A stretch of DNA of 64,000 bases from Nannocystis sp. ILAH1 (GTDB taxonomy: Bacteria > Myxococcota_A > Polyangia > Nannocystales > Nannocystaceae). The position numbers were made by a program, and so were the translations under genes. The notes below the pieces were generated by a model, which was not told where the DNA came from, searched no databases, and was given only the letters and a program-made list of their open reading frames with translations. The stretch covers positions 285,207 to 349,206 of the forward strand of contig NZ_JAPNKD010000014.1 in the NCBI RefSeq assembly GCF_026626585.1, given 5' to 3'. This document shows, piece after piece, positions 1 through 64,000 of the stretch. How positions within the stretch are numbered: the first letter of the stretch is position 1; each line of letters begins with the position of its first letter.

Positions 1-867
1 TGCGAGGGCTGCGGCGCGCAGGCGATGCTGGCCGGACAGGCCGGTCGTTGCGCGTTCTGTGGCGCGCCGGTGGTGATGGACGTGAAGGAGCTCGGCGAGA
101 TCGTGCCGCCGGAGTCGCTGCTGCCGTTCGGCATCGACGGGCCGAAGGCCCGCGAGGCGTTCCAGCAGTGGGTCCGCAAGCTGTGGTTCGCGCCGAACGA
201 CCTGAAGCGGCTGGCGCAGGTCCACGGGATCGACGGGGTCTACCTGCCGTACTGGACCTACGACTCGCAGACGACGACGCGCTACAAGGGGCTGCGCGGC
301 GATCACTACTACGTGACCGAGTCGTACACCGACGCGCAGGGCAACCGGCAGACGCGGCAGGTGCAGAAGACGCGCTGGCGCCCGGCGAGCGGGACGGTCC
401 ACGTCGGCTTCGACGACGTGCTGGTGTGCGCGTCGCAGTCGCTGCCGCGGCCGCTGATCGAGAAGCTCGAGCCGTGGGACCTCCACAACCTGCGCGGCTT
501 CGAGGCCGGCTACCTCAGCGGCTTCATCGCCGAGCGCTACCGGATCGGGCTCGAGGACGGGTTCCAGGTCGCCGACGAGCGCATGCAGCCGGACATCCGT
601 TCGGCCATCCGCAGCGACATCGGCGGCGACGTGCAGCAGATCCTGTCGATGCAGGTCCGCCACGCGGACGTGAAGTGCAAGCACGTGCTCCTGCCGCTGT
701 GGATCTCGAGCTTCCGCTACAAGGAGAAGGTGTTCCGCTTCATCGTCAACGCCCGCACCGGCGAGGTCGCGGGCGAGCGGCCGTGGAGCGTGGTCAAGAT
801 CGTGCTGACGGTCCTGCTGGTGGCCGCGGTGATCGCGGCGATCGTGGTGATCGCAAAGTCGCGCTGA
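1..867 (+). CDS. Hypothetical zinc-ribbon protein with C-terminal transmembrane helix (5' end truncated by window edge)
   Basis: The reading frame is open from nt 1. It has CxxC...CxxC (CEGCGAQA...CAFCGAP) at the N-terminus and a hydrophobic tail (VVKIVLTVLLVAAVIAAIVVIA). Amino-acid composition is diverse. No family assigned. Confidence 0.6.
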   Translation, partial: CEGCGAQAMLAGQAGRCAFCGAPVVMDVKELGEIVPPESLLPFGIDGPKAREAFQQWVRKLWFAPNDLKRLAQVHGIDGVYLPYWTYDSQTTTRYKGLRGDHYYVTESYTDAQGNRQTRQVQKTRWRPASGTVHVGFDDVLVCASQSLPRPLIEKLEPWDLHNLRGFEAGYLSGFIAERYRIGLEDGFQVADERMQPDIRSAIRSDIGGDVQQILSMQVRHADVKCKHVLLPLWISSFRYKEKVFRFIVNARTGEVAGERPWSVVKIVLTVLLVAAVIAAIVVIAKSR

Positions 868-879
868 GGTCGGCGCCTG

Positions 880-960
880 CGGGCATGCCCGCAAGGACAG
901 GCTCGAGGACACATGTCCGCTAGAACATGTGCCAGGACACCTGTCCGCAAGGTCATGCGA
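880..960. repeat. Cluster of GGACA-N(0-2)-TGTCC palindromic elements in a convergent 3' intergenic region
   Basis: gggcatgccc, ggacacatgtcc, gaacatgtgcc and ggacacctgtcc lie within 80 bp. They belong to the window-wide palindrome family. Confidence 0.6.
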
Positions 961-1819
961 GTGGCGAGCGGTACCAGGCGTCGACGAGCGGACGGATGGC
1001 CGCGAGGATGTCGTCGTGGTGCGCGCCGTGCGAGGCGACCAAACCATTGTCGTGGCCGAGCCGACGCGGGTCGTAGATCAGTGGATGGCCCCACAGGTCG
1101 GTGATGACGCCGCCGACGGCGCGTAGCAGGGCCCACGGCGCGCAGGTGTCCCACAGCTTGGTGCCGCTGCGCGGGTGGACGTAAAGGTCGGCCTCGCCGC
1201 GGGCGATGGTGCCCACCTTCACGCCGACGGAGCCGAGTCGGAGGTTGCGCTCCGGCGGGATGCCGAGCACCTGCATGACCTCGAGGGTCTTCGGGGAGGC
1301 GTGACTCAGGCTGCTGACGAGGCGTAGCTCGGCGAGCGAGCGACCGCTGGCACGCAGCGGGGTGGCCGCGCCGCTGTCGTCGAGGACGAACGCCTCGCGC
1401 CGATCGGGCGTGCAGATGCCCCACGAGAGGCGCGCCGCGCCGGCCTCGTAGACCACGCCGAGGACGGGTTCGCCGCCGATGCAGAGGCCGATCTGGATCG
1501 CCCAGCAGCTCTCGCCGCGGGCGTACTCGGCGGTGCCGTCGATCGGGTCGACGTACCAGCAGCGCGAGACGTCGGCGGCTGCGGCGGCGTCGTCGGCGGA
1601 CTCCTCGGCGACGACCGCGTCGCCAGGGAAGGCCGCGCGCAGCGCAGCGACCAGGCGCGCGTTGATCTCGGTGTCCGCACGAGTGACCGGGCCAGCGTCG
1701 TCAGGCTTGTCCTGGGCCTGCATGACGTCGGCACCACCTGTCTGATAGGCCAGGGCGATGGCGCCGGCCTCGCGGGCGAGCGAGAGGACGAGTCGGAGCT
1801 CGGGGTCGAAAGTGGCCAC
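953..1819 (-). CDS. Inositol monophosphatase family protein (CysQ-like 3'(2'),5'-bisphosphate nucleotidase)
   Basis: It has the family motif WYVDPIDGT, metal-binding acidic residues (EESADD) and a 288 aa length typical of IMPase/CysQ. Confidence 0.8.
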   Translation of the reverse strand: MATFDPELRLVLSLAREAGAIALAYQTGGADVMQAQDKPDDAGPVTRADTEINARLVAALRAAFPGDAVVAEESADDAAAAADVSRCWYVDPIDGTAEYARGESCWAIQIGLCIGGEPVLGVVYEAGAARLSWGICTPDRREAFVLDDSGAATPLRASGRSLAELRLVSSLSHASPKTLEVMQVLGIPPERNLRLGSVGVKVGTIARGEADLYVHPRSGTKLWDTCAPWALLRAVGGVITDLWGHPLIYDPRRLGHDNGLVASHGAHHDDILAAIRPLVDAWYRSPLA

Positions 1820-2091
1820 GCGGGGAACTCTTTCCGGCGCCCTCGGGCGCTCTCTGAAGGGGGTGGCGAGATCTCACTGAGGACGCGGCCGGGACCGGGT
1901 CATCAGGGTTCGCCTGACATGTCGTGTAATATCGAATAACCTGGCGACAAAACAGCGGAAATCAGCCATCCCCCGAGGCTGGCATTTTTCTAGCTGAACG
2001 TCATTTTTGGGGGTTACGAACCTTGTTCCAAGTTGCGCCTCCGGCGAAATCCAAGGTTCCGTCAGGCAAAAAAACCTGCTAGTCATGAGGA
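1820..2091. promoter_or_regulatory. Divergent promoter region (cysQ-like / tetR) with lower GC and inverted repeats (aaccttg...caaggtt)
   Basis: This AT-richer stretch sits between divergently oriented genes. The inverted repeat AACCTTG(N30)CAAGGTT lies just upstream of the TetR start and is a candidate operator. Confidence 0.35.
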
Positions 2092-2703
2092 ATGTCACGT
2101 GTTCAGCGAGCAGGCCTACGACAGGGAATCATCCAAACCAGCCTCGAGATCGGGAGCGAGCGGGGTGAAGAAGGACTGACGATGCGCGGCATCGCGGCCC
2201 GCCTCGGAGTCAGCGCCACGGCGCTCTATCAGCACTTCGAGAGTAAATCGAAGATCCTCCGCGAGATCCGGATCTACGGGGCCGAACTGCTGCAGAGCGA
2301 GGTATTGGAGCCCGCAGCATCGACCGAGGACCCGGCCGAGCGCCTCGTCAACGCCGGCCGCAACTATGTGCAATTCGCCAAGTCGCACAAGTGGCTGTAC
2401 TCGGTGATGATGGGTAACGAGCAGATCGATTGGTCGCAGCACAACACCGAGGAGGTGGACCTGCTGCTGCGCCCGCTCAAGACGTTCCAGGGCTGGCTGG
2501 AGGAGGGCGCGGAGCGCGGCTGCTGGCGCGGCGACGTCGACCTGTCGCTCGCCTCGTTCCGTATCTGGATGTCGCTCCACGGGCTCTGCACGATGCTGCT
2601 GTCGGGGCGCATCAGCGAGGCGCATCCGGCGTTCCCGCGCAAGGACGAGCAGAGCTTCGTCGACGAGTTCATCGACTCGATGATCGCCTGTCTCAAGCCC
2701 TGA
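2092..2703 (+). CDS. TetR/AcrR family transcriptional regulator
   Basis: The N-terminal HTH (TMRGIAARLGVSATALYQHFESK) is typical of the TetR_N family. Length is 203 aa. Confidence 0.85.
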   Translation: MSRVQRAGLRQGIIQTSLEIGSERGEEGLTMRGIAARLGVSATALYQHFESKSKILREIRIYGAELLQSEVLEPAASTEDPAERLVNAGRNYVQFAKSHKWLYSVMMGNEQIDWSQHNTEEVDLLLRPLKTFQGWLEEGAERGCWRGDVDLSLASFRIWMSLHGLCTMLLSGRISEAHPAFPRKDEQSFVDEFIDSMIACLKP

Positions 2704-2708
2704 ACGGG

Positions 2709-3560
2709 CTAAGCCGGCACGAAACACGCCCCGATGCTCTCGAACCCGGGCGCGGGGCTCGGAAACAGCGGTTCACACAGGGAGGGCGACGCGCACTGCG
2801 CGTCGCCCTCGTTCGTGGCGCAGGTCGAGGTGCAGCAGCTGCTCGAGCCGCAATTCGGCACCAGCGCCCCCGGCATGCACACGTACGTGGGGGCGCAGCC
2901 GCGGCCGTTGAACTCCGAGCAATTGGTGCCCTCGGTGCCCATGTCGATGTCGAGCAGCATCTCGCAGACGAATCGATCGGAGCCCTGGCGGCAGCCGAGG
3001 CTCGGCGGACAGATGGCCACGAGAGGGTCACAGCTGTCCGCGCAGTAGGTCGTGCCGCTGAACGGACTGGTGACGCACAGGCCCGGGTCGCAGTCGATGT
3101 CGTTGCGGCAGATCGGGAAACACAGGCCGGAGGTCGGATCGTCCTGCGTCGGCGAGAGACACACGGTGCCGGCGCCGCACCCGTCCTGTCCGCTCTCGGG
3201 CGCAGGCACGCACGGCTCGAGCGGCAGGATCGCGCTGTCGTCGGGTACGCACTTGAAGTGGTTCTGCAGGCCGCCCTCGCTGACCGCGGTGCACTTCTGT
3301 CCTTCGGGACATGCGGGAGTTCCGGACGGTTCACAGTCGTAGACCGGGACGAGGTCCGGCGGCGGCTCGGGCGCTCCCGTGGTCGGCTGCGTGTCGCCCC
3401 CGCCGTTGGTGTCCGTGTCGCCCTCGTCGCCGCCCTGGTTGCCGGCGGTGTCGTCGTCGTCGTAGGGGACGCGCTGACATGCCCCGAGGGACAGGAACGC
3501 GAGGACAGAGACGAGCCGGGCGGCAGTGACGCCGGGGCCGCGGAGCTGCGCGTCGAACAT
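2709..3560 (-). CDS. Secreted Cys-rich lipoprotein (myxobacterial Cys-repeat type)
   Basis: The internal Met gives a signal peptide plus lipobox (VLAFLSLGAC). An Asp/Gly/Thr-rich linker follows, then more than 30 Cys in repeating CxxGxxC modules. Start is set at MFDAQ rather than the upstream Arg-rich extension. Confidence 0.7.
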   Translation of the reverse strand: MFDAQLRGPGVTAARLVSVLAFLSLGACQRVPYDDDDTAGNQGGDEGDTDTNGGGDTQPTTGAPEPPPDLVPVYDCEPSGTPACPEGQKCTAVSEGGLQNHFKCVPDDSAILPLEPCVPAPESGQDGCGAGTVCLSPTQDDPTSGLCFPICRNDIDCDPGLCVTSPFSGTTYCADSCDPLVAICPPSLGCRQGSDRFVCEMLLDIDMGTEGTNCSEFNGRGCAPTYVCMPGALVPNCGSSSCCTSTCATNEGDAQCASPSLCEPLFPSPAPGFESIGACFVPA

Positions 3561-4059
3561 GCGCTCACAGTAGCAGGTGCCCGCGCGCGCGGCCCGATGC
3601 GTGCCGGCGCGAGGGCATGGGGTCCGATCGCGGACCGATGTCGCGGTCGGTTCGCGGACTGATGTCCGGATGACGCCGCTGCAAGGAGTGCGGGTCGGGT
3701 GGTGCGTGGCTGGCCGCGCGGCGGACTGATGTCCGCGAGGTGTATCGCGATCGCAGCGCATGGGTTCGCCGGACTTGTGTCCGATGCGAGCGCGACGCAC
3801 GAGCTCGTCGGACTTTTGTCCGAAGCGAGCGCGGCGCTCGGAGCCCATCGCGGCGCTCGTCATGCATCGGGGTCGGCTCGCGCGCCGGCTTCGGGCGCGG
3901 CGCGACAGGTCGTACACGAGGCCCGCAAATCGGGTGATACGTGACGCTGGCGCGAGGAGTAGGAGGCGAGGCGTTCACGCGATCGATCGAGCCTCGAACG
4001 AGAGCCCGAGGCGCTCGAGGCGGGCCGAGCGGGCGAGCATCGATCGAGAACTCGGTGCG

Positions 4060-4580
4060 CTCGAGCGAGCGTCGTCGATGACGATGCGCGGTCGAGTGAG
4101 TCGCTATGAGGACGATGCGCTCGTGGGTGTGCGGACGAGACGATGCGCTCGCGCTCGCGTGAGCGGCGATGAAAGGCGAGTGCTCGAGCTCGAGTGGAGA
4201 GCTCTCGAGCTTGAGTGAGTGGCGATGAGAGCTCGCGCTCGCGCCCGAGTGGCGATGAGCGCTCGCGCTCGCGCGCTCAGCGTGCGTCGACGAGGAAGGT
4301 GTGCTCGCGCCGGAGTGAGTGGCGATGAAGGCGTTGTGCTCGCGCGGTCGAGCGAGCGCCGAAGCGGACGATGCGCCCGCGCGTCCAACGAGCGTCGACG
4401 AGGGCCTGCGCTCGCGCGGTCGAGCGAGCGTCGACGAGGTTGATGCGCCCGCGCGTCCAGCGAGTGTCGGAGAGGGCTTGCGCTCGCGCGTCGAGCGGGC
4501 GTCGATGAGGGCGTTGCCTCGCGCGGTCGAGCGAGCGTCGGCGAGCGTTCGCGCGTCGGCCAGACGAGCGCTCCGAGCGA
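4060..4580. repeat. Degenerate tandem repeat array (about 35-36 bp unit; core GCGCTCGCGCGGTCGAGCGAGCGTCGACGAGG)
   Basis: At least 10 imperfect head-to-tail copies are visible directly. They sit in a 1 kb intergenic gap. All units resemble each other, so there are no unique spacers. Confidence 0.6.
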
Positions 4581-4617
4581 CGGCGCGTGGCCCAGGCTCT
4601 GGGCTTGCGAGCGGTCG

Positions 4618-5103
4618 CTACAGGGCGGCGGTTCGCAGGTCGGCGATGGCGGTCGTGCAGGCGTGGACGAGGGCGCGGGCGTGGTCGAGGCCCTGCTGCG
4701 CCGCCTGGTTGGGGCCGCGGTGGAGCTGGACGAGGACCTCGGTGCCGGCGGAACCGGCGGTGATGGCGACGGGGATCGCCATGAGCGCGCGCGCGGCCTC
4801 GGCGGCCCGGGCTTCGAGCGGGACCTGGTTCTCGGGGCCGCTGTCGCCGAGCAGGCGCAGGTGGTCGACATAGCTGCGGCCCCAGCGTGACTCGGCCGCG
4901 GCGAGGGCGTCCGGGGTGCCCTGGGCGCGCGCCCAGGCGACCAGGACGGCGTTGAGGGCCATCCCGGCGGCCCGGCGGGCGTGGGTGAGGGCGGTGCGGC
5001 GGACGGCGACGTGGTCGGCGCCAGCCTCGAGCTCGCTCAGGGCGGACCGCATCCAGGCGTCCGCGTCGAGGCGCCACAGCCAGTGGGCCTCGGCCTCCGT
5101 CAT
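4618..5103 (-). CDS. HEPN-domain protein (SAV_6107-like), Rx4H motif
   Basis: The 162 aa helical protein carries RRTALTH (Rx4-6H HEPN signature). Its start ATG overlaps the stop of the upstream lipoprotein gene (ATGA). Confidence 0.6.
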   Translation of the reverse strand: MTEAEAHWLWRLDADAWMRSALSELEAGADHVAVRRTALTHARRAAGMALNAVLVAWARAQGTPDALAAAESRWGRSYVDHLRLLGDSGPENQVPLEARAAEAARALMAIPVAITAGSAGTEVLVQLHRGPNQAAQQGLDHARALVHACTTAIADLRTAAL

Positions 5104-5720
5104 CCCGACGAGCTCCCGGAGCTGGTCGAGCTGGTCGAGTCGGTGGTCGAGCCCGTGGTCGTCGTCGTCGAGTCGGTCGAGGTGCTCGTGGTGGACGAGT
5201 CCGTGGTGCTCGAGGTCGTGGTCGTGTCGGTCGTCGACGTGGTGGTCGTGTCCGTGGTCGACGAGGTGGTCGTGGTGTCGGTGGCGGTGCCGTCGGTCGC
5301 CGTGCCGTCGGTCGCCGTGCCGTCGGTGGCGGTGCCGTCGGTGGTCGTGCCGGTCATCGACGAGGCGGTGGCCGAGCCGTCGGTCGGGCCGCTCGCGCTC
5401 TCGCTGAGGCTGTTGCTGCCCGGGCCGGCGATGTCGCGCTTGGACGGGAGGTCGTCGCGGATCGGCATGTCGGGCAGGCCGGGGCCGGCGGAGTCGGTGT
5501 CGACGCTCTCGGAGACGACGCACTGGCCGATGACGCCCGGCTTGAAGCAGGCGTCGCCCGACAGGATCTTCTCGCCCTCGGCGTAACACTCGAGGCCGAT
5601 GCCGCAGTCGCTCGCGCAGCGGCACGGGTCGCCGGCCTTGGGCCGACAGCCCGCGAGCGCGAACAGCATGGCCAGGGCGACGCCGGAGGCGAAGGTCTGG
5701 CGCGGACGGGGCAGCGTCAC
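5100..5720 (-). CDS. Lipoprotein with Cys motif and Thr-rich C-terminal low-complexity tail
   Basis: It has a GTG start, signal peptide plus lipobox (LFALAGC), a CxxDCGxGLEC module, then (TATDG)n / Thr-Ser-rich repeats. Confidence 0.6.
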   Translation of the reverse strand: MTLPRPRQTFASGVALAMLFALAGCRPKAGDPCRCASDCGIGLECYAEGEKILSGDACFKPGVIGQCVVSESVDTDSAGPGLPDMPIRDDLPSKRDIAGPGSNSLSESASGPTDGSATASSMTGTTTDGTATDGTATDGTATDGTATDTTTTSSTTDTTTTSTTDTTTTSSTTDSSTTSTSTDSTTTTTGSTTDSTSSTSSGSSSG

Positions 5721-6201
5721 GAGATGGCCTTGTATTCGACGCGGACGACCTCGTACTCGCGGTCGCCCTTGGGCAGCTTGACCAGGACCTCGTCGCCGAC
5801 GCGCTTGCCGAGCATCGCCCGGGCGATCGGGGCGCCGAGCGAGATCTTGCCGTGGGTGGCGTCGGACTCGTCCTCGCCGACGATCTGGTAGACGACCTTC
5901 TGGTCGTTCTCGAGGTCGAGCATCGTCACCGTGGCGCCGAAGGTGACCTTGTTCTCCTTGACGGTCTCGGGGTCGATGACCTGGGCCATGCCGATCCGCG
6001 ACTCGAGGTAGCGCATGCGGCCGTCGAGCTGGGCCTGGCGCTCCTTGGCGGCGTGGTACTCGGCGTTCTCGCGCAGGTCGCCGTGGCCGAGCGCGGTCTC
6101 GATGTCTCGGACGTTCTCGGGCCGATCGACTTCCTTGATCTGCTTGAGCTCAGCGCGCAGCTTGGCGTACCCGGCGGGGGTCATCGGGATCTTCTGCTCG
6201 G

Positions 6202-6205
<4 letters not shown>
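5717..6205 (-). CDS. greA: Transcription elongation factor GreA
   Basis: The product is 162 aa. GreA hallmarks are present: [23 protein letters not shown], and a C-terminal FKBP-like domain ([18 protein letters not shown]). Its start overlaps the carB stop (ATGA). Confidence 0.9.
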
Positions 6206-9456
<3,251 letters not shown>

Positions 9457-9463
9457 GGCTTTA

Positions 9464-10195
9464 TCAGCGCTCCTTGATGTGGGTGCCGTCGAAGGTGTGG
9501 TCGTTGCCGATGGCCTTGTTGATGACGTCGCGGTGGGCGCTGACGTCCCAGCCGAGGCGCGCGAGGCCGGTGAGGATCCGGGTGCGCAGGCGCAGCGAGT
9601 CCTCGGCCGGGTCGCCGAGGCGAGCGATCAGCGGGCCGAGCGAGCGCGGCTCGCCGATGTCGAGCAGCGCCTCGACCGCGAAGAAGCGCACGCCCTCGTC
9701 CGGGTCTTCGAGGTAGCCGGCGAGGATGTCGGGCACGCGCGCGTCGTCGATCTCCTGCAGGTGCGTGAGCAGCTGCAGCTTGGCGCTCGGGTCGCGCTCG
9801 TAGCCCGGCGGGTGGTGGGCCAGCAGCGCGTCCAGGATGTCCCACTCCTGCTGCTTGCTCGCCAGCTCCTCGACCACGCGCAAGACCCAGGCGATGTTGT
9901 CGCTCTGGAGGCAGAACTCCTTGGCCGCCGGCAGCACGGTGTCGAGCGGGAGGCCGAGCAGGCGCTTGTACAGCCAGCCCTTCTCCTCCTCGTCCTCGAT
10001 CGACTTGCTGGCGTTCATCGTGAACCGCTTCATCAGGCCGACGATCGCCGGGATCTCGGCCATCTCCAGCAGCTGCTCCATCGCGTAGTAGCGGTCGGCC
10101 GACTGCGCGTACTGGTTCTGGACGGTCTTGATGTGCTTGTCGAGCTTGCTCTTGCTGCGACCCGCGCTGCTGAAGAGGTCCTTGAGTCCCACGAT
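9464..10195 (-). CDS. HEAT-repeat (PBS-lyase type) protein
   Basis: Repeated HEAT-like units are present ([27 protein letters not shown]...). The start is ambiguous: GTG at 10195 has a GGGGA SD, with alternative ATGs at 10279 and 10339. Confidence 0.6.
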
Positions 10196-10437
10196 CGTCC
10201 CCGTGTCGCTGCGGGCCCGCGAGCCCGCGGTTAGCGGCCCGGTGGGCCGCGTAGCAAGAGCCCCGCGAGGGGGCTCCATGAGATCGGGCCAGAGGCGCCC
10301 GGGTGCAAGTGGCCCTGTGGGCCGTGAAGCAAAGTTCATGGCCCAGGGGGCCGGGAGGCTGGTGCGTGCGCCGTGAGGGCGAGGCGCCGTGAGGCAGGCC
10401 CGGCGCGTGCGGTGGGGCGGAGGCGCCGCCCGTGGCT

Positions 10438-10818
10438 TCAGGAGGTGGTGTCGCCGGTGTCGTCGCCGCCGGTGGAAGTTGCGCCGGTCGTGGTGGTCAC
10501 GCCCGTGGCGTCGGTCGCGCTGGCCGTGCCGTCGCTGTCGGTGCTGGTCCCGGTGGTCGTCTGCGCGGGCGGGGGCGGCGGATCGCCGGAGTTCGCGCCG
10601 GTGGCGCCGAGCTTGCACGCACCCACGGAGTCGTCGTCGGGCGTGTCCTCGCGGTGGCAGCAGCCGTCGATCCGGCACTCGTAGCCGGCCGGACACTCGG
10701 CCGCGTCGTCGGGCTCGCAGGAGAACTGCACCGGAGCGCTCGGCGCGTTGAAGCAGGCCGACAGCGCGGCGGACCCGAACAGCAGGCCGCACAACATGGC
10801 TTTCGCGACATGGCGCAT
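10438..10818 (-). CDS. Small secreted Cys-rich lipoprotein with Thr-rich tail
   Basis: It has a signal peptide plus lipobox (LLFGSAALSAC), six Cys in CEPDDAAECPAGYECRIDGCC, and an AGGA SD before the ATG. Confidence 0.55.
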   Translation of the reverse strand: MRHVAKAMLCGLLFGSAALSACFNAPSAPVQFSCEPDDAAECPAGYECRIDGCCHREDTPDDDSVGACKLGATGANSGDPPPPPAQTTTGTSTDSDGTASATDATGVTTTTGATSTGGDDTGDTTS

Positions 10819-10839
10819 GGGTCCTGTTCCTTCGGCCAT

Positions 10840-11589
10840 CTAGAAGCGCACCTGGAGCCCGCCGAGGCCGGCCTGCACGCGGGTGGGCCGGCGCTTGACG
10901 CGGTCGGCGATGAACAGGCCGATGGCGGCGGCGAGCACGACGCCGCCGGCGGCGAGGAAGCTGCGGGCGAGCACTGCGTCGCGGCGGCCGCGGGCGAGGA
11001 TGTCGTCGTACTCGCCCTTGACGTCGGCGTACTGCAGGGAGGCGCCGGTCTCCGGATCGAGCTGGGCGATGAGCCGCGCGGCCTTGTCCTCCTCGGTCTC
11101 GGCCAGGCCGGCGAACACGCCGCCGGTCGAGGCGAGGGCGAAGCCGCCGAACACACACCACCAGCCGGCCCGCTGCAGCGGCGGCAGACGCTCGGGCACG
11201 CCGTCGGCCGGCTTGTCGCGCAGGGCGGTGCCCTCGAGCTCGGCCTTGGCCCGCTTGGCCTCGGGGTCGGTGGTGGCCACGGTGCTGCCGAGACCTGCGC
11301 TTTGGGACACGTTGTTCGGCGGAGCCACCAGCTCGGCCTGCCCGGCCGGGGGCGGGGCGGTGACCGGCTGGGTCTGCGGGACAGGCTCCTTGCCGTCGGG
11401 GGCGGGGGGATCTTGCTTGCTCGCGTCCTGCGCAGGCGCGGGCTTGGACTCGGGCGTAGGCGCAGGCGCGGGGGCCGTGGCGGGGGCGCTCGGGCCCTGC
11501 GCGTGGACGGGCAGCGAGGCGCCGGCGACGGCGATGCCGACGACGAGGCCGAAGGCCCGCGCGGACATCGTGGTGAATCGTGCGCCCAT
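10840..11589 (-). CDS. Secreted Pro/Ala-rich protein with C-terminal membrane anchor
   Basis: It has a signal peptide (AFGLVVGIAVAGASLPVHAQG), a PAPAP-rich segment and a C-terminal TM (AAGGVVLAAAIGLFIA). It abuts the next gene with a 21-nt gap. Confidence 0.5.
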   Translation of the reverse strand: MGARFTTMSARAFGLVVGIAVAGASLPVHAQGPSAPATAPAPAPTPESKPAPAQDASKQDPPAPDGKEPVPQTQPVTAPPPAGQAELVAPPNNVSQSAGLGSTVATTDPEAKRAKAELEGTALRDKPADGVPERLPPLQRAGWWCVFGGFALASTGGVFAGLAETEEDKAARLIAQLDPETGASLQYADVKGEYDDILARGRRDAVLARSFLAAGGVVLAAAIGLFIADRVKRRPTRVQAGLGGLQVRF

Positions 11590-11735
11590 CGCCGGGCGGG
11601 ATTGTAGTCAGGTCGTCGGCGCGACGCTCGTGCGTTTCCGGCGCCCCTGCGCGGCCAGAACGTGTGACTTTTGCCACCGCTGCGGAAGCAGCGAACCGCG
11701 TCGGATCGGGCCGAGAGGTATCCACCATCCCTCGT

Positions 11736-12260
11736 ATGGCTCGCCTCCTTCGCGCCGCGCTCCTGCTCGCGCTCGCCGGCGGCTGCAAGCCGAACGGCGC
11801 GCTGGCCACGGACGTGGTCGACGTGACGCCGCCCTCCGGCGAGGTCTATCCGGAGGGGGTCAGCGACTTCACCGGCGAGTGGGTCGGCGAGAGCGCGGGC
11901 ATCTTCGGCACGCTGACGATCCAGCGGCTGGCGAGCGATCGCTACTACGGCCGCTTCACCAGCGAGGACGGGCTCATCCGCTACGTCGCCAACCTGCGCC
12001 AGATCCGGGCCACGCCGCCCGAAGGCGGGGCGATGCAGCCGAGCAACCTGGTGACGTTTCACTGGCAGGACGGCCGTGGCGGTCGCGGCGGCGGCTACGT
12101 GCTGATCAACCGCGAGAGCTCCGCGCTGACCGGCGAGATCCGCTACGGCGGGCTCGGTCCGCTGGACTTCGTCCGCACCGACGCGCCCGACATGGAGGCG
12201 CCGGCCGACGCAGAGACGGCCGAGGCGTTCGCCGACGAGCTCGACGAGCAGGCCGGCTGA
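11736..12260 (+). CDS. Lipoprotein, unknown function
   Basis: It has a signal peptide plus lipobox (LLLALAGGC), a diverse composition and an acidic C-terminus. Confidence 0.6.
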   Translation: MARLLRAALLLALAGGCKPNGALATDVVDVTPPSGEVYPEGVSDFTGEWVGESAGIFGTLTIQRLASDRYYGRFTSEDGLIRYVANLRQIRATPPEGGAMQPSNLVTFHWQDGRGGRGGGYVLINRESSALTGEIRYGGLGPLDFVRTDAPDMEAPADAETAEAFADELDEQAG

Positions 12261-12399
12261 GCGCAGCGATTAGCAGGTTGGCCGCGTGAGGCGTGCGGGC
12301 ACGACGGCCGTGGTGTTCCGTGGGGGCGTGACGCGGCGACGCGACCGAGGAGGCGCGCGAGGCGACGCGCGCGCCGGAGCGATGCAGGGGGCGATGGCA

Positions 12400-12560
12400 T
12401 GCGCTTGAGAACATGCTCTCTTGGGCATGTTCGATAAGACATGCTTGATGAGGCATGGTTCATCGGACATGCCTGAATGGACATGCCATCCGGTGCGCGG
12501 AGCAGGCTGCGCCGGGTGAAAAAAGAGGCCGTGCCGAGGCGTGGTCCAGAGGACATGCCC
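12400..12560. repeat. Cluster of more than 8 GACATG/CATGTC palindrome-family elements
   Basis: gagaacatgctctc, gggcatgttcg, agacatgctt, ggacatgcctgaatggacatgccatcc and ggacatgcccgaacggacag lie within 160 bp of intergenic DNA. Confidence 0.55.
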
Positions 12561-12571
12561 GAACGGACAGA

Positions 12572-13837
12572 TCAGCCGGTGCGCGGCGTGGGGCGCGGGA
12601 GCAGGCGGCGTTGGGTGAAGCAGAGGCCCCAGCCGTGCGGCTCCTCGTGCGGGCGCGCGGGGCCGCTGACGAGGCGGGGGCCCTCGGCGCGGGCGGGCGG
12701 GCGTTCGCCGCCGGCGTGGACGCGCACGAGGGCGATGTCGAGGTGGCCGCGGCCGTCCATGTCGAGCGGGAGCTCGGCGACGGTCTCGGCCTCGAGGGCG
12801 AGCGGGCCGCCGGGGGCCTCGACGGCGAGGCCGGTGCGAGCGGGCGCGCGGCCGGGGCGGCGCTCCTGCGTGACCCCGAGGTCGCGGATGGGGACGACGC
12901 CGCCGGGCCGCTGGACGAAGCCGCCGGACAGGCTCACCCACGGGAAGCGGGCGGTGTGCACCCACGTCCGCAGCGGGCCGAGAGTGGCGAAGCACTGCAT
13001 GGCGGCGTCGCTGGCGCCCCAGTCGCGCACGCCCCAATTGTGGACGCGCAGGGCGGCGCCGCCGAAAGCCCGCAGGTCGCGACCGAGGGTGATCGTGCCG
13101 TGAAGATCGCCGGCCTGGACGTAGCCGCGGAGCGGGTGGCGGCGCACTGCGCGGAGCAAGCGGGTGTCCCACGCGGCAGCGCCGAGCTGACGCGCGAGCA
13201 GGTCGGGGTCGTCGTCGGTGCCGGGGACGAACGGCAAGAGGCCGGCGAGGAAGGTGAGGTCGATGCGGGCCTCGATCGACTCGGCGGGGGCGTCGCCGGC
13301 GGGGCGCACCGGCCGGCCGCGCGGGTCGTGGACGTGCAAGGCGCCGCGGTAGCGCAGGGTCCAGGTGCGCAGCGGCTCGACGCAGTCGAAGCCGAGGCCG
13401 CCCACGGACCAGCCGCGCTCGCCGTCGCCGCGCAGCAGGGCCTGGCCGCCGGGGAGGCAGTAGATCGCTGTGGGCGTGAAGAGGGTGAGCCAGACGCGGT
13501 GCGCGTCGCGGTCCGGCAACCACTCGAGGCGCGCGAGCACGGCGAGCTCGGGCTGCACGCCGACGAACACGAACTCCTCGGCGAAGTGCGGCCGGCCGTC
13601 CCAGGCGTGGCGGGCCTCGTCCTGCGGGCGCGGCCACTCGGCGGCGGGTCGTCGGAGCACGGCCCAGCGCGCGATCGCGGCCTTGACCCCGCGGCGCAAC
13701 AACCCCGAGAGGCCGGGATCGGCGATGTCGGCGCCAAGCTCCAAGCCGGGGTCGTCGGGCGGCTCGGCGAGCTCGACGTGCGGGTGCAGCGGCCGGGGCC
13801 CGCGCGGGTCTTCGGAGTGGGAGTCGCGTCCGGACAT
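12572..13837 (-). CDS. Hypothetical protein (421 aa)
   Basis: It is the only ORF in the region with a protein-like composition (W/F/Y/H/C present). The overlapping ORFs are Arg- or Ala/Gly-rich shadows. No family recognised. Confidence 0.5.
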   Translation of the reverse strand: MSGRDSHSEDPRGPRPLHPHVELAEPPDDPGLELGADIADPGLSGLLRRGVKAAIARWAVLRRPAAEWPRPQDEARHAWDGRPHFAEEFVFVGVQPELAVLARLEWLPDRDAHRVWLTLFTPTAIYCLPGGQALLRGDGERGWSVGGLGFDCVEPLRTWTLRYRGALHVHDPRGRPVRPAGDAPAESIEARIDLTFLAGLLPFVPGTDDDPDLLARQLGAAAWDTRLLRAVRRHPLRGYVQAGDLHGTITLGRDLRAFGGAALRVHNWGVRDWGASDAAMQCFATLGPLRTWVHTARFPWVSLSGGFVQRPGGVVPIRDLGVTQERRPGRAPARTGLAVEAPGGPLALEAETVAELPLDMDGRGHLDIALVRVHAGGERPPARAEGPRLVSGPARPHEEPHGWGLCFTQRRLLPRPTPRTG

Positions 13838-14005
13838 CGGCCTCGGAAGGCGGCCAGCGTATCATCCGCGCGCCAAAACGGCCACCGGCGCGAGGGGTCC
13901 GCGAGCGAGCGATCGAAGGACGCGCGCGGCCCGGGCCGGCAGGCGAGCGGCCGCCCTTGTGCCGGCGGGCCGCCGCGTGATACCGAAGTCGCTGGAGGTC
14001 CCTCT

Positions 14006-14794
14006 GTGCCCCGTTTTGCCGCCTGCGCCCTGACCGTCGTCCTGACTGCCGCCTCGGCCCTCGCACCGGCGTGCAACTCCACGCCCGCGGTCGATCCGGC
14101 CGAGCAGGCGGCCCAGATGAAGAAGGACCTCGCCAACGCGGCCGCGCGCGTCAACGACGAGAAGTGGCAAGAGGCCGAGAACATGCTGAAGCGCGTGCTC
14201 GAGGTCGAGCCCAGCAATCCGGAGGCGCAGGCGCTGCTGGCGAAGGTGCGGCTGTACGGCGACAAGGACCCGGCCAAGGCGATCGAGCTGATCGACAAGG
14301 CGATCGCCGCCAAGGGCGACGTGGCCGACTACCACGCGACCCGCGCCGCGGCGCTCGAGAAGAGCGAAAAAGACGCCGACGCGGCCGCGTCGTGGGGCAA
14401 GGCGGCGCAGCTCGACCCCGACAACGGCAACTACGGGCTCCACCAGGGCCAGGCGCTGCGCCGCGCGAAGCAGTTCGAGCAGGCCGAGGCGGTGTTCCGC
14501 GAGGTCATCAAGAACGACGAGGCGGTCAAGTTCGTGTACAGCGAGCTCGGCGACGTGCTACGCGAGCAGGGCAAGCTCGACGAGGCGCTCACGACCTACG
14601 CCAAGGCGATGATCAAGTACCAGGGCGACAAGACGGCCCACGCCGGCGCGGCCCAGGTCTACGAGGCGAAGGGCGAGACGCAGAAGGCGATCGACGAGTG
14701 GTCGACCTACATCCGCATGGACTGCTGCTCGGACTTCAGCAACAACGTGGCGAAGAAGCGGATCGCCGAGCTGCAGCAGGGCCGCGCGGGCTGA
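14006..14794 (+). CDS. TPR-repeat lipoprotein
   Basis: It has a GTG start with GGAGG 8 nt upstream, a lipobox (LTAASALAPAC) and TPR-like units (EAQALLAKVRLYGD..., AEAVFREVIKNDE..., ALTTYAKAMIKYQGD...). Confidence 0.75.
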   Translation: MPRFAACALTVVLTAASALAPACNSTPAVDPAEQAAQMKKDLANAAARVNDEKWQEAENMLKRVLEVEPSNPEAQALLAKVRLYGDKDPAKAIELIDKAIAAKGDVADYHATRAAALEKSEKDADAAASWGKAAQLDPDNGNYGLHQGQALRRAKQFEQAEAVFREVIKNDEAVKFVYSELGDVLREQGKLDEALTTYAKAMIKYQGDKTAHAGAAQVYEAKGETQKAIDEWSTYIRMDCCSDFSNNVAKKRIAELQQGRAG

Positions 14795-14880
14795 GGCTGT
14801 CCGAAAGGGCAGGCGCGGCGTAGCGCCGCGCAGGCTGTCCTCTCGAACAGGTGCGGCTGTCCTCGCGGACAGCCGGCAGC
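14795..14880. terminator. Hairpin-rich convergent intergenic region (likely bidirectional termination)
   Basis: Perfect inverted repeats GCGCGGCG-TA-GCGCCGCGC and GGCTGTCC-TCGC-GGACAGCC lie between two convergent gene ends. No U-tract follows. Confidence 0.4.
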
Positions 14881-15996
14881 TCAGGGCGCGAGGCTGGGGC
14901 CGGCGATCGCGGCCAGGCTCTCGCGCAGGTAGCGGACCGCGAGCGCGACGGTCTGCTTGCCGCCGTCGCGGGCGAGCGGCGGGGCGACCTCGACGACGTC
15001 GGCGGCGCACAGGCCGACCTCGCGGCCGAGAGCGCGGATCAGCTCGACCACGAAGTCGGGCTCGAGGCCGTCGGGCTCGGGCGTGCCGGCGGCGTCGGCC
15101 CAGTGCGAGTCGGTGCCGTCGATGTCGTTGGAGAAGTAGACCGAGGTGACGCCGAGGCCCTTGAGGTGGGCGACGATGGCGGCGATCGTGCCGGCGGGGT
15201 CGGCCTTGACCTCCTCGGCCCAGAACTGGCGCACGCCGAGGCCCTGCTCCCAGTGGCCGCGGTCGTGTCGCGACGCGCGCACGCCGACCTGCACGAGCCG
15301 GCCGTCGCGGCCGAGCAGCTCGTTGGCGTGGTAGGACCAGGTGGCGAAGCAGATCTTGATGCCGAGCCGCTCGGCGAGGAGGTCGGTGTGGGCGTCGGGC
15401 TGGACGATCGCCCAGCGATCGCGGCGGTGCCGGGCGAGGTTGGCGGCCACGGGCCAGGCGTTGGAGTGGTCGCCGCCGAGGACGACCGGAACGATGGCGG
15501 GGTTGAGCTGGTAGACGAGGTCGAGCGCGCGCTCGGCGATCGACAGCGGCGAGACCGGCAAAGTCGCGGCTGTCTCTTCGGGCAGGTGGCCGTAGAGCGC
15601 GCGCCGGCTGGCGGCGAGCTGGCCGGCGCTCAGCATGTCGTCGTGGAGCAACTGCGGGATGACGAACACGTCGCCGATGTCGAGCACGCCGGCAGCGGCG
15701 GCTCGCCCCGGCCAGTCGGTGTCGCTGGCGAGGAGGCCGGTGCGGATCGCCTGCGGGCCGACGTTGGCGCCGCGCAGGAAGCCGGCGCCGACGTCGGAGG
15801 GACAGCCGAGGATGACGACGCGCGCGTCGACGATCGCGGCGAGGTTGCGGCGAAACGCCGCGTCGACGCCGGCCTCGTCGTCGGCGCCGTAGATCCGGCG
15901 CTGCATCGCCAGCTGCTCCGCGCGCCCGGTCGAGACGAGGAAGAGCCCGCCGCCTGCCGGACGCAGCAGCGCCGCGAGTTCGTCGAGTGGGGTCAT
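14881..15996 (-). CDS. Arginase-family ureohydrolase (agmatinase/formiminoglutamase-like)
   Basis: Mn-binding signatures are present: GGDHS, DAHTD and SNDIDGTD. Confidence 0.85.
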   Translation of the reverse strand: MTPLDELAALLRPAGGGLFLVSTGRAEQLAMQRRIYGADDEAGVDAAFRRNLAAIVDARVVILGCPSDVGAGFLRGANVGPQAIRTGLLASDTDWPGRAAAAGVLDIGDVFVIPQLLHDDMLSAGQLAASRRALYGHLPEETAATLPVSPLSIAERALDLVYQLNPAIVPVVLGGDHSNAWPVAANLARHRRDRWAIVQPDAHTDLLAERLGIKICFATWSYHANELLGRDGRLVQVGVRASRHDRGHWEQGLGVRQFWAEEVKADPAGTIAAIVAHLKGLGVTSVYFSNDIDGTDSHWADAAGTPEPDGLEPDFVVELIRALGREVGLCAADVVEVAPPLARDGGKQTVALAVRYLRESLAAIAGPSLAP

Positions 15997-16413
15997 GCGC
16001 CAAGGCTAAGCCCGCGCGCGGCGAAACGCGAGAGCGCCAGGCGCGGGCGCGCGAGGGCAGGGCGCCGGCTCGGTCCGCTGGCAGGCCGTCGTACGACTCG
16101 GGGGTCGATCGCGGCGCGCCGTCGGTGACCTTCGTCTCGCGTCCGGGCGATCCTCGCCGCGGGCGTCGGTGCTGGTGCTGTCTCGAGAGGAGGACGCGGC
16201 AGCCAGCATGCGGACGTGAGCGAGCGAGGTCTGCGCTCGGTGAGCCGAGCGCCAGGATCTTTACTTCAGTGAGATGAGATGTCCTTGAGGACATGTGCTG
16301 ACCGGGACATCCGCCACGGCGATCGGTGACGCCGGACGCGGGTGGCGAGAAGTGAGCACTTCTTGGCGTTTTCGCCACTTGCCCGGCCGCAGCCGGGAGT
16401 GCGAGCGTGGAGC

Positions 16414-17385
16414 ATGACCTTGCGTCCGCACGTGGTCGCGGTGCTGGCCTTGCCGGGGGTGGTCGCGTTCGACCTGACGATGCCGTGCGAGGTGTTCGGG
16501 CGCGCCGAGGTGCCCGGGGGCGCGCGGCCGTACGAGGTGCGCGTGTGCGGCGAGACCCGGAGCGTCGACGCCGGGGCGTTTCAGCTGGCGCTGCGCTGGG
16601 GGCTGGCCGATCTGGCGCGGGCGCACACCGTGATCGTGCCCGGCGTGATGGAGCCGACGCGGCCGTTCTCGCCGGCGGTGCTCGAAGCGCTGCGGGCAGC
16701 GGCGCGGCGACGGGCGCGGGTCGCATCGATCTGCAGCGGCGCGTTCGTGCTGGCGGAGGCCGGGCTGCTCGACGGCCTGCGGGTGACGACGCACTGGATC
16801 GCCGCCGGCTTACTCGCCCGGCGTTACCCGACGCTCACCGTCGATCCGAACGTGTTGTTCGTCGACAACGGGCGGATCTTGACCTCGGCCGGCGGGGCCG
16901 CCGGGATGGACCTGTGCCTGCACATGCTGCGCAGCGATCACGGGGCCGCGGTGGCCGCTCACGCCTCGCGGCTCGCCGTCGTCCCGCTCGAGCGCAGCGG
17001 CGGCCAGGCGCAGTACATCGTCCACGAGCCGCCGACCTCGACCAGCAGCCTGGCGCCGCTGCTCGACTGGATGAACCGTCACCTGCGCGACGACCTGACG
17101 CTGCCGACGCTGGCGCGCAGGGCCCGGATGAGCACGCGGACGCTGAGCCGGCGGTTCCGCGAGCAGACCGGGACGACCCCGCTGAAGTGGGTGCTCACCG
17201 CCCGGATCGCCCGGGCCCAGCAGCTGCTCGAGGCGACCTCCTTGTCGCTCGAGGAGATCGCCGGCGACGTCGGCTTCGCGGCCGCGTCGACGCTGCGCAA
17301 CCGCTTCGCGCAGGTGATGGGCACGTCGCCGATGACGTACCGCAAGCTGTTCCGCAGCGGGGGCGAAATGCAGGCGCAGCACTGA
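16414..17385 (+). CDS. GlxA-type transcriptional regulator (DJ-1/PfpI domain + AraC HTH)
   Basis: The N-terminal DJ-1/PfpI-like domain (VAVLALPGVVAFDL...ICSGAFVLAEAGLLDG) is followed by AraC-type tandem HTHs (TLPTLARRARMSTRTLSRRF...). Confidence 0.85.
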   Translation: MTLRPHVVAVLALPGVVAFDLTMPCEVFGRAEVPGGARPYEVRVCGETRSVDAGAFQLALRWGLADLARAHTVIVPGVMEPTRPFSPAVLEALRAAARRRARVASICSGAFVLAEAGLLDGLRVTTHWIAAGLLARRYPTLTVDPNVLFVDNGRILTSAGGAAGMDLCLHMLRSDHGAAVAAHASRLAVVPLERSGGQAQYIVHEPPTSTSSLAPLLDWMNRHLRDDLTLPTLARRARMSTRTLSRRFREQTGTTPLKWVLTARIARAQQLLEATSLSLEEIAGDVGFAAASTLRNRFAQVMGTSPMTYRKLFRSGGEMQAQH

Positions 17386-17514
17386 GCTCGCCGGCGACGC
17401 CTCGGACGAGTGCTCACATGTCCCGAGGGCCGGCCGATGTGCACCTGGCTCGAGGGGCATGTCCCGAGAGCCAGATGATCATGCTGGTCCCAGGGACATG
17501 TCTCCTGCGTCAGC

Positions 17515-18987
17515 TCAGAAGTTCACGTCGAGGTACAGGTTGGTCAGGAAGATGTTCTGCTTGTAGATGCCGTCGGCGCTGGCGGCCTTCGTCGGCGCCT
17601 GGAACTTGTTGAGGACGTTCCGGCCCTTGGTGTCGACCTTGAAGTAGGCGATGTCGGTGAAGGTCAAGCCGAGGTGGAGGCGCTGGTGCAGGCGGAACCG
17701 GCCGCCGAGGGAGAAGGTCATCTTGTTGGAGTCGAGCAGGGCGGGCTCGATGGTCTGGACCGGGACGGCGGTCGAGTCGAAGCCGAGGCCGGCGTACAGC
17801 TCGACGGCCTCGATCACCCAGTAGCTCGCGCCGAAGCGGACGCCGCCGGCCGGCTTCCAGAAGCGCGGGAGGTTCTGGGTGACGGCCTTGACGTTGTCGT
17901 TCGGAGTGTCGCCGCCGTACCCTTCAGGGTTGGTGAGCGCGGTGTCGGCGTTGGCGAAGTCGCACTGGCGGTCGGCCTTGCTGGCGTCGAGGACGCACTG
18001 CTTGTCCATCACCTTCCAGTTGGTGAAGTCGCCGAACAGGCGCAGCTCGAGCTTGGGGACCGGGCGGACGCGGAAGCCGAAGCGGACGATGTCGGGCAGG
18101 CGCTGCTGCAGCTCGATCGGCGTCGCGGGGGACACGGGGGCGTCCGCGAGGGCGTTGCTGAGTTCGCCCTTCAGCGTCATGTTGCCGGTGATGTTGGGCC
18201 GGCTGGTGTACGAGGCGCCGATCCACAGCTTGTCGCGCCAGTTCCAGATCGCGCCGATGCCGAAGCTGCCCTGCCAGCCCGATGCCTTGAGCCAGCTGCG
18301 GCCCTCCTGGAGGTGGCCGTTGGACTGCACGAGGTCGTCGGTGCCGTCGGCGTTGCGGGCCCGGATGGTGTCGACCTCGCTGCGGATGGCGCTGCCGGAC
18401 AGACCGATCGACAGGCCGATCTTGGCGATGTTGAAGGCGACCGCGCCGGTGATGTACATCGAGCGCAACTTGCCGTCGATGGTGTGCCAGCGCTGCACGC
18501 CGTCGACCGCGCCCGGGTAGTCCTGGCTGCCGCGGTACTTCTCGTTGGGCTTCCACGTCGACTGGCCGCCGAACGGGAAGTACACCGCGGCGCCGGCCGA
18601 GAAGAACTTGGTGCCGAAGTCCGAGCTGGCGCCGGCGAACGGGCCGGCGATGAAGTTGGACAGCTTGGCGACGCCGGCGTTGGCGTCGGTGGCCCCCTCG
18701 GGCGTGCCGGTCTCGCTGCTGATGGCCGACTCCGGTCGGTCGTAGCTGACCCAGCGCGCCGCGAAGCTGCCGTCGACGAAGATCCGCGTACCGGGCTTCA
18801 GCGCGATACCCGCGGGGTTGTAGTAGATCGCAGTCGGGTTGTCGGTGGTCACGTGGCCATGCTCGCCGCCGAATCGAGCGGTGCTGAGGCCGGATGCCCG
18901 GGCCTCGTTCGCGCCGACGAGCGCGGCGGTCAACAGGCCACAGGCGAAGAGGGTGCGCGAGCGAGACGCATGACGAGCGAGCGACAT
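17515..18987 (-). CDS. FadL/TodX family outer-membrane beta-barrel transporter
   Basis: It has a signal peptide, alternating beta-strand pattern, an NPAG motif (IYYNPAGIA) and a C-terminal aromatic residue (…LYLDVNF). Confidence 0.8.
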   Translation of the reverse strand: MSLARHASRSRTLFACGLLTAALVGANEARASGLSTARFGGEHGHVTTDNPTAIYYNPAGIALKPGTRIFVDGSFAARWVSYDRPESAISSETGTPEGATDANAGVAKLSNFIAGPFAGASSDFGTKFFSAGAAVYFPFGGQSTWKPNEKYRGSQDYPGAVDGVQRWHTIDGKLRSMYITGAVAFNIAKIGLSIGLSGSAIRSEVDTIRARNADGTDDLVQSNGHLQEGRSWLKASGWQGSFGIGAIWNWRDKLWIGASYTSRPNITGNMTLKGELSNALADAPVSPATPIELQQRLPDIVRFGFRVRPVPKLELRLFGDFTNWKVMDKQCVLDASKADRQCDFANADTALTNPEGYGGDTPNDNVKAVTQNLPRFWKPAGGVRFGASYWVIEAVELYAGLGFDSTAVPVQTIEPALLDSNKMTFSLGGRFRLHQRLHLGLTFTDIAYFKVDTKGRNVLNKFQAPTKAASADGIYKQNIFLTNLYLDVNF

Positions 18988-19056
18988 GAAGGTGACCTCG
19001 TACGGCGACAAACCGGCGCCACTTTACACCGAGGTCACTGCTTTACGGCGGACAAA

Positions 19057-19761
19057 ATGCACGGCAGAGTGATGCGCAGGATGTCCCGATCGTTTTCTGT
19101 CCGCCGCGTGTTCGGCCCTCGGGTCCCCGGCTCGGTGCTCGGTCTGTCGCTGCTGGTGCCGCTCATGGCGGGGTGCCCCGACTCCGAGGCCAAGTTCAAC
19201 GAATTCCTCGACAACACCAAGGACGACCGCGACTTCATGCCGCCGCCGCCCCCGGACGTGATGCCCGCCCAGGCGGACATCAGCGGCGACTTCCTGCTGG
19301 CAGTGTCGACGGTCATCGCCCGCGACCTGCCGCTGCAGTTCATCGCCACCAATACGCTGACCACCGACGAGATGGGCAACACCTTCCTCGCCGCCTGCCT
19401 GCAGCCGCTCAGCCTCACGGCGGGCAAGGTCAACGTGCCGCGCGAGCCGATCGGCGACCCGCTGTGTTACGAAGACATCCCGATCGTCGACGGCAAGTTC
19501 GACATCGACGCCGGCGTGGTGAAGGTGACCGGCATGGCCAACCCGGTGACCGGCGGCGACATCGAGGCGACGCTCAGGATGATCGCCACCATCATCGACG
19601 AGGATTTCTTCTGCGGCGAAATCGAGGGCGATTTGATGAGCCCCCTCATGTCCACCCTGAAGGGCTCGACCTTCGCCGCAGTGCGCCTCGAAGACCCTGC
19701 GATGCTGCCGCTCGACGTGACCAAGTCCTGCAGCGGCGACACGGTCCGCGACAAGGAGTGA
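19057..19761 (+). CDS. Lipoprotein, unknown function
   Basis: It has a lipobox (LLVPLMAGC) and runs divergent from the porin gene. The start is ambiguous (ATG 19057 / 19073 / 19082). Confidence 0.55.
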   Translation: MHGRVMRRMSRSFSVRRVFGPRVPGSVLGLSLLVPLMAGCPDSEAKFNEFLDNTKDDRDFMPPPPPDVMPAQADISGDFLLAVSTVIARDLPLQFIATNTLTTDEMGNTFLAACLQPLSLTAGKVNVPREPIGDPLCYEDIPIVDGKFDIDAGVVKVTGMANPVTGGDIEATLRMIATIIDEDFFCGEIEGDLMSPLMSTLKGSTFAAVRLEDPAMLPLDVTKSCSGDTVRDKE

Positions 19762-19848
19762 GCGCGAAGCCGCGCAGAATCACGCAAGCGCACGCGGGAG
19801 GGGACTGGTTTTTCGCGGGGCCGGGCCCGATCATCGCGTCCCCCCACG

Positions 19849-21171
19849 ATGACGACGACGGTCTCGCCCCCCACGCCCGCAGGGCAGTGGTCCAAGGTCC
19901 GCAACGAGCTGCAACAGCTCTGGCACACCGAGCTGCGCGACTCGAACATCCGCGCGGCGTACGTGGTGTGCGCGATGACCGGGACGGCCTACGGGATGGT
20001 GACCGCGGTCGTGGCCGTCTACCTGAACAAGGTCCGCGGCATCGATACGCAGACGATCGGCGTGTTGGCGATGTTCTTCGCCGCGGGTATCGCCCTCTTC
20101 TCGGTGCCGATGGGCAAGGCGATCCAGCGCTTCGCGCCGCGGATGATCTTGTCGCTCGGGCTCCTCGGATACGCGACGGCCACCGCGATCTTCCCGTTCC
20201 TCGCCACACTGCTCGGGCTGGGAGCGGCGCGCGGGTTCGACGGCGCTTTTTCGGTCGGCGTGTGGGTGAGCCTCGAGACCGTGTTGCTGATGCGCACGAC
20301 GACCGCGCATCGCGGGCTCATCACCAGCCTCTACACGATCTCGATGTCGACCGGCTACGCCCTCGGTGCGGTGATCGGGTGGATCGTGATGCTGATCTAT
20401 CCGATGCCGATGGTGTTCGTGGCAGCGGGGCTGTTCGCCTCGCTGGCGGCGCTGATCGCCTACGTGTTCCTGGACCGCGACATCCAGCCGATCACCGGTA
20501 GTGGTCATGGACACGAGCACGCGGACGAAGCCCCGAGACCCGAGGCCGCCATCGAACGTCATCCGCCGATCCTGAAGCTGTACTGGCGGATCAAGACGGC
20601 CTGCATCCCGACGTTCTGTTACGGCTACTTCCAGGCGTCGATGGTGCTGTTCCTTCCTCTGTTCTTGATCAACTCTCGCGGGGTCAAGGAAGAAGATACC
20701 GTCTTCTTGGTGGCGTTCTTCTCGATCGGCATGGCCGCCAGCGTGGTGTTCGTCGGCCGTCTCGGCGATCGCTACGGCCACCTCAAGACGGTGCGCTCGC
20801 TGGTGGGGCTCGGGGTGGTGTTGACGGCGTCGCTGGTCTACCTGCCGACGCTCTGGCTGGTCGCGGTCGCGGTGCTGCTCGCGGGCGCCTCGCTGGCGCC
20901 GATCTGGCCGATGAGCCTGGCGCTGCAGAGCCTCATCGTCGACCCGCGCGACTTCAGCCGCAGCAACGCGCTGCTGAACGGCTCGTACGGGCTCGGCACG
21001 CTCGCGGGGCCGCTGGTGTCGGGCTTTTTGTTCAAGCACTACGGCGGCGAGACGATGTTCCTCCACATCGCGGTGCTGTGGGCGCTGGCGCTCCTGGCCA
21101 CGCTGGCGTTCCGCCGCGACGATCCGAGCTTCCGCGCGATCGCCCACGCCCGCGCGCGCGCGGCGGTGTGA
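19849..21171 (+). CDS. MFS transporter
   Basis: The product has 12 predicted TM helices and an MFS-type loop motif. Length is 440 aa. Confidence 0.85.
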   Translation: MTTTVSPPTPAGQWSKVRNELQQLWHTELRDSNIRAAYVVCAMTGTAYGMVTAVVAVYLNKVRGIDTQTIGVLAMFFAAGIALFSVPMGKAIQRFAPRMILSLGLLGYATATAIFPFLATLLGLGAARGFDGAFSVGVWVSLETVLLMRTTTAHRGLITSLYTISMSTGYALGAVIGWIVMLIYPMPMVFVAAGLFASLAALIAYVFLDRDIQPITGSGHGHEHADEAPRPEAAIERHPPILKLYWRIKTACIPTFCYGYFQASMVLFLPLFLINSRGVKEEDTVFLVAFFSIGMAASVVFVGRLGDRYGHLKTVRSLVGLGVVLTASLVYLPTLWLVAVAVLLAGASLAPIWPMSLALQSLIVDPRDFSRSNALLNGSYGLGTLAGPLVSGFLFKHYGGETMFLHIAVLWALALLATLAFRRDDPSFRAIAHARARAAV

Positions 21172-21187
21172 GGCTATCCTCGCGGGC

Positions 21188-22234
21188 ATGGGCCTGCTCC
21201 ACCGTCTGTATGCTCGCGCCGCGCCCGAGGTCTGGGAGACCGAGACGCGGCTGCTGCACGCGCTCCGACTGGTCCGCCGGCCGCTCGCGGTGCAGTGGAT
21301 CGCCACTGCGATGTGCGACCTCCGCTGTCCGCACTGCTACTCCGGCGCGGGCAAGCGGGCCGAGGGCGAGCTGACGACGCAGGAGGCGATCCGTCTGGTG
21401 GTCGACGAGCTGGTGGCGCTCGGCCGGCCGACCTTCGTGATCGCGGGCGGGGAGCTGTTGCTGCGCCGCGACATCGCCGAGATCGTAGCGCACGCGCGGG
21501 CGCAGGGGCTCGAGTGGGCGATGCACACGCACGGGGGACATGTCCCCAAGTTCAGGTCGCTGTTCGAACGCCACCCGCCGACTCTGGCGGCGATCAGCCT
21601 CGACGGCGAGCAGCGGCAGCACGACCTGTTCCGCGGGCGCCAGGGCAGCCACGCGGCGGCGCTGGCTGCTATCCGCACGCTCAAGGAGTGCGGCTGTCCG
21701 GAGGTGGTGGCGGGGACGACCGTGACGCGCGAGAACGCCGACCGCCTGGCCGACCTGTTCCCGATCGTCGCAGCCTCGGGGGCCGATTCGTGGGGCCTCC
21801 ATCTCTTCGCTCCGGAGGGCCGCGGCGCCGAGCACACCGCGCTGTGTCCGACGCCGGAGCAGCTGCGCCGCGTGGCCGCGTTCGCCCGCCGCAAGCGCGG
21901 GCTGTTCCACGTCGAGCTGTGCAACGAGTGGGGCAGCGCCGGCGCCGACGATCGCTTCTACCGCGACCAGCCGTTCCTGTGCGGGGCCGGCCGGATCTCC
22001 TGCGTCGTCGGGGCGACCGGCGAGGTGCTTCCGTGCACCACCACCGACCTGCGCGAGTCGGAGGGCAACGTGCGCGACCGGCCGCTGCGTGACATCTGGA
22101 CCCGCGGCTTCACGCGCTTCCGCAGCGCCGGCCACCGCGAGTGCTCGGACGGCCACGAGTGCTGGCTGCAGGCCCGCAACGGCAACCCGTGCCGCGAGCA
22201 GGCGTTCGGCGCCTGCCGCAAGGAGGCGGTGTGA
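21188..22234 (+). CDS. Radical SAM protein with C-terminal SPASM domain
   Basis: It has the CDLRCPHCY (Cx3Cx2C) motif and a C-terminal Cys cluster (CGAGRISCVV...CTTTD...CSDGHECW...C...C). It lies 16 nt downstream of the MFS gene. Confidence 0.85.
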   Translation: MGLLHRLYARAAPEVWETETRLLHALRLVRRPLAVQWIATAMCDLRCPHCYSGAGKRAEGELTTQEAIRLVVDELVALGRPTFVIAGGELLLRRDIAEIVAHARAQGLEWAMHTHGGHVPKFRSLFERHPPTLAAISLDGEQRQHDLFRGRQGSHAAALAAIRTLKECGCPEVVAGTTVTRENADRLADLFPIVAASGADSWGLHLFAPEGRGAEHTALCPTPEQLRRVAAFARRKRGLFHVELCNEWGSAGADDRFYRDQPFLCGAGRISCVVGATGEVLPCTTTDLRESEGNVRDRPLRDIWTRGFTRFRSAGHRECSDGHECWLQARNGNPCREQAFGACRKEAV

Positions 22235-23547
22235 GGCGCTGGTGGCTCGACCTGGGCTCGTTCGCGGTGGCGCTCGCGCTGGCCGCGGCGGTGGTGCTCC
22301 GCTGGCGTCGGGGTCACGTGGCGCTGCTGTCGAGCACGGCGGCGCCGGCGATCCGGCTGCTCGCGCTGCTGATCGTGTTCGTGCAGGGCTGCGCCGACCG
22401 GCTGCGCGGGCGCGAGGAGCCGGACGGGCAGGGGGCTGTGCCGGGCTCTCAGGACATGTCGGTTGGGGCAGGTCCATCGCAGCAGGTCGAAGAGGACATG
22501 TCCCAAGGGGCAAATGCTCCGGAGAGCTCGGGGACGACGCCGACGCTCGGGCCCGACGCATTCCCGCTGGCCGACGAGGCGGCGCTGGGCAGGTGGGCGC
22601 GGCTCGTCGCGGACGACGGGTTCGCCGTCGGGCCGGGCAAGCGGTTCGCGCTGGCGCTGGTGCCGGTGCCGGAGGCGACGCCGGCCCAGGACCCGCGGTG
22701 GCTGCAGGTCGCGTCCGCCCTCGAGGCGCTGGCCGACGCGGCCGGCGGCGCCGAGGGTGAGGCGTTTCGCAGCCGCTGGCGGGCGCACGTGGAGGCGCGC
22801 AAGGCAGGCGGCAGCGAGACGATCGCGGAGCTGCAGGCGCTGCTGAGCAGCATGGAGGCGCTGCCGCTCTACCACGCGGGGCTGGCGGGCTACGTGTGGC
22901 GCCGGGCGGCGCCGCTGCCGGTGAGCGCATCGGAGCGGGCGGAGCTTTTCGGGCGGATCGAGCGGCACCTGCGGGCCTGCGAGGCGCTGCTGAAGGGCCA
23001 GTTCGAGACGGGGCCGATCGAGTTCACTGCGTGGCGCAGCAAGGCAGCCCCGCCGGTCGGCTACTCGGGCTTGAAGGTGCCGAAGGGGCTGCTGGCGGCG
23101 GCGAAGGGGCACTATCCGCAGATCGACGCGGGGACGTGGACGGTCGAGGCGACGCTGTCTCTGACCGTGGTCGACGCGGGCGTGACGCTGCTGCGCGCGG
23201 GCCGGGCGTCGGAGCTGCAGGCGGGGCAGCGGTTTACTCTGGGCCGGCTGGACGTGCTGGCGAGCGGGCGACCGGCGAAGCTGCGCCACGATGAACTCGG
23301 GGACATGTCCCTCGGAGCAGGCGCGGTGGTGACTGCGTGGGACGTCGGCCAGCGGCTCGCGAGGCCCGGGAGCGAGCGGGTGCGGGCGAAGGTGGCAGCG
23401 GCCCAGAGCGACGATTCGAAGGCGCTCGAGCAGCTGCAGTCGATCCTGCCGGCGGCGCACCTCGAGATCCGCCGCGCGCTGGCCGAGAAGCCACAGGCAC
23501 CCGGCTCGCCGGGGCTGCGCACGCTGCTCGAGCTGTTCGACCAGTGA
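22231..23547 (+). CDS. Membrane-anchored protein of unknown function, translationally coupled to the radical SAM gene
   Basis: The GTG start overlaps the rSAM stop (GTGA) and has a perfect AAGGAGG SD. It has an N-terminal TM (WWLDLGSFAVALALAAAVVL). It contains in-frame GGACATGTCC elements. Confidence 0.6.
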   Translation: MRRWWLDLGSFAVALALAAAVVLRWRRGHVALLSSTAAPAIRLLALLIVFVQGCADRLRGREEPDGQGAVPGSQDMSVGAGPSQQVEEDMSQGANAPESSGTTPTLGPDAFPLADEAALGRWARLVADDGFAVGPGKRFALALVPVPEATPAQDPRWLQVASALEALADAAGGAEGEAFRSRWRAHVEARKAGGSETIAELQALLSSMEALPLYHAGLAGYVWRRAAPLPVSASERAELFGRIERHLRACEALLKGQFETGPIEFTAWRSKAAPPVGYSGLKVPKGLLAAAKGHYPQIDAGTWTVEATLSLTVVDAGVTLLRAGRASELQAGQRFTLGRLDVLASGRPAKLRHDELGDMSLGAGAVVTAWDVGQRLARPGSERVRAKVAAAQSDDSKALEQLQSILPAAHLEIRRALAEKPQAPGSPGLRTLLELFDQ

Positions 23548-23599
23548 GCCGCTCTTCCTCCGAGCGCGGCCGCTGGGGCGAGCCACGGCGGACTCGCTC

Positions 23600-23780
23600 T
23601 CATGGCTTCTGGGACATGTCGTGACGACATGTCCGATCGCAAGCAGTCGCTCGTCTGGCGTCGCCGAGAGTGCGGCCGCCAACGGCGATCCTCAGAGAGA
23701 ACGCGGATGGACCATGCGACATGTCGATAAAGACATGCCGCATGAGACATGTAGCGAGTGACATGTCCCGAAGTCGCAAT
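23600..23780. repeat. Cluster of about 7 GACATGTC palindrome-family elements
   Basis: gggacatgtcgtgacgacatgtccg, then cgacatgtcgataaagacatgccgcatgagacatgtagcgagtgacatgtcccgaag. Confidence 0.55.
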
Positions 23781-23782
23781 GC

Positions 23783-24979
23783 TCAGCCGGCGTCGACGAC
23801 CACGCGGATCTCGGCGGCGGCTGCTTCGGCGCGGGCGCGGCACTCGGCGACGTCGTCGCCGTAGGCCAGGACGACGCCCATGCGCCGGTACTTGCGGGTG
23901 TCGGGCTTGCTGAACAGGCGGATCTTGGTGCGCGGGTCGGCGAGCGCCTTGCCGACGCCGGTAAAGCGCGGGTTGGTGCCTGGCCGATCGGCCAGGACCA
24001 CGGCGGAGGCCCCGGGCGCGCGGAGGATGACCTGGCCGATCGGGAGGCCGAGGATCGCGCGCACGTGCAGCTCGAACTCGCTCTGATCCTGCGTGATCAT
24101 GGTGACCATGCCGGTGTCGTGCGGGCGCGGGCTGACCTCGCTGAAGATGACGTCGTCGCCGACGACGAACAGCTCGACGCCGAACAGGCCGGCGCCGCCG
24201 AGCGCCTCGGTGACTGCGGCGGCGATCTCCTGCGCGCGGGCGAGGGCCTGCGGCGCCATCGCGTGCGGCTGCCACGACTCCATGTAGTCGCCGCGCTCCT
24301 GCCGGTGGCCGATCGGCGGGCAGAACAGGGTGCCCTCGTGGCGCGTGCGGATCGTGAGCAGCGTGATCTCGTAGTCGAACGGGACGAAGCCCTCGACGAT
24401 GACGCGGGCCGAGCGGCCGCGGGCGCCCGACAGCGCGTACTCCCACGCGACGGCGACGTCGGCGGCGGTGCGCACGGTGCTCTGACCCTTGCCCGAGCTC
24501 GACATGACGGGCTTGATCACGCACGGCAGGCCGAGGCGCTGGACCGCGGCCTCGACCTCCTCGCGCGTGTCGGCGAAGGCGTACGGGCTGGTCGGCAGGC
24601 CGAGCTGCTCGGCGGCGAGGCGGCGGATGCCCTCGCGGTCCATGGTGAGCCGGGTGGCCCGCGCGGTCGGGATGACTGCCCAGCCCTCGCTCTCGAGCTC
24701 GACCAGCGCGTCGGTGGCGATGGCCTCGATCTCGGGGACGATGTAGTGGGGCTTCTCGCGGGCGACGACGGCGCGCACCGCGTCGCGGTCCTGCATGTCG
24801 AACACGTGGCTGCGGTGCGCGACCTGCATCGCCGGAGCGTTGGCGTAGCGGTCGCACGCGATGACCTCGACGCCGAGGCGCATGGCTTCGATCGCAACCT
24901 CGCGGCCGAGTTCGCCCGAGCCGAGCAGGAGCAGCCGTGTGGACGAGGGAGACAGAGGAGTGCCGAGCGTGAGATCCAT
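23783..24979 (-). CDS. purT: Formate-dependent phosphoribosylglycinamide formyltransferase (GAR transformylase 2)
   Basis: It matches the E. coli PurT pattern across its length ([15 protein letters not shown]..., [23 protein letters not shown]). A GTG at 25048 is an alternative start. Confidence 0.9.
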
Positions 24980-25290
24980 GGCGAGCGCGCGCAGGATAGT
25001 GGCGCACTGTCGCGCGCGGCAAGGCGGGCGCCGCGGGCGCGAGGTCACACGCGTCGGCCAGGGCCTCGCGCGGGCCGATGCGCGGCGGTGCGGGGCTCAC
25101 GCCGGTCGGGCTGCGGAGCTCACGCCGGTCGGGCTGCGGAGCTCACGCTGGTCGGTCGCGGCCGGCGGACGGGCCGGTGCGAGCGAGCCGAGCTGCGGGG
25201 TTCATCGTCGGCGAGCGCCGCGGTGAGGAGAGCCCGCGGAGGCGCGATGCGGCGGAGGCAGACGAGTCGCGCGGTCGATGCGGCCGCGCG

Positions 25291-28200
25291 TCAGGTGGGC
25301 GCGCTGCCGTTGTACATCGCGCTCCACTGCGCGGGGCGGAGGATGGCCCGCGAGGCGAGGTACTGGTCGGCCTGGGCGATCAACGTGGCGCCGCTGGGAC
25401 CCAGCAGCTCGCCGCGGCGGCGACGGGCGCAGGCGGCGTGGACCGGCATGTCGGCGGTGTCGAAGCTGGCGGCGGCGGCCTCGAGGCGGACGAGCGCCTG
25501 CTGGATGTCGCCGTTCTGTGCGGCGATGCCGGCCCGGATCAGCGCGGCCATGGCGACGGAGTCGTGGCGCAGCGCGCGGTCCTCCTCGAGCTGCGCGGCG
25601 TCGCGTTCGGCGGCGGCGAGCAGGACGCCGGCGTTGTGCGGCTGCTCGCGCGCGGCCGCGACGGCGGCGAGGCCCCGCGCGTGGAGGAAGAGGATCCGCT
25701 GGCCCTGCCAGCCGAAGATGTACGAGTTCTCGACGGCGACCCAGTTCTCGGCCAGACGCTGCCAGGCCGAGCCACCTTGCCCTTGGTACAGGTCGCACGA
25801 GGTCTCGAGGAGCAGCGCGAGCATGTGCTGGAAGTGGAAGCCCTCCTTCGACCAGCGGCGCATCGCCCCGCGCACGCGGTCGCGGGCGCTGGTGATGTCG
25901 TCGGCGCCGAGCAGAGCGTAGGCGCTGTAGAGGGCCGACCAGACCTCGCCGCACAGATCGCCGGCGTCTTCCGACTCGCGCAGCCAGGCGTGGGCGCGGT
26001 GGCCGAGCTCGGCCAGCTCGCCGAGCATGAACAGGCCGCGCATCGTGCTCATGCGGGCGAGGTCGAGCTCCCAGCCGACGCCGACGCAGCGGTCGAGCAG
26101 GATCTGGGCGCCCTGCTCGCAGTGCTCGAGCGCGCGGCGCCAGCGGCCGAGCGAGACGGCGGCGATGGCGTCGACGATCTCGCACAGGCCGATGAGGCGC
26201 GGCTCCGAGATCTGTTCGGCGAGGCGGCGCGCCTCCTTGAGCAGGGTGGTGCCGCGGCTGACGGCGTTGGCGGTGCCGCGGCTCATGATCATGGCGCCGA
26301 CGCCGGCGAGCGCGCGGGCGATGCGCTGCGGCTCACCTGTCTGAAGGGCCAGGAGGAGGCCGCGCTGGTAGAAGCTGTAGCCGCGGATCGGATCGACGAA
26401 GGCGAGGCCGACGGCCGCCGACAGGCACACGTCGAGGCGCAGCAGATCGGCCGGCGGGACCTGCTCCTCGCGCACCGCGGCGAAGCCGAGCCCGCGCAAG
26501 CTGAGCTGCGTGGAGCGGGTGATGATCGACATGTTGGCGCGGCCCGGCGTGGCCGGGTAGCCGAGGTCGACCTCGACCAGCGCGGGGCGCAGCATCCGCA
26601 CGCCCTGGTCGATGTTGCCGCTGACGAGGAACTGCTCGCCGGCGCGGCGGCGCAGCTCGAGTGATTCGGCCGGCGAGGCGCCCTCGGCGGCGCTGGCGTA
26701 GACCGGGGCCGCCTCGGCGCTGCGACCGGCCAGCGCGAGCGCGTCGGCGCGACGGCGGAGGAGGGCGCGGCGCTCGTCGTCCGGGAGGTCGGGCGCCCAC
26801 GCGAGGGCGCGGCCGTACAGCTGGGCGGCGCGGTAGAACGCGAGCGCGGCGGCGGCCCGCTCGGCGGCGGCGACGGCGGCGGCGTGCGCCTCCTTCAAGG
26901 CGCCGGCGGCGTGGAGGTGGTGCGCCAGCAGCTCGGGGTCGTCGGCCGACTGCGCGAGCGCGTCGGCGAGGGTGCGGTGCAGCTGCGCCTGGCGCTCGCC
27001 GCCGAGCTGCGCCAGCACGGTGTCGCGGATCCGGTCGTGATAGCATTCGACGGTGTCGCCGCTGCGCGAGGCCAGAGTGCGCAGCAGGTGCTGCGCCTGC
27101 AGCTCGCCGAGGACCGAGCGATCGGTGACGCCCGAGGCCGTGAACGCGAGGCTCGGCGGGATCGGCCGCCCGGCGATGGCGACGATCTCGAGCAGGCTGC
27201 GACCCGCGGCGCGCAGGCCGGCGAGGCGAGTGCGCACGACCGCGTCGAGCGAGACCTCGGCCGGCGCGGCGCCGCGGTGACCGGCGATGTGGCGCGCGAG
27301 CTCCTCGACGAACAGCGGGTTGCCGCCCGACTCGGCGGCGATCCGGCGCGCCTCGGCGCGGGCGCTGTCGCTGTCACGGCCGAGCCGGGCCAGCGCGAGC
27401 TCCTCGGCCTGATCGGGCGAGAGCGGCTCGACCAGCAGGTCGCGCACCAGAGCCTTGAGCTCGGGCCGCGCGCCGAGCCGCCGCAGCTCGCGGAGCATCG
27501 GCGCGTCGTCCTCGTCGATGCGGTACGAGCCGATGAAGAGCATCGCCGGCGGATCGGGCGGCGACAGCAGCTCGGCGAGCAGGCGCGCGCTGTCCTCGTC
27601 GCCCCACTGGAGATCGGCGATCCGCAGCACCAGCGGGCGGCGATCGGCGATCCGCGCCAGCAGCTCCTTGAGCCCGCGGAAGGCCCGACGCCGCGCCTCT
27701 TGCGGGTCGGGGGCGACGAAGTTGCGCTGCGGCAGATCGGCGACCACGGGGGCGCGCGCGAGGACGGGGAACAGCCGCGTGAGCTCGTGGATCTCGCGCG
27801 GCAGCAGGGCCGCGGCCTCCTCCTGCGGGAGGTGGCGGAGGTGCTGCGCGAGCGCGTCGAGGACGCTGTCGAAGGCCTTGTACGGCACGCTCTCGCGCTC
27901 GTAGCAGCGGCCCTGGAGGACGAAGGCGCGGTCGTTGCGGCGCAGCTCGGCGATGAAGCGATCGATGAGCGCGGTCTTGCCGATGCCGGAGCGGCCGCGG
28001 ACGTACACGCACACCGGCGAGCCGGCGAGCGCGAGCTGGAAGGCGTCGCGCATCGCCGACAGCAGGTCGTCGCGGCCGACGAAGCGCGCGCCCGACTCGG
28101 TGGGGCCGAGCGGGGCCTCGCCGAGGGCCTCGCGGATGTCGGCGCCGCCGAGCCGCGCGGCCGGGTCGCGCTGCAGCAGGCCCACGCACAGGGTCGCCAG

Positions 28201-28977
28201 CTCCGGATCGACGTCGGGCACGAGCGCCTGCGGCGGGGCCGGATCTTCGTGCTGCTTGGCGTGGAGGATGGCGAGCGGCGGGCCGGTGAACGGCAGGCGG
28301 CCGGTGAGCGCCTCGTACAGCATGACGCCGATCGCGTACCAGTCGCTCGCGGGCGAGGCCGGGTTGCCGGCGGCCTGCTCCGGCGCCATCGTCGCCGGCG
28401 TGCCGAGCAGGCCGTCCTCGCCGCCCTCGGCGACGTCGTCGGCGGCGAGGCCGAAGTCGAGGATGACGACGCGACCGTCGGCGGTCACCAGCACGTTCGA
28501 CGACTTGAGGTCGCGGTGCAGCTTGCCGGCGGCGTGCAGGGCGCTGACGCCGGCGGCCAGCTGCAGCAGGGCGGGGCGCAGGCGCTCCGGCGGCGGCGCA
28601 GCGCCTGGCTTTTCGGACATGCCCTGACGGACATGGTCGACGAAGCTGACGCCGTCGACGAACTCCATGGTGATGAACCACTCGTCGTCGTGCGAGACGA
28701 GCTGGTGGAGGCTGACGAGGTTGGGGTGCGACAGGCCGGCGGCGCTGCGGAACTCGTTCTTGAGGCGGAACAGCGCGCCCGGGTCGAGCTGGTGCAGGGT
28801 CTTGACCGCGATGGTGCGGCCGCTGTCGCGATCGAGCGCGGCGTAGACGACGCCCATGCTGCCGGAGCCGACCCGACGCACCAGCTCGTAGCGGCCGAGC
28901 GGACGCGGAAGGATGTCCTCAGGGACAGGTGGCGTCACCGGCAGCGAGGCGCGGGCCTGGGGCTCGTCGGGATTCAA
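25291..28977 (-). CDS. STAND-type Ser/Thr protein kinase (kinase + AAA/NTPase + helical repeats), 1228 aa
   Basis: It has Hanks kinase motifs (VGSGSMGVVY, HRDLKSSNVL, DFGLA), then a P-loop (GRSGIGKTAL), then a long Ala/Leu-rich TPR-like region. Confidence 0.85.
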   Translation of the reverse strand: MNPDEPQARASLPVTPPVPEDILPRPLGRYELVRRVGSGSMGVVYAALDRDSGRTIAVKTLHQLDPGALFRLKNEFRSAAGLSHPNLVSLHQLVSHDDEWFITMEFVDGVSFVDHVRQGMSEKPGAAPPPERLRPALLQLAAGVSALHAAGKLHRDLKSSNVLVTADGRVVILDFGLAADDVAEGGEDGLLGTPATMAPEQAAGNPASPASDWYAIGVMLYEALTGRLPFTGPPLAILHAKQHEDPAPPQALVPDVDPELATLCVGLLQRDPAARLGGADIREALGEAPLGPTESGARFVGRDDLLSAMRDAFQLALAGSPVCVYVRGRSGIGKTALIDRFIAELRRNDRAFVLQGRCYERESVPYKAFDSVLDALAQHLRHLPQEEAAALLPREIHELTRLFPVLARAPVVADLPQRNFVAPDPQEARRRAFRGLKELLARIADRRPLVLRIADLQWGDEDSARLLAELLSPPDPPAMLFIGSYRIDEDDAPMLRELRRLGARPELKALVRDLLVEPLSPDQAEELALARLGRDSDSARAEARRIAAESGGNPLFVEELARHIAGHRGAAPAEVSLDAVVRTRLAGLRAAGRSLLEIVAIAGRPIPPSLAFTASGVTDRSVLGELQAQHLLRTLASRSGDTVECYHDRIRDTVLAQLGGERQAQLHRTLADALAQSADDPELLAHHLHAAGALKEAHAAAVAAAERAAAALAFYRAAQLYGRALAWAPDLPDDERRALLRRRADALALAGRSAEAAPVYASAAEGASPAESLELRRRAGEQFLVSGNIDQGVRMLRPALVEVDLGYPATPGRANMSIITRSTQLSLRGLGFAAVREEQVPPADLLRLDVCLSAAVGLAFVDPIRGYSFYQRGLLLALQTGEPQRIARALAGVGAMIMSRGTANAVSRGTTLLKEARRLAEQISEPRLIGLCEIVDAIAAVSLGRWRRALEHCEQGAQILLDRCVGVGWELDLARMSTMRGLFMLGELAELGHRAHAWLRESEDAGDLCGEVWSALYSAYALLGADDITSARDRVRGAMRRWSKEGFHFQHMLALLLETSCDLYQGQGGSAWQRLAENWVAVENSYIFGWQGQRILFLHARGLAAVAAAREQPHNAGVLLAAAERDAAQLEEDRALRHDSVAMAALIRAGIAAQNGDIQQALVRLEAAAASFDTADMPVHAACARRRRGELLGPSGATLIAQADQYLASRAILRPAQWSAMYNGSAPT

Positions 28978-28990
28978 GGTGGAGCGTGGA

Positions 28991-30145
28991 TTATGCCACG
29001 CGCCCGGGCCCCGGGTCGCCGTCCGCGGGCAACGCCCCGGGCGGGACGCCGAGGCCGGGGCCGCAAAGCCGCGGCAGGTCGGGCGCGAGCCGCTCTTGAC
29101 TCCCCGGCGGCATCGGGTCGGCCCGCGTGAGCATGTGGGCGTCGAGGTCGGCCTCGTCGGCGAGGCGGGCCAGGGCGGCGCCGGCGGCGAGCCCGACGCG
29201 GGTCTCGATCATGCAGCCGACGAGCACCCGCAGGCCGTTTTCCCGGGCTGCGGCGATCGTCGCCAGGGCCGGCGAGATCCCGCCGCACTTCATCAGCTTG
29301 ACGTTGATGCCCGCGACCCGGCCCCGCAGCGCCGCCACGTCGTCCGGGCCCTGCACGTCCTCGTCGGCGTAGATCGGCAGGGGGCAGTCGCGCGCGAGCG
29401 CCGCGAGGAGGTCGGGCCGACCCGCAGGCAGCGGCTGCTCGAGCTGCTCGACCCCGAGGTCGATCAGCAGCGGGAGCAGGTCGCGCACGTCGTCCGGGGT
29501 CCAGCCGCCGTTGGCGTCGACCCGCAGGCGGGCGTTCGGGGCGGCGGCGGCGATCGCACGCACGGCCTTGCGGTCGAATTCGCGGCCCTTGCCGAGCTTG
29601 ATCTTGAGCACCGGGAGGTGCGCGGCCGCGGCCGCGCGGGCCGCCATCGCCGGGAGCTCGTCGAGCGCGATCGTGTAAGAGGTGACGGTCGCCCCCGAGG
29701 TGGCCGAAAGGACATGGCGATCGAGACCTGCCCGATCGAGCACGTCGGGGTCGGCCAGCAGCTCGGCCAGCGAGCGGCCGCGGGCGCGCGCGGCCGCGTC
29801 CCACAGGGCGGTGTCGACGGCGCAGCGGGCCGCGGAGTGATCGGGGGCGAGCTCGCGCATGCGCGGGCCGGCGGCCGCGATCGCGCGCGGGTCGGCGAGG
29901 ATCTCGGGGGACAGCTCGGCCGCGATCGCGGTGGCCAGAGGCGCGGCGGCGATCGCCGACTGACCGAGGTAGCGCACGGGCGAGGCCTCGCCGAGGCCGC
30001 GGCGATCGGGGCCGTCCGCTGCGGCGCCGTCCGGGTCGCCCGGGTCAAGGCGCACGAGCAAGCTCGGCAGTTCGCTCACGGTGCCGCGCGACAGGCCGAA
30101 CGGGTGGCGCAGGCGGAGCGTGACGAGGGCAGTGCGCAGGTCCAT
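28991..30145 (-). CDS. Enolase-superfamily dipeptide epimerase / muconate-lactonizing-enzyme-like protein
   Basis: Enolase-superfamily signatures are present: KIKLG, DANGGW, EQP and DE. The start is set at MDLRTALVTLRL, with an alternative further upstream. Confidence 0.7.
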   Translation of the reverse strand: MDLRTALVTLRLRHPFGLSRGTVSELPSLLVRLDPGDPDGAAADGPDRRGLGEASPVRYLGQSAIAAAPLATAIAAELSPEILADPRAIAAAGPRMRELAPDHSAARCAVDTALWDAAARARGRSLAELLADPDVLDRAGLDRHVLSATSGATVTSYTIALDELPAMAARAAAAAHLPVLKIKLGKGREFDRKAVRAIAAAAPNARLRVDANGGWTPDDVRDLLPLLIDLGVEQLEQPLPAGRPDLLAALARDCPLPIYADEDVQGPDDVAALRGRVAGINVKLMKCGGISPALATIAAARENGLRVLVGCMIETRVGLAAGAALARLADEADLDAHMLTRADPMPPGSQERLAPDLPRLCGPGLGVPPGALPADGDPGPGRVA

Positions 30146-30197
30146 GCCGGCCGTCCCGGTGTACCACCGCCGAGGCGCCATTGTATCGTGGCCCCGC

Positions 30198-31709
30198 ATG
30201 CCAGGTCGCCGCCCCGGAGGCTCGCCCCCCAGCGCCGCGCTCGAGCGGCTGTTCGACCGCGACTCCCCGCTCTCCTATGAGGAGCGGCTCGAGGCCCTCA
30301 TCCGCGCGGCGCTGCCGGACCAGGTGCCGCGGCTGTCGTTCGGCGACGAGCTGGCGCGCGGCGGGATGGGCTCGGTGCGGCTCGCGTTCGACGAGGTGCT
30401 GCAGCGGCGGATGGCCGCCAAGACCATGCACGCCAAGACCTACGACCACCTGATCCTCGTGCACGGGTTCTTGCGCGAGGCCCAGGTGACCGGTCAGCTC
30501 GACCACCCCAACATCGTGCCGATCCACGAGCTCGGGCGCGACGAGCAGGGCCAGCTCTACTTCACGATGAAGTTGGTCGAGGGCCAGAGCTTGAAGGCGC
30601 TGATCGGCGGCGAGCCGGCGACCGACCACGAGCGGCTGTTCCACCGCCTCGAGATCTTCGTCAAGGTGTGCGACGCGCTGTCGTTCGCCCACAGCCGCGG
30701 GGTGATCCACTGCGACATCAAGTCGGCCAACGTGATGGTCGGCGCCTACGGCCAGGTCTATCTGATGGACTGGGGCGGGGCCCAGATCCTGCCGCTGCGC
30801 TCCGCCGAGGACGAGGCGCGGTGGGTCCGTGACGCCCTGCCGCCGCTGCCGCCGTCGGAGACCGACGGGCTGGTGTTCGGCACGCCGTCGTACATGTCGC
30901 CGGAGCAGGCCAACAGCCATCCGCTCGACGAGCGCGCCGACGTGTTCTCGATGGGGGCGCTGCTCTACGAGATGATGGTCGGGCGGCCGCCGTACCAGGC
31001 GCGCACGGCGATGGACGCGCTGATCCTCGCGCGCGAGGCGAAGTTCGCCCCGCCCGACAGCCACGTCGCGGTGCCGTTCCCGCGCGAGCTGGTGCGCATC
31101 GTGACCCGGGCGCTGCGCCGCGATCCTGAGGATCGCTACCCGAGCGTGGCGGCGCTGCAGGCCGACATCGTCCGCCTGCTGCGCGGCAGCGGCAGCTTCC
31201 AGACGGTCCGCTTCGCCGCCGGCGACCACGTGATCCGCGAGGGCGAGATCGGCGACGCGGCCTACATCGTGCTGGCCGGCAGGCTCGAGGTCTACAAGCT
31301 CGAGGCGGGGCACCACGTGTCGCTGCGCTGGCTCGGGCCGGGCGACGTGTTCGGCGAGACTTCGATCTTCGCCGCCTCGCGCCGGACCGCCAGCGTGCTG
31401 GTGGTCGAGGACGCGACGCTCACCAAGATCACCAGCGACCTGATCGAGGAGGAGCTGACGTCGATGAAGCCGTGGATGGGCGCGTTCGTGCGCACCCTGG
31501 CGGCCCGCTTCGCCGGCGTCGAGGGCCGCGGGTCGCGGAGCGCCCCCGTCGAGGCCCCGCCGGGCTCGGTGGCGCCGCGCTCGGTCCCGCCGATCCCGCC
31601 GCCGACGAGCTCGGGCGGCGAGAGCGTGATCATCGACATCGACGAGCCGCTCGACGAGAGCCTCGACGGCAGCGACATGCACGCGACGCTGCTGGCCCGC
31701 CGCGACTGA
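30198..31709 (+). CDS. Ser/Thr protein kinase with C-terminal cyclic-nucleotide-binding domain
   Basis: The kinase domain (GGMGSVRLA...HCDIKSANVM...DWGGA) is followed by a cNMP-binding fold (FAAGDHVIREGEIGDAAYIVLAGRLEV...GPGDVFGETSIFAASRRTASVLVVEDA). Confidence 0.8.
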   Translation: MPGRRPGGSPPSAALERLFDRDSPLSYEERLEALIRAALPDQVPRLSFGDELARGGMGSVRLAFDEVLQRRMAAKTMHAKTYDHLILVHGFLREAQVTGQLDHPNIVPIHELGRDEQGQLYFTMKLVEGQSLKALIGGEPATDHERLFHRLEIFVKVCDALSFAHSRGVIHCDIKSANVMVGAYGQVYLMDWGGAQILPLRSAEDEARWVRDALPPLPPSETDGLVFGTPSYMSPEQANSHPLDERADVFSMGALLYEMMVGRPPYQARTAMDALILAREAKFAPPDSHVAVPFPRELVRIVTRALRRDPEDRYPSVAALQADIVRLLRGSGSFQTVRFAAGDHVIREGEIGDAAYIVLAGRLEVYKLEAGHHVSLRWLGPGDVFGETSIFAASRRTASVLVVEDATLTKITSDLIEEELTSMKPWMGAFVRTLAARFAGVEGRGSRSAPVEAPPGSVAPRSVPPIPPPTSSGGESVIIDIDEPLDESLDGSDMHATLLARRD

Positions 31710-31710
31710 T

Positions 31711-31800
31711 GGTCGAAAGGGCATGTCCGAAGGGGCATGCTCTGCGGGAAAGGTCTTCCGGGACATGTCCGAGGCGACATGTCCTCGGGGACTTCCCGTC
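31711..31800. repeat. Cluster of palindrome-family elements between convergent kinase and cyclase genes
   Basis: gggcatgtccgaaggggcatgctc ... gggacatgtccgaggcgacatgtcctcgggg. Confidence 0.55.
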
Positions 31801-31806
31801 GGCGCT

Positions 31807-33033
31807 TCACTCGCGCGCGGGCAGGGAGTCGAGCAGCTCTTGCAGCGCGCGGGGCAGGGCGGTGAAGCGGACCACCGCGCGGCCCGGGCCGGCGGCGACG
31901 ACCTTGGCGTAGGCGTCGACGCCGGGAAGGGCGGCGAGCACGAGCTTGAGATCGGCGCGCAACGGCAGCGGGGCGGCGACCCGCAGCTCGGCGTTGTGGC
32001 GCTCGTCGTGGGCCACGAGCAGCGCCGGGAACTCCTGGCCGCCGGTGTCCTTGCCCTCGAGCGCGGTGAACACGAGCGGCTGCGGCTCGGCCAGGACCCG
32101 CCACGCGGCGGCCTCTTCGATCATGTGGATGGCGAACGGGCCGTCGACGCCGGTGACGTCGTGGATCGTGATCGGCTCGCGCACGCCCTTGGGCCGGACC
32201 TCGAAGCAGCCGCGGGTGCGGAGGCGGTCGCCGAGGGCCCGTGCGGCCGACTCGGAGATCAGGACCTGGCCGCCGACGGTGTAGCTCTCGATGCGCGACG
32301 TCAGGTTGACGTGGCGGCCGACCACGCCGTACTTGGCGCGGCGGTTCGAGCCGATGTTGCCGACCACGACCTCGCCGGTGTGGACGCCGATGCCCATCTC
32401 GAGCGCGGGCAGGCCGTGCTCGGCCAGCGCGGCGTTGACGCGGCCCATCGCCCGCTGCATGGCGATCGCACAGGCGACCGCGCGCTCGGGGTGGTCCTCC
32501 TGCGGCACCGGGGCGCCGAACACCGCGAGGATGGCGTCGCCGATGAACTCGTTGATCGAGCCGCGGTACTCGCCGATCACGTCGGCCATGGCGCCGAGGT
32601 AGATGTTGAGGATCGCCACCACCTGCTCGGGGCCCAGGCCCTCGCAGAGGGTCGAGAAGCCGCGCAGGTCGGAGATCAGGATCGTCAGGGTGCGCCGCTC
32701 GCCGCCGAGCTGGCGGCCCTCCGGCGAGGCGAGCAACGTATTGACGACCTCGTCGGTGACGTGGCGGCCGAACACCTGGCGGATGAAGGTGTTGCGCAGC
32801 TCGAGCTCGACCACCAGCGCCTCGACTTGCTCGATCTTGACTGCCAGCTGCTCCTCGATCTCGTTGGCGTGCTCGAGCGTCGAGTCGTGCAGCAGCACGA
32901 GGTCGTCGTGCTCGGCCTGCAGGGTGGCGACGGCGGCCATGAACTCGGCGCGCGCGGCCGGGTCGGCCAGGAGCTCGGCCGCGGCGTCGGGGTCGGCGAG
33001 GGCTCGCCGCCAGCGCGGGTCATCCGTGAGCAT
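31807..33033 (-). CDS. Class III adenylate/guanylate cyclase with N-terminal coiled-coil stalk
   Basis: It has the CHD core (RRTLTILISDLRGFS, FIGDAILAVFG, IGVHTGEVVVGNIGS, RAKYGVVGRHVNLTSRIE) and an N-terminal heptad-rich helix. Confidence 0.85.
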   Translation of the reverse strand: MLTDDPRWRRALADPDAAAELLADPAARAEFMAAVATLQAEHDDLVLLHDSTLEHANEIEEQLAVKIEQVEALVVELELRNTFIRQVFGRHVTDEVVNTLLASPEGRQLGGERRTLTILISDLRGFSTLCEGLGPEQVVAILNIYLGAMADVIGEYRGSINEFIGDAILAVFGAPVPQEDHPERAVACAIAMQRAMGRVNAALAEHGLPALEMGIGVHTGEVVVGNIGSNRRAKYGVVGRHVNLTSRIESYTVGGQVLISESAARALGDRLRTRGCFEVRPKGVREPITIHDVTGVDGPFAIHMIEEAAAWRVLAEPQPLVFTALEGKDTGGQEFPALLVAHDERHNAELRVAAPLPLRADLKLVLAALPGVDAYAKVVAAGPGRAVVRFTALPRALQELLDSLPARE

Positions 33034-33045
33034 GCGGCGGCCGGC

Positions 33046-33420
33046 TCAGTCGAGGGCGATGACGATCGTCGGCAGGAACTTCTTGAGGTTGGGCAGCGAC
33101 TTGCCCTGCCACGGGATGGTCGACGAGCCGTGGACCTTGATCTCGGTCTCGCCCTTCTTGCGCGCGGCGATGGCGAACTTGTAGAGCATGTTGATGCCCG
33201 AGCTGTTGAGGAACTGCAGCTCGGTCATGCGCAGGGCGAGCGCGGGGTTGGCCAGCAGGACGCGGTCGAGCAGGTCCTCGATCGGCTTGTACTCGCTGGT
33301 GCTGAGGCGGAGCACGCCCTCGAAGTGGACCGTGCGCGCGGGCGCGTCGAACCACACGCGATAGCCGGGGCCTTTGATGTCGGTGTCCGACCCGGAGGGT
33401 CGCGTAGTTGTGTCCGTCAT
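33046..33420 (-). CDS. DUF1987 (SiaC-like) partner-switch protein
   Basis: The product is 124 aa. It matches the SiaC pattern, with LQFLNSSGINMLYKF versus SiaC LLYLNTSSIKAMMDIL. Its ATG overlaps the upstream stop (ATGA) and it lies 12 nt before the cyclase start. Confidence 0.7.
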   Translation of the reverse strand: MTDTTTRPSGSDTDIKGPGYRVWFDAPARTVHFEGVLRLSTSEYKPIEDLLDRVLLANPALALRMTELQFLNSSGINMLYKFAIAARKKGETEIKVHGSSTIPWQGKSLPNLKKFLPTIVIALD

Positions 33421-33980
33421 GACGATTTCACCTGTAGCCGGGCGGCGGTCTTGAGGAGCGCGTTGTCAGGATTGCCAGGGGCGGGGTCGAAGCGCCAGCC
33501 GAGCCGGGCCTTGTAGTCCGACAGCATGGTGAGAAAGCCCAGGCCCGAGGTCGTGAGTTCGGGGTTGGCGGCGTTCTCCTCGACCCGCTGCATCAGGAGC
33601 TCGGCGGGATCGCCGTCGAGCAGCTCGGCGAACTTGATACGCAGGCCGTCGACCGCGTCGCCGCAGACCTGGTTGCTGACGACGACCACGAACTCGCCCG
33701 CCTCGACGCCCGCGTCGATGACGACGGTGCCGCCGGCGCAGAACTTGACCGCGTTCTCGATCAGCTCGTTGAGCACGTAGCCGACGCTGCCGACGAAGTC
33801 GCGCCGCTCGGCCTCCTCGGTGAGCCCGCCCTCGCCGACGTCGGCGAAGTACTCGGCGAAGAAGTCGGCCGCCACGCTGCACTGGTTCCACTTGACCGGG
33901 AACGCCCCGGGGTAAAACGTCAGCATGACGCGCGGTCCAGCGTCGGTGGGCTCTTTGTACTCGCCGATGATGCCGTCCAT
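33417..33980 (-). CDS. RsbW/SiaB-like GHKL serine protein kinase
   Basis: It has a GHKL N-box (VLNELIENAVKF) and G-box (TSGLGFL). The product is 187 aa with a GGAG SD. Confidence 0.65.
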   Translation of the reverse strand: MDGIIGEYKEPTDAGPRVMLTFYPGAFPVKWNQCSVAADFFAEYFADVGEGGLTEEAERRDFVGSVGYVLNELIENAVKFCAGGTVVIDAGVEAGEFVVVVSNQVCGDAVDGLRIKFAELLDGDPAELLMQRVEENAANPELTTSGLGFLTMLSDYKARLGWRFDPAPGNPDNALLKTAARLQVKSS

Positions 33981-34003
33981 ACTCTCCGTCCGCCTAGAGC
34001 GCC

Positions 34004-36364
34004 TCAGCGCCGCTTGATCACCACCGTCGTGATGTCGTCGAAGACCTTCTGCGCGCCGATGAAGCGCATGACGTCGTCGACGATCGCCTGCTTGATCTCC
34101 GCCGCCGGCCGCTCGTGGACCCGGCGCACCACCTCGCACAGGCGATCGATGCCGTACAGCTCGCCGTGGATGTCCTCCGCCTCGGTTATGCCGTCAGTGT
34201 ACAGGACGACGACATCGCCCGGCGACAGGCGCAGCTCGGTGCGGGCGATGAACGCGGCGATGTCGACCTCGAGCCCCACCGGCATGCCGAGGTCGACCGT
34301 GTCGATGCGCTCGATCGAGCCGCCCCGCCGGACCACCACCGCCTCCTCGTGCTGTCCGGTGAGGCGGAGCACGCCCTGCGCGTAGTCGAGGAGCACCAGC
34401 GTCGCGGTGCGGTCGAGGCCGACGCGCTGGATGTTCTGATAGAGGACCTTGTTGACGATGTTGAGGAAGCGCTCCGCGTCGCGCTCCTCGGCGGCCTGCA
34501 GGGTGCGCACGGCCGTCTGGATCATCAGCATCAGCACGCCGCTCTCGAGGCCGTGGCCGGTGACGTCGCCGATGCCGATCTTGACGCCGTCGCCGGCGCG
34601 CAGGACGTCGTAGTAGTCGCCGCCGACCTCGTCCGCGGGCCGCATGTAGCCGGCGACGTCCAGGCCCTCGAGCTCGGCCAGCTCGCGCTCTTGCGGCAGC
34701 ACCATGAGCTGCAGCCGGCGGGCGACGTCGAGCTCGGCGCCGAGGCGCAGGTTCTCCTGCTTGAGCCGCTCGTTGAGCGCCATGATCTCGCGGGAGGCCC
34801 GCTGCAGCTCGGCGGTGCGCTGCTCGACCAGCCGCTCGAGATCGTGCGTATACGCGCGGATCTCGGCGGCCATCTGGTTGAAGGCGCGGCCGAGCGCGCC
34901 GAACTCGTCGTCGCTGCGCACGTCGACCCGCACGTCGTAGTCCTTCTGCGCGATCTTGCCGGCGCCCGCGGCGAGGTCGACCAGCGCGCCGGTCATGCGT
35001 CGCGAGACCAGGAGGATCCCGAACATCACGACCGCGAGCGCGACCAGAGTGATGACGATCTGGCTGATGAGGATCCCGCGGCTGCTGGCGGCGATGGTGT
35101 CCTGCGCCTTGTGCAGCGAGGCGTAGATCTCGGCGGCAGGCACGACGAAGCCGAGGGTCCAGCGCTCCGGCACGATGTCGGTCGAACCCGACCAGACGTT
35201 GAACGGATCGAGCCGCTTGAGCACGACGACGTAGTCCTTGCCGCCGATCGCTACCGGGTCGCGGTAGTCGACGGTATCGCCGCTGGGCAGCGCGAGCGCC
35301 TGGATCGCCGGGTCGCGCGACTGGTGCAGGAACTGTTGGAAGATGTCGACGCCGGCACCCGACGAGCCGCTGGCCTGCTGCAGGCCGAGGATCTCCTGGC
35401 CGTCGGCGTTGACGGCGAACACGTTGCCGTTCTCCTGGGCGAGGAAGGCGAAGCCCGAGCCGGCGAGCTCGAGGTCCTGGACGTAGCGGATCAATTGACC
35501 GAGGGTGACGTCGACGCCGACGGCCCCGGCGAAGCGCGCGCGCGAGGCGTCCCACAGCGGCTGGAACATGGTCATGATGGCCCCGCTGCCGCCCGCGTCG
35601 GTGTACGGCGCGGTGCCGGTGACCTGCGCCGCCGGGTCGCGCATGCGCGCGGGATCGGCGAGCCAGCGCCGCCAGCCGTCGACGATGCCGGGGAAGTAGA
35701 AGCTCCAGAACGGGCTCTTGTTGTGGCCGGGATAGAGCTGGTCGGCGTGGCCCGCAGCGTCGGCGTAAGGGGCGATCCGCAGGTACTCGGCGCCCTCCGG
35801 GCCGATGAAGTACATGGCCTGCTTCTCGGCCCCGTACTGCAGCAGCGCGGGCAGCAGCAGGTCGAGCAGGGCGGTCTGCTCGACTGCGGCGCGGACCTCG
35901 GGCTTGATGTCCCGAAGGCCAGGTTGCTTCGGGTCGGCCGGCGCGTGCAGGTAGCCCCACACTGCCACAGCCGACGGCTCACCGGCCTCGGTCTGCGACC
36001 AGTCGCCGCGCGGGTCATAGACGAGGGCGTCGCGCAGCGGCCCGGCAGCAGCGGCGGCGGCGGTCAGCGGCGCAAGGTCGGCCTGCCGATCGATGAGCGT
36101 CTGGGTGACTGCAGCGAGCACGCCGAGCTCGGCCCGCGCCCGCCCGCGCAGGAATTCGACGCGCTGCGCGGTGTCCTCGATGTGGTTGGTGAGGTACTCG
36201 CGGCTGGCCCGCTCGAGGCCCTTGCGGATCTCCTCCGATGCGTCGCCGCCGAGCACGCGGATGCCCTTCAGCGAGGCCAGCGCCGCGAGCGTCAGCCCGA
36301 TCACCAGCCCGACCCCGGCAACGAGGACGAACTTGGTGCGGAACCTTGAGCCCGTGGTGGCCAT
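34004..36364 (-). CDS. Membrane-bound sensor phosphatase: periplasmic sensor domain - HAMP - PP2C/SpoIIE (SiaA-like architecture)
   Basis: Two TM helices bracket a roughly 300 aa periplasmic domain. A HAMP domain (DDEFGALGRAFNQMAAEIR) precedes a C-terminal PP2C/SpoIIE domain (GDYYDV...GDVTGHG...LYTDGITEA). Confidence 0.8.
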   Translation of the reverse strand: MATTGSRFRTKFVLVAGVGLVIGLTLAALASLKGIRVLGGDASEEIRKGLERASREYLTNHIEDTAQRVEFLRGRARAELGVLAAVTQTLIDRQADLAPLTAAAAAAGPLRDALVYDPRGDWSQTEAGEPSAVAVWGYLHAPADPKQPGLRDIKPEVRAAVEQTALLDLLLPALLQYGAEKQAMYFIGPEGAEYLRIAPYADAAGHADQLYPGHNKSPFWSFYFPGIVDGWRRWLADPARMRDPAAQVTGTAPYTDAGGSGAIMTMFQPLWDASRARFAGAVGVDVTLGQLIRYVQDLELAGSGFAFLAQENGNVFAVNADGQEILGLQQASGSSGAGVDIFQQFLHQSRDPAIQALALPSGDTVDYRDPVAIGGKDYVVVLKRLDPFNVWSGSTDIVPERWTLGFVVPAAEIYASLHKAQDTIAASSRGILISQIVITLVALAVVMFGILLVSRRMTGALVDLAAGAGKIAQKDYDVRVDVRSDDEFGALGRAFNQMAAEIRAYTHDLERLVEQRTAELQRASREIMALNERLKQENLRLGAELDVARRLQLMVLPQERELAELEGLDVAGYMRPADEVGGDYYDVLRAGDGVKIGIGDVTGHGLESGVLMLMIQTAVRTLQAAEERDAERFLNIVNKVLYQNIQRVGLDRTATLVLLDYAQGVLRLTGQHEEAVVVRRGGSIERIDTVDLGMPVGLEVDIAAFIARTELRLSPGDVVVLYTDGITEAEDIHGELYGIDRLCEVVRRVHERPAAEIKQAIVDDVMRFIGAQKVFDDITTVVIKRR

Positions 36365-36384
36365 GCGGTCGAGCGGCGAAACCG

Positions 36385-37557
36385 TCAGCGCTCCGGTTTG
36401 CGGCCGGAGGCGACGTAGATCGGCCAGGTGGCGAAGCCGCGGCGGCTGCGGATCGCGTAGACGTGATCGCGGAAGCCCATGCGCAGGCGCTCGACCACCT
36501 CCGGCGGCTGCTGCGTGGCGGTCGACAGCTCGCCGGTGACGTACTCCTCCCAGCTCTCGATCACCCGCGCGAAGTCGTCGATCGCGGTGTTGTTGTTGGT
36601 GATCGGGATCTGCTCCATGCGCACGTCCTCGAAGCCCATGTCGGTCAGCAGCGAGAACATCTTGGGCCCGAAGTTCATGTCCATGCCGAGGCTCTGGGCG
36701 ATCTTCACGGCGTGCTGGTAGGTCCACGCGACCGACTCGTGGCGCGGGTAGCCGTAGTTGTGCACCGTCATCTCGTTGGTCAGGTAGACCCGACCGCCGG
36801 GTTTACAGATCCGCACCAGCTCGCGCAAGATGCTCGACGGATCGTTGAAGATCTGCAGCGCCAGGCGCGAGGTGACGAAGTCGAAGCTGTTCGACGGCAA
36901 GAACAGGTGGGTCGCGTCGCCGAACTGATACTCGATGTCGGTGATGCCGAACTCGCGGGCCATCTGCTGCGCGTATTGAAGGAAGGGCCGCGAGTGGTCG
37001 ACGCCGACGATGTACGCGGGCTCGAACTCCTTGTAGACGAGCACCGCGAAGTCGCCGATCCCGCAGCAGATGTCGGCGATCCGCATGCGCTTGCCGAGGC
37101 CGTGGCGGCGCAGCAGCTCGCGCTCGTGCGACCACACGATGTTGGTCTGGGTGCGCAGGACCGGCACGAGCTGGTCGTTCTCGATGACGCCCTGGCCGGG
37201 GTAAAACGCCTTGTCGTACTGCTCGACGATGGTGTTGCCGAACTGCGCGCCGAGGAAGCCGAAGCGCAGCGGCGCCCACGGGACGACGCTCGAGACGACG
37301 AGCTTGAGCTTGAGGCTCGGGTGGCGCTCGGCGCAGGCGGCGATGAAGCGCGCGAGCTCGAGGAAGCCGGTGTGGTTGAGGTAACGCAGGCGCTTGAAGT
37401 TGAGGTAGAGGACGCCGCGCACGGCGTCGGCGGCGTGGTCGAGGCGCGCCCGCACCGGCGCGAACGCCTCGGGGCCGGCGGGCCGCAGCGTCCCCTCGAG
37501 CGCGACCTCCTGGTCGTTCTCGCTGAAGCGGATCGAAAACGGTTGCTCGTTCTCCAT
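36385..37557 (-). CDS. Fusion protein: N-terminal DUF1987/SiaC-like domain + class I SAM-dependent methyltransferase
   Basis: The N-terminal 110 aa show the DUF1987-like pattern (FSIRFSENDQEVALEG...LYLNFKRLRYLNHTGFLEL). MTase motifs I (IADICCGIGDFA), post-I (VGVDHS) and III (CKPGGRVYL) follow. Confidence 0.65.
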   Translation of the reverse strand: MENEQPFSIRFSENDQEVALEGTLRPAGPEAFAPVRARLDHAADAVRGVLYLNFKRLRYLNHTGFLELARFIAACAERHPSLKLKLVVSSVVPWAPLRFGFLGAQFGNTIVEQYDKAFYPGQGVIENDQLVPVLRTQTNIVWSHERELLRRHGLGKRMRIADICCGIGDFAVLVYKEFEPAYIVGVDHSRPFLQYAQQMAREFGITDIEYQFGDATHLFLPSNSFDFVTSRLALQIFNDPSSILRELVRICKPGGRVYLTNEMTVHNYGYPRHESVAWTYQHAVKIAQSLGMDMNFGPKMFSLLTDMGFEDVRMEQIPITNNNTAIDDFARVIESWEEYVTGELSTATQQPPEVVERLRMGFRDHVYAIRSRRGFATWPIYVASGRKPER

Positions 37558-37569
37558 ACCCAGCTCGGC

Positions 37570-38076
37570 TCACTCGTGCGGGACAGTAAGGACGATGACG
37601 CCGGCGCCGTCGCCCTCGCGCAGCGTGAGCTCGACGCCGTGGAGCGCGACCAATTCGAGCAGCCCGACCTCGGCCGGCGGACGCAGGATCATCGACTCGA
37701 ACTCGGCCTCGTAGCGCGCGCGCGCGTCCGCCGGCGCGACCCGCCCGAGGTCGTCGCGCAGCCGCTGCGCGAGCGCCTCGTCGGTCGGTATCGTCAGCTC
37801 GGCGATCACGTGCTCGTCCGTGCGCCCGACCTCGACCACGATCTCGCCCTCGCTCGGCCGGGCGCGGAACACGTACTCGAGCACCTCGTTGAGATAGGTC
37901 GAGAGGCGCGTGGTCAGCTGCTCGGGATCGAAGCGATCGGAGGCGACGAAGCGCGCGATGTAATCGGCCAGCCGCTGGCAGTGCGTCCAGCTGTCATATA
38001 GCCCGCGGACGCTGATCCGGAGGGTGAGGATCGGGCTCGGGCCGGGAGGTGAGGGGGGCGCGAGGTCGGAGGTCAT
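37570..38076 (-). CDS. Small GHKL/RsbW-like protein (tentative second SiaB-like kinase)
   Basis: The 168 aa product has an N-box-like LNEVLEYVFR, then a beta-rich segment. It is the first gene of the operon. The family call is tentative. Confidence 0.4.
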   Translation of the reverse strand: MTSDLAPPSPPGPSPILTLRISVRGLYDSWTHCQRLADYIARFVASDRFDPEQLTTRLSTYLNEVLEYVFRARPSEGEIVVEVGRTDEHVIAELTIPTDEALAQRLRDDLGRVAPADARARYEAEFESMILRPPAEVGLLELVALHGVELTLREGDGAGVIVLTVPHE

Positions 38077-38345
38077 GCCGGGGCGAGGGCGTGAGAGGGG
38101 CAGCAGGCGCGCCTCGCCCGGATCCGGGCACGGACGGCGCCTCGGGTCACGGTATCACGAAGCCGCCGCGGCCGGCCGCGAGCCGCGGACGCGTGGCCGG
38201 ACGCAGGGGCGCGCCCGAAGCCCGAGTCCGCGCGCGGACGTGCGCCGGCGCAGACGCCCCGCGCCGGCGCGAAAAAAGCTCGCGGGCCTCGGGAACAAGC
38301 CCCAAAAGGCCGTGTCCGAGGCGCCACACGACCGGGGCAAGGACG

Positions 38346-40451
38346 ATGACAACGACCAAGACGCTCGCCATCAAAGTGTTTTACGGCGATCAGCTCGTCG
38401 ATACGCAGACGCTGACGCAAGACGTTATCAAGATCGGAAAACTGAAGAGTAGCCACATCTGTCTGGATGACGAGGCCGTGGCCCGCATGCACGCCGTGAT
38501 CGAGGTGTCCGGCGAGGAGGTGCGGGTGATCGATCTCGGGAGCGCGGCGGGCACCGTGCTCAACGGCCAGCGGATCGACAAGAACGCGGTGCTGCACGAC
38601 GGCGACGCCTTGAACTTCGGGCCGTACCGCCTCGAGGTCGGCTTCGCCAAGCAGCAGGTCGCGGCTGCGCCGGCGCCGGCGCAGGTGGCCGCGCCGGTGG
38701 CCGTGGCGGCGGCCGCGGTCGCGGCGGCTCCGCTCGCTGCGGCGCCGATGGCGACGCGGGCCCCGATCCAGATCGACCTCAGCGAGGTCGAGGTTCAGAG
38801 CGGCTCGCGGGTGGCCGAGGTCGTGGCGATGTACGGCTCGACGGTGCTCGACGTGCAGCACGTCGGCCAGCTGAAGAACCGCAAGTCGCAGGCGCCCATT
38901 TTCCTCGCCATCGGCGGCGTGATGCTGGTCGCCGGCGTGGGCGTGTTCTTCAGCGACGTGAACCAGGACTGGGCCGGCTACGGCAAGAAGGTCCAGGACT
39001 CGATCGAGCAGGGCACGCCGCGCCCGACCCCGCCCGGAAACGGCCTGGCGGCGATCGGCATGCTGCTGGCGATCGCGGGCCTCGTGCCGTTCAGCATGGG
39101 CCTCATCCGCACCGGCGACTACGTCAACAAGAACTTCACGATCGGCGAGGGCCACGGCGCGTCGTTCCACGTGCCGCCCGCCGGCCTGCCCGAGCCCAAC
39201 GGCTTCCCGCTGGTCCGCGGCAGCGACCACGAGTTCGCGCTCAACTTCACGCAGAACATGAGCGGCGAGGTCACCTTCGACGGCCAGACGATCACGCTGC
39301 AGCAGCTGGTCGCGACCGGCCGCGCGGGCTCGCAGGGCTCGTCGTTCAGCTTCCCGCTGCCGCCCGGAGCGACGGCGCGGGTCAAGTACCAGGACGTCAC
39401 CTTCTACGTGAACTCGGTCGCGCCGGGCGCGGTGATCAAGGGCGGCAGCGAGACCGACAAGCCGTTCTGGATCTACAACGGCGCGTCGTTCGTGGTCATC
39501 GGCAGCTTGCTGGTGCTCACGCACCTGATCCCCAACGAGGCCGGCAACCTCAGCCTCGACGAGATGATGGAAGAGAACCGCTTCGTCGGTTACCTCAACC
39601 AGCCCGACAAGCCGCCGGAGGAGGAGGAGCCGCCGCCGGAGGACATGGAGAACTCCGACGACGAGGCCGGCGGCACCGGTCAGCGCCACAAGGGCGAGGA
39701 GGGCAAGATGGGCAAGCCCACCTCGAAGAGCAAGTCGGGCCTCTACGCCATGAAGGGCCCCAAGGACGCCATCCCGCAGATGGCCCGTAACTTCGACCCC
39801 GACATGGCCGCGCGCCAGGCCGGCATCCTCGGGGTGATGAGCGCCGAGAGCGGCCACTTCCTCGCCTCGCCGTACGGCGGCGCGTTCGCGGTCGGCAACG
39901 ACGACGCGGACGTGTGGGGCGGCCTCACCGGCACGGAGGTCGGCGAGGCGTACGGCGTCGGCGGCCTCGGCCTGGTCGGCACCGGCCGCGGCGGCGGTGG
40001 CACCGGCGAGGGCACGATCGGCCTCGGCAACACGGGCCTCATCGGCAAGGGCGGCGGCGGCGGCACGGGCTCCGGCTACGGCCGTGGCGCTGGCGCCGGC
40101 TTCGGCGGCCGCGGCACTCGCGTCCCGACGGTCCGTCAGGCCAAGGCCGAGGTCCAGGGCGCGCTCGACAAGGACATCATCCGCCGCATCGTCCGCGCGC
40201 ACATCAACGAGGTCCGCTACTGCTACAACCAGGCCCTCGCCCGCGACCCCAACGCCAAGGGCCGCGTCGCCGTCCAGTTCACCATCGGCGGCACCGGCAA
40301 GGTGCCCACCGCGGTGGTCCAGGAGAGCACGATGAAGGACCCGGCGGTCGGCTCCTGCATCGCCCAGGCGGTCAAGCGCTGGACCTTCCCCAAGCCGGAG
40401 GGCGGCGGCTCGGTCATCGTCTCGTACCCGTTCGTCCTCGAGCCGGGTTGA
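38346..40451 (+). CDS. FHA-domain protein with AgmX/PglI-type C-terminal domain (myxobacterial)
   Basis: The N-terminal FHA domain (IKIGKLKSSHICLDDEAVARMHAVIE...VIDLGSAAGTVLNGQRI) is followed by a TM region, a Gly-rich segment and a C-terminal domain (IIRRIVRAHINEVRYCYNQAL...VQFTIGGTGKV...SYPFVLEP). Confidence 0.75.
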   Translation: MTTTKTLAIKVFYGDQLVDTQTLTQDVIKIGKLKSSHICLDDEAVARMHAVIEVSGEEVRVIDLGSAAGTVLNGQRIDKNAVLHDGDALNFGPYRLEVGFAKQQVAAAPAPAQVAAPVAVAAAAVAAAPLAAAPMATRAPIQIDLSEVEVQSGSRVAEVVAMYGSTVLDVQHVGQLKNRKSQAPIFLAIGGVMLVAGVGVFFSDVNQDWAGYGKKVQDSIEQGTPRPTPPGNGLAAIGMLLAIAGLVPFSMGLIRTGDYVNKNFTIGEGHGASFHVPPAGLPEPNGFPLVRGSDHEFALNFTQNMSGEVTFDGQTITLQQLVATGRAGSQGSSFSFPLPPGATARVKYQDVTFYVNSVAPGAVIKGGSETDKPFWIYNGASFVVIGSLLVLTHLIPNEAGNLSLDEMMEENRFVGYLNQPDKPPEEEEPPPEDMENSDDEAGGTGQRHKGEEGKMGKPTSKSKSGLYAMKGPKDAIPQMARNFDPDMAARQAGILGVMSAESGHFLASPYGGAFAVGNDDADVWGGLTGTEVGEAYGVGGLGLVGTGRGGGGTGEGTIGLGNTGLIGKGGGGGTGSGYGRGAGAGFGGRGTRVPTVRQAKAEVQGALDKDIIRRIVRAHINEVRYCYNQALARDPNAKGRVAVQFTIGGTGKVPTAVVQESTMKDPAVGSCIAQAVKRWTFPKPEGGGSVIVSYPFVLEPG

Positions 40452-40491
40452 TCGGCGAGGCTGTCCCGAAGGACAGCCTGTCTCGAAGGCC

Positions 40492-40525
40492 AGGAGGCCC
40501 GGCGCACGCCGGGCCTTCGGCGCTT
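40492..40525 (+). terminator. Candidate intrinsic terminator after the FHA gene
   Basis: GGCCCGGCG-cac-GCCGGGCC forms a 9-bp perfect stem. It is followed by the T-rich ttcggcgctttctc. Confidence 0.45.
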
Positions 40526-41159
40526 TCTCGCTGGGTGCCGACGAACACGAGTGGCGTGCGATGGGCGAGGGCAGGGCGACGGAGCGGGCGTCGTGACGCG
40601 CCGTGCGAGATGCCGGCGGCCTGTTCGTCATCGTCGATGTGGCCGATGTCGCCGTCGTCGTTGGCGGCTGGCGAGAGGGAGCAGTCGCGCCTTTCTCCGA
40701 GCTGTCTCACTCGGCGGTCGTCGCGCGAGCCATCACCCGCGGGCGAACACGAGTGGTGGACGCGCGGCCATCGAGGCGGTGCTGAACGCGCGGGTATCGA
40801 GGTCCGGGGCGACGGAGTTCGAACCGAGGCGAACAGGTGCTGCCTCCTAATATAGATAGCCTCGTTCTCTAATCGGCGGTCGGCGCGCGTGAGGTGGCCC
40901 AGCGTCACGGTGCCGGAGACATGTCCGAATAGACACTTTCACGCGCCGCGCGAACGCGCTCGACCCCAGGCCATGCCACCCGACTCCGGCGCTTCATCAC
41001 AGCGAGGCCAAGAGCCAGGGCGGCAGATGCTCGCCGCGAGCCCGGCTCGTCCCGCGACATGACCCGAGAGCCAGCTAATCCGCGAACGCGCCTGCACGCC
41101 CCCGCAGAGGCCCCCGCGAGGAACTTCTGCGCCGCTGCGAACTGCGCTATCAGTCGCCC

Positions 41160-42542
41160 ATGCAGGCCCCTGACCCCTGGGGCGAGCGGCTGCCTCGCAA
41201 GCTCGGCCTCGCCAGCACCGTCGCGGTGCTGGTCGGGTCGACGATCGGCAGCGGCATCTTCCGGACCCCGGCGGAGATCGCCGGCCACATCGACGACCTG
41301 ACCCTGTTCGTCCTCGCGTGGGTCGCCGGCGGCGTGGTCGCCCTCGCCGGCGCACTGACCGTCGCCGAGCTGGCCATCCTCTATCCGCGTAGCGGCGGCA
41401 TCTACGTCTACCTGCGCGAGGCGTTCGGCAAGCTGCCGGCCTTCCTGTTCGGCTGGGCCGAGCTGCTCATCCTGCGCCCGGCTGCGTACGGCGCGATCGC
41501 GGTGACCTCGGCCGAGTACCTGCTGCGCACGTTCGGCGTCGACGGAGCGCCGCCGGTGCTCGGACCGCTGTCGCGGGCCCAGGTGGTGGCGGTGGCGATG
41601 ATCGCCACGGTCGCCGCGGTCAACCGCCGCGGCGTCGAGTTCGGGGCGCTCGTGCAGAACGTCAGCACCGCGCTGAAGGTCGCGGCGCTGCTCGGCCTGG
41701 TCGCGCTCGGCCTCCTGCTGGCCCCGGAGGCGACGGCGCCGGTGCCTGCGACCGCTGCGCCGGCGGCCGACGGGGCGTTCGTCCTGGCGATGGTCGCCAT
41801 CCTCTGGGCCTACGACGGCTGGTGCGACGTCGGCTTCGTGAGCGGCGAGGTCCGCGATCCGCAGCGCGCGCTCCCGCGGGTGTTCATCCTCGGGACCGCT
41901 GCGGTCGTCGCGCTCTACCTCGCGGCCAACCTCGTGTACCTGCGGGTCATCCCGCTGGAGCAGATGGCTGGCGCCCCGCTGGTCGCCGCCGATGTCGCCG
42001 CCGCCCTGATCGGCTCGCTCGGCACCACTCTCGTGGCCGCGGCCGTCATGGTCAGCACCTTCGGCACCCTCAACGGCTCGATGATGACCGGGCCGCGGGT
42101 GTTCTACGCCATGGCGGAGGACCGGCTGTTCTTCCGCCGCCTGGCCGAGGTCCACCCGCGCCACGGCACCCCCTCGGCCAGCATCGTCCTCGGCGCCGCG
42201 CTGGGGATCGTGTTCGTCTCGGTGCGCAGCTTCGCCGAGCTGGCGGGGCAATTCGTGATCGGGATCTGGCCGTTCTACGCCCTCAGCGTGGCCGCAGTGT
42301 TCGTCCTGCGGCGCACGCGCCCCGACCTGCCGCGGCCGTACCGGACGTTCGGCTACCCGTGGGTGCCGCTGCTGTTCCTGGCCGCCTCCGTGTTCCTGCT
42401 CGGCAACTACGCGCTGTCGCAGCCGCGGGAATTCGTCGTCGACTGCGCCATCGTGCTGTCCGGTGTGCCTGTCTACTGGCTGTGGTCGCGCCGCGCGCCG
42501 AAGCCTGGAGACGTCGGCGATAACACCGCCGCCGGCGGGTAG
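41160..42542 (+). CDS. APC-family amino acid permease
   Basis: The product has 12 TM helices. It has the GSGIF signature and a length of 460 aa. Confidence 0.85.
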   Translation: MQAPDPWGERLPRKLGLASTVAVLVGSTIGSGIFRTPAEIAGHIDDLTLFVLAWVAGGVVALAGALTVAELAILYPRSGGIYVYLREAFGKLPAFLFGWAELLILRPAAYGAIAVTSAEYLLRTFGVDGAPPVLGPLSRAQVVAVAMIATVAAVNRRGVEFGALVQNVSTALKVAALLGLVALGLLLAPEATAPVPATAAPAADGAFVLAMVAILWAYDGWCDVGFVSGEVRDPQRALPRVFILGTAAVVALYLAANLVYLRVIPLEQMAGAPLVAADVAAALIGSLGTTLVAAAVMVSTFGTLNGSMMTGPRVFYAMAEDRLFFRRLAEVHPRHGTPSASIVLGAALGIVFVSVRSFAELAGQFVIGIWPFYALSVAAVFVLRRTRPDLPRPYRTFGYPWVPLLFLAASVFLLGNYALSQPREFVVDCAIVLSGVPVYWLWSRRAPKPGDVGDNTAAGG

Positions 42543-42969
42543 AGGAGATCTCCTCTGACCTCAGACCTGTGAGCATGGTTTGTTGATCATGCATTGCGGT
42601 GAGGTGCGCTCTAATCAATAGAGGAAGAATACGTAATTTGATCTACAATTTTCTTGTCGGCGCCGCGAACGCCGATCGTGTGATCGTCGTAGTTAGCTCC
42701 AAAACCTGTCCAGACCGCGAAAAATTTGTATTTTGGCTTTCGTCCCCCTCCGCGTGAAGTGCGTCCGTGCGGCCTCTTTGTGCTCGCGGTCTCACCGAAC
42801 AAAGGCGTGATCCGGGGGTGCGTGAATGGTTGCGCTGCGCAGCAGGCGACGATTATGGTGGTGCGGTCTCAGGTGAGCTGACCTGAGGCTGCCTCTCCGG
42901 CAATGTCCTTTTCACCATGGCCGTTCGGCCAGGGTCTTTAGACCCTGTCCGATGGCTCAAGGGGGTCTC

Positions 42970-45141
42970 ATGTCCGCTCGTCGCATCATCGTCTCTGCCG
43001 TCTCCGCCTGTCTGCTGTCCGCCTGCCAAGAGGGGGGAATCGCCGTCGAAACCGAGTCTCGCACCGTCACCGCCGACGACGTGGCGGCGCTCGGCCCAGG
43101 CGAGGTCCTCGAGATCGACCTGTCCGAAGGGGCAGTGCGCTTCGCGTTGACCGACGGGCCGATCGATTTCACCCGCGTATCCGTGCGCAGCGGCGACGAG
43201 CGGCCCGCGCTCGTGCAGGACCTGCTGCTCCGCCACGGCGCGCGCTGGGGCGTGCAGACCGCCGGAGCGGCCGCCGACTTCGCGTTCGAGCTCGACGGCG
43301 AGATGGTCCAGGCCGCGACCTCGGCGGGCGGGACGGCGACGTTCGTGTGGTCGCAGAGCCAGGCGCTCGGTCGCCTGCCGCGGGTCGACCGGGTGCAGGC
43401 CGACGAGGCCGGCGTGCCGCGCTTCATCGCCGGCGACCTCGGGACGCTGACCGGCGGCGGCAACGTGCGGGAGAGCGCCCGCGGCTGGCTGGCCGACATG
43501 GCGCCGGTGTTCCGCCTCGGCGACGAGACCGACCTCGAGGCGGTCCGCCACCACACCGACTCGCTCGGCAAGGTCCACGTGCGCTTCCGGCAGTACCTCC
43601 ACGACCTGCCGGTGGTCGGCGGCGAGCTGACGGTCCACGCCGACGCGGCCAGCGGGCAGGTTCAGGCGGTCACCGGCCGCGTCGTCCCGGCCGAGGCGCT
43701 GCCGCTGGCGCCGACGCTCGATCCCGACGAGGCGATCGAGGCCGTGGCCGACCGCCTCGCCGCCGAGTGGGCCAGCGTCGACGTGCCCGAGCTCGTCTAC
43801 GTGGTGACCGAGGCCGGCCCGCGGCTGGCCTGGCAGGCGGTGGTCGAGTACGAGGACGAGGAGGGGCCGCAGCGCGACATCGTGTTCGCGGACGCCGTGA
43901 GCGGCGAGATGGTGGCCCGCCACCCGCAGATCCACCACGCCAAGAACCGCAAGGTCTACGACGCCAACAACGGCACCAAGCTGCCGGGCAAGCTGGTCGT
44001 CAGCGAGGGCGGCGCGAGCGACGACAAGGTGGTCCAGGCCGCCAACGACCTCTCGGGCGTCGTCTACGACTTCTACGTGAGCAAGTTCGGCCGCGACAGC
44101 TTCGACGCCGCCGGCGCGACCATCCACTCGACCGTGCATTACTCGAAGAACTACGTCAACGCGTTCTGGAACGGCCAGCAGATGGTCTACGGCGACGGCG
44201 ACGGCTACTACGCCAGCCCGTTCGCGCAGGACCTCGACGTGGTGGCCCACGAGCTGACCCACGCGGTCACGCAGTACGAGGCCAGCCTCGTCTACCAGAA
44301 CCAGTCGGGCGCGCTCAACGAGGCGATGTCGGACATCATGGCGGCGGCCGCCGACGCCTTCAAGAACGGCGTGTCGGCCAAGACCTGGCTGCTCGCCGAG
44401 ACCTGCTGGACCCCGGGTGTGGCCAATGACGCGATGCGCTACATGGCCAATCCGACCCAGGACGGGCAGTCGTACGATTACTACCCGGAGCGCTACACCG
44501 GTCAGCAGGACAACGGCGGCGTCCACATCAATTCGGGCATCGCCAACCTGGCGTTCTACCTGCTGTCGCAGGGGGGCAAGCACCCGCGCAACAAGACGAC
44601 GACGGTGGTGCCGGCGCTCGGCATCGACAAGGCGGCGCAGATCTTCTACCGCGCGCTGACGAACTACCTCAACTCCAACGCGACGTTCCAGGACGCTCGC
44701 GACGCGACGGCTCAGGCGGCCTCCGAGCTTTACGACGCCGAGGCGGTCGCGGCGGTCCATGCCGCGTGGACGGCGGTGGGCGTGCCGGGTGGCCCCAATG
44801 GCGACGGCGGGGGCGGCGACGGCGGCGGGCAGACCTGTTCGGGCACGCCCTTCAAGGGCAACCTGAGCGGCAGCGGCAAGGAGCAGTTCCAGCCGAGCGG
44901 CTCGTACTACTCCACGAGCAAGAGCGGGGCGCACACCGGCTGTCTCGCGGGTCCGGCCGGGGCCGACTTCGATCTCTACCTCTACAAGTGGAACGGCTCC
45001 GCCTGGGCCAAGGTCGCCAAGTCGGAGGGCCCGACCAACAACGAGTCCATCAACTATCAGGGCACCGCGGGCTACTACACCTGGCAGGTCGTGTCGGCCA
45101 GCGGCGCGGGCGACTACACGGTGACGCTCAAGGCCCCGTGA
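42970..45141 (+). CDS. Secreted M4 (thermolysin-family) zinc metalloprotease with propeptide and C-terminal PPC domain
   Basis: It has a lipobox-type signal (VSACLLSAC), HELTHAVT (HExxH), NEAMSD (ExxxD) and a C-terminal beta-rich PPC-like domain. An AAGGGGG SD precedes the start. Confidence 0.85.
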   Translation: MSARRIIVSAVSACLLSACQEGGIAVETESRTVTADDVAALGPGEVLEIDLSEGAVRFALTDGPIDFTRVSVRSGDERPALVQDLLLRHGARWGVQTAGAAADFAFELDGEMVQAATSAGGTATFVWSQSQALGRLPRVDRVQADEAGVPRFIAGDLGTLTGGGNVRESARGWLADMAPVFRLGDETDLEAVRHHTDSLGKVHVRFRQYLHDLPVVGGELTVHADAASGQVQAVTGRVVPAEALPLAPTLDPDEAIEAVADRLAAEWASVDVPELVYVVTEAGPRLAWQAVVEYEDEEGPQRDIVFADAVSGEMVARHPQIHHAKNRKVYDANNGTKLPGKLVVSEGGASDDKVVQAANDLSGVVYDFYVSKFGRDSFDAAGATIHSTVHYSKNYVNAFWNGQQMVYGDGDGYYASPFAQDLDVVAHELTHAVTQYEASLVYQNQSGALNEAMSDIMAAAADAFKNGVSAKTWLLAETCWTPGVANDAMRYMANPTQDGQSYDYYPERYTGQQDNGGVHINSGIANLAFYLLSQGGKHPRNKTTTVVPALGIDKAAQIFYRALTNYLNSNATFQDARDATAQAASELYDAEAVAAVHAAWTAVGVPGGPNGDGGGGDGGGQTCSGTPFKGNLSGSGKEQFQPSGSYYSTSKSGAHTGCLAGPAGADFDLYLYKWNGSAWAKVAKSEGPTNNESINYQGTAGYYTWQVVSASGAGDYTVTLKAP

Positions 45142-45261
45142 GCGGGCCCGCCCGCGGCGGCCTGGGCCCGTGCAGGTCGCCGCGATCGGGGCAGGCTGCA
45201 GTCTCCACGTGACAGCCGGTCAGGACCGCGGGTCACGATGTAGGCACAACCACCGCGAGCA

Positions 45262-45296
45262 TGAAAAAAAGCGGGCACGGTCCTCATCCGTGCCCG
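45262..45296 (-). terminator. Rho-independent terminator on minus strand
   Basis: The minus-strand RNA reads GCGGGCACGG-augagga-CCGUGCCCGC followed by UUUUUUU. The stem is a 10-bp perfect GC-rich stem. Confidence 0.6.
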
Positions 45297-45560
45297 CTCA
45301 CGCCTCAACAACACACCTCGAATTCGATCGGGCCTCCTCTCACCACGGTACACGCTTCAGCCGCGAAGGACCGAAGACTGCCGGCTTATCAAGACCGAGA
45401 TGCTCGGGCTTGAATCGCGGCCGGCAGCCGTGCACCGGGGTGCAGAGAGGAGGACCGACCGACGCTTCCATTCTTGTCCGTGCCGACGGTGCTTGTCAAA
45501 CCGAAAAAGCGAGCACAGCAGTCGCAACATTATCGCTCGGTGCATTTTCGGGTCCGCACG
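45297..45560 (-). ncRNA. Candidate small RNA ending at the 45262..45296 terminator (unclassified)
   Basis: This segment has lower GC and no credible ORF. It lies immediately upstream (in minus sense) of a strong terminator. The 5' end is undefined. Inference only. Confidence 0.3.
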
Positions 45561-45849
45561 CGGACGGCCCACATTTTCGCCCGAGCCCCGATCACTTCTG
45601 CGAATTCGACCGCAACCACGTCCACTACGGTGAATCGCGGGCGGGCCGACCTGATGCGATTTCGTGGGAGCCCTTCGGACATGTCTGTAGGGTCATGTCG
45701 CGCGCTTCCACTGTCACTTGCCCGCGCGCCGCGTGCCGCATGGCCCCAGGTCCGCGGCCACAGCGGCGCGCTGGTGATCGGCCCGAGGCGGGCCGCGATC
45801 GCGCCGACGCTCGCGTTCCATCCTTCGCGCGCCGGCCGTCGCGCGAGCG

Positions 45850-46370
45850 ATTCACGGCGGGGCGAACGGGGAGGCCGCCGCGATCCCGAGAAGATCGGCC
45901 TCGTGTCGCAGGAGCGCTCGACTGCGTGTACGGGCGCGAACGGGGAGGCCGCCGCGAGCGTCTCGCGGGAGCGCTCGGCCGCGTTCTCGCGGCGCGGAGG
46001 GAGACCGTCGTGAGTGCAGGGGGCGTCCTCGTTTCACAGGACCGCTCGGCCGCGTGTAAAGGCGCGAACGGGGAGGCCGCCGCGACGGCGGGATCGACCT
46101 CGCCTCGCAAGGGCGTGTCCGGCGGCGCGAACGGAGAGACCGCCGCGACCGCGGGGACCTCGTGTCGCACGGGCGCTCGGCCGTGATCGCGGCGGCGCGG
46201 AAGGGGGCCGCGATCCTGGGATCGGCTCCCTCTCGCCGGGTCGATCGGCTGCGGGTACTGCGGCGCGAGCAGGAGGTCGCGGGTGACGCCCTCGTCATCC
46301 TCGGTCCTCCGGGCGATCGATCGCGGCGCTCCGGCGCGAAAGGCCGCCGCGACTGCGGCTGTACGCTTCG
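45850..46370. repeat. Degenerate tandem repeat array (about 62-66 bp unit with two conserved cores: GGCGCGAACGGGGAGGCCGCCGCGA and GAGCGCTCGGCCGCGTG)
   Basis: At least 6 head-to-tail copies are visible directly. Both halves of the unit are conserved, so there are no unique spacers. Confidence 0.55.
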
Positions 46371-46481
46371 TCCTCGCGCCTCTCCTGGGCCGGACCGGTC
46401 TCTGGGGACAGGCGCCTCGCGGCCGGGGCGGGGGACCGGTTTCTCGGCGCGTCCCGGGGGCTGTGCTAGTTTGAGGGGACC

Positions 46482-49028
46482 ATGGCGCCGGCGAGCCACC
46501 CGAAGCGGATGTCTGCCCTGACGCTGTGCATGGCGACCACGGCGCTGCTCGCCTGTCGCCCCGCGGCGCTCACCCCCGAAGCCGAGCGCGTGCATCGGGG
46601 CGTCAATCAGATCCCCCTCAGCGCCCGACCCCCGACCGCAGGGACGCCGACCCCACCGGCAGCCGCCCTGCCGCCCCAGGCGCCTGCGGAGGTCTCCGCG
46701 GCGGCCTTGCTGGCGCGCGGCGAACCCGAGGCCGCGCTCGCGCGCCTGGCTCACGAGCCCGCGGCAGCCGGGTCGCTGCAAGCCTCGGTGCAGCGCCTGA
46801 CGAAGGCCCGCGCCGCTCGCGAGCTGGGTCGCCCGGCCGAAGCGGTCCAGGCGTTGGCCGAGCTGGCGGCGGAGCGGCGGCCGGCCAAGTCGTGGCCGCA
46901 CGAGGTGGTGCTTCACGAGTACGCCCAGGCGCTGGTCGAGGCGGCGGCGTCGGCCCCGGGCGCCGAGGCCGACGCGCTGCGCAAGCAGGCGGTGGCGGCG
47001 TGGGAGCGGGCGATCGACCACGAGCCGGTGCGCAACGCGGCGCCGATGCGAGTGGCGCGGGCGCGGACGATGGCGGCGATCGAGGGCCAGGCGGCGGCGC
47101 GCCGCGCAGTCAAGGCGCTGACCGAGGTGCTGCGCGACTACCCCGAGCACCCCGACGCCGCCGGCCTCGAGCTGCTGCGGGCGCAGGCGATCGCGCGCGA
47201 GGGCAAGACCGCCGACGCGGTCAAGGCGCTGCGCACCGTGGCCATCTGGCGCGCCGGCACGGAGGCGGCCGTCGGCGCCGAGGCGGCGCTGGCGGAGCTC
47301 GGGCGCCCGGTCCGCTACAGCGCGGCCGAGCAGCTCGACCGCGCGGCCGCGGCCCGCCGCTCGCGCGACATGACGCTGTCGCGCCGGGTGCTGACCGACC
47401 TGGTCGAAGATTCCAAAACTCCGGGACATGTCCGAGAGGTCGCGTTGCGCTCGCGGGCGTCGACCGCCTCGCGCGCCCATGACTACGGCGCGTGCGCGGA
47501 TGACCTTTCGGTCCTGTCCAAAAAGTCAGCCTCGGCCGACCTCCGCGGCGACCTGCTGCGCTGCCTCGACAAGGCCGGGCGCTACGACGAGGCGCTGGCG
47601 ATCTGGACCGAGCAGGCCGGCCGCAAGGGCGGGGCCGGGCGCGCGGCGCTGTGGGAGGCGATCCGCCAGGCGGTCCGCGGCGGCCGCTACGAGAAGGCGC
47701 GCGAACTGCTCGGGCGCACGCAGGCGAAGGAGCGCCAGCGCGGGGAGGGGCTGTGGCTCGACGCCTGGCTCGACTTCCGCCTCGGCGACTTCGACGCCGC
47801 TGCGACCGCGTTCGCCAGCGCGGAGCGCCGCCTGCCGGCCGACCAGGCCCGCGCTGCCCGCTACTTCCGCGCCCGCGCGCTGCTGGCCGCCGGCACCGGC
47901 GCGAAGGCGACAGGCGACGCAGGCGAAGAGCAGACCCCCGATCGCGGCGAGGCCGAGCGGCTGCTGCGACAGCTCGTGGCCGAGGATCCGCTCGGCTACT
48001 ACGGCCTGCAGGCGCGCCAGCGGCTGCTCGACATCGGCGCCGATCCGGGACCGCTGCCGGCGCTCGCCCCGGTGCCCGCGGAGTCGAACGCGCCGCCCGA
48101 CTTCGCGGCCACGCGCGCGACCTTCGAGGCGCTGGCCGGCGAGTTCGGCTGGGCCTTCCCGGCGCTGGCCCGCGGCGCGGCGCTCCACGCCGCCGGTCTG
48201 CTCGACGAGGCGCGCCGCGAGCTGCGGGTCGCAGTCGACGCCTACGAGGGCCTCTACGGGCTCGATCGCGGCGGCTGGGTCCCGCGCCACGAAGACCTGG
48301 TGGTGGGGCTGAGCTGGAAGTCGACGTGGAAGCAGCCGCGCCTCGGCCTGCCGAAGGACGCGCGCAAGCTGGTGCGCGAGCGCGGGGCCGGCGAGACGCT
48401 GCGCGAGGGGCTGTTCGCGCTGACGTGGGCGCTCGACGAGCCGTATCGCCGCAGCCGCCTGATGCCGGCCACGGCCGGCTCGTACAAGGCGCGCTGGCAC
48501 CCGCGGGCGTTCCGCGAGGCGGTCGAGCGCGAGGCCACTGCCCGCGCCTTCGACCCGACGCACCTGTGGGCCCTGATGTACACCGAGTCGCGGTTCCGCC
48601 GGCACGTGGTGTCGTCGTCGGGCGCGCGCGGGGCGATCCAGATCATGCCGTGGACCGGGCAGCAGCTGGCGGCGCGCCTCGGCGAGTCGTTCGACGTCGA
48701 CGCGCTGTTCGACGAGGAGCACAACGTGCGCCTGTCGGCCTATTACTTCGCCGAGCTGCTGCACAAGTTCCACGGCCAGGCCGCGCTGGCCTACGCGAGC
48801 TACAACGGCGGCCCGTTCAACGTCGCCCGCTGGCTGGCCGCCAAGGGCTCGACCTCGGCCCCGCTCGAGCTCGACGTCTTCATCGCCGAGATCCCGTTCC
48901 GCGAGACGGCCAACTACACCCGCCGCGTGCTCGAGGTGCAGGCCGCGTACGCCCTGATGTACGGCGGTTCGCTGCCGCGCTGGCAGAACACGGTCGACCT
49001 GCGCGTCGAGGACAACATCGACTTCTGA
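46482..49028 (+). CDS. Soluble lytic murein transglycosylase (Slt family) with N-terminal helical/TPR-like superhelix
   Basis: The C-terminal SLT domain carries catalytic YTESRFR and GAIQIMP. The long Ala/Leu-rich N-terminal domain and the signal/lipobox (LLACRP) are also present. Confidence 0.8.
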   Translation: MAPASHPKRMSALTLCMATTALLACRPAALTPEAERVHRGVNQIPLSARPPTAGTPTPPAAALPPQAPAEVSAAALLARGEPEAALARLAHEPAAAGSLQASVQRLTKARAARELGRPAEAVQALAELAAERRPAKSWPHEVVLHEYAQALVEAAASAPGAEADALRKQAVAAWERAIDHEPVRNAAPMRVARARTMAAIEGQAAARRAVKALTEVLRDYPEHPDAAGLELLRAQAIAREGKTADAVKALRTVAIWRAGTEAAVGAEAALAELGRPVRYSAAEQLDRAAAARRSRDMTLSRRVLTDLVEDSKTPGHVREVALRSRASTASRAHDYGACADDLSVLSKKSASADLRGDLLRCLDKAGRYDEALAIWTEQAGRKGGAGRAALWEAIRQAVRGGRYEKARELLGRTQAKERQRGEGLWLDAWLDFRLGDFDAAATAFASAERRLPADQARAARYFRARALLAAGTGAKATGDAGEEQTPDRGEAERLLRQLVAEDPLGYYGLQARQRLLDIGADPGPLPALAPVPAESNAPPDFAATRATFEALAGEFGWAFPALARGAALHAAGLLDEARRELRVAVDAYEGLYGLDRGGWVPRHEDLVVGLSWKSTWKQPRLGLPKDARKLVRERGAGETLREGLFALTWALDEPYRRSRLMPATAGSYKARWHPRAFREAVEREATARAFDPTHLWALMYTESRFRRHVVSSSGARGAIQIMPWTGQQLAARLGESFDVDALFDEEHNVRLSAYYFAELLHKFHGQAALAYASYNGGPFNVARWLAAKGSTSAPLELDVFIAEIPFRETANYTRRVLEVQAAYALMYGGSLPRWQNTVDLRVEDNIDF

Positions 49029-49307
49029 TCGCGTGCCGCTCGCGCGGCCGTCGGTGCGCAGGGCGCCGCAGCTCGCCCGGCGCTCGCCCGGTTGCCAGCG
49101 CGTGCGAACCACTCGCACATGCCTTCCCGCGGCCGCGGCGCAGGCTCGTCGGCGCGGAACCGGACCGGGCGCAGGCCCGCGCCTTTTGTCGCCACGGCCG
49201 CTGGCTTGTCGCCGCGACCGCCGCAGCGGTACCGTCGCGGTGGTGGCGAGAGCCACTCCGGCGGGAGCCGGCAACTTCGCCCTGACGGGCAGACACGAGG
49301 ATCCGTG

Positions 49308-49823
49308 ATGAACGAGAGGCTAAACCAGCTCGGGCAAGCCGCGCAGCGGCTCAACGAGGGGTCCGATCAGCTCAACGCGCTGATCTCTGCGATCGACAAG
49401 GCCCTGGGCCGCCTGATGATCGGCATGGACTACGTCCACCCGCGGCCGCTGCAGGAGTCGATGTCGACCGGTCGCGACGGCAAGCGAGTCATCGAGCTGT
49501 GCTTCCTCGGCTACCTGCGCGTCCAGGGCGAGTACCACCTCGTCATCAAGACGGTGAAGATCCTCGAGTCGAAGATCGCGCTGGCCTCGGAGACGCCGGG
49601 CAACGTGATGCCGCTGCTGCAGGCGCCGCGCGTGCTCAGGCACGCCGCCGTCGATCTGTTTCCGGAGCTGATCCAGGTGCTGTCGAACCAGGTCGGCGAC
49701 CTCGTGGCGCAGATGGAGCGCCGCTGCACCACCGCGAAGGGGCTGCTCGAGCAGCTCGAGGGCCTGGAGGCGCAGATCACCGCCGCCCGCGAGGCGCGGG
49801 GGCCGGAGCCGGTCGACGCCTGA
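49308..49823 (+). CDS. Hypothetical protein (171 aa)
   Basis: It has a GAGGA SD 8 nt upstream of the ATG and a protein-like composition. No family recognised. Confidence 0.55.
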   Translation: MNERLNQLGQAAQRLNEGSDQLNALISAIDKALGRLMIGMDYVHPRPLQESMSTGRDGKRVIELCFLGYLRVQGEYHLVIKTVKILESKIALASETPGNVMPLLQAPRVLRHAAVDLFPELIQVLSNQVGDLVAQMERRCTTAKGLLEQLEGLEAQITAAREARGPEPVDA

Positions 49824-49891
49824 GGCCGTTTCGGGCCGCTCCGGCGGCCTTCCTCGCCGGCAGCGGGCGAAGCGTGCTATAGGCGCCCGCG

Positions 49892-51937
49892 ATGCCGCGC
49901 CGCGTCCTCGTCACCGCCGCCCTCCCGTACGCCAACGGTTCGCCCCACCTCGGGCACCTGCTCGAGTACATCCAGACCGACGTCCACGTGCGGGCGCGCC
50001 GGTTGGCCGGCGAGGACGTGATCTTCATGTGGGCGGTCGACACCCACGGCACGCCGATCGAGCTGCGCGCCCGGCGTGAGGGCGTCGAACCGGCCGACCT
50101 GGTCGCGCGCATGCACGCCGAGCACGCGCAGGTCTACCGCGACTTCGGCATCGAGTCCGACATCTTCTACACCACGCACTCGGACGAGACCCGCAAGCAC
50201 GCCGAGTTCATCTACGAGAAGATGCGGGCGGCCGGGACGACCCAGACGCGCGATGTCCCGCAGCTCTACTGTCCCAAAGACCAGATGTTCCTGCCGGACC
50301 GGTTCGTCAAGGGGACGTGCCCGTACTGCAGCTCGGTCGACCAGTACGGCGACGTCTGCGAGAAGTGCGGTCACACGTACAACCCGACCGAGCTCAAGGA
50401 TCCGCACTGTGCGATCTGCGGGACCACGCCGGAGCTGCGCGAGTCGGAGCACGTGTTCGTGTCGCTCGGCCGCTTCGAGGGCTTCCTGCGCGAGTGGCTG
50501 AACTCGACCAAGCTGCAGTCGGCGGTTCGCAACTACGTGATGCGGTGGGTCGACGACGGCCTGCGCGACTGGGACATCTCCCGCGACGCGCCTTACTTCG
50601 GCTTCTCGATCCCCGGCTACGAGGGCAAGAAGTTCTTCTACGTGTGGTTCGACGCCCCGGTCGGCTACATCGGCGCGACCCAGAAGTGGTGCGACGAGCA
50701 CCCCGATCGCGCCTCGTTCGCGTCGTACTGGCGCGCCGATCAGAGCCAGGACACCGAGATCGTCCACGTCATCGGCAAGGACATCGTCTACTTCCACACG
50801 CTGTTCTGGCCGGCGATGCTGCACGCGGCCGGCTACACCAAGCCGACGCGGATCAACGTACACGGCTGGCTGACCGTCAACGGCGAGAAGATGTCGAAGA
50901 CGCGCGGGACCTTCATCCTCGCGCGCACGTACCTCGACCACCTGCCGGCCGACTACCTCCGCTACTACTTCGCGGCCAAGCTCGGGCCGGATCAGGACGA
51001 CATCGACCTCGACCTGGCCGACTTCGTCAGCCGGGTGAACACCGACCTGGTCAACAAGGCGGCCAACCTTGCCAGCCGCTGTCAGAAGTTCCTCGTCGGT
51101 CGGCTGGAGGGCAAGCTCGGCCCGATCCCCGCCGACGCCGAGCCGCTGATGGCGAAGGCGCGTGAGTCGCTGGCGCAGGTGCCGGGGCTGTACGCCAACT
51201 TCGAGTCGGCCAAGGCGCTGCGCCTGGCGATCGAGATCGGCGGCGAATTCGACGCTTACATCACGGCGCAGGAGCCGTGGAAGGTGATCGGCAAGGACCC
51301 CGAGCGAGCGCGGGCGGTCTGCACCGCGGGCATGTGGGCGAGCAAGGTGATCGCGGCGATCTTGAAGCCGGTGCTGCCGAAGTGGGCGGCGACGATCGAG
51401 GAGGGCCTGCGCCTTGCGGCCCCGCTCGATTTCGTCAACGCGATCGAGCCGCTGCCGGAGGGCCTGGTGGTCGGGGCGTACGTGACGCTGGCCGAGCGCA
51501 TCGACCCCAAGAAGATCGAGGCGATCGTCGAGGTCAGCAAGGAGACGATCGGCGAGCCGGCTCCGGCCGCCCCGGAAGTGCCGGCCTATACGGTCGAGCC
51601 GTTGGCGGCCGAGGCCAGCATCGAGGCGTTCTCGGCGGTCGACCTTCGCGTCGGCAAGGTGCTGACCGCGGCGCGGGTGAAGGGCTCCGACAAGCTGCTG
51701 CAGCTGACGATCGACCTCGGGCCGCTCGGACAGCGCAACATCTTCAGCGGGATCGCCGCTTCGTACGCGCCCGAGCAGCTGGTCGGCAAGCACGTGGTGG
51801 TGTTCGCCAACCTCAAGCCCCGCAAGATGCGGTTCGGCGTCAGCGAGGGCATGGTGCTCGCGTCGGGGGCGAAGGACGATGCGATCACGGTGCTCGAGCT
51901 CGACCCGCGCAGCCTGCCCGGCGAGAAGATCAGCTGA
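49892..51937 (+). CDS. metG: Methionyl-tRNA synthetase with C-terminal tRNA-binding domain
   Basis: It has the HLGH motif (PHLGHLLEYIQTDV), the KMSKT motif (EKMSKTRGT), a Zn knuckle (CPYCSS...CEKCGH) and a C-terminal EMAP-like domain. Confidence 0.95.
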   Translation: MPRRVLVTAALPYANGSPHLGHLLEYIQTDVHVRARRLAGEDVIFMWAVDTHGTPIELRARREGVEPADLVARMHAEHAQVYRDFGIESDIFYTTHSDETRKHAEFIYEKMRAAGTTQTRDVPQLYCPKDQMFLPDRFVKGTCPYCSSVDQYGDVCEKCGHTYNPTELKDPHCAICGTTPELRESEHVFVSLGRFEGFLREWLNSTKLQSAVRNYVMRWVDDGLRDWDISRDAPYFGFSIPGYEGKKFFYVWFDAPVGYIGATQKWCDEHPDRASFASYWRADQSQDTEIVHVIGKDIVYFHTLFWPAMLHAAGYTKPTRINVHGWLTVNGEKMSKTRGTFILARTYLDHLPADYLRYYFAAKLGPDQDDIDLDLADFVSRVNTDLVNKAANLASRCQKFLVGRLEGKLGPIPADAEPLMAKARESLAQVPGLYANFESAKALRLAIEIGGEFDAYITAQEPWKVIGKDPERARAVCTAGMWASKVIAAILKPVLPKWAATIEEGLRLAAPLDFVNAIEPLPEGLVVGAYVTLAERIDPKKIEAIVEVSKETIGEPAPAAPEVPAYTVEPLAAEASIEAFSAVDLRVGKVLTAARVKGSDKLLQLTIDLGPLGQRNIFSGIAASYAPEQLVGKHVVVFANLKPRKMRFGVSEGMVLASGAKDDAITVLELDPRSLPGEKIS

Positions 51938-52154
51938 GGTCGCGGCGCGGCATCGGCTCACGAGGGCCGGTGCCGCTCGCGGCCGGTGAGCGCGTCGTCG
52001 GCCGCCGCTAGCGGACCCCCTGTCCTCAGGGGCAGGTGATTCGGCCAGCTCGTCGAGGGCCAAGTCCGCCGAGTGATCGGCAGGTCCGACGACCTGTCCT
52101 CACGAACAGGTCGCAAGTGAGTCACCCGACGGGCGGCCGCGAGCGAGCGCAGGC

Positions 52155-52544
52155 TCAGGAGTAGCCGCCCCAACAGAAGTCGAGGACGCGGCCGAGGCCG
52201 TTGGCCTCGCAAAAATTGTGCGCGGCGGGGTCGCACTCCTGGTCGGCGAGCTGACCGAGGTCCCAGCGGCGCACACCCGAGGTGCTGCACTGGACCAAGC
52301 AGACGTCGTCGGGGGTGCTGCGGGCACAGCTGCTGTCGCCGCAGGCGTGACACTGCGGCGCAGGGAGCAGGGCGGCGTCGCCGAGGGCGGCGAGCTGTCG
52401 CGCCGGCAGCTGCGAGACGGGCTTCGGCTCGGGGGTGCGGATGATCGGTCCGTCCGGGTCGGTGGGTCCGGGGCCCGGGGTACAGCCGCCGATCCACGAG
52501 ACCGCCACGATCCAGAAGATGAGGCGCGGAGGCGGGATTCGCAT
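52155..52544 (-). CDS. Small Cys-rich lipoprotein
   Basis: It has a signal peptide plus lipobox (VSWIGGC) and 8 Cys. Confidence 0.5.
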   Translation of the reverse strand: MRIPPPRLIFWIVAVSWIGGCTPGPGPTDPDGPIIRTPEPKPVSQLPARQLAALGDAALLPAPQCHACGDSSCARSTPDDVCLVQCSTSGVRRWDLGQLADQECDPAAHNFCEANGLGRVLDFCWGGYS

Positions 52545-52701
52545 GATGGTTCCTCCGCCCGAGTTCTGATCCGGGTCGAGCGGACGAACAAGTCAAAAGG
52601 TCGTATCGCGCGCGCGCCGCCCGCGATGCCTGACTTTAAAAACATGTGCGGCCGGACATGTCCCGAAGGACCTGCCCGACCGCGCTCGTCCAGGACGACG
52701 T

Positions 52702-53508
52702 TCAGTTGACCGCGACGGGGGCGGAGGCGCCGAAGAAGCGCTCCTCGAGGGCGGCCAGGCGGGCGCCGACGCGGCCCTCGCCGGCGATCCCGCGCAGGCG
52801 CGAGAACACGCGCGCGGCCGTCCGCTCGGCGAGGCCGCGGACGCGGTAGCGCCAGCTCGAGCGCTCGTCGGCGGTGCCGATGAGGACCTGCAACGAGCTC
52901 AGCAGCTCGTGTTCGATGCGGTCGACGAGCGGGGTCAGGTCCGGCTTGTCGTGGGTGACGTTGAAGTGGATGAGGTCGGTCAGCGCGGCGCACACCTGGG
53001 TGCGGGCGGCCCGGAACCGCTCCGGCTGATCGCCGAGGTCGGCGTGGATGCCGTCGGCCAGCGCCTGGATGAAGCCGCGCAGGTTCTGCTCGGCGTCGCG
53101 GAGGTGGGAGGCGTCGCGGAGGTCGCGGCGGAGCTCGCCGAGCTCGGCCAGCAGGTCGGCCGCGATGTGGAAGCTGTCGAGCGCGCGCACCGAGGGGGTG
53201 CCCGGCGGCAGCGCGCGGTCGAACCGCAGGCGGGGGCGCTCGGCCGAGGTCGAAGCATCCTCGGCGTCGTCGAAGTTGTCCTCCTGGACGTCGGTCGCCG
53301 GCGCCTCGGCCTCGGCGGTCTCGGCAGCCTCGGCCGCGGCGTCGTCGCCGTCGTGGCCGCTGTACTTGCCGGACATGAGGTCGTCGCGGTCGATGAGCCA
53401 GCGCGAGCCGACGCGGCGGGCAGGCAGGCGCCCGGTCTGGGCCATGTGCCGCACGGTGCGCTCGCTCTTGCCCAGCAAATCGGCGGCGTCCTTGATCGAG
53501 ATCTCCAT
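52702..53508 (-). CDS. DNA-binding protein with N-terminal excisionase/MerR-type HTH and C-terminal domain of unknown function
   Basis: It has a perfect AGGAGG SD and an HTH_17-like N-terminus (ISIKDAADLLGKSERTVRHMAQTGRLPARRVGSRWLI). Confidence 0.65.
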   Translation of the reverse strand: MEISIKDAADLLGKSERTVRHMAQTGRLPARRVGSRWLIDRDDLMSGKYSGHDGDDAAAEAAETAEAEAPATDVQEDNFDDAEDASTSAERPRLRFDRALPPGTPSVRALDSFHIAADLLAELGELRRDLRDASHLRDAEQNLRGFIQALADGIHADLGDQPERFRAARTQVCAALTDLIHFNVTHDKPDLTPLVDRIEHELLSSLQVLIGTADERSSWRYRVRGLAERTAARVFSRLRGIAGEGRVGARLAALEERFFGASAPVAVN

Positions 53509-53582
53509 AGAGGTCCTCCTGTGTGCCGGCACTCTAACCGAAGTCGGATCGGGCGCCGCAAAATCGGCAGAAATCTTGCCGG

Positions 53583-54731
53583 TTGCGGCAGGTCCCCTTG
53601 CCGTTTCTGGATCCAGCAGCCAGTCTCCCGACCGTGCGAAAGCCCGAGCATCAGTGGGAGACCCGCCGTTTCGTGGCCGTCCGCTCGCCCTCGGTGCCGC
53701 CGCCACACGCGGCCGAGGAGGCGGTGCAGGCGTTCGAGCTCCGGCCGCGCGGCGGAGGTCACGCACAGGTCGCGGTGTTCTCGCTGGGTCGGCAAGTGCT
53801 GCCCCGGACCGCGGTCGAGGAGGACCCCGACTTGCTCCACGCGGCCCGCGCCTGGCTCGCCGCGCGCGGCTCTCGCGAGCTTCGTGCGATCGACGAGGAC
53901 GGACATGCCATCTGCTCGGAACGATTCACGTTGTCCGACCTCGGTTCGAGCGCTTCGCAAGCTGTCCGAAAGGTCATCACTCTGGCGCCGTCGAACGCCG
54001 AGCTGGTGGCCAGCCTGGGCTGCTTCGACCGCGTGGTCGCGTGCGAGGACTCGTCGGACTCGCCGCCGGAGACGGCCAGGTGCGAGCGCCTCGGGCCGGA
54101 CCTCGGGCCGGATCTGGATCGCGTGGCCGAGCTGCGACCTGACCTTGTGTTCAGCTCGCTCTCGGTGCCGGGGATGGAGCGGATCGTCACCGGGCTGCGC
54201 GCGCGGGGGGTGCCGCAGCGGGTGCTGGCGCCGCGATCGATCGCCGACGTGATCGCCGAGGTGCGCCTGGCCGGGGCGGACCTCGCGGTGCCGGGCCGCG
54301 CCGAAGAAGTGGTGGCGGCGATGGAGGCCGAGGCGGCCGCGCTGCGCGAGCGTCGGCCGCCGCGGCCGGCGAGGGTCTACCTCGAGTGGTGGCCGCGGCC
54401 GATGTTCACCCCCGGGGCCGCGTGCTTCAGCAACAACCTCATCGACCTGGCCGGGGGGGTCAACGTGTTCGCCGACCGGCCCGGCGCGAGCCTCGAGATC
54501 ACGCCGGCCGAGCTGGTCGCGGCCGACCCGGACATCTGCTTCGTGTCGTGGTGCGGGGTGGCGGTCGACAAGCTCGACCCGGACAACTTGATCCACCGGC
54601 CCGGACTCGCGGCGCTGCGAGCGGCCCGCGCCGGCCGCGTGGTGAAGCTCGACGAGCGCTACTCGGGTCGACCGGGACCGCACATGCTCGAGGCGGCACG
54701 CATCATGGCGCGCGCGATCGCCAGTCTGTGA
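53583..54731 (+). CDS. BtuF/TroA-like (class III) periplasmic-binding-protein-fold protein; N-terminal 130 aa extension uncertain
   Basis: The C-terminal 250 aa match the cobalamin/siderophore binding-protein pattern (ITLAPSNAELVASLG...VAELRPDLVF...EWWPRPMF). No signal peptide is evident. A palindromic element lies inside the N-terminal extension. Confidence 0.6.
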   Translation: MRQVPLPFLDPAASLPTVRKPEHQWETRRFVAVRSPSVPPPHAAEEAVQAFELRPRGGGHAQVAVFSLGRQVLPRTAVEEDPDLLHAARAWLAARGSRELRAIDEDGHAICSERFTLSDLGSSASQAVRKVITLAPSNAELVASLGCFDRVVACEDSSDSPPETARCERLGPDLGPDLDRVAELRPDLVFSSLSVPGMERIVTGLRARGVPQRVLAPRSIADVIAEVRLAGADLAVPGRAEEVVAAMEAEAAALRERRPPRPARVYLEWWPRPMFTPGAACFSNNLIDLAGGVNVFADRPGASLEITPAELVAADPDICFVSWCGVAVDKLDPDNLIHRPGLAALRAARAGRVVKLDERYSGRPGPHMLEAARIMARAIASL

Positions 54732-54785
54732 TCGCGGAGCGCCGATTTTTTGCGGCGGCGATCGAGGTGTGTAAAGGCTGCACCC

Positions 54786-55073
54786 ATGGTGTCGCTCGAA
54801 CCGCAGGTCGCCCGTCTCGTCGATGAACTCGCGCAGTACCACGGCCATCGCACTCTCTGGCTCGATCGCCGCGGCTATCTGTGCCACGCAGAGCCGGAGG
54901 ACGACTTCGAGGATATCGGCTACCAGTACGTGGCGACGCTGCTCAAGCCGAACAGCGACGAGCTGCGCGCCACCATCATGCACTTCACGGCCCGCCGCGC
55001 GGCGCGGGTGGGGGCGTGCCCGGTGCCGGGCGCGTTCCACATGCACCCGGTGCCGGTGCTGATGGCGATCTGA
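54786..55073 (+). CDS. Hypothetical small protein (95 aa)
   Basis: ORF with a protein-like composition. No family recognised. Confidence 0.35.
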   Translation: MVSLEPQVARLVDELAQYHGHRTLWLDRRGYLCHAEPEDDFEDIGYQYVATLLKPNSDELRATIMHFTARRAARVGACPVPGAFHMHPVPVLMAI

Positions 55074-55405
55074 CCTTCAGGTCATGTGAGGCGCCACTGC
55101 GGCGCTGCGGGTGAAAAAAAAAGTTTGGGACATGGCCTTCGGGTCATGTGAGGCTCGGGGTCAATCGACGGGGGCCAGCGAAGATCGGAGCGCTGGACTT
55201 CACGTGTTGCCGACTGGACCTCGCGGTAGGACGCCGGCCTCGGTCGGTCAGCCGATCCCATGCACGGCTGCGGCCGTGAGGGGGCCGACACTGTCGGTCT
55301 CGGTGGAGGATGTCCTTCGGGACACGTTGCTCGGCGCCTGTTCGACGGCCAGGGTTGGCCGCCGAACAGGCGCCTCTTCACGTCCTTCGCCCGCGGTCGC
55401 TTCGG

Positions 55406-56776
55406 TCAGGTGCGTTCGCGGCGGCGACGCATGGCAGCGAGGGCGAGCAGCAGGGCGAGGGCTGGGGCGGGCTCGTGGGAGCGGCAGCCGCAGCCGCTGT
55501 CGGTGTTGCTGCCGCTGGTGTCGCCGTCGCTGTCCTCGTCGCGGCCGCCGCTGCTGCTGCTGCTCGAGGTGGTCGGAGCAGTGGTGGCGGTGGTGGTCGG
55601 CTCGGTCGGGCCCGTGTCGTCGCTGCCGGTCGGATCGGCGCCAGTGTCGTCGCTGCCGGTGGTGGTGCCGGCCTCGCAGAACACGCCGGGGCGGATCGGG
55701 TCGGCGCTGAAGGTGCGGTTGATGATGTTGGCGCGGCCGCGGGTCTGGCCGACCCACATATTGATCGAGCGGTCGACGATCTCGTCGATGACTGCGTACT
55801 CCTCCTCGCACAGGACCTCGTCCGGGCGCTTGAGGAGGACGAAGGAGATGCCGAACTCGTTGGGAGCGTCGGGGTAGGCGGGGACGCGCTCGCCCTCGGC
55901 CTGGATCACCTCTTCGACGGTGACGTCGCGCCGCGTGCCGCTGACGGTGAAGCTCTCGGCCTTGAAGAGGAACGAGTTGGGTTCGGGGCAGGCCTGGTTG
56001 GGCAGCGCGGAGTCGACGCAGTCGTGCGGGTCCTCGATGACGAACCACGGCTTCACCTCGGAGGGGTCCATGAGGCCCATGAGATAGAGGTCGAGGTCGC
56101 TGAACTCGAACTGGTCGAGCTTGTCCGCGGTGAAGGTGCCGTCGCCGTTGTCGGTCCAGCGGTGGCCCTCGACCGGCGAGCCGTTGGTGTGCATGTAGAA
56201 GTTCCAGTGGGCCTGCGAGCGGCCGAGCAGCAGCTCGGTGTTGCCGCCGCCGGCGACGTGCGGGAAGGCCAGCCACGCGTGGCCCAGCTCCTGGCCGAAC
56301 ACCAGCGAGATCCACCAGTCGTCGATCTCTTCGGTGCCGGTCTTGATGAACTTCCGCCAGTTGTTCATGTGCAGCATGCCGATGAACTGGCTGTTCGGGG
56401 TGTCGTCGAAGAACTCGGCCGGGATCACCGGGTCGAAGTCGGCGGCGTGCGAGTAGCCGATGCCGGCGACGTCGTTGGCGAGCGCCTGATAGAAGGCGCC
56501 GACGCCGTCGACGAGGTTGAAGGTCGAGTAGACGACGATGAACTGGGCGTCGTCCGGGTGCGCGGCGAGGAAGCCCTCTTCGAGCGGGTTGTAGCCGTTA
56601 TAGAAGCCGGTGCGCGAGAACCAGTTGGCGTGCTCGACGGTGCCGTCGTCGTCGAACACCATGAAGTTCTTGCGCTGCTCGACGAACTGGACCGGGCCGG
56701 CCTGCGCGGTGTCGACGAGGAGGGGGCCTGAGGCGAGGACGAGGGCGAACGGCGCGACCAGAGCGAGGCGGGGCAC
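55406..56776 (-). CDS. Secreted protein with MYXO-CTERM sorting signal
   Basis: It has an N-terminal signal peptide. The C-terminus carries GCGC + hydrophobic stretch + RRRRER (…[31 protein letters not shown]), and a Thr-rich linker lies before the tail. Confidence 0.7.
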
Positions 56777-56857
56777 GAGGGCAGGATAGAAGCAGTTGCG
56801 CGGACACCCAAGCGGATAAAGTCCGCGGACGCGCGGGACGCCGGCCGCGCCGCGACG

Positions 56858-58774
56858 TCAGGCCCCGGCGTCCGCGCTCCGCTGCTCGAGCTCCTCCCAG
56901 CGCGTGACGAGGGCGGCGGCGCGCTGACGGGCCGTGTCGAGCTTGCGCACCAGCTCCGCGACCTGGTCCTTGCCGGCGCTGTAGACGGTGGGATCGCCGA
57001 GCTTGGCCTCGAGCTCCTGGACCTCGCCCTCGGCGGCCTCGATCTTGCCGAGGAGCCCCTCGAGCTCGCGCTTCTCGGAGTAGTTGAGGCCGCGCTTCGC
57101 GGCGGGCGCAGAGGCCTTGGCGGCCGCAGGCGTGGTTCGTGCGACGGGCTGTGGTTCGGCGGCCGCTTCGGTCTCGGCCAGGCGCTCGAGGTAGTCGCTG
57201 TAGTTGCCGTGGTGGCGCACGACCTTGCCGTCGCCCTCGAAGGCGAGGATCGAGGTGGCGACACGATCGAGGAACCAGCGATCGTGCGTGACGATGATCG
57301 CGGCGCCGGCGAAGTCGAGCAGCATCTCCTCGACCGCGCCGAGGGTGGCGACGTCGAGGTCGTTGGTCGGCTCGTCGAGGAGGACGAGGTTGGAGGCGCC
57401 CGACAACAGCACCGCGAGGGCGACGCGAGCCCGCTCGCCGCCCGACAGCGAGCCGACCTTCTGGGCGTAGGCGGACGGGTCGAAGAGGAAGCGCTCGAGG
57501 TAGCGGGCGATGTCGAGCGGGTGACCGCCGCCGAGCTCGAGGCCGCGGCGCCGCTCGGCGATGTTGTCGTAGACGCTGCGATCGTCGTCGAGGCCGGAGC
57601 GGTTCTGGTCGAGGTAGGCGATCGCGGTGTGCTTGCCGCGGACGACCTCGCCGGCGGTCGGAGGAAGCTGGCCGACGATCGAGCGCAGCAAGGTGGTCTT
57701 GCCGCTGCCGTTGGGGCCGACGACGCCGATCCGCTCGCCCTGGTTGAGCGCGAGGGTGAAGTCGCGGACGAGCACGCGGCCGAGCTCGAGGGTGACGCCG
57801 CGCAGCTCGAGGATCGTCTTGCCGCTGCGAGCTGCCTCGAGGGACAGCTCGACCCGACGGTCGCGCTGCGGGCCCGACTTGGCCAGCTCGGCCTCGGCCC
57901 GGTTGACGCGCGCGGTCTGCTTGGTGGTCCGCGCCTTGGGCTGGCGCCGCAACCACTCGAGCTCGCGGCGGAGGAAGTTCTGGCGGTTGGCCTCGGTGCG
58001 CTGGGCGTGGGCCATGCGCTCGGCCTTGGCCTCGAGGTAGGCGCCGAAGCCCCCGTCGTAGGCGTAGACCTCGCCGCGGTCGACCTCGAAGGTCCGCGTG
58101 CACACGCGGTCGAGGATGTAGCGATCGTGGGTGATGAGGAGGACGGCGCCGCTGTAGTCCTCGGCGAGGTGGCGCTCGAGCCACTCGATCGCGGCGACGT
58201 CGAGGTGGTTGGTCGGCTCGTCGAGCACCGCGAGGTCGGGCCGGCGCGCCAGCAGGGCCGCGAGGGCGACGCGGCGCCGCTCGCCGCCGCTGAGGCGCTC
58301 GGTCGGCGCGGCGGGATCGCGGACGCCGAGGCGCGCGAGGTACGACTCGGCTTCCGCTGCCCGCGACCAACCTCCGCAGCGCTCGATCTCCGCGGCGGCG
58401 GCCGCCTGCTCGGCCACCAGGGCGTCGATCGCCGCCCCGGAGGCCCCCTCGAGGCTCCCGGTGGCCGCGTCGTAGCGGGCGCGGGCGGCAGACCACTGGC
58501 CGAGGCCGCTGAGGACGGCTTCGAGGGCGGTGAGGCCGGGTGGGAGGCGCGGCTCCTGCTCGAGGTAGGCGATCGCGGCGTCGCGGCGGAGGACCACTTC
58601 ACCGGCGTCGGGGGCGTCCAGTCCGGCGAGGATCCGCGCCAGAGTGGTTTTTCCCGAGCCGTTGTTGCCGACCAGCCCGACGCGCTCGCCGGTCATCAAG
58701 GTGAGGTTGACGCCGGCGAGGACGCGGCGGACGCCGTAGCTCTTTTCGACCTGGCGCAGGCTTGCGATCGGCAC
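56858..58774 (-). CDS. ABC-F family ATPase (tandem ABC domains, no TM)
   Basis: It has two Walker A motifs ([20 protein letters not shown]), two LSGGE signatures and an inter-domain linker. A GTG start is chosen instead of the long Pro/Arg-rich upstream extension. Confidence 0.85.
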
Positions 58775-59207
58775 GGGGCGGGACTCTACCTCCGCCCGGG
58801 CCGCCGGCGCGGCAATTGTGGGGGAGGACACGCCCACCTCGGCGTGCGCCGGCCTGCGAGGCGATCCACCGGGCCGTGGAGGTCGGCGCGGCATGGCCGC
58901 CGGCCCGCCGACTTCCAGGGGGTGAGGTGAATTCCAGGCCCCGGCCGCGTGAGGTGAAATCGCCGCCGGAGGGGTTCGCGGAGGTTGACAGGGCCCGGGC
59001 CGAGGGCGGATCCTGCCCCTGGTCATGACCTCAATCGGCACTCACGGAGCCCGCCGGGTCGCAGCCGGCCTCCCTCCGGTCGCGTCGCACGTGTGCGTCC
59101 GGCGTGTCGCTTGTGGAGTGTCGACGCAACGACGCGGTCCCGCTCAGGGCGCCGCGAGCCACGGCCGACGTGGCGTGCAGTGAAGAGAGAATAGGAGAGA
59201 GACAGAA

Positions 59208-59729
59208 GTGAAAATTTTCGTCGGTGGACTGGCGTGGGCGACGGGCGACGAGAGCCTGCGCGCGGCCTTTGAACCCTTCGGTAAGGTCGACGAGGCGATC
59301 GTCGTCAAGGACAAGGAGACCATGCGCAGCCGTGGTTTCGGGTTCGTGACGTTCGCCGATGAGACGGCCGGTCGTGCCGCTCTCGAGGCGATGAACGGCG
59401 CGGTGCTTGACGGGCGGACCATCCGCTGCGATGCCGCGGTCGAGCGCGCCCGCAGCGATCGGCCCTCGCGGCCCTTCGTCGAGCGTGCCCCGTCGGGCGG
59501 CTTCCAGGGCGGTGGCGGTGGTCCCCGCGGTGGCGGTGGCGGCGGTGGCGGCCGTGACTTCGGCGGCGGCGGCGGTGGTCGTGGCGGCGGCGGCGGCGGC
59601 TATGGCGGCGGCGGCGGCGGCGGCGGTGGTCGCGGCGGCGGCGGCGGCGGTGGTCGTGGCGGCGGCGGCGGCGGTGGCCGTGGCGGTCGCGGCGGCCGGC
59701 GGCGCGACGACGACTACGGCGACGACTGA
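59208..59729 (+). CDS. Glycine-rich RNA-binding protein (RRM + (GGGGGGR)n tail)
   Basis: It has a GTG start with a GGAGAGAG SD, RRM RNP-2 (IFVGGL) and RNP-1 (RGFGFVTF), and a C-terminal Gly/Arg repeat. Confidence 0.8.
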   Translation: MKIFVGGLAWATGDESLRAAFEPFGKVDEAIVVKDKETMRSRGFGFVTFADETAGRAALEAMNGAVLDGRTIRCDAAVERARSDRPSRPFVERAPSGGFQGGGGGPRGGGGGGGGRDFGGGGGGRGGGGGGYGGGGGGGGGRGGGGGGGRGGGGGGGRGGRGGRRRDDDYGDD

Positions 59730-59935
59730 GTCCTGCGTCGAAAATTGAGCCAGTGCGCCGCCCCGGGGGAGACCCTGCGGCGGCGCGCTCGCTTGGGTCG
59801 CCGTCATCTAGCGGCCGGGACTGACGGACGAAGATCTCGGTCGAGCTGGTCCAAAGGACAGCTCCCGGTTTCAGTGCGGGGGGCGCGCGGTCGGCCGGGC
59901 GTGCGAGAGCTGTCTATTGGGGCATGTCCGAAAGG

Positions 59936-60640
59936 CTAGGCCGGGACCTCGATGACGGCAGGGACCACTAGTTCGTGGCGGATCACGGTGCCGTCGGGCT
60001 TGAAGTAGAGCTCGTGCAGGCGACCGCCGGTCTCGAACTCGATCTCGTACTCGTCGCCGGCGCCGGTGAGGGTCTTCTTCTCGACCTCCTTGATCGCAAC
60101 GCCGGGGTGGGCCTTGTCGAACGCGGCGCGCACGGGCTCGGGGAGGGCCTTGGCGTCGATGTGGCACTCGGTGTAGACGACGCCGCCGTCGGCCCTCGCG
60201 CTGAGCTCGCACTGTTGCTTGTCGGCGGTCTCGACCTCGACCTCGTGCAGGCGGCCATGCGGGACCACGTGTTCGGTCTCGTAGCGCAGCACCTTGGCGC
60301 CGGGGTAGGTCGCGTCGAGCTGCTTGCGCACGGCCTCGGGCACCGCGGCGGCGTCCTGGTGATAGACGGACAGGTAGCGCACCGAGCCGTCCTTCTCGAG
60401 CTCGACCTTGATCTTCTCGACACCCTGGGCCGTGCCGGCGGCGCGCACGAGATCGGTGTCGAGCTGGCCAGGGCCGACGGGCGCGGGCGCGGGCGGCGGA
60501 GCCGGTTTGGCCTCGGCCGGCGGGGGCGCGGCGACTTTGCTCGGAGCAGGGGCGGGCTCGGCCTTGCTCGCTGTCCCGGGGCCGCATGCGGCGAAGAGCA
60601 GGCCAGCGACGCCGAGCGCCAGGATGCCGTGGTGATGCAT
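59936..60640 (-). CDS. Lipoprotein with tandem PepSY-like modules
   Basis: It has a lipobox (LLFAAC) and a Pro/Ala-rich linker. Two similar 80 aa modules each end in a ...E(V/I)E... pattern. Confidence 0.55.
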   Translation of the reverse strand: MHHHGILALGVAGLLFAACGPGTASKAEPAPAPSKVAAPPPAEAKPAPPPAPAPVGPGQLDTDLVRAAGTAQGVEKIKVELEKDGSVRYLSVYHQDAAAVPEAVRKQLDATYPGAKVLRYETEHVVPHGRLHEVEVETADKQQCELSARADGGVVYTECHIDAKALPEPVRAAFDKAHPGVAIKEVEKKTLTGAGDEYEIEFETGGRLHELYFKPDGTVIRHELVVPAVIEVPA

Positions 60641-60678
60641 GGTGCGAATTACTCCTGGTCCAAGTGTACACTCATGCG

Positions 60679-61143
60679 GTGCGGGCGCCGTCGATCCGGC
60701 TGGCGCGGCCTGCTGACCTCGCCGCGATCGCCACGGTCCATGCTGCCTCGGTGCGAGCGCTGTGCGCCGGCCACTACTCGCCGCAGGCGATCGAGCAGTG
60801 GCTCGCGCCGAGCCCGGGGCTGTACGACCGCATGCTGCGCTCATCGACGGTCTACGTGGCCGAGCGCGCCGGGCAAGTGGTGGCGTTCGCGGCCGTCCGC
60901 CTGGCGACCCGCGAGGTGCGAGCGATGTACGTCAGCCCGGGGGCGACCGGCGGCGGGCTCGGCCTGCGGCTGATGCAGCGCGTCGAGCGAGTCGCCCGAG
61001 CGTTCGGCGCCGCGGAGCTGCGCTTGTCGGCCACGCTCAACGCCGTCGGCTTCTACGAGCGGCTCGGCTGGCGCCGCGACAGCCGCGACAGCGGCTCGAG
61101 ATCGCCGCAGCGCTGCGTGGCGATGCGCAAGCGGCTGATGTGA
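60679..61143 (+). CDS. GNAT family N-acetyltransferase
   Basis: It has a GTG start and the acetyl-CoA binding motif (AMYVSPGATGGGLGLRLM). The product is 154 aa. Confidence 0.7.
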   Translation: MRAPSIRLARPADLAAIATVHAASVRALCAGHYSPQAIEQWLAPSPGLYDRMLRSSTVYVAERAGQVVAFAAVRLATREVRAMYVSPGATGGGLGLRLMQRVERVARAFGAAELRLSATLNAVGFYERLGWRRDSRDSGSRSPQRCVAMRKRLM

Positions 61144-61200
61144 GACGGTCCGCGGGTGCGCCTGCGACCGCGAAGGTCGGGTGGGGCGGGCGGAGCGAGG

Positions 61201-61380
61201 TGTCTTGAGGGACAGATGAGGCAGAGGTGTCGGCGTCGCGGTTTCGAGGACTGACCCGAGAGACAGGTGAAATTCGCAGACTCGGGGTCGATAGATGGCT
61301 GTCTCATGAGACAGGTGAAGTCGACGGGGTGCTGACGTTGGCTGTCCCGAGGGACAGGCCGAGCGTCCGCGGGCGTGAGG
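61201..61380. repeat. Cluster of GACAG/GACATG palindrome-family elements
   Basis: gagggacagatgagg, gagagacaggtgaa, ggctgtctcatgagacaggtgaag and ggctgtcccgagggacaggcc. Confidence 0.5.
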
Positions 61381-61525
61381 CTGCGAGGCCTCGCCCGATC
61401 GCGTTCGCCACCGCGGCAGGCGCGGCTCGTGTGAAAGCGCGCGCGAGGAAACCGCGGCCGCGGCGGCGCGCGCTCCGGTCGCACGGGTCGTCAGGGCGGT
61501 GGCGCCGGGGTACATTCGCGCGCCC

Positions 61526-62080
61526 ATGACGAGCGCGATGGTCCGCCTGTTCCCGCCCCGTACGCCCGCCGCCGTGCTGACCGCGGGGTGGGGCATGCTC
61601 GGGGTGGTCGCGTTGCTGGCGAGCGCGCTCGTCCGCCTGACGCCGCTGGCGATCGAGCCGCTGACGACCGGGATGACGCCGCTGCAGTGGGGGCTGTACG
61701 TCGGCTGGTCGCTGTTCAACCTGTACGCCGAGGGCTACAAGGGCTTCCAGAAGGCGTTCGTGCCGCGCGCGGTGGCGCGGGCGTTCTACCTGGCCCGCTA
61801 CCCGCGGCCGCTGCACGTGGCCCTGGCGCCGCTGTTCTGCATGGGGCTGTTCTACGCCAACCGCAAGCGGCTCATCCTGTCGTGGGGCCTGGTGATCGGG
61901 GTGACTGCGCTCGTCACTCTGGTCCGCGGCCTGGACCAACCGTGGCGCGGGATCGTCGACGCGGGGGTGGTGCTCGGGCTGTCCTACGGGACAGTCGCGC
62001 TGCTGATCGCGTTCGTCGCGGTGCTGCGCGGGCGGCCGATCACCGTGTCGCCCCAGGTGCCGGACGGGGCGCCGCAGTAG
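61526..62080 (+). CDS. Integral membrane protein, unknown function
   Basis: The product has 4-5 predicted TM helices. The start is ambiguous (61499 or 61526). Confidence 0.5.
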   Translation: MTSAMVRLFPPRTPAAVLTAGWGMLGVVALLASALVRLTPLAIEPLTTGMTPLQWGLYVGWSLFNLYAEGYKGFQKAFVPRAVARAFYLARYPRPLHVALAPLFCMGLFYANRKRLILSWGLVIGVTALVTLVRGLDQPWRGIVDAGVVLGLSYGTVALLIAFVAVLRGRPITVSPQVPDGAPQ

Positions 62081-62137
62081 GCTGGCCTTCGGGACAGGCT
62101 GTCCGGGAGGCCAGGCGCGGCGCCGGCCGGATGCAGC

Positions 62138-62950
62138 TCAGTTGTGCGAGACGAGGCCGTACTCGACGCACTCGTCCTGGGTCGGCTTGTCGAGGCGGAC
62201 GTAGACCTGGATGTCGTCGGAGCTGCCGGAGCAGTTGAAGTCGGACACCGTGAAGGTCGCGCCGCCGCAGCAGCCGGGGCGCAGGGCGCCGGACAGGGCG
62301 GTCTGCGTACCCTCGGGGCAGGTGATTTCGGTGCCGACGGCGCCGCCCTGGTCGCACTCGATGAACTGACACACGCGCACGCTCGCGGACGAGGTGACTT
62401 TGACGGTCGGCTCGGCGACGTGGCCGAAGGTGTCGAGGCCGTGGTAGGTGTACCAGTCGACGTCGCCGGCGCCGCTGAGCACGCCGTCGGCCATGACTGT
62501 GATGTCGTCGTCGTCGGTGATCTCGCCCAGGTCCTGGGCGTTCGCCTCGGTGTCGTCGGGCTCGCCGAGGTCGCCGTCGCAGGCCACCGCGGGCACGCAG
62601 ATGCCGTCGACGCACTCGAGGCCGTCGGCGCAGGCGTCCCCGTCGCACACGCAGTTGGCCTGGCCGGGATCGCAGATCGGGCCGGTCGTGCCGGTCGGCT
62701 CGTCGGTGGTGCTGCCGGTGGTGGTCGTCGTCGAGGTCGACGTCGGGTCGCCGGTCGTGGTGCCGTCGCTGGTGGTCGGCGTCGGACCGGTCGAGGTGCC
62801 GGTCGTCGTGGTCGAGTCGTCGGTGGTCGACGGATCGGTGCCCACGGTGGCCGTGGTGACGCCGCTGTTGCTGCTGCTGTCGCCCGGCTCGTCGCCGGTG
62901 CTGCAAGCGAAGAGGGCGAGCGAGGTGAGGAGCAGCGTCGCGCGTGTCAT
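62138..62950 (-). CDS. Lipoprotein with Thr-rich linker and Cys-rich domain
   Basis: It has a lipobox (LALFAC), a (T/S)-rich linker, and then CDPGQANCVCDGDACADGLECVDGIC modules. Confidence 0.6.
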   Translation of the reverse strand: MTRATLLLTSLALFACSTGDEPGDSSSNSGVTTATVGTDPSTTDDSTTTTGTSTGPTPTTSDGTTTGDPTSTSTTTTTGSTTDEPTGTTGPICDPGQANCVCDGDACADGLECVDGICVPAVACDGDLGEPDDTEANAQDLGEITDDDDITVMADGVLSGAGDVDWYTYHGLDTFGHVAEPTVKVTSSASVRVCQFIECDQGGAVGTEITCPEGTQTALSGALRPGCCGGATFTVSDFNCSGSSDDIQVYVRLDKPTQDECVEYGLVSHN

Positions 62951-62951
62951 C

Positions 62952-63347
62952 TCAGTTCACCGCGTAGGGGATGTTGAGGGCGAACGGAGCGATCTCGGCG
63001 TCGAACTGCTGGCCGTCGTCGCTGACCATCTGGTAGGTGCCGCGCATGGTGCCGTAGGCGGTCTTGAGCGGGCAGCCCGAGGTGTACTCGAACGACTCGC
63101 CGGGCGCGAGGACCGGCTGGGCCCCGACGACGCCGGCGCCGCGGACCTCCTCGGTGCGGCCGTTGGCGTCGGTGATGACCCAGTGACGGCTGACGAGCTG
63201 CACCGTGTCGATGCCCTCGTTGGAGATCTTCACGGTATAGGCGAAGAACCACTGCCGCTCGCTCTGGCTGGCGTGCGAGTGTTCGGGGAGGTACTGCGAT
63301 GCGACGCGCACGCGCACGCCGTTGGTGATCGCCTCGGAGGTCGACAC
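62952..63347 (-). CDS. apaG: ApaG (DUF525) protein
   Basis: The ApaG fold pattern is present (VRVRVASQYLPEHS...QWFFAYTVKISNEG...VQLVSRHWVITDANGRTEEVRGAGVVGAQPVLAPGESFEYTSG). A GTG start is chosen. Confidence 0.7.
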   Translation of the reverse strand: MSTSEAITNGVRVRVASQYLPEHSHASQSERQWFFAYTVKISNEGIDTVQLVSRHWVITDANGRTEEVRGAGVVGAQPVLAPGESFEYTSGCPLKTAYGTMRGTYQMVSDDGQQFDAEIAPFALNIPYAVN

Positions 63348-63456
63348 GGGCCATCTATACGCCGCGCGCACGCCCGCCGACAAGCGGGCCCGGACTCGCG
63401 CGTTCGGGCGTCGTGACCCGTCGTGGCGCCGCTTCGGCGCGGCCGCGCAAGAATTC

Positions 63457-63975
63457 TCATTCACCGGTCGGCGCGGCGCAGGCCTCGGCCTCGGCCTCGC
63501 AGCCGGCGGGGCTGTCGTCCATGAGGAGGAAGCCGATGCACGCCAGGCACACCGGGTCCATCAAGGTGTCGGCGGTGCAAGCCTCGCTCTCGAAGCAGGA
63601 CATGCCGACGCAGAGGGCCAGCTCGAAGGCCTTGCCGGCCTCTTCGGGCGAGAGGCCGTCGGCGCACATCTGGGCGCACTCGAGGTCGAGGCTGAGGGCG
63701 CACGGGAGGACGCAGTCGAGCAGCTCGCCGCAAGTCGGCGGCGGCTCCGGCGCGAGGGTGGTGCTGCTGCCGCCGGTGGTGGTGTCGCCGCCGGTGGTGG
63801 TCGTCGTGCTCGTGAGCTCGCCGGTGGTCGGCGGCTCACCGGTGGTGGTCGTGGTGCCGGTGCTGGTGCTGGTGGTGGCGGGCTGGTCGAGCCCGCCGAG
63901 CAGGTCGTCGCTGTTGCAGGCGGTGCTGATGCAGGGGGCGACCACCAGGGCGAGGAGCGACGCACGACGCGACAT
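63457..63975 (-). CDS. Lipoprotein with Thr-rich linker and Cys-rich domain
   Basis: It has a lipobox (ISTAC) and T-rich repeats, and 12 Cys in the C-terminal half. Confidence 0.6.
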   Translation of the reverse strand: MSRRASLLALVVAPCISTACNSDDLLGGLDQPATTSTSTGTTTTTGEPPTTGELTSTTTTTGGDTTTGGSSTTLAPEPPPTCGELLDCVLPCALSLDLECAQMCADGLSPEEAGKAFELALCVGMSCFESEACTADTLMDPVCLACIGFLLMDDSPAGCEAEAEACAAPTGE

Positions 63976-64000
63976 GCGTCCGTCACGATAGCAGGTGCAA

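Follow-up and report, generated by a model that had tools for sequence, protein, structure and literature searches.

What does a phosphorylation-driven partner switch control when a class III cyclase gene is packed into the same operon? The question is raised by a locus of Nannocystis sp. ILAH1, in which six ORFs occupy positions 31807–38076 on the minus strand of a 64-kb window (the whole stretch of DNA that was analysed, to which all coordinates refer). A preliminary description had reported six tightly packed genes with 12–23 nt gaps and one ATGA overlap, and both the ORFs, with their coordinates, and the spacings were recovered: from g1 to g6, the intergenic gaps are 12, 20, 23, −4 (the ATGA overlap), and 12 nt. 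Because a five-gene core repeats in 50 of the 80 species loci that we surveyed, this arrangement is far beyond what chance would produce. Structural modelling supports reading the operon as a SiaABC-type partner switch that would couple a predicted cGMP-making cyclase to a phosphatase in the membrane, a small kinase, and an adaptor open to phosphorylation.

The membrane phosphatase is encoded by g3 (34004..36364, minus strand), for which the start codon was set at ATG 36364, giving a product of 786 aa. The predicted protein consists of a first transmembrane segment (residues 10–33), a periplasmic dCache-like domain of ~390 aa, a second transmembrane segment (residues 428–458), a HAMP domain (Pfam E 4.4e-13), a coiled-coil linker, and a SpoIIE-type PP2C domain (Pfam E 1.6e-39) whose metal motifs are all intact (GGDYYD 581, DVTGHG 600, YTDGITE 722, and DDITTVV 776). 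The periplasmic domain is kept across the core loci, and its match to Pfam dCache_1 is weak (27.9 bits, under the cut-off). The SiaA architecture attributed to this protein earlier holds for its transmembrane segments, HAMP, and PP2C domain, but the NCBIfam SiaA model covers only the HAMP and PP2C half and reaches 116 bits against a 700-bit cut-off.

The genes that follow encode the putative kinase, g4 (33417..33980, minus strand; 187 aa from ATG 33980, which is preceded by GGAGAG), and the putative adaptor, g5 (33046..33420, minus strand; 124 aa). These had been called RsbW- and SiaB-like and DUF1987/SiaC-like, respectively, a likeness that our analysis upholds for the folds but not for the sequence families. 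The SiaB_fam model gives g4 only 23.3 bits (E 3.8e-5) against a cut-off of 85, a profile search with Pfam DUF1987 returned no match to g5, and none of the Sia, DUF1987, and STAS models is passed by the operon proteins at curated thresholds. By their profile matches, g4 and g5 are instead members of the separate slr1658 and slr1659 families (143.6 and 125.2 bits, respectively, against NCBIfam cut-offs of 100 bits). Both NCBIfam superfamilies are uncharacterised.

At the level of fold, the AlphaFold2 model of g4 (pLDDT 92) has SiaB as its top PDB match (6kko_A, TM 0.62/0.67), followed by SpoIIAB, UsfX, and RsbW, and the computed structure is a GHKL fold of the SiaB/SpoIIAB kind, in which N-box and G2 box are conserved. 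The N-box reads NELIENAVKF; N71, E72, E75, N76, K79, N103, and E134 are invariant in the family, and S145–G148 are at least 90 per cent conserved. Serine kinase activity of g4 (family 'K4'), a structural analogue of SiaB, is predicted but not certain, because the canonical DxGxG G1 box is missing; the invariant Asn103 seems close to the G1-box position when placed by eye. The model of g5 (family 'S5'; pLDDT 91.7) has a SiaC/STAS fold: its top solved structures are those of SiaC (6kko_D, 7e6g_F, 6kkp, and 6k4f; TM 0.62–0.67), followed by STAS antagonists. Helix alpha2 of this model begins at residue 73, within the motif LQFLNSSGIN, and the residue at that position, Ser73 (codon 33202–33204), is invariant in 76 of 76 unique relatives and is the predicted phospho-acceptor. 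The earlier alignment of this segment with the phospho-acceptor region of SiaC is borne out, as Ser73 aligns with T68 in LLYLNTSSIK of SiaC, the phospho-site that occupies the same place at the N-terminus of helix alpha2 (PMC7647112).

These folds also invite the reading that the pair is a classical anti-sigma/anti-anti-sigma switch for a sigma factor encoded elsewhere, with the cyclase as a bystander. After SiaC and SiaB, the models of g5 and g4 do match SpoIIAA/RsbV-type antagonists and SpoIIAB, RsbW, and UsfX, and the g5 family profile weakly matches RsfB and SpoIIAA sequences, aligning its FLNSSG with FMDSSG of SpoIIAA. We nevertheless regard this explanation as very improbable: zero sigma-factor genes are annotated among the called genes of the inspected loci, the conserved outputs described below are enzymes, and the Pfam STAS match of g5 is under threshold (15.7 vs 22.6 bits).

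The first two genes, g1 (37570..38076, minus strand; 168 aa) and g2 (36385..37557, minus strand; 390 aa), repeat the kinase and adaptor in degenerate form: g1 is a pseudokinase, and the N-terminus of g2 a non-phosphorylatable adaptor, as judged from their sequences. The product of g1 ('K1'), described before as a small GHKL-like protein, is related to g4 (hhalign probability 98.3 per cent, E 1.8e-14 between the two families) but is not an intact GHKL protein; it scores 34.8 bits against the 100-bit slr1658 superfamily cut-off (NCBIfam), its N-box (NEVLEYVFR) lacks the second Asn, and GLLELVALHG stands in place of a Gly-rich G2 box. For g2, the methyltransferase half of the earlier assignment stands (class I SAM methyltransferase, ~156–262; Pfam Methyltransf_11/25/31 at residues 156–262, E 4e-19 to 8e-18; Motif I DICCGIGD from residue 162), and the N-terminal half (residues ~1–112, 'S2') is slr1659-like rather than DUF1987-like (S2 vs S5, hhalign probability 97.7 per cent, E 2.4e-12). 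The acceptor position of S2 is His in g2 and Asn or His in 42 of 49 relatives, and hence it is not phosphorylatable. The preliminary description had not recognised g1 and g2 as paralogues that make up a non-catalytic pair. The two proteins may constitute a second, non-catalytic binding pair, probably serving as a methylation output of, or a modulatory input for, the same switch.

The last gene, g6 (31807..33033, minus strand; 408 aa), encodes a soluble protein with an N-terminal stalk, a cyclase transducer element (FGRH, 88–91), a catalytic domain (residues 115–283; Pfam Guanylate_cyc E 5e-26), and a C-terminal extension (291–408). Computation confirms it as a complete class III cyclase with all catalytic residues. 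Its catalytic domain is 57 per cent identical to that of the Synechocystis guanylate cyclase Cya2 (PDB 2w01), with which it shares the catalytic and specificity residues D122, E162, D166, G236, N243, and R247. The output, previously given as cAMP or cGMP, can be narrowed to predicted cGMP because of this homology and two residues, the Cya2-type E162/G236 pair; in Cya2, the E488K substitution converts the guanylate cyclase to an adenylate cyclase (PMC5995499).

Convergent to the operon lies a gene (30081..31709, plus strand; start codon unrefined) for a Ser/Thr protein kinase (Pkinase, Pfam E 3.6e-37) with a C-terminal cNMP-binding domain (Pfam E 9.7e-18), a likely candidate for the cGMP receptor. 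Among loci with a readable cyclase E/G pair and a captured downstream flank, all those with E/G-type cyclases keep this adjacency (the window, L001, L002, L004, L005, and L009–L014), and none of the surveyed loci with K/T- or K/D-type cyclases has such a neighbour. A cNMP-binding protein beside a cyclase could also indicate a Pycsar-type anti-phage system, with g6 as a pyrimidine cyclase and the neighbour as effector, and PADLOC PycC models do match g6 (best E 1.7e-28). This match is generic, since PycC proteins are themselves homologous to class III cyclases, and the Cya2-like sequence and specificity residues of g6 speak against a pyrimidine cyclase. The neighbour is a Ser/Thr kinase and not a TM or TIR effector, and the operon, sensory components included, is conserved in the sampled Nannocystis genomes and in different phyla. 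Of the explanations considered here, we deem this one the most remote.

The key new evidence that the cyclase is wired to the switch comes from the N-terminus of g6. Upstream of the transducer element lies a 20-residue acidic helix motif, DLxLLx5EHx3IExxL ('N6'; 32845..32904, minus strand; g6 residues 44–63, DLVLLHDSTLEHANEIEEQL), which is a candidate for the helix on which the switch docks. Six-frame ORFs from 89 loci, 1.56 million residues in all, contain 58 matches to its regular expression, always (58/58) within ORFs previously labelled N6, and shuffled sequences contain zero; the motif occurs once in the 64-kb window. Across the 89 loci searched, the motif was found only beside slr1658/slr1659 genes, N-terminal to four unrelated catalytic domains: class III cyclase (CHD), PP2C, GGDEF, and HisKA. 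It stands where the paralogue P0209 has a receiver (REC) domain, and the match of P0209 to g6 (54 per cent identity over residues 68–393) starts at residue 68, which marks g6 residues 1–67 as an exchangeable input module. Restriction to these loci, attachment to unrelated outputs, and replacement of REC together characterise a dedicated input module. From residue 55, alignment to the linker of 6FHT suggests that the stalk is helical. The preliminary description had overlooked this shared stalk motif, on which the case for the wiring actually rests.

The distribution of the module across the 80 species loci, with N6 genes counted when within 8 kb, corroborates co-occurrence beyond the Nannocystis locus: N6-cyclases are present in 16 loci, across phyla, and N6-PP2C proteins in 31, and the slr1658/slr1659 genes co-occur with class III cyclases in several phyla. 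The cyclase wiring to this switch thus recurs across bacterial phyla; as anticipated in the preliminary description, we found no paper on a partner switch wired to a predicted guanylate cyclase. The remaining picture is one of a module not bound to one output, as no N6 gene lies within 8 kb in 31 of the 80 loci and the slr1658/slr1659 pairs of cyanobacteria stand alone. The same 31 loci, the conservation of the five core genes without the cyclase, and the variable placement and direction of the N6 gene (upstream, divergent, or downstream) would be expected if adjacency were non-regulatory, the cyclase being controlled by a small ligand or by its C-terminal extension and the switch targeting, for example, the g2 methyltransferase. 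That extension, 118 residues long, has no known function. Such an arrangement appears improbable given the confinement of N6 to proteins encoded beside slr1658/slr1659, its spread over four catalytic domains in the place of a receiver, and the 12-nt gap between g5 and g6 in the window.

We hypothesize, at about an even chance of being right, that the locus encodes a phosphorylation-driven partner switch of the slr1658/slr1659 families with a Cya2-type guanylate cyclase as output and with the adaptor docking on the stalk. Ser73 of g5 would be phosphorylated by g4, and a periplasmic ligand, acting via HAMP, would set the activity of the g3 phosphatase that removes the phosphate. Unphosphorylated, basic g5 would then quit the acidic kinase for the g6 dimer, where it would dock on the stalk with its acidic N6 motif. 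Stalk and transducer element would thereby change in register or dimerisation, which would switch cGMP synthesis; the cGMP would be sensed by the adjoining cNMP-binding kinase.

That g5 rather than the kinase may be the docking partner we infer from analogy, charge, and co-occurrence. The K1, K4, and N6 families carry negative net charges (means of −9 to −11; g4 −14, g1 −12, and the N6 20-mer −5.3 on average), the adaptor families are basic (median pI 8.2 for S5 and 9.2 for S2; 9.3 for g5 itself), a contrast by which the adaptor is the more likely of the partners to move from kinase to stalk and back. In S5′, a divergent adaptor of a second tier, the basic alpha3 motif WQGKSLPNLKKF is missing, and one of the two contexts in which S5′ occurs has no N6 output alongside.

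Alternatively, the kinase-like g4 (or g1) could itself bind the stalk, either activating the output after release, as RsbT does, or inhibiting it, much as RsbW and SpoIIAB restrain sigma factors, until sequestered by the dephosphorylated adaptor. RsbT, which is a GHKL paralogue, engages RsbU at its N-terminal domain and linker and induces a coiled coil by which the phosphatase is activated; the authors of that study propose that diguanylate cyclases and histidine kinases follow the same linker logic (PMC12143880). The N6 outputs are just this set (PP2C, GGDEF, and HisKA) with the cyclase catalytic domain added. The sigma-binding kinases among the structural matches of g4 point the same way, and pseudokinase g1 would fit as a pure binding protein. 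This possibility is a serious one, though we favour it less than adaptor docking: contact between the strongly acidic kinases and N6 would be electrostatically unfavourable, the top structural matches come from a system with the adaptor on the stalk, and g1 is not required, as N6 outputs exist in loci without g1/g2 (L007, L067, and L075).

Adaptor docking has its precedent in Sia. A single crystal, that of the SiaB/SiaC complex 6KKO, supplies the top structural matches of both g4 and g5. The docking of SiaC on the SiaD stalk, which is contacted by helices alpha2 and alpha3 of SiaC with T68 inserted between the stalk helices (PMC8457831), is the model for the proposed contact between g5 and N6, and Pseudomonas SiaABCD is mirrored by the minimal GGDEF-K4-S5-PP2C operon of L007.

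The six open reading frames of the operon, g1 to g6, were called on the minus strand of the window (GC content ~70%) and run from 38076 to 31807. With the starts of g3 and g4 set at the ATG codons at 36364 and 33980 (the latter with GGAGAG upstream), the intergenic spacings are, in order, 12, 20 and 23 nt, an ATGA overlap between the adjacent genes g4 and g5, and 12 nt, in exact agreement with the layout of the preliminary description. Promoter and terminator scans, which are uninformative in myxobacterial DNA of 70% GC, returned no sigma-70-like promoters for the operon; sites resembling terminators were confined to the opposite strand and no more frequent than expected by chance. In g3, the sensor phosphatase, two transmembrane segments flank a periplasmic domain of ~390 residues with a weak dCache_1 match, and after the second segment come a HAMP domain, a linker of coiled-coil type and a PP2C domain of the SpoIIE type in which every metal-binding motif is present. 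The SiaA architecture proposed for g3 therefore holds for the order of its parts (transmembrane segment, periplasmic domain, transmembrane segment, HAMP, PP2C), but the cut-off of the SiaA equivalog model NF038263 is missed (116.4 versus 700 bits), with an alignment that covers the HAMP and PP2C half only.

The predicted kinase g4 and the predicted adaptor g5 score 143.6 and 125.2 bits against the slr1658/slr1659 superfamily models (NCBIfam NF047703 and NF047705; cut-offs 100), and neither has a significant Pfam match. The assignment of g5 to DUF1987 in the preliminary description was not upheld: no match to PF09345 was found even at E <= 10, and the sole match was to STAS (E 0.013). Against Pfam STAS (PF01740), g5 scores 15.7 bits (cut-off 22.6), and precomputed STAS matches are recorded on some of its homologues. 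The score of g4 against the SiaB-family model NF038262 is 23.3 bits (cut-off 85; E 3.8e-5). Because sequence and profile searches of the PDB for SiaC and SiaB gave only weak STAS or histidine-kinase N-box matches, we turned to fold searches. With the AlphaFold model of g5 (pLDDT 91.7), each of the first seven PDB matches is SiaC (TM 0.62-0.67), followed by STAS anti-sigma antagonists. With the AF2 model of g4 (pLDDT 92), the best match among 350,542 PDB chains is SiaB 6kko_A (E 7.7e-5, TM 0.62/0.67, 171 aligned columns), which comes from the SiaB-SiaC crystal 6KKO, and SpoIIAB, UsfX and RsbW come next. The proposed likeness of g4 to SiaB and of g5 to SiaC is thus borne out by the folds of the predicted models, but not by family membership at the sequence level. 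Since the folds resemble SiaC and SiaB yet the Sia models failed on sequence, the models point to a distant structural relative of SiaABC that is built on the same plan, and not to a member of that family.

In the g5 model, the motif F-L-N-S73-S-G lies at the junction of a strand and helix alpha2, which begins at residue 73. Ser73 aligns to T68 of SiaC (L-N-T68-S-S) and to the M-D-S-S-G motif of SpoIIAA. The phospho-acceptor peptide of SiaC is LLYLNTSSIK, with T68 as the acceptor (PMC7647112), and the alignment of a g5 segment with this region, as first proposed, places Ser73 opposite T68. Ser73 is invariant in 76/76 unique g5-family members gathered from 89 loci. In the g4 family, the N-box (N71, E72, E75, N76, K79) is invariant, as is G148 of the G2 box S145-G-L-G148, the remaining three residues of which are at least 90% conserved; the family lacks the DxGxG G1 box, and an invariant Asn103 apparently lies near that position, as judged by eye. 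The g5 protein is 97% identical to its counterpart in N. pusilla and 95% to that in N. exedens, and the contig index holds no record of the exact g5 sequence.

Public Nannocystis and Mesorhizobium records already carry the names slr1658/slr1659, which were given to these families (also Pfam DUF6272) after Synechocystis genes, and we found nothing in the literature on the function of slr1658, slr1659 or DUF6272. When clustered at 50% identity, the slr1659 family forms 676 clusters for E <= 1e-3 (373 for E <= 1e-10), and part of it consists of tandem or kinase-fused forms, including fusions of ~310 aa in the protein-universe search. At a Pseudanabaena locus (L084, 7383-8342) and similar cyanobacterial loci, the pair stands alone among the housekeeping genes trpA, cobW and efp, and no phosphatase or gene with the g6 stalk motif was found within 8 kb at loci of this type. 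In this form, the cyanobacterial archetype, the genes for the partners must lie elsewhere.

The last gene, g6, encodes a class III cyclase of 408 aa (PF00211, 91.8 bits; cut-off 21.9). Its residues 108-304 share 57% identity with the Cya2 catalytic domain from Synechocystis (PDB 2W01), and six diagnostic residues (D122, E162, D166, G236, N243, R247) are identical to those of Cya2. The metal-binding Asp pair (D122, D166) and the transition-state residues (N243, R247) are present, and g6 has all its catalytic residues, in line with the first reading of the gene as a cyclase. An FGR(Y/H) transducer element is also common to g6 and Cya2. Cya2 is a biochemically established guanylate cyclase, in which E488 is required for GTP preference and the substitution E488K alone yields an adenylate cyclase (PMC5995499). 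The E162/G236 pair of g6 aligns to the Cya2 specificity residues, and the same E/G pair occurs in all Nannocystis-type orthologues; stalk-bearing cyclases from other phyla have K/T or K/D, as in adenylate cyclases. From its identity to Cya2 and its Cya2-type specificity residues, the predicted product of g6 is cGMP. A receiver-domain paralogue (P0209) is 54% identical to g6 over residues 68 to 393. Because this identity starts at residue 68, the transducer element, catalytic domain and C-terminal extension appear to form a cassette in which residues 1-67 of g6 take the place of the receiver domain. PADLOC PycC models match g6 as well. We rejected a Pycsar anti-phage reading, as the PycC match reflects generic cyclase homology of a Cya2-like protein and the neighboring gene encodes a Ser/Thr kinase with a cNMP-binding domain, not a transmembrane or TIR effector.

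To place the operon among its relatives, we used similarity to g5 to select 80 species loci (one-genome-per-species data contain at least 585 matches), added eight metagenome or genome loci, and searched six-frame ORFs of these loci with the domains of the window. A five-gene core (g1- to g5-like) is found in 50/80 species loci, from Myxococcota, Alphaproteobacteria, Verrucomicrobiota, Chloroflexota, Desulfobacteraceae and Gammaproteobacteria. The N-terminus of g6 picks up a neighboring gene in 49/80 loci, and these genes share a helix motif, e.dDL.LL.e....EH...iE..L, hereafter N6, which occurs once in the window (32845-32904). N6 is fused to a class III cyclase at 16 loci, a short PP2C phosphatase at 31, a GGDEF domain at L007/L008 and a HisKA kinase at L058 and L065. 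The co-occurrence of adaptor and cyclase, first described from this locus only, thus extends beyond it, to the N6-cyclases of 16/80 species loci. As a regular expression, N6 has 58 matches in 1.56 million residues of ORF translation, all in N6-labelled proteins, and none in shuffled sequences. These patterns suggest that N6 is a dedicated, exchangeable input module traveling with slr1658/slr1659 genes, and this association is the strongest argument that the cyclase would be the regulated output of the switch. In a Magnetovibrionaceae genome (L007), a minimal operon GGDEF-K4-S5-PP2C, where K4 and S5 denote the g4- and g5-type genes, is the direct counterpart of SiaABCD.

Two variant arrangements were also observed. 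In Sorangium/Polyangium (L016-L026, L028-L033; e.g. L019, 7413-10300), kinase and adaptor share a single ORF of ~313 aa, after which come an N6-PP2C and another, divergent pair of kinase and adaptor, the adaptor of this second pair having FCNSNGF and an acidic alpha3; these loci look like a two-tier partner-switch cascade. Some Nannocystis sp. loci (L004/L005/L013, ~520-5090, minus strand) carry a second, divergent operon in the order GRAS-like (methyltransferase-fold), 177-aa protein, SpoIIE, kinase-like, adaptor-like and cyclase-like. The cyclase domain of the last gene is without N6, its specificity positions are occupied by Thr/Asp and its transition-state positions by Ser/His, and the protein is probably catalytically dead.

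Which partner would dock on the g6 stalk can be approached by analogy. The closest structural relatives of the pair are SiaB and SiaC, and in that system it is unphosphorylated SiaC that binds the SiaD stalk, via alpha2 and alpha3, with T68 inserting between the stalk helices (PMC8457831). This relationship favors docking of the adaptor g5, a reading in which we place moderate confidence. The alternative, docking of a kinase-like partner, has a precedent in RsbT-RsbU, where a kinase paralogue binds the N-terminal linker (PMC12143880), and RsbU-type linker logic has also been proposed for diguanylate cyclases and histidine kinases (PMC12143880). Charge bears on the choice: strong acidity is common to the stalk and the kinase-like families (mean net charges of -9 to -11), whereas the adaptor families are basic (median pI 8.2-9.2), which makes the adaptor the more natural candidate for switching between kinase and stalk. 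Moreover, the basic alpha3 motif WQGKSLPNLKKF, very conserved in adaptors, is absent from the divergent second-tier adaptor subfamily, members of which are paired with a cyclase-like protein without N6 or lie downstream of N6-PP2C; this pattern again favors adaptor docking. Docking of a kinase-like partner on the stalk is in our judgment rather unlikely.

The first two genes resemble a second copy of the kinase/adaptor pair. In profile-profile comparisons, g1 (168 aa) is a paralogue of g4 (probability 98.3%, E 1.8e-14) and residues 1-~112 of g2 are a paralogue of g5 (97.7%, E 2.4e-12), but both are distant, scoring below the 100-bit slr1658/slr1659 cut-offs (34.8 bits for g1, 42.9 for the g2 N-terminus). 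The Mg-binding Asn and the Gly-rich lid are missing from g1, and the acceptor position of the g2-type adaptor domain is Asn or His in 42/49 members. The SAM methyltransferase of g2 is apparently intact (motif I DICCGIGD). The loss of phosphotransfer features from both partners together points to a pair that only binds and is fused to a methyltransferase. With an adaptor domain that lacks a phosphorylatable Ser and a partner that lacks kinase motifs, any control by g1/g2 would act by binding and not by phosphorylation.

Downstream of g6, and convergent with it at a distance of 97 nt, lies a plus-strand gene (30081-31709) for a Ser/Thr kinase with a C-terminal cNMP-binding domain (Pfam), an arrangement that resembles PKG; the phosphate-binding cassette read from its translation is FGETSIFAASRRTASV, which includes RRTAS. 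The adjacency is kept wherever the E/G pair is readable and the downstream flank was captured, even where other flanking genes have changed, and no locus with a K/T- or K/D-type cyclase has this kinase as a neighbor. It is plausible, from adjacency conserved within one lineage, that the kinase is a candidate cGMP receptor. More speculatively, and with low confidence, the locus could be a complete bacterial cGMP pathway with eukaryote-like logic: an extracellular ligand would act on the PP2C; the phospho-adaptor would dock on N6 as a universal acidic 'plug' helix and switch the guanylate cyclase on; cGMP would act on the PKG-like kinase next door; and in parallel the non-catalytic g1/g2 would bring the methyltransferase to the same switch, where it might, for example, methylate stalk Glu residues in a CheR-like adaptation.

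Several other elements lie around the operon. A palindromic element, GACATGTCC (core GGACATGTCC), is present in 20 copies in the window versus 0.44 expected (31761-31784, 17494, 21536, 22452-22503, 23301, 23612-23768, 40918, 45677, 47424 and 52654). Where the kinase gene and g6 converge, copies located between the two stop codons form a stable hairpin (-42.3 kcal/mol, z -3.8), and the element has the look of a dispersed repeat of REP type or of a bidirectional terminator. Divergent from g1, a plus-strand gene (38349-40451) encodes a protein of 700 aa in which Pfam places an FHA domain at the N-terminal end (E 2e-16) and the translation shows a long Gly-rich C-terminal region; this protein could read out Ser/Thr phosphorylation. 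On the minus strand, Pfam matches identify a 1228-aa Ser/Thr kinase with an AAA_16 domain (25291-28977) and a mandelate racemase/muconate-lactonising-type enzyme (28991-30199). Metagenome locus L001 shows synteny of the genes for these two proteins with the operon.

The kind of system, a partner switch with a PP2C, a GHKL kinase and a STAS-fold adaptor, is already known. To our knowledge, the characterized outputs of such switches are sigma factors, secretion regulators and diguanylate cyclases, and our literature searches turned up no account of a partner switch that controls a cAMP or cGMP cyclase. New here are a class III (predicted guanylate) cyclase as output, a stalk motif common to four output classes, a pseudokinase paired with an adaptor-methyltransferase, and a candidate cGMP-dependent kinase. 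A short motif in the stalk would account for the way in which a single adaptor/kinase pair plugs onto four enzyme classes, and the locus is a concrete case linking the SiaC-SiaD mechanism to the idea of an 'exchangeable coiled-coil linker' advanced for RsbU. Two families that are named but functionally undescribed (slr1658/slr1659, DUF6272) gain a likely function, and the locus points to cGMP signaling in myxobacteria by a route that is rare in bacteria and in which a candidate cGMP-dependent protein kinase would be the receptor.

Compared with the cyanobacterial slr1658/slr1659 archetype, a stand-alone pair of genes, the Nannocystis pair is embedded in a sensory operon of six genes that includes an output enzyme. 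Cya2 (PDB 2W01; chimera 6FHT) shares the C-terminal extension of g6, but it is a membrane protein regulated via an extracellular CHASE2 domain (PMC5995499), whereas g6 is soluble and has the N6 stalk motif as its sole N-terminal module. The adaptor-fold domain of g2, joined to an enzyme and encoded with a PP2C and a kinase, recalls phosphorylation-regulated STAS-fused enzymes such as the STAS-glycosyltransferase All4160 of Anabaena (PMC13555669), although g2 has lost the phosphorylatable Ser and g1 the kinase motifs.

The RsbR/S/T stressosome with RsbU, RsbV-RsbW and SpoIIAA-SpoIIAB are likewise built from a phospho-adaptor of STAS fold, a Ser kinase of the GHKL type and a phosphatase of the PP2C type, and in RsbT-RsbU the output is activated via an N-terminal helical linker bound by a partner protein (PMC12143880). 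The Nannocystis operon differs in having neither a sigma factor nor a stressosome-type RsbR, in an output predicted to make a cyclic mononucleotide and, if our moderately favored reading is correct, in a stalk bound by the adaptor instead of the kinase. No sigma-factor gene was found within the operon, nor among those called genes of loci L001-L008 that have a Pfam annotation.

The closest characterized case is SiaABCD of Pseudomonas aeruginosa (PP2C SiaA, kinase SiaB, adaptor SiaC, diguanylate cyclase SiaD). Common to both systems are a sensor phosphatase in the membrane with HAMP and PP2C domains, a small kinase of the GHKL type, an adaptor of ~120 aa with an acceptor (here predicted) at the N-terminus of helix alpha2 and a common N-S/T-S triad, and a nucleotide-cyclising output with an N-terminal stalk, all encoded in one operon. 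Three components of the Nannocystis operon, however, lack membership at the sequence level; the output is a class III cyclase (predicted to convert GTP to cGMP) instead of a GGDEF enzyme; and a pseudokinase gene and an adaptor-methyltransferase gene are added. The stalk also carries another, acidic motif: the stalk-contacting residues of SiaC that are named in the published account are mostly acidic and pair with basic residues of the SiaD stalk, whereas the Nannocystis operon combines a basic adaptor with an acidic stalk, so that the charge polarity looks reversed relative to SiaC-SiaD.

Follow-up and report, generated by a model that had tools for sequence, protein, structure and literature searches.

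A predicted pseudokinase and a methyltransferase-fused, acceptor-less antagonist domain accompany an intact partner-switching trio in Nannocystis and other bacteria

Introduction

Partner switches are best known for controlling sigma factors, and diguanylate cyclases have recently been recognized among their targets (SiaABCD, HsbA/HsbD, and BgrV/BgrR). Within a 64,000-nucleotide stretch of the Nannocystis sp. ILAH1 genome, referred to here as the window, two adjacent genes raise the question of whether such a system may also govern a SAM-dependent methyltransferase and whether it would do so by phosphorylation. The original prediction read the upstream gene as a small RsbW/SiaB-like kinase and the downstream gene as a DUF1987-like domain joined to a complete class I methyltransferase, with the kinase controlling the enzyme in cis through its attached domain.

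Two families serve as points of reference. In the SiaABCD system of P. aeruginosa, the roles are divided among a PP2C phosphatase (SiaA), a kinase (SiaB), a DUF1987/PF09345 phosphoprotein (SiaC), and a diguanylate cyclase (SiaD). The closest sequence family for both window proteins is provided by the slr1658 and slr1659 superfamilies (NF047703 and NF047705; Synechocystis Slr1658). In accounts citing Zer et al. 2018, disruption of slr1658 in Synechocystis deregulates pgr5 approximately 1000-fold, through a signaling chain that these accounts leave open (PMC7555055, PMC6525291).

Results

As predicted, two genes with ATG starts are encoded on the minus strand, one for a 168-aa protein (37,570–38,076) and, after a gap of 12 nt, one for a 390-aa protein (36,385–37,557). 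The strings quoted for them, LNEVLEYVFR and LYLNFKRLRYLNHTGFLEL (residues 50–68 of the 390-aa protein), are both present. Chance open reading frames of a 70% GC genome were considered and rejected in view of 912 database relatives of the 390-aa protein, the best 120 of which are nearly all full length, and 49 relatives of the 168-aa protein. The 390-aa gene is 99% identical to its counterpart in Nannocystis pusilla Na p29. A sigma-70 promoter scan of the locus found no promoter, and terminator-like sites occurred at chance level only. Existing annotations of the cassette genes read "hypothetical," "ATP-binding protein," "class I SAM-dependent methyltransferase," and, wrongly, "UbiE."

With all loci gathered via the methyltransferase, the cassette was found in 486 of approximately 186,000 species genomes. 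The 168-like gene stands directly upstream of the methyltransferase gene in 82 of 84 loci, and their stop and start codons overlap by 1 or 4 nt in 42 of the 67 loci that could be evaluated. In nearly all of the 84 loci, the next gene after that for the methyltransferase encodes the PP2C protein, and about 80 loci have both the upstream pair and the downstream trio. The gene order 168-like, methyltransferase, PP2C, slr1658-like, slr1659-like recurs in Myxococcota, Alpha- and Gammaproteobacteria, and Verrucomicrobiota, with rhizobial symbiosis-associated replicons, Sorangium, and Nannocystis among the carriers. Both genes of the upstream pair, degenerate by the comparisons below, travel with the PP2C phosphatase, the intact kinase, and the intact antagonist as one five-gene cassette.

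The downstream trio lies on the same strand. Its first gene (34,004–36,364, with the start corrected to the ATG at 36,364) encodes a SiaA-like dCache-HAMP-PP2C (SpoIIE-type) sensor phosphatase of 786 aa, recognized by Pfam SpoIIE (1.5e-39), HAMP (4.3e-13), and dCache_1 (2e-6) and by the NCBIfam SiaA model at 1.4e-33, under its cut-off. The 187-aa protein that follows (33,417–33,980) is a predicted active Ser kinase of the slr1658 superfamily (NCBIfam slr1658_superfam, 4.5e-42, 143.6 bits, above the cut-off; SiaB family, 3.8e-5). Across the slr1658-like family, the N-box Asn and the GLG of the G2-box are invariant, and the G1-equivalent Asn is found in 55 of 59 sequences. Overlapping the kinase gene by 4 nt is the gene for a stand-alone, SiaC-like antagonist of 124 aa (33,046–33,420; NCBIfam slr1659_superfam, 1.3e-36, 125.2 bits, above the cut-off), which carries the LNSSG motif that is invariant or nearly so in its family (Ser in 59/59 and 58/59). 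A PP2C phosphatase, a Ser kinase, and a phosphorylatable STAS-type antagonist are encoded together, as is characteristic of partner-switching systems. Sorangium encodes its slr1658-like and slr1659-like proteins as a single 305-aa chain, which indicates that a pair of this type works together physically. A sigma-factor target was also considered, and no sigma gene was present near the operon.

Residues 117–390 of the 390-aa protein (36,385–37,209, minus strand) comprise a conserved cap and a class I SAM-dependent methyltransferase. Pfam Methyltransf_11 matches residues 162–258 at 3.8e-19 and Ubie_methyltran matches at 1.4e-16; these models, with Methyltransf_25 and Methyltransf_31, span 1e-16 to 4e-19, all above cut-offs. 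The Rossmann-type SAM-binding domain contains motifs I, post-I, II, and III, and the segments ADICCGIGDF (motif I), VDHS, GDA, and KPGGRVYLTNE are invariant or nearly so among 36 homologues. These motifs bear out the original view that this region is an intact SAM-dependent methyltransferase of class I. Its closest solved relatives, LahSB (6.4e-17) and phosphoethanolamine N-methyltransferases, cover the Rossmann core only. No known substrate class could be assigned from NCBIfam equivalogs, all of which scored far under their cut-offs. Because of these scores, a UbiE/quinone methyltransferase, the name used in some records, was rejected (69.8 against the UbiE equivalog cut-off of 216).

Fold searches assign residues 1–116 (37,210–37,557, minus strand) to the SiaC/STAS fold (b-b-a-b-a-b-a) and rule out a generic methyltransferase cap, the alternative that the original prediction had itself raised. 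The domain and the stand-alone slr1659-like protein are homologues (hhalign 98.5%, E 3.7e-15, 108 of 116 columns), a relationship that requires profiles, as BLASTP of the domain against the 124-aa protein detected no similarity. NCBIfam slr1659_superfam matches the 390-aa protein with an E value of 5e-11, short of the NF047705 cut-off of 100 bits (the full protein scores 42.9 bits and the isolated domain 46.6), and it matches all 33 fused domains searched (best E 8.5e-15). Pfam PF09345 (SiaC/DUF1987) has no match in the window protein or in any of the 33 fused domains at E values up to 10, and STAS_2 matches five of the 33 weakly. A sequence-profile search of the PDB returned STAS antagonists at E values of 0.017–0.6, marginal hits that are right in kind but not enough by themselves. 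The description "DUF1987-like" consequently holds for the fold and the local motif only, because the sequence family is slr1659-like.

The loop and the start of helix a2, Asn61-His62-Thr63-Gly64 (37,366–37,377, minus strand), correspond in the alignments to SiaC Asn67-Thr68-Ser69 (reference residues from PMC8457831) and to the stand-alone LNSSG; position 62 is the equivalent of SiaC Thr68 and SpoIIAA Ser58. The slr1659 acceptor motif L-N-S-S-G-I-N is replaced by LNHTGFL in the window protein. The threonine singled out in the original prediction, Thr63, does belong to this loop but follows the acceptor position, His62, by one residue. A census of 72 fused domains against 59 stand-alone slr1659-like proteins gave Asn 48, His 14, Phe 7, and Tyr, Ser, and Ala once each at position 62, compared with Ser in 59/59 stand-alone proteins. 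At position 63, Val 24, Thr 18 (Nannocystis included), Ile 12, Ala 9, and other residues were counted, with Ser in 0/72, compared with Ser in 58/59. By this census, residues 1–116 are a predicted non-phosphorylatable paralogue of slr1659-like antagonists that has kept the SiaC/STAS fold and lost the acceptor Ser. Lineage-specific phosphorylation of Thr63 may occur, and Ser89 and Ser90, both conserved in the fused domain, could serve as alternative acceptors. Residues G22, R25, N61, S90, and W94 are kept in both STAS-like families; N61, S90, and W94 count as signature residues. A weak PF09345 match (2.6e-5) was also observed in a related tandem-domain protein, P0262.

For the 168-aa protein, fold searches indicate the Bergerat-type alpha/beta fold of the GHKL anti-sigma Ser kinases (SpoIIAB/RsbW/SiaB). 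A Pfam search left it without family assignment, and a sequence-profile search of the PDB placed SiaB at E 0.043 and RsbW at E 0.56, again marginal and right in kind. Against NF047703, it scores 34.8 bits (E 1.1e-8), short of the 100-bit cut-off. Homology between its family and the slr1658-like kinases is evident from hhalign (97.2%, E 2.9e-11, 146 columns), and profiles are needed to see it, since BLASTP against the 187-aa kinase reaches only E 3e-4. W30, C33, E64, E67, and G138 are common to the 168-aa family and the slr1658 superfamily; the motifs N63-E64-x-x-E67 and W30-x-H-C33 are kept in both kinase-like families, as is a W-x-H-C...A-D-Y/F helix.

The N-box resemblance noted originally was borne out in part: LNEVLEYVFR occupies residues 62–71 (37,864–37,893, minus strand), and NELIENAVKF of the slr1658-like proteins can be aligned to the N-box of histidine kinases, but Tyr68 stands in place of the Mg-binding Asn. 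In a column census of 79 sequences of the 168-aa family (80 genomes) against 59 slr1658-like paralogues, the N-box Asn was found in 0/79 compared with 59/59, and position 68 was T/V/A/L/I/Y. The G1-equivalent Asn, whose position was assigned by alignment and without a nucleotide-bound structure, was found in 0/79 (hydrophobic in all 79), compared with Asn in 55 and His in 4 of the 59 paralogues. The first Gly of the G2-box is lost and the second is present in 60/79; the lid motif E-x-N-A, which like the N-box and G1-equivalent Asn is invariant or nearly so in slr1658-like kinases, is also lost. Accordingly degenerate in its predicted nucleotide site, the 168-aa protein is predicted to be a pseudokinase, a paralogue that diverged from the slr1658-like kinases and lost their activity. 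Asn63, Glu64, and Glu67 are retained in Nannocystis, and both glutamates are present in 79/79 family members. Glu64 is the counterpart of SiaB Glu61, the catalytic base (PMC7647112), and the two invariant glutamates may leave room for non-canonical nucleotide binding. These alignments and censuses show the 168-aa and methyltransferase genes to be a duplicate of the neighboring kinase/antagonist pair that is predicted to be catalytically degenerate.

Evidence on partners was sought in covariation. Position 68 of the 168-aa protein and position 62 of the N-domain are expected to lie face-to-face in a canonical kinase:antagonist complex. Bulky residues (Y/F/W/L/M) at the former pair with H/F/Y at the latter, and T/V/I/A pair with N (counts 18/4/1/29, confounded by phylogeny). 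Mirror-tree partial correlations among six cassette components at 39 non-redundant loci, in which alignment length and phylogeny dominate, did not single out the 168-aa/N-domain pair (partial r 0.10); under the same dominance, the best value for the N-domain was with the intact kinase (0.29) and that for the 168-aa protein was with the methyltransferase core (0.27). The highest value in the cassette, 0.56 between the methyltransferase core and the phosphatase dCache region, is probably a length or noise artefact.

Discussion

The best explanation of the whole, to which we assign a probability of roughly one half, is that the pseudokinase clamps a methyltransferase through its decoy domain and that a competing antagonist frees the enzyme. 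The 168-aa protein and the fused domain would act through protein–protein binding alone, with the pseudokinase clamping the antagonist-like domain as SiaB does SiaC and thereby setting the activity of the SAM methyltransferase. A periplasmic signal would lead the PP2C phosphatase to dephosphorylate the free antagonist, which would then compete for the pseudokinase against the fused copy, itself non-phosphorylatable, and set the enzyme free; re-phosphorylation of the free antagonist by the intact kinase would return the system to its starting state. The roles of binder and kinase would thus be divided between two paralogues, comparable to the mycobacterial SigF system, and the output would be a methyltransferase bearing its own decoy antagonist domain. 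That the circuit as a whole is a competitive partner switch with methylation as its output, in which a periplasmic dCache signal turns the methyltransferase on or off via one phosphatase and a separate kinase, is proposed tentatively.

Alternatively, the fused domain may be a decoy for the intact kinase, which appears unlikely. The 187-aa kinase would dock on the N-domain in a long-lived complex that controls the methyltransferase or sequesters the kinase, with the free dephosphorylated antagonist competing, and the 168-aa protein would bind the methyltransferase core or heterodimerise with the kinase (compare RsbW3/RsbW1). Acceptor-less substrate mimics are classic kinase traps, and the partial correlations linking the N-domain to the kinase and the 168-aa protein to the methyltransferase core point in this direction, although alignment length and shared phylogeny confound both. 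The helix common to both kinase-like families would also suit heterodimers, of which RsbW paralogues are capable (PMC7693655). However, tight translational coupling joins the 168-like and methyltransferase genes, positions 68 and 62 co-vary, and a partnership between the 168-aa protein and the N-domain is the simplest explanation of why kinase residues and acceptor were lost together.

It is rather improbable that nothing is switched, so that the N-domain and the 168-aa protein would be fixed subunits of a constitutive methyltransferase (serving oligomerisation, stabilisation, or substrate presentation), or that the methyltransferase modifies signaling proteins in a CheR-like adaptation. The catalytic and acceptor features of a reversible switch are all gone, SulP transporters and MlaB provide examples of STAS domains that do not switch, and the 0.56 correlation would suit such a reading were it not a probable artefact. 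Nonetheless, the five-gene order and the overlapping stop and start codons, conserved across lineages, argue that the cassette is one functional unit, and the interaction-face residues common to the switching paralogues are retained.

The kinase-controlled cis switch first proposed, a cis SiaB/SiaC/SiaD in which an active RsbW/SiaB-type 168-aa Ser/Thr kinase phosphorylates Thr63 to switch the attached methyltransferase, is very improbable: the folds fit a kinase:substrate pair, a PP2C phosphatase is encoded next door, Glu64 is invariant, and Nannocystis has Thr63, but the N-box and G1-equivalent Asn are absent from all 79 sequences, the lid motif is lost, the acceptor position is typically His, Asn, or Phe (Ser in 1/72) with Thr63 one residue too late and present in only 18/72, and the same operon already contains a fully intact kinase/acceptor pair.

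The proposed pseudokinase clamp departs from known systems in several respects. Compared with SiaABCD, the kinase-like member lacks ATP-binding residues, the SiaC-like member lacks both a Thr/Ser acceptor and a Pfam SiaC match and is fused to its enzyme instead of binding in trans, a SAM methyltransferase takes the place of the GGDEF cyclase, and an additional intact kinase/antagonist pair is present. The operon itself contains bona fide slr1658 and slr1659 members, 3 kb further downstream, whereas the two window proteins fall far below the family cut-offs (34.8 and 42.9–46.6 against 100 bits); the invariant ENAVKF, E-x-N-A lid, and SGLG are missing from the 168-aa protein and LNSSG from the N-domain, and one member is fused to a methyltransferase. 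The mycobacterial SigF system comprises the kinase-less anti-sigma factor UsfX/RsbW1, the kinase RsbW2, RsbW3, and the antagonists RsfA/RsfB. In M. smegmatis, RsbW1 binds but has no kinase activity, and RsbW2, which keeps the N, G1, and G2 motifs, acts solely as a kinase (PMC7693655). The target there is a sigma factor, whereas the presumed target here is an enzyme-fused antagonist-like domain with no sigma gene nearby. Bacillus SpoIIAB/SpoIIAA and RsbW/RsbV, by contrast, are active kinases and phosphorylatable antagonists with sigma-factor targets, and sequence similarity to them is marginal (E 0.05–0.6). A non-phosphorylated STAS-fold domain mounted on a functional module is an established design, as in SulP/SLC26 transporters, Rv1364c, RsbR, and YtvA. 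The literature searched contained no description of a STAS/SAM-methyltransferase fusion with a dedicated pseudokinase gene.

The occurrence of this pair beside an intact trio in about 500 species points to a hitherto undescribed mode of enzyme control. The design would be that of a duplicated kinase/antagonist pair stripped of kinase chemistry and acceptor, with one member welded to the enzyme, for which the literature searched offered no earlier account. If this is true, SAM methyltransferases would constitute a new output class of partner-switching systems, and a new use of a pseudokinase/pseudosubstrate pair would extend across approximately 500 species of Myxococcota, Proteobacteria, and Verrucomicrobiota. 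The cassette would give a concrete handle on what the slr1658/slr1659 regulators do and a natural test case for how pseudokinase/pseudosubstrate pairs evolve from active ones.

In Nannocystis, the local operon ends with a gene for a class III adenylate/guanylate cyclase of 408 aa (31,807–33,033, minus strand; Pfam Guanylate_cyc, 5.1e-26). Among the 84 loci, 51 have neither a class III cyclase nor a GGDEF-EAL protein adjoining the cassette, 10 have the GGDEF-EAL protein, and 23 have the class III cyclase, which is a variable accessory of the cassette.

Operon organization and domain anatomy

Six minus-strand genes run head to tail from 38076 down to 31807 in the window, where GC content is about 70%. 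They encode the 168-aa protein (38076-37570), the 390-aa protein (37557-36385), a SiaA-like dCache-HAMP-SpoIIE/PP2C sensor phosphatase of 786 aa (36364-34004), an slr1658-superfamily protein (33980-33417; 143.6 bits) and an slr1659-superfamily protein (33420-33046; 125.2 bits), both above the NCBIfam cut-offs, and a class III nucleotide cyclase (33033-31807). The observation behind the original prediction is real, since the strings it quoted occur in the 390-aa protein (residues 50-68) and in the 168-aa protein (residues 62-71), and both genes have many conserved homologues (n = 912 and 49, respectively); its anatomy of the two genes was right. Over the 390-aa gene, the window shares 99% identity with Nannocystis pusilla Na p29. 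The divergent neighbour (38346-40451, plus strand) encodes 701 aa, with an N-terminal FHA domain (2e-16) and then a long Gly/Pro-rich region; because FHA domains bind phospho-Thr, a link to the adjoining Ser/Thr phospho-signalling operon is conceivable.

The N-terminal segment of the 390-aa protein had been described as DUF1987-like. No Pfam family was found for residues 1-116, and Pfam SiaC/DUF1987 matched 0/33 homologous fused domains, with weak STAS_2 matches in five of the 33. All 33 matched NCBIfam slr1659_superfam with scores under the cut-off (best E 8.5e-15), and aligning the domain profile to that of 28 stand-alone slr1659-like proteins gave 98.5% probability (E 3.7e-15, 108 columns). 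AlphaFold2 modeled the domain confidently (pLDDT 92.6, pTM 0.85) with a b-b-a-b-a-b-a-b topology, and the top seven Foldseek matches of this model in the PDB were all SiaC chains (TM ≤0.68). Taken together, the structural and profile matches rule out a generic methyltransferase cap; residues 1-116 are a SiaC/STAS-fold domain, a paralogue of the downstream stand-alone antagonist, and the DUF1987-like description is right for the fold and the local motif only, the sequence family being slr1659-like.

In a cluster-representative search against 1.84 billion, the fused-domain profile matched only 224 representatives, including stand-alone antagonists, kinase-antagonist fusions and tandem-domain proteins. 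Unusual architectures included P0278 (1259 aa), with 11 matching stretches, and several proteins with the domain twice in tandem, among P0262, P0264, P0266 and P0279 (about 233 aa); P0262 matches Pfam STAS as well as Pfam SiaC. Because in a 372-aa protein, P0348, the domain is followed by a weak match to Haem_oxygenas_2 ('iron-containing redox enzyme'), enzyme fusions of this domain may not be unique to methyltransferases.

Residues ~128-265 are unambiguously a class I SAM methyltransferase by sequence (Methyltransf_11 3.8e-19, Ubie_methyltran 1.4e-16), and it is complete, as originally predicted. The SAM motifs ADICCGIGDF (motif I), VDHS, GDA, FDFV..R and KPGGRVYLTNE show little or no variation among 36 homologues with identity down to 48%. 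The linker/cap, with YD..FYPGQ and LRTQT..W..ER, is strongly conserved too, as are the last 125 residues; this conservation implies a specific substrate. Scores against NCBIfam equivalogs such as UbiE fall far below the cut-offs, and solved relatives, LahSB (6.4e-17) and phosphoethanolamine N-methyltransferases, align over the Rossmann core only.

Joint loss of kinase and acceptor residues

The 168-aa protein had been likened, from its N-box-like LNEVLEYVFR, to RsbW/SiaB kinases, with a kinase-controlled cis switch suggested for the fused domain. Key columns were counted across 80 species-level loci gathered via the methyltransferase, in which four small proteins per locus were assigned with HMMs (79 unique sequences of the 168-aa family, 59-60 slr1658-like and 72 fused domains). 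The N-box Asn at position 68 occurs in 0/79 members of the 168-aa family (T/V/A/L/I/Y; Tyr68 in the window) and in 59/59 slr1658-like proteins, whose NELIENAVKF aligns to the classical histidine-kinase N-box. The G1-box position (96) is hydrophobic in 79/79 and N55/H4 in the slr1658-like set, while the lid motif E-x-N-A (59, 58 and 57 of 60 slr1658-like proteins) and the first Gly of G2 (59/60) are lost from the 168-aa family. In the fused domain, the residue after conserved Asn61, equivalent to SiaC Thr68 (PMC8457831) and aligned to SpoIIAA Ser58, is N48/H14/F7/Y1/S1/A1; all 59 stand-alone proteins have Ser there. The Thr originally singled out, Thr63, does lie in the equivalent loop, but one residue beyond the acceptor site; it corresponds to SiaC Ser69, and just 18 of 72 fused domains have Thr there. 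The residues for kinase chemistry and the acceptor have thus been lost together, and neither the kinase assignment nor the cis phospho-switch is supported. The same operon encodes an intact kinase/acceptor/phosphatase trio.

Both kinase-like families retain N63-E64-x-x-E67 and W30-x-H-C33, and both STAS-like sets retain G22, R25, N61, S90 and W94 (compare SiaC W95); these residues look like interaction or scaffold determinants. In the nearly invariant W-x-H/Q-C, on the first long helix (residues 30-33 of the 168-aa protein), W and C occur in 74/79 and 76/79 members of the 168-aa family, the predicted pseudokinases, and in 57/59 and 51/59 slr1658-like proteins; the Cys might have a redox, interface or structural role.

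A conserved five-gene cassette

The linkage is strict and translationally coupled. A 168-like gene lies directly upstream of the methyltransferase in 82/84 loci, and in 42 of the 67 loci that could be evaluated its stop overlaps the start of the methyltransferase gene by 1 or 4 nt; the dCache-HAMP-PP2C gene (in nearly all loci), slr1658-like and slr1659-like genes follow. This order is kept in Nannocystis, Sorangium, Polyangium, Rhizobium, Sinorhizobium, Mesorhizobium, Roseibium, Devosia, Inquilinus, Parvibaculum, Rhodanobacteraceae, Competibacteraceae and Chthoniobacter. A relative is encoded by 486 stretches of GTDB contigs (one genome per species) and by 120 plasmid records, mostly from Sinorhizobium and Rhizobium. 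The neighbouring cyclase varies (23 loci have a class III enzyme, 10 a GGDEF-EAL protein and 51 no cyclase within 6 kb), so, at least among loci found via the methyltransferase, the cassette's constant enzyme is the methyltransferase, accompanied by its pseudokinase.

Sorangium encodes slr1658-like and slr1659-like proteins in one 305-aa chain, both halves above the NCBIfam cut-offs, a Rosetta-stone argument that pairs of this type form a complex. Other Sorangium/Polyangium loci carry the fused gene (L001 10697-11614, plus strand) at the corresponding place; it is followed by an extra set of genes, for a 329-aa SpoIIE protein, weak slr1658-like (189 aa) and slr1659-like (136 aa) proteins and a PAS-GAF-STAS protein. 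Three loci from Nannocystis MAGs (L009-L011) have slr1658-like, slr1659-like and cyclase genes directly after the methyltransferase, without the dCache-HAMP-PP2C gene; a shorter PP2C match (~280-310 aa) lies upstream on the opposite strand. In L010 it adjoins a weak second slr1658/slr1659-like pair, and L009 has just a weak slr1658-like match.

Public annotation of the cassette genes is uninformative or wrong. On Rhizobium sp. CCGE532 plasmid pRCCGE532c, the 168-like gene (L085 5474-5980) is named 'ubiquinone biosynthesis methyltransferase UbiE', apparently by spill-over from the neighbouring gene; a same-strand GGDEF-EAL gene lies directly upstream, with HD-GYP and curli genes beyond.

Residues ~23-85 of the class III cyclase (31807-33033, minus strand) weakly resemble (phmmer E ~5e-5) the N-terminal region of SpoIIE/PP2C proteins of 335-355 aa encoded divergently beside the cassette in several alphaproteobacteria (L043 4458-5465 and L046 4255-5322, both minus strand). 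By analogy with SiaC, which binds the SiaD stalk, both proteins may share a helix on which the free slr1659-like antagonist docks, or the resemblance may be coiled-coil similarity only.

Relation to known systems and proposed mechanism

By fold and local motif the nearest counterparts of the pair are SiaB/SiaC, and by sequence the slr1658/slr1659 superfamilies. Unlike working members of either, it scores under the model cut-offs and lacks the N-box/G1/G2 motifs and an acceptor Ser/Thr, and on these grounds it is classed as a diverged and degenerate offshoot, not as a family member. The only studied member of the slr1658/slr1659 superfamilies, Synechocystis Slr1658, acts through an unknown signalling chain (PMC7555055, PMC6525291). 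Full-text literature searches returned no account of a methyltransferase carrying a fused STAS/SiaC-like domain, nor of the cassette.

The corrected picture is of a predicted pseudokinase/pseudosubstrate pair that would couple the methyltransferase to a widespread partner-switch cassette, and it is directly testable. We infer that the 168-aa protein and the fused domain form a phosphorylation-independent binding pair, in which the pseudokinase would hold the antagonist-like domain as SiaB holds SiaC. The most economical circuit would be a competitive switch: the periplasmic dCache domain would govern the PP2C phosphatase, the dephosphorylated free antagonist would compete with the fused decoy for the pseudokinase, and the intact kinase would reset the antagonist. 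Experiments in M. smegmatis provide a precedent for paralogues that divide binding and kinase functions in this way: there, RsbW1 is a kinase-less anti-sigma factor, RsbW2 a kinase only and RsbW3 a heterodimerising paralogue (PMC7693655).

Co-variation between position 68 of the 168-aa family and position 62 of the N-domain (bulky with H/F/Y, small beta-branched with Asn; 18/4/1/29) is confounded by phylogeny and gives a weak hint of direct contact. Mirror-tree analysis, which covered 39 non-redundant loci, did not mark out the 168-aa protein and the N-domain as partners (partial r 0.10); the best partner of the N-domain was the intact kinase (0.29), and that of the 168-aa protein the methyltransferase core (0.27). 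A model in which the fused domain acts as a decoy for the intact kinase is therefore retained as a serious rival to the pseudokinase/pseudosubstrate pair. The top partial correlation within the cassette across these loci (0.56) pairs the methyltransferase core with the phosphatase's periplasmic dCache region and is probably an alignment-length artefact; it would be of interest if the enzyme acted on a substrate related to the sensor ligand.
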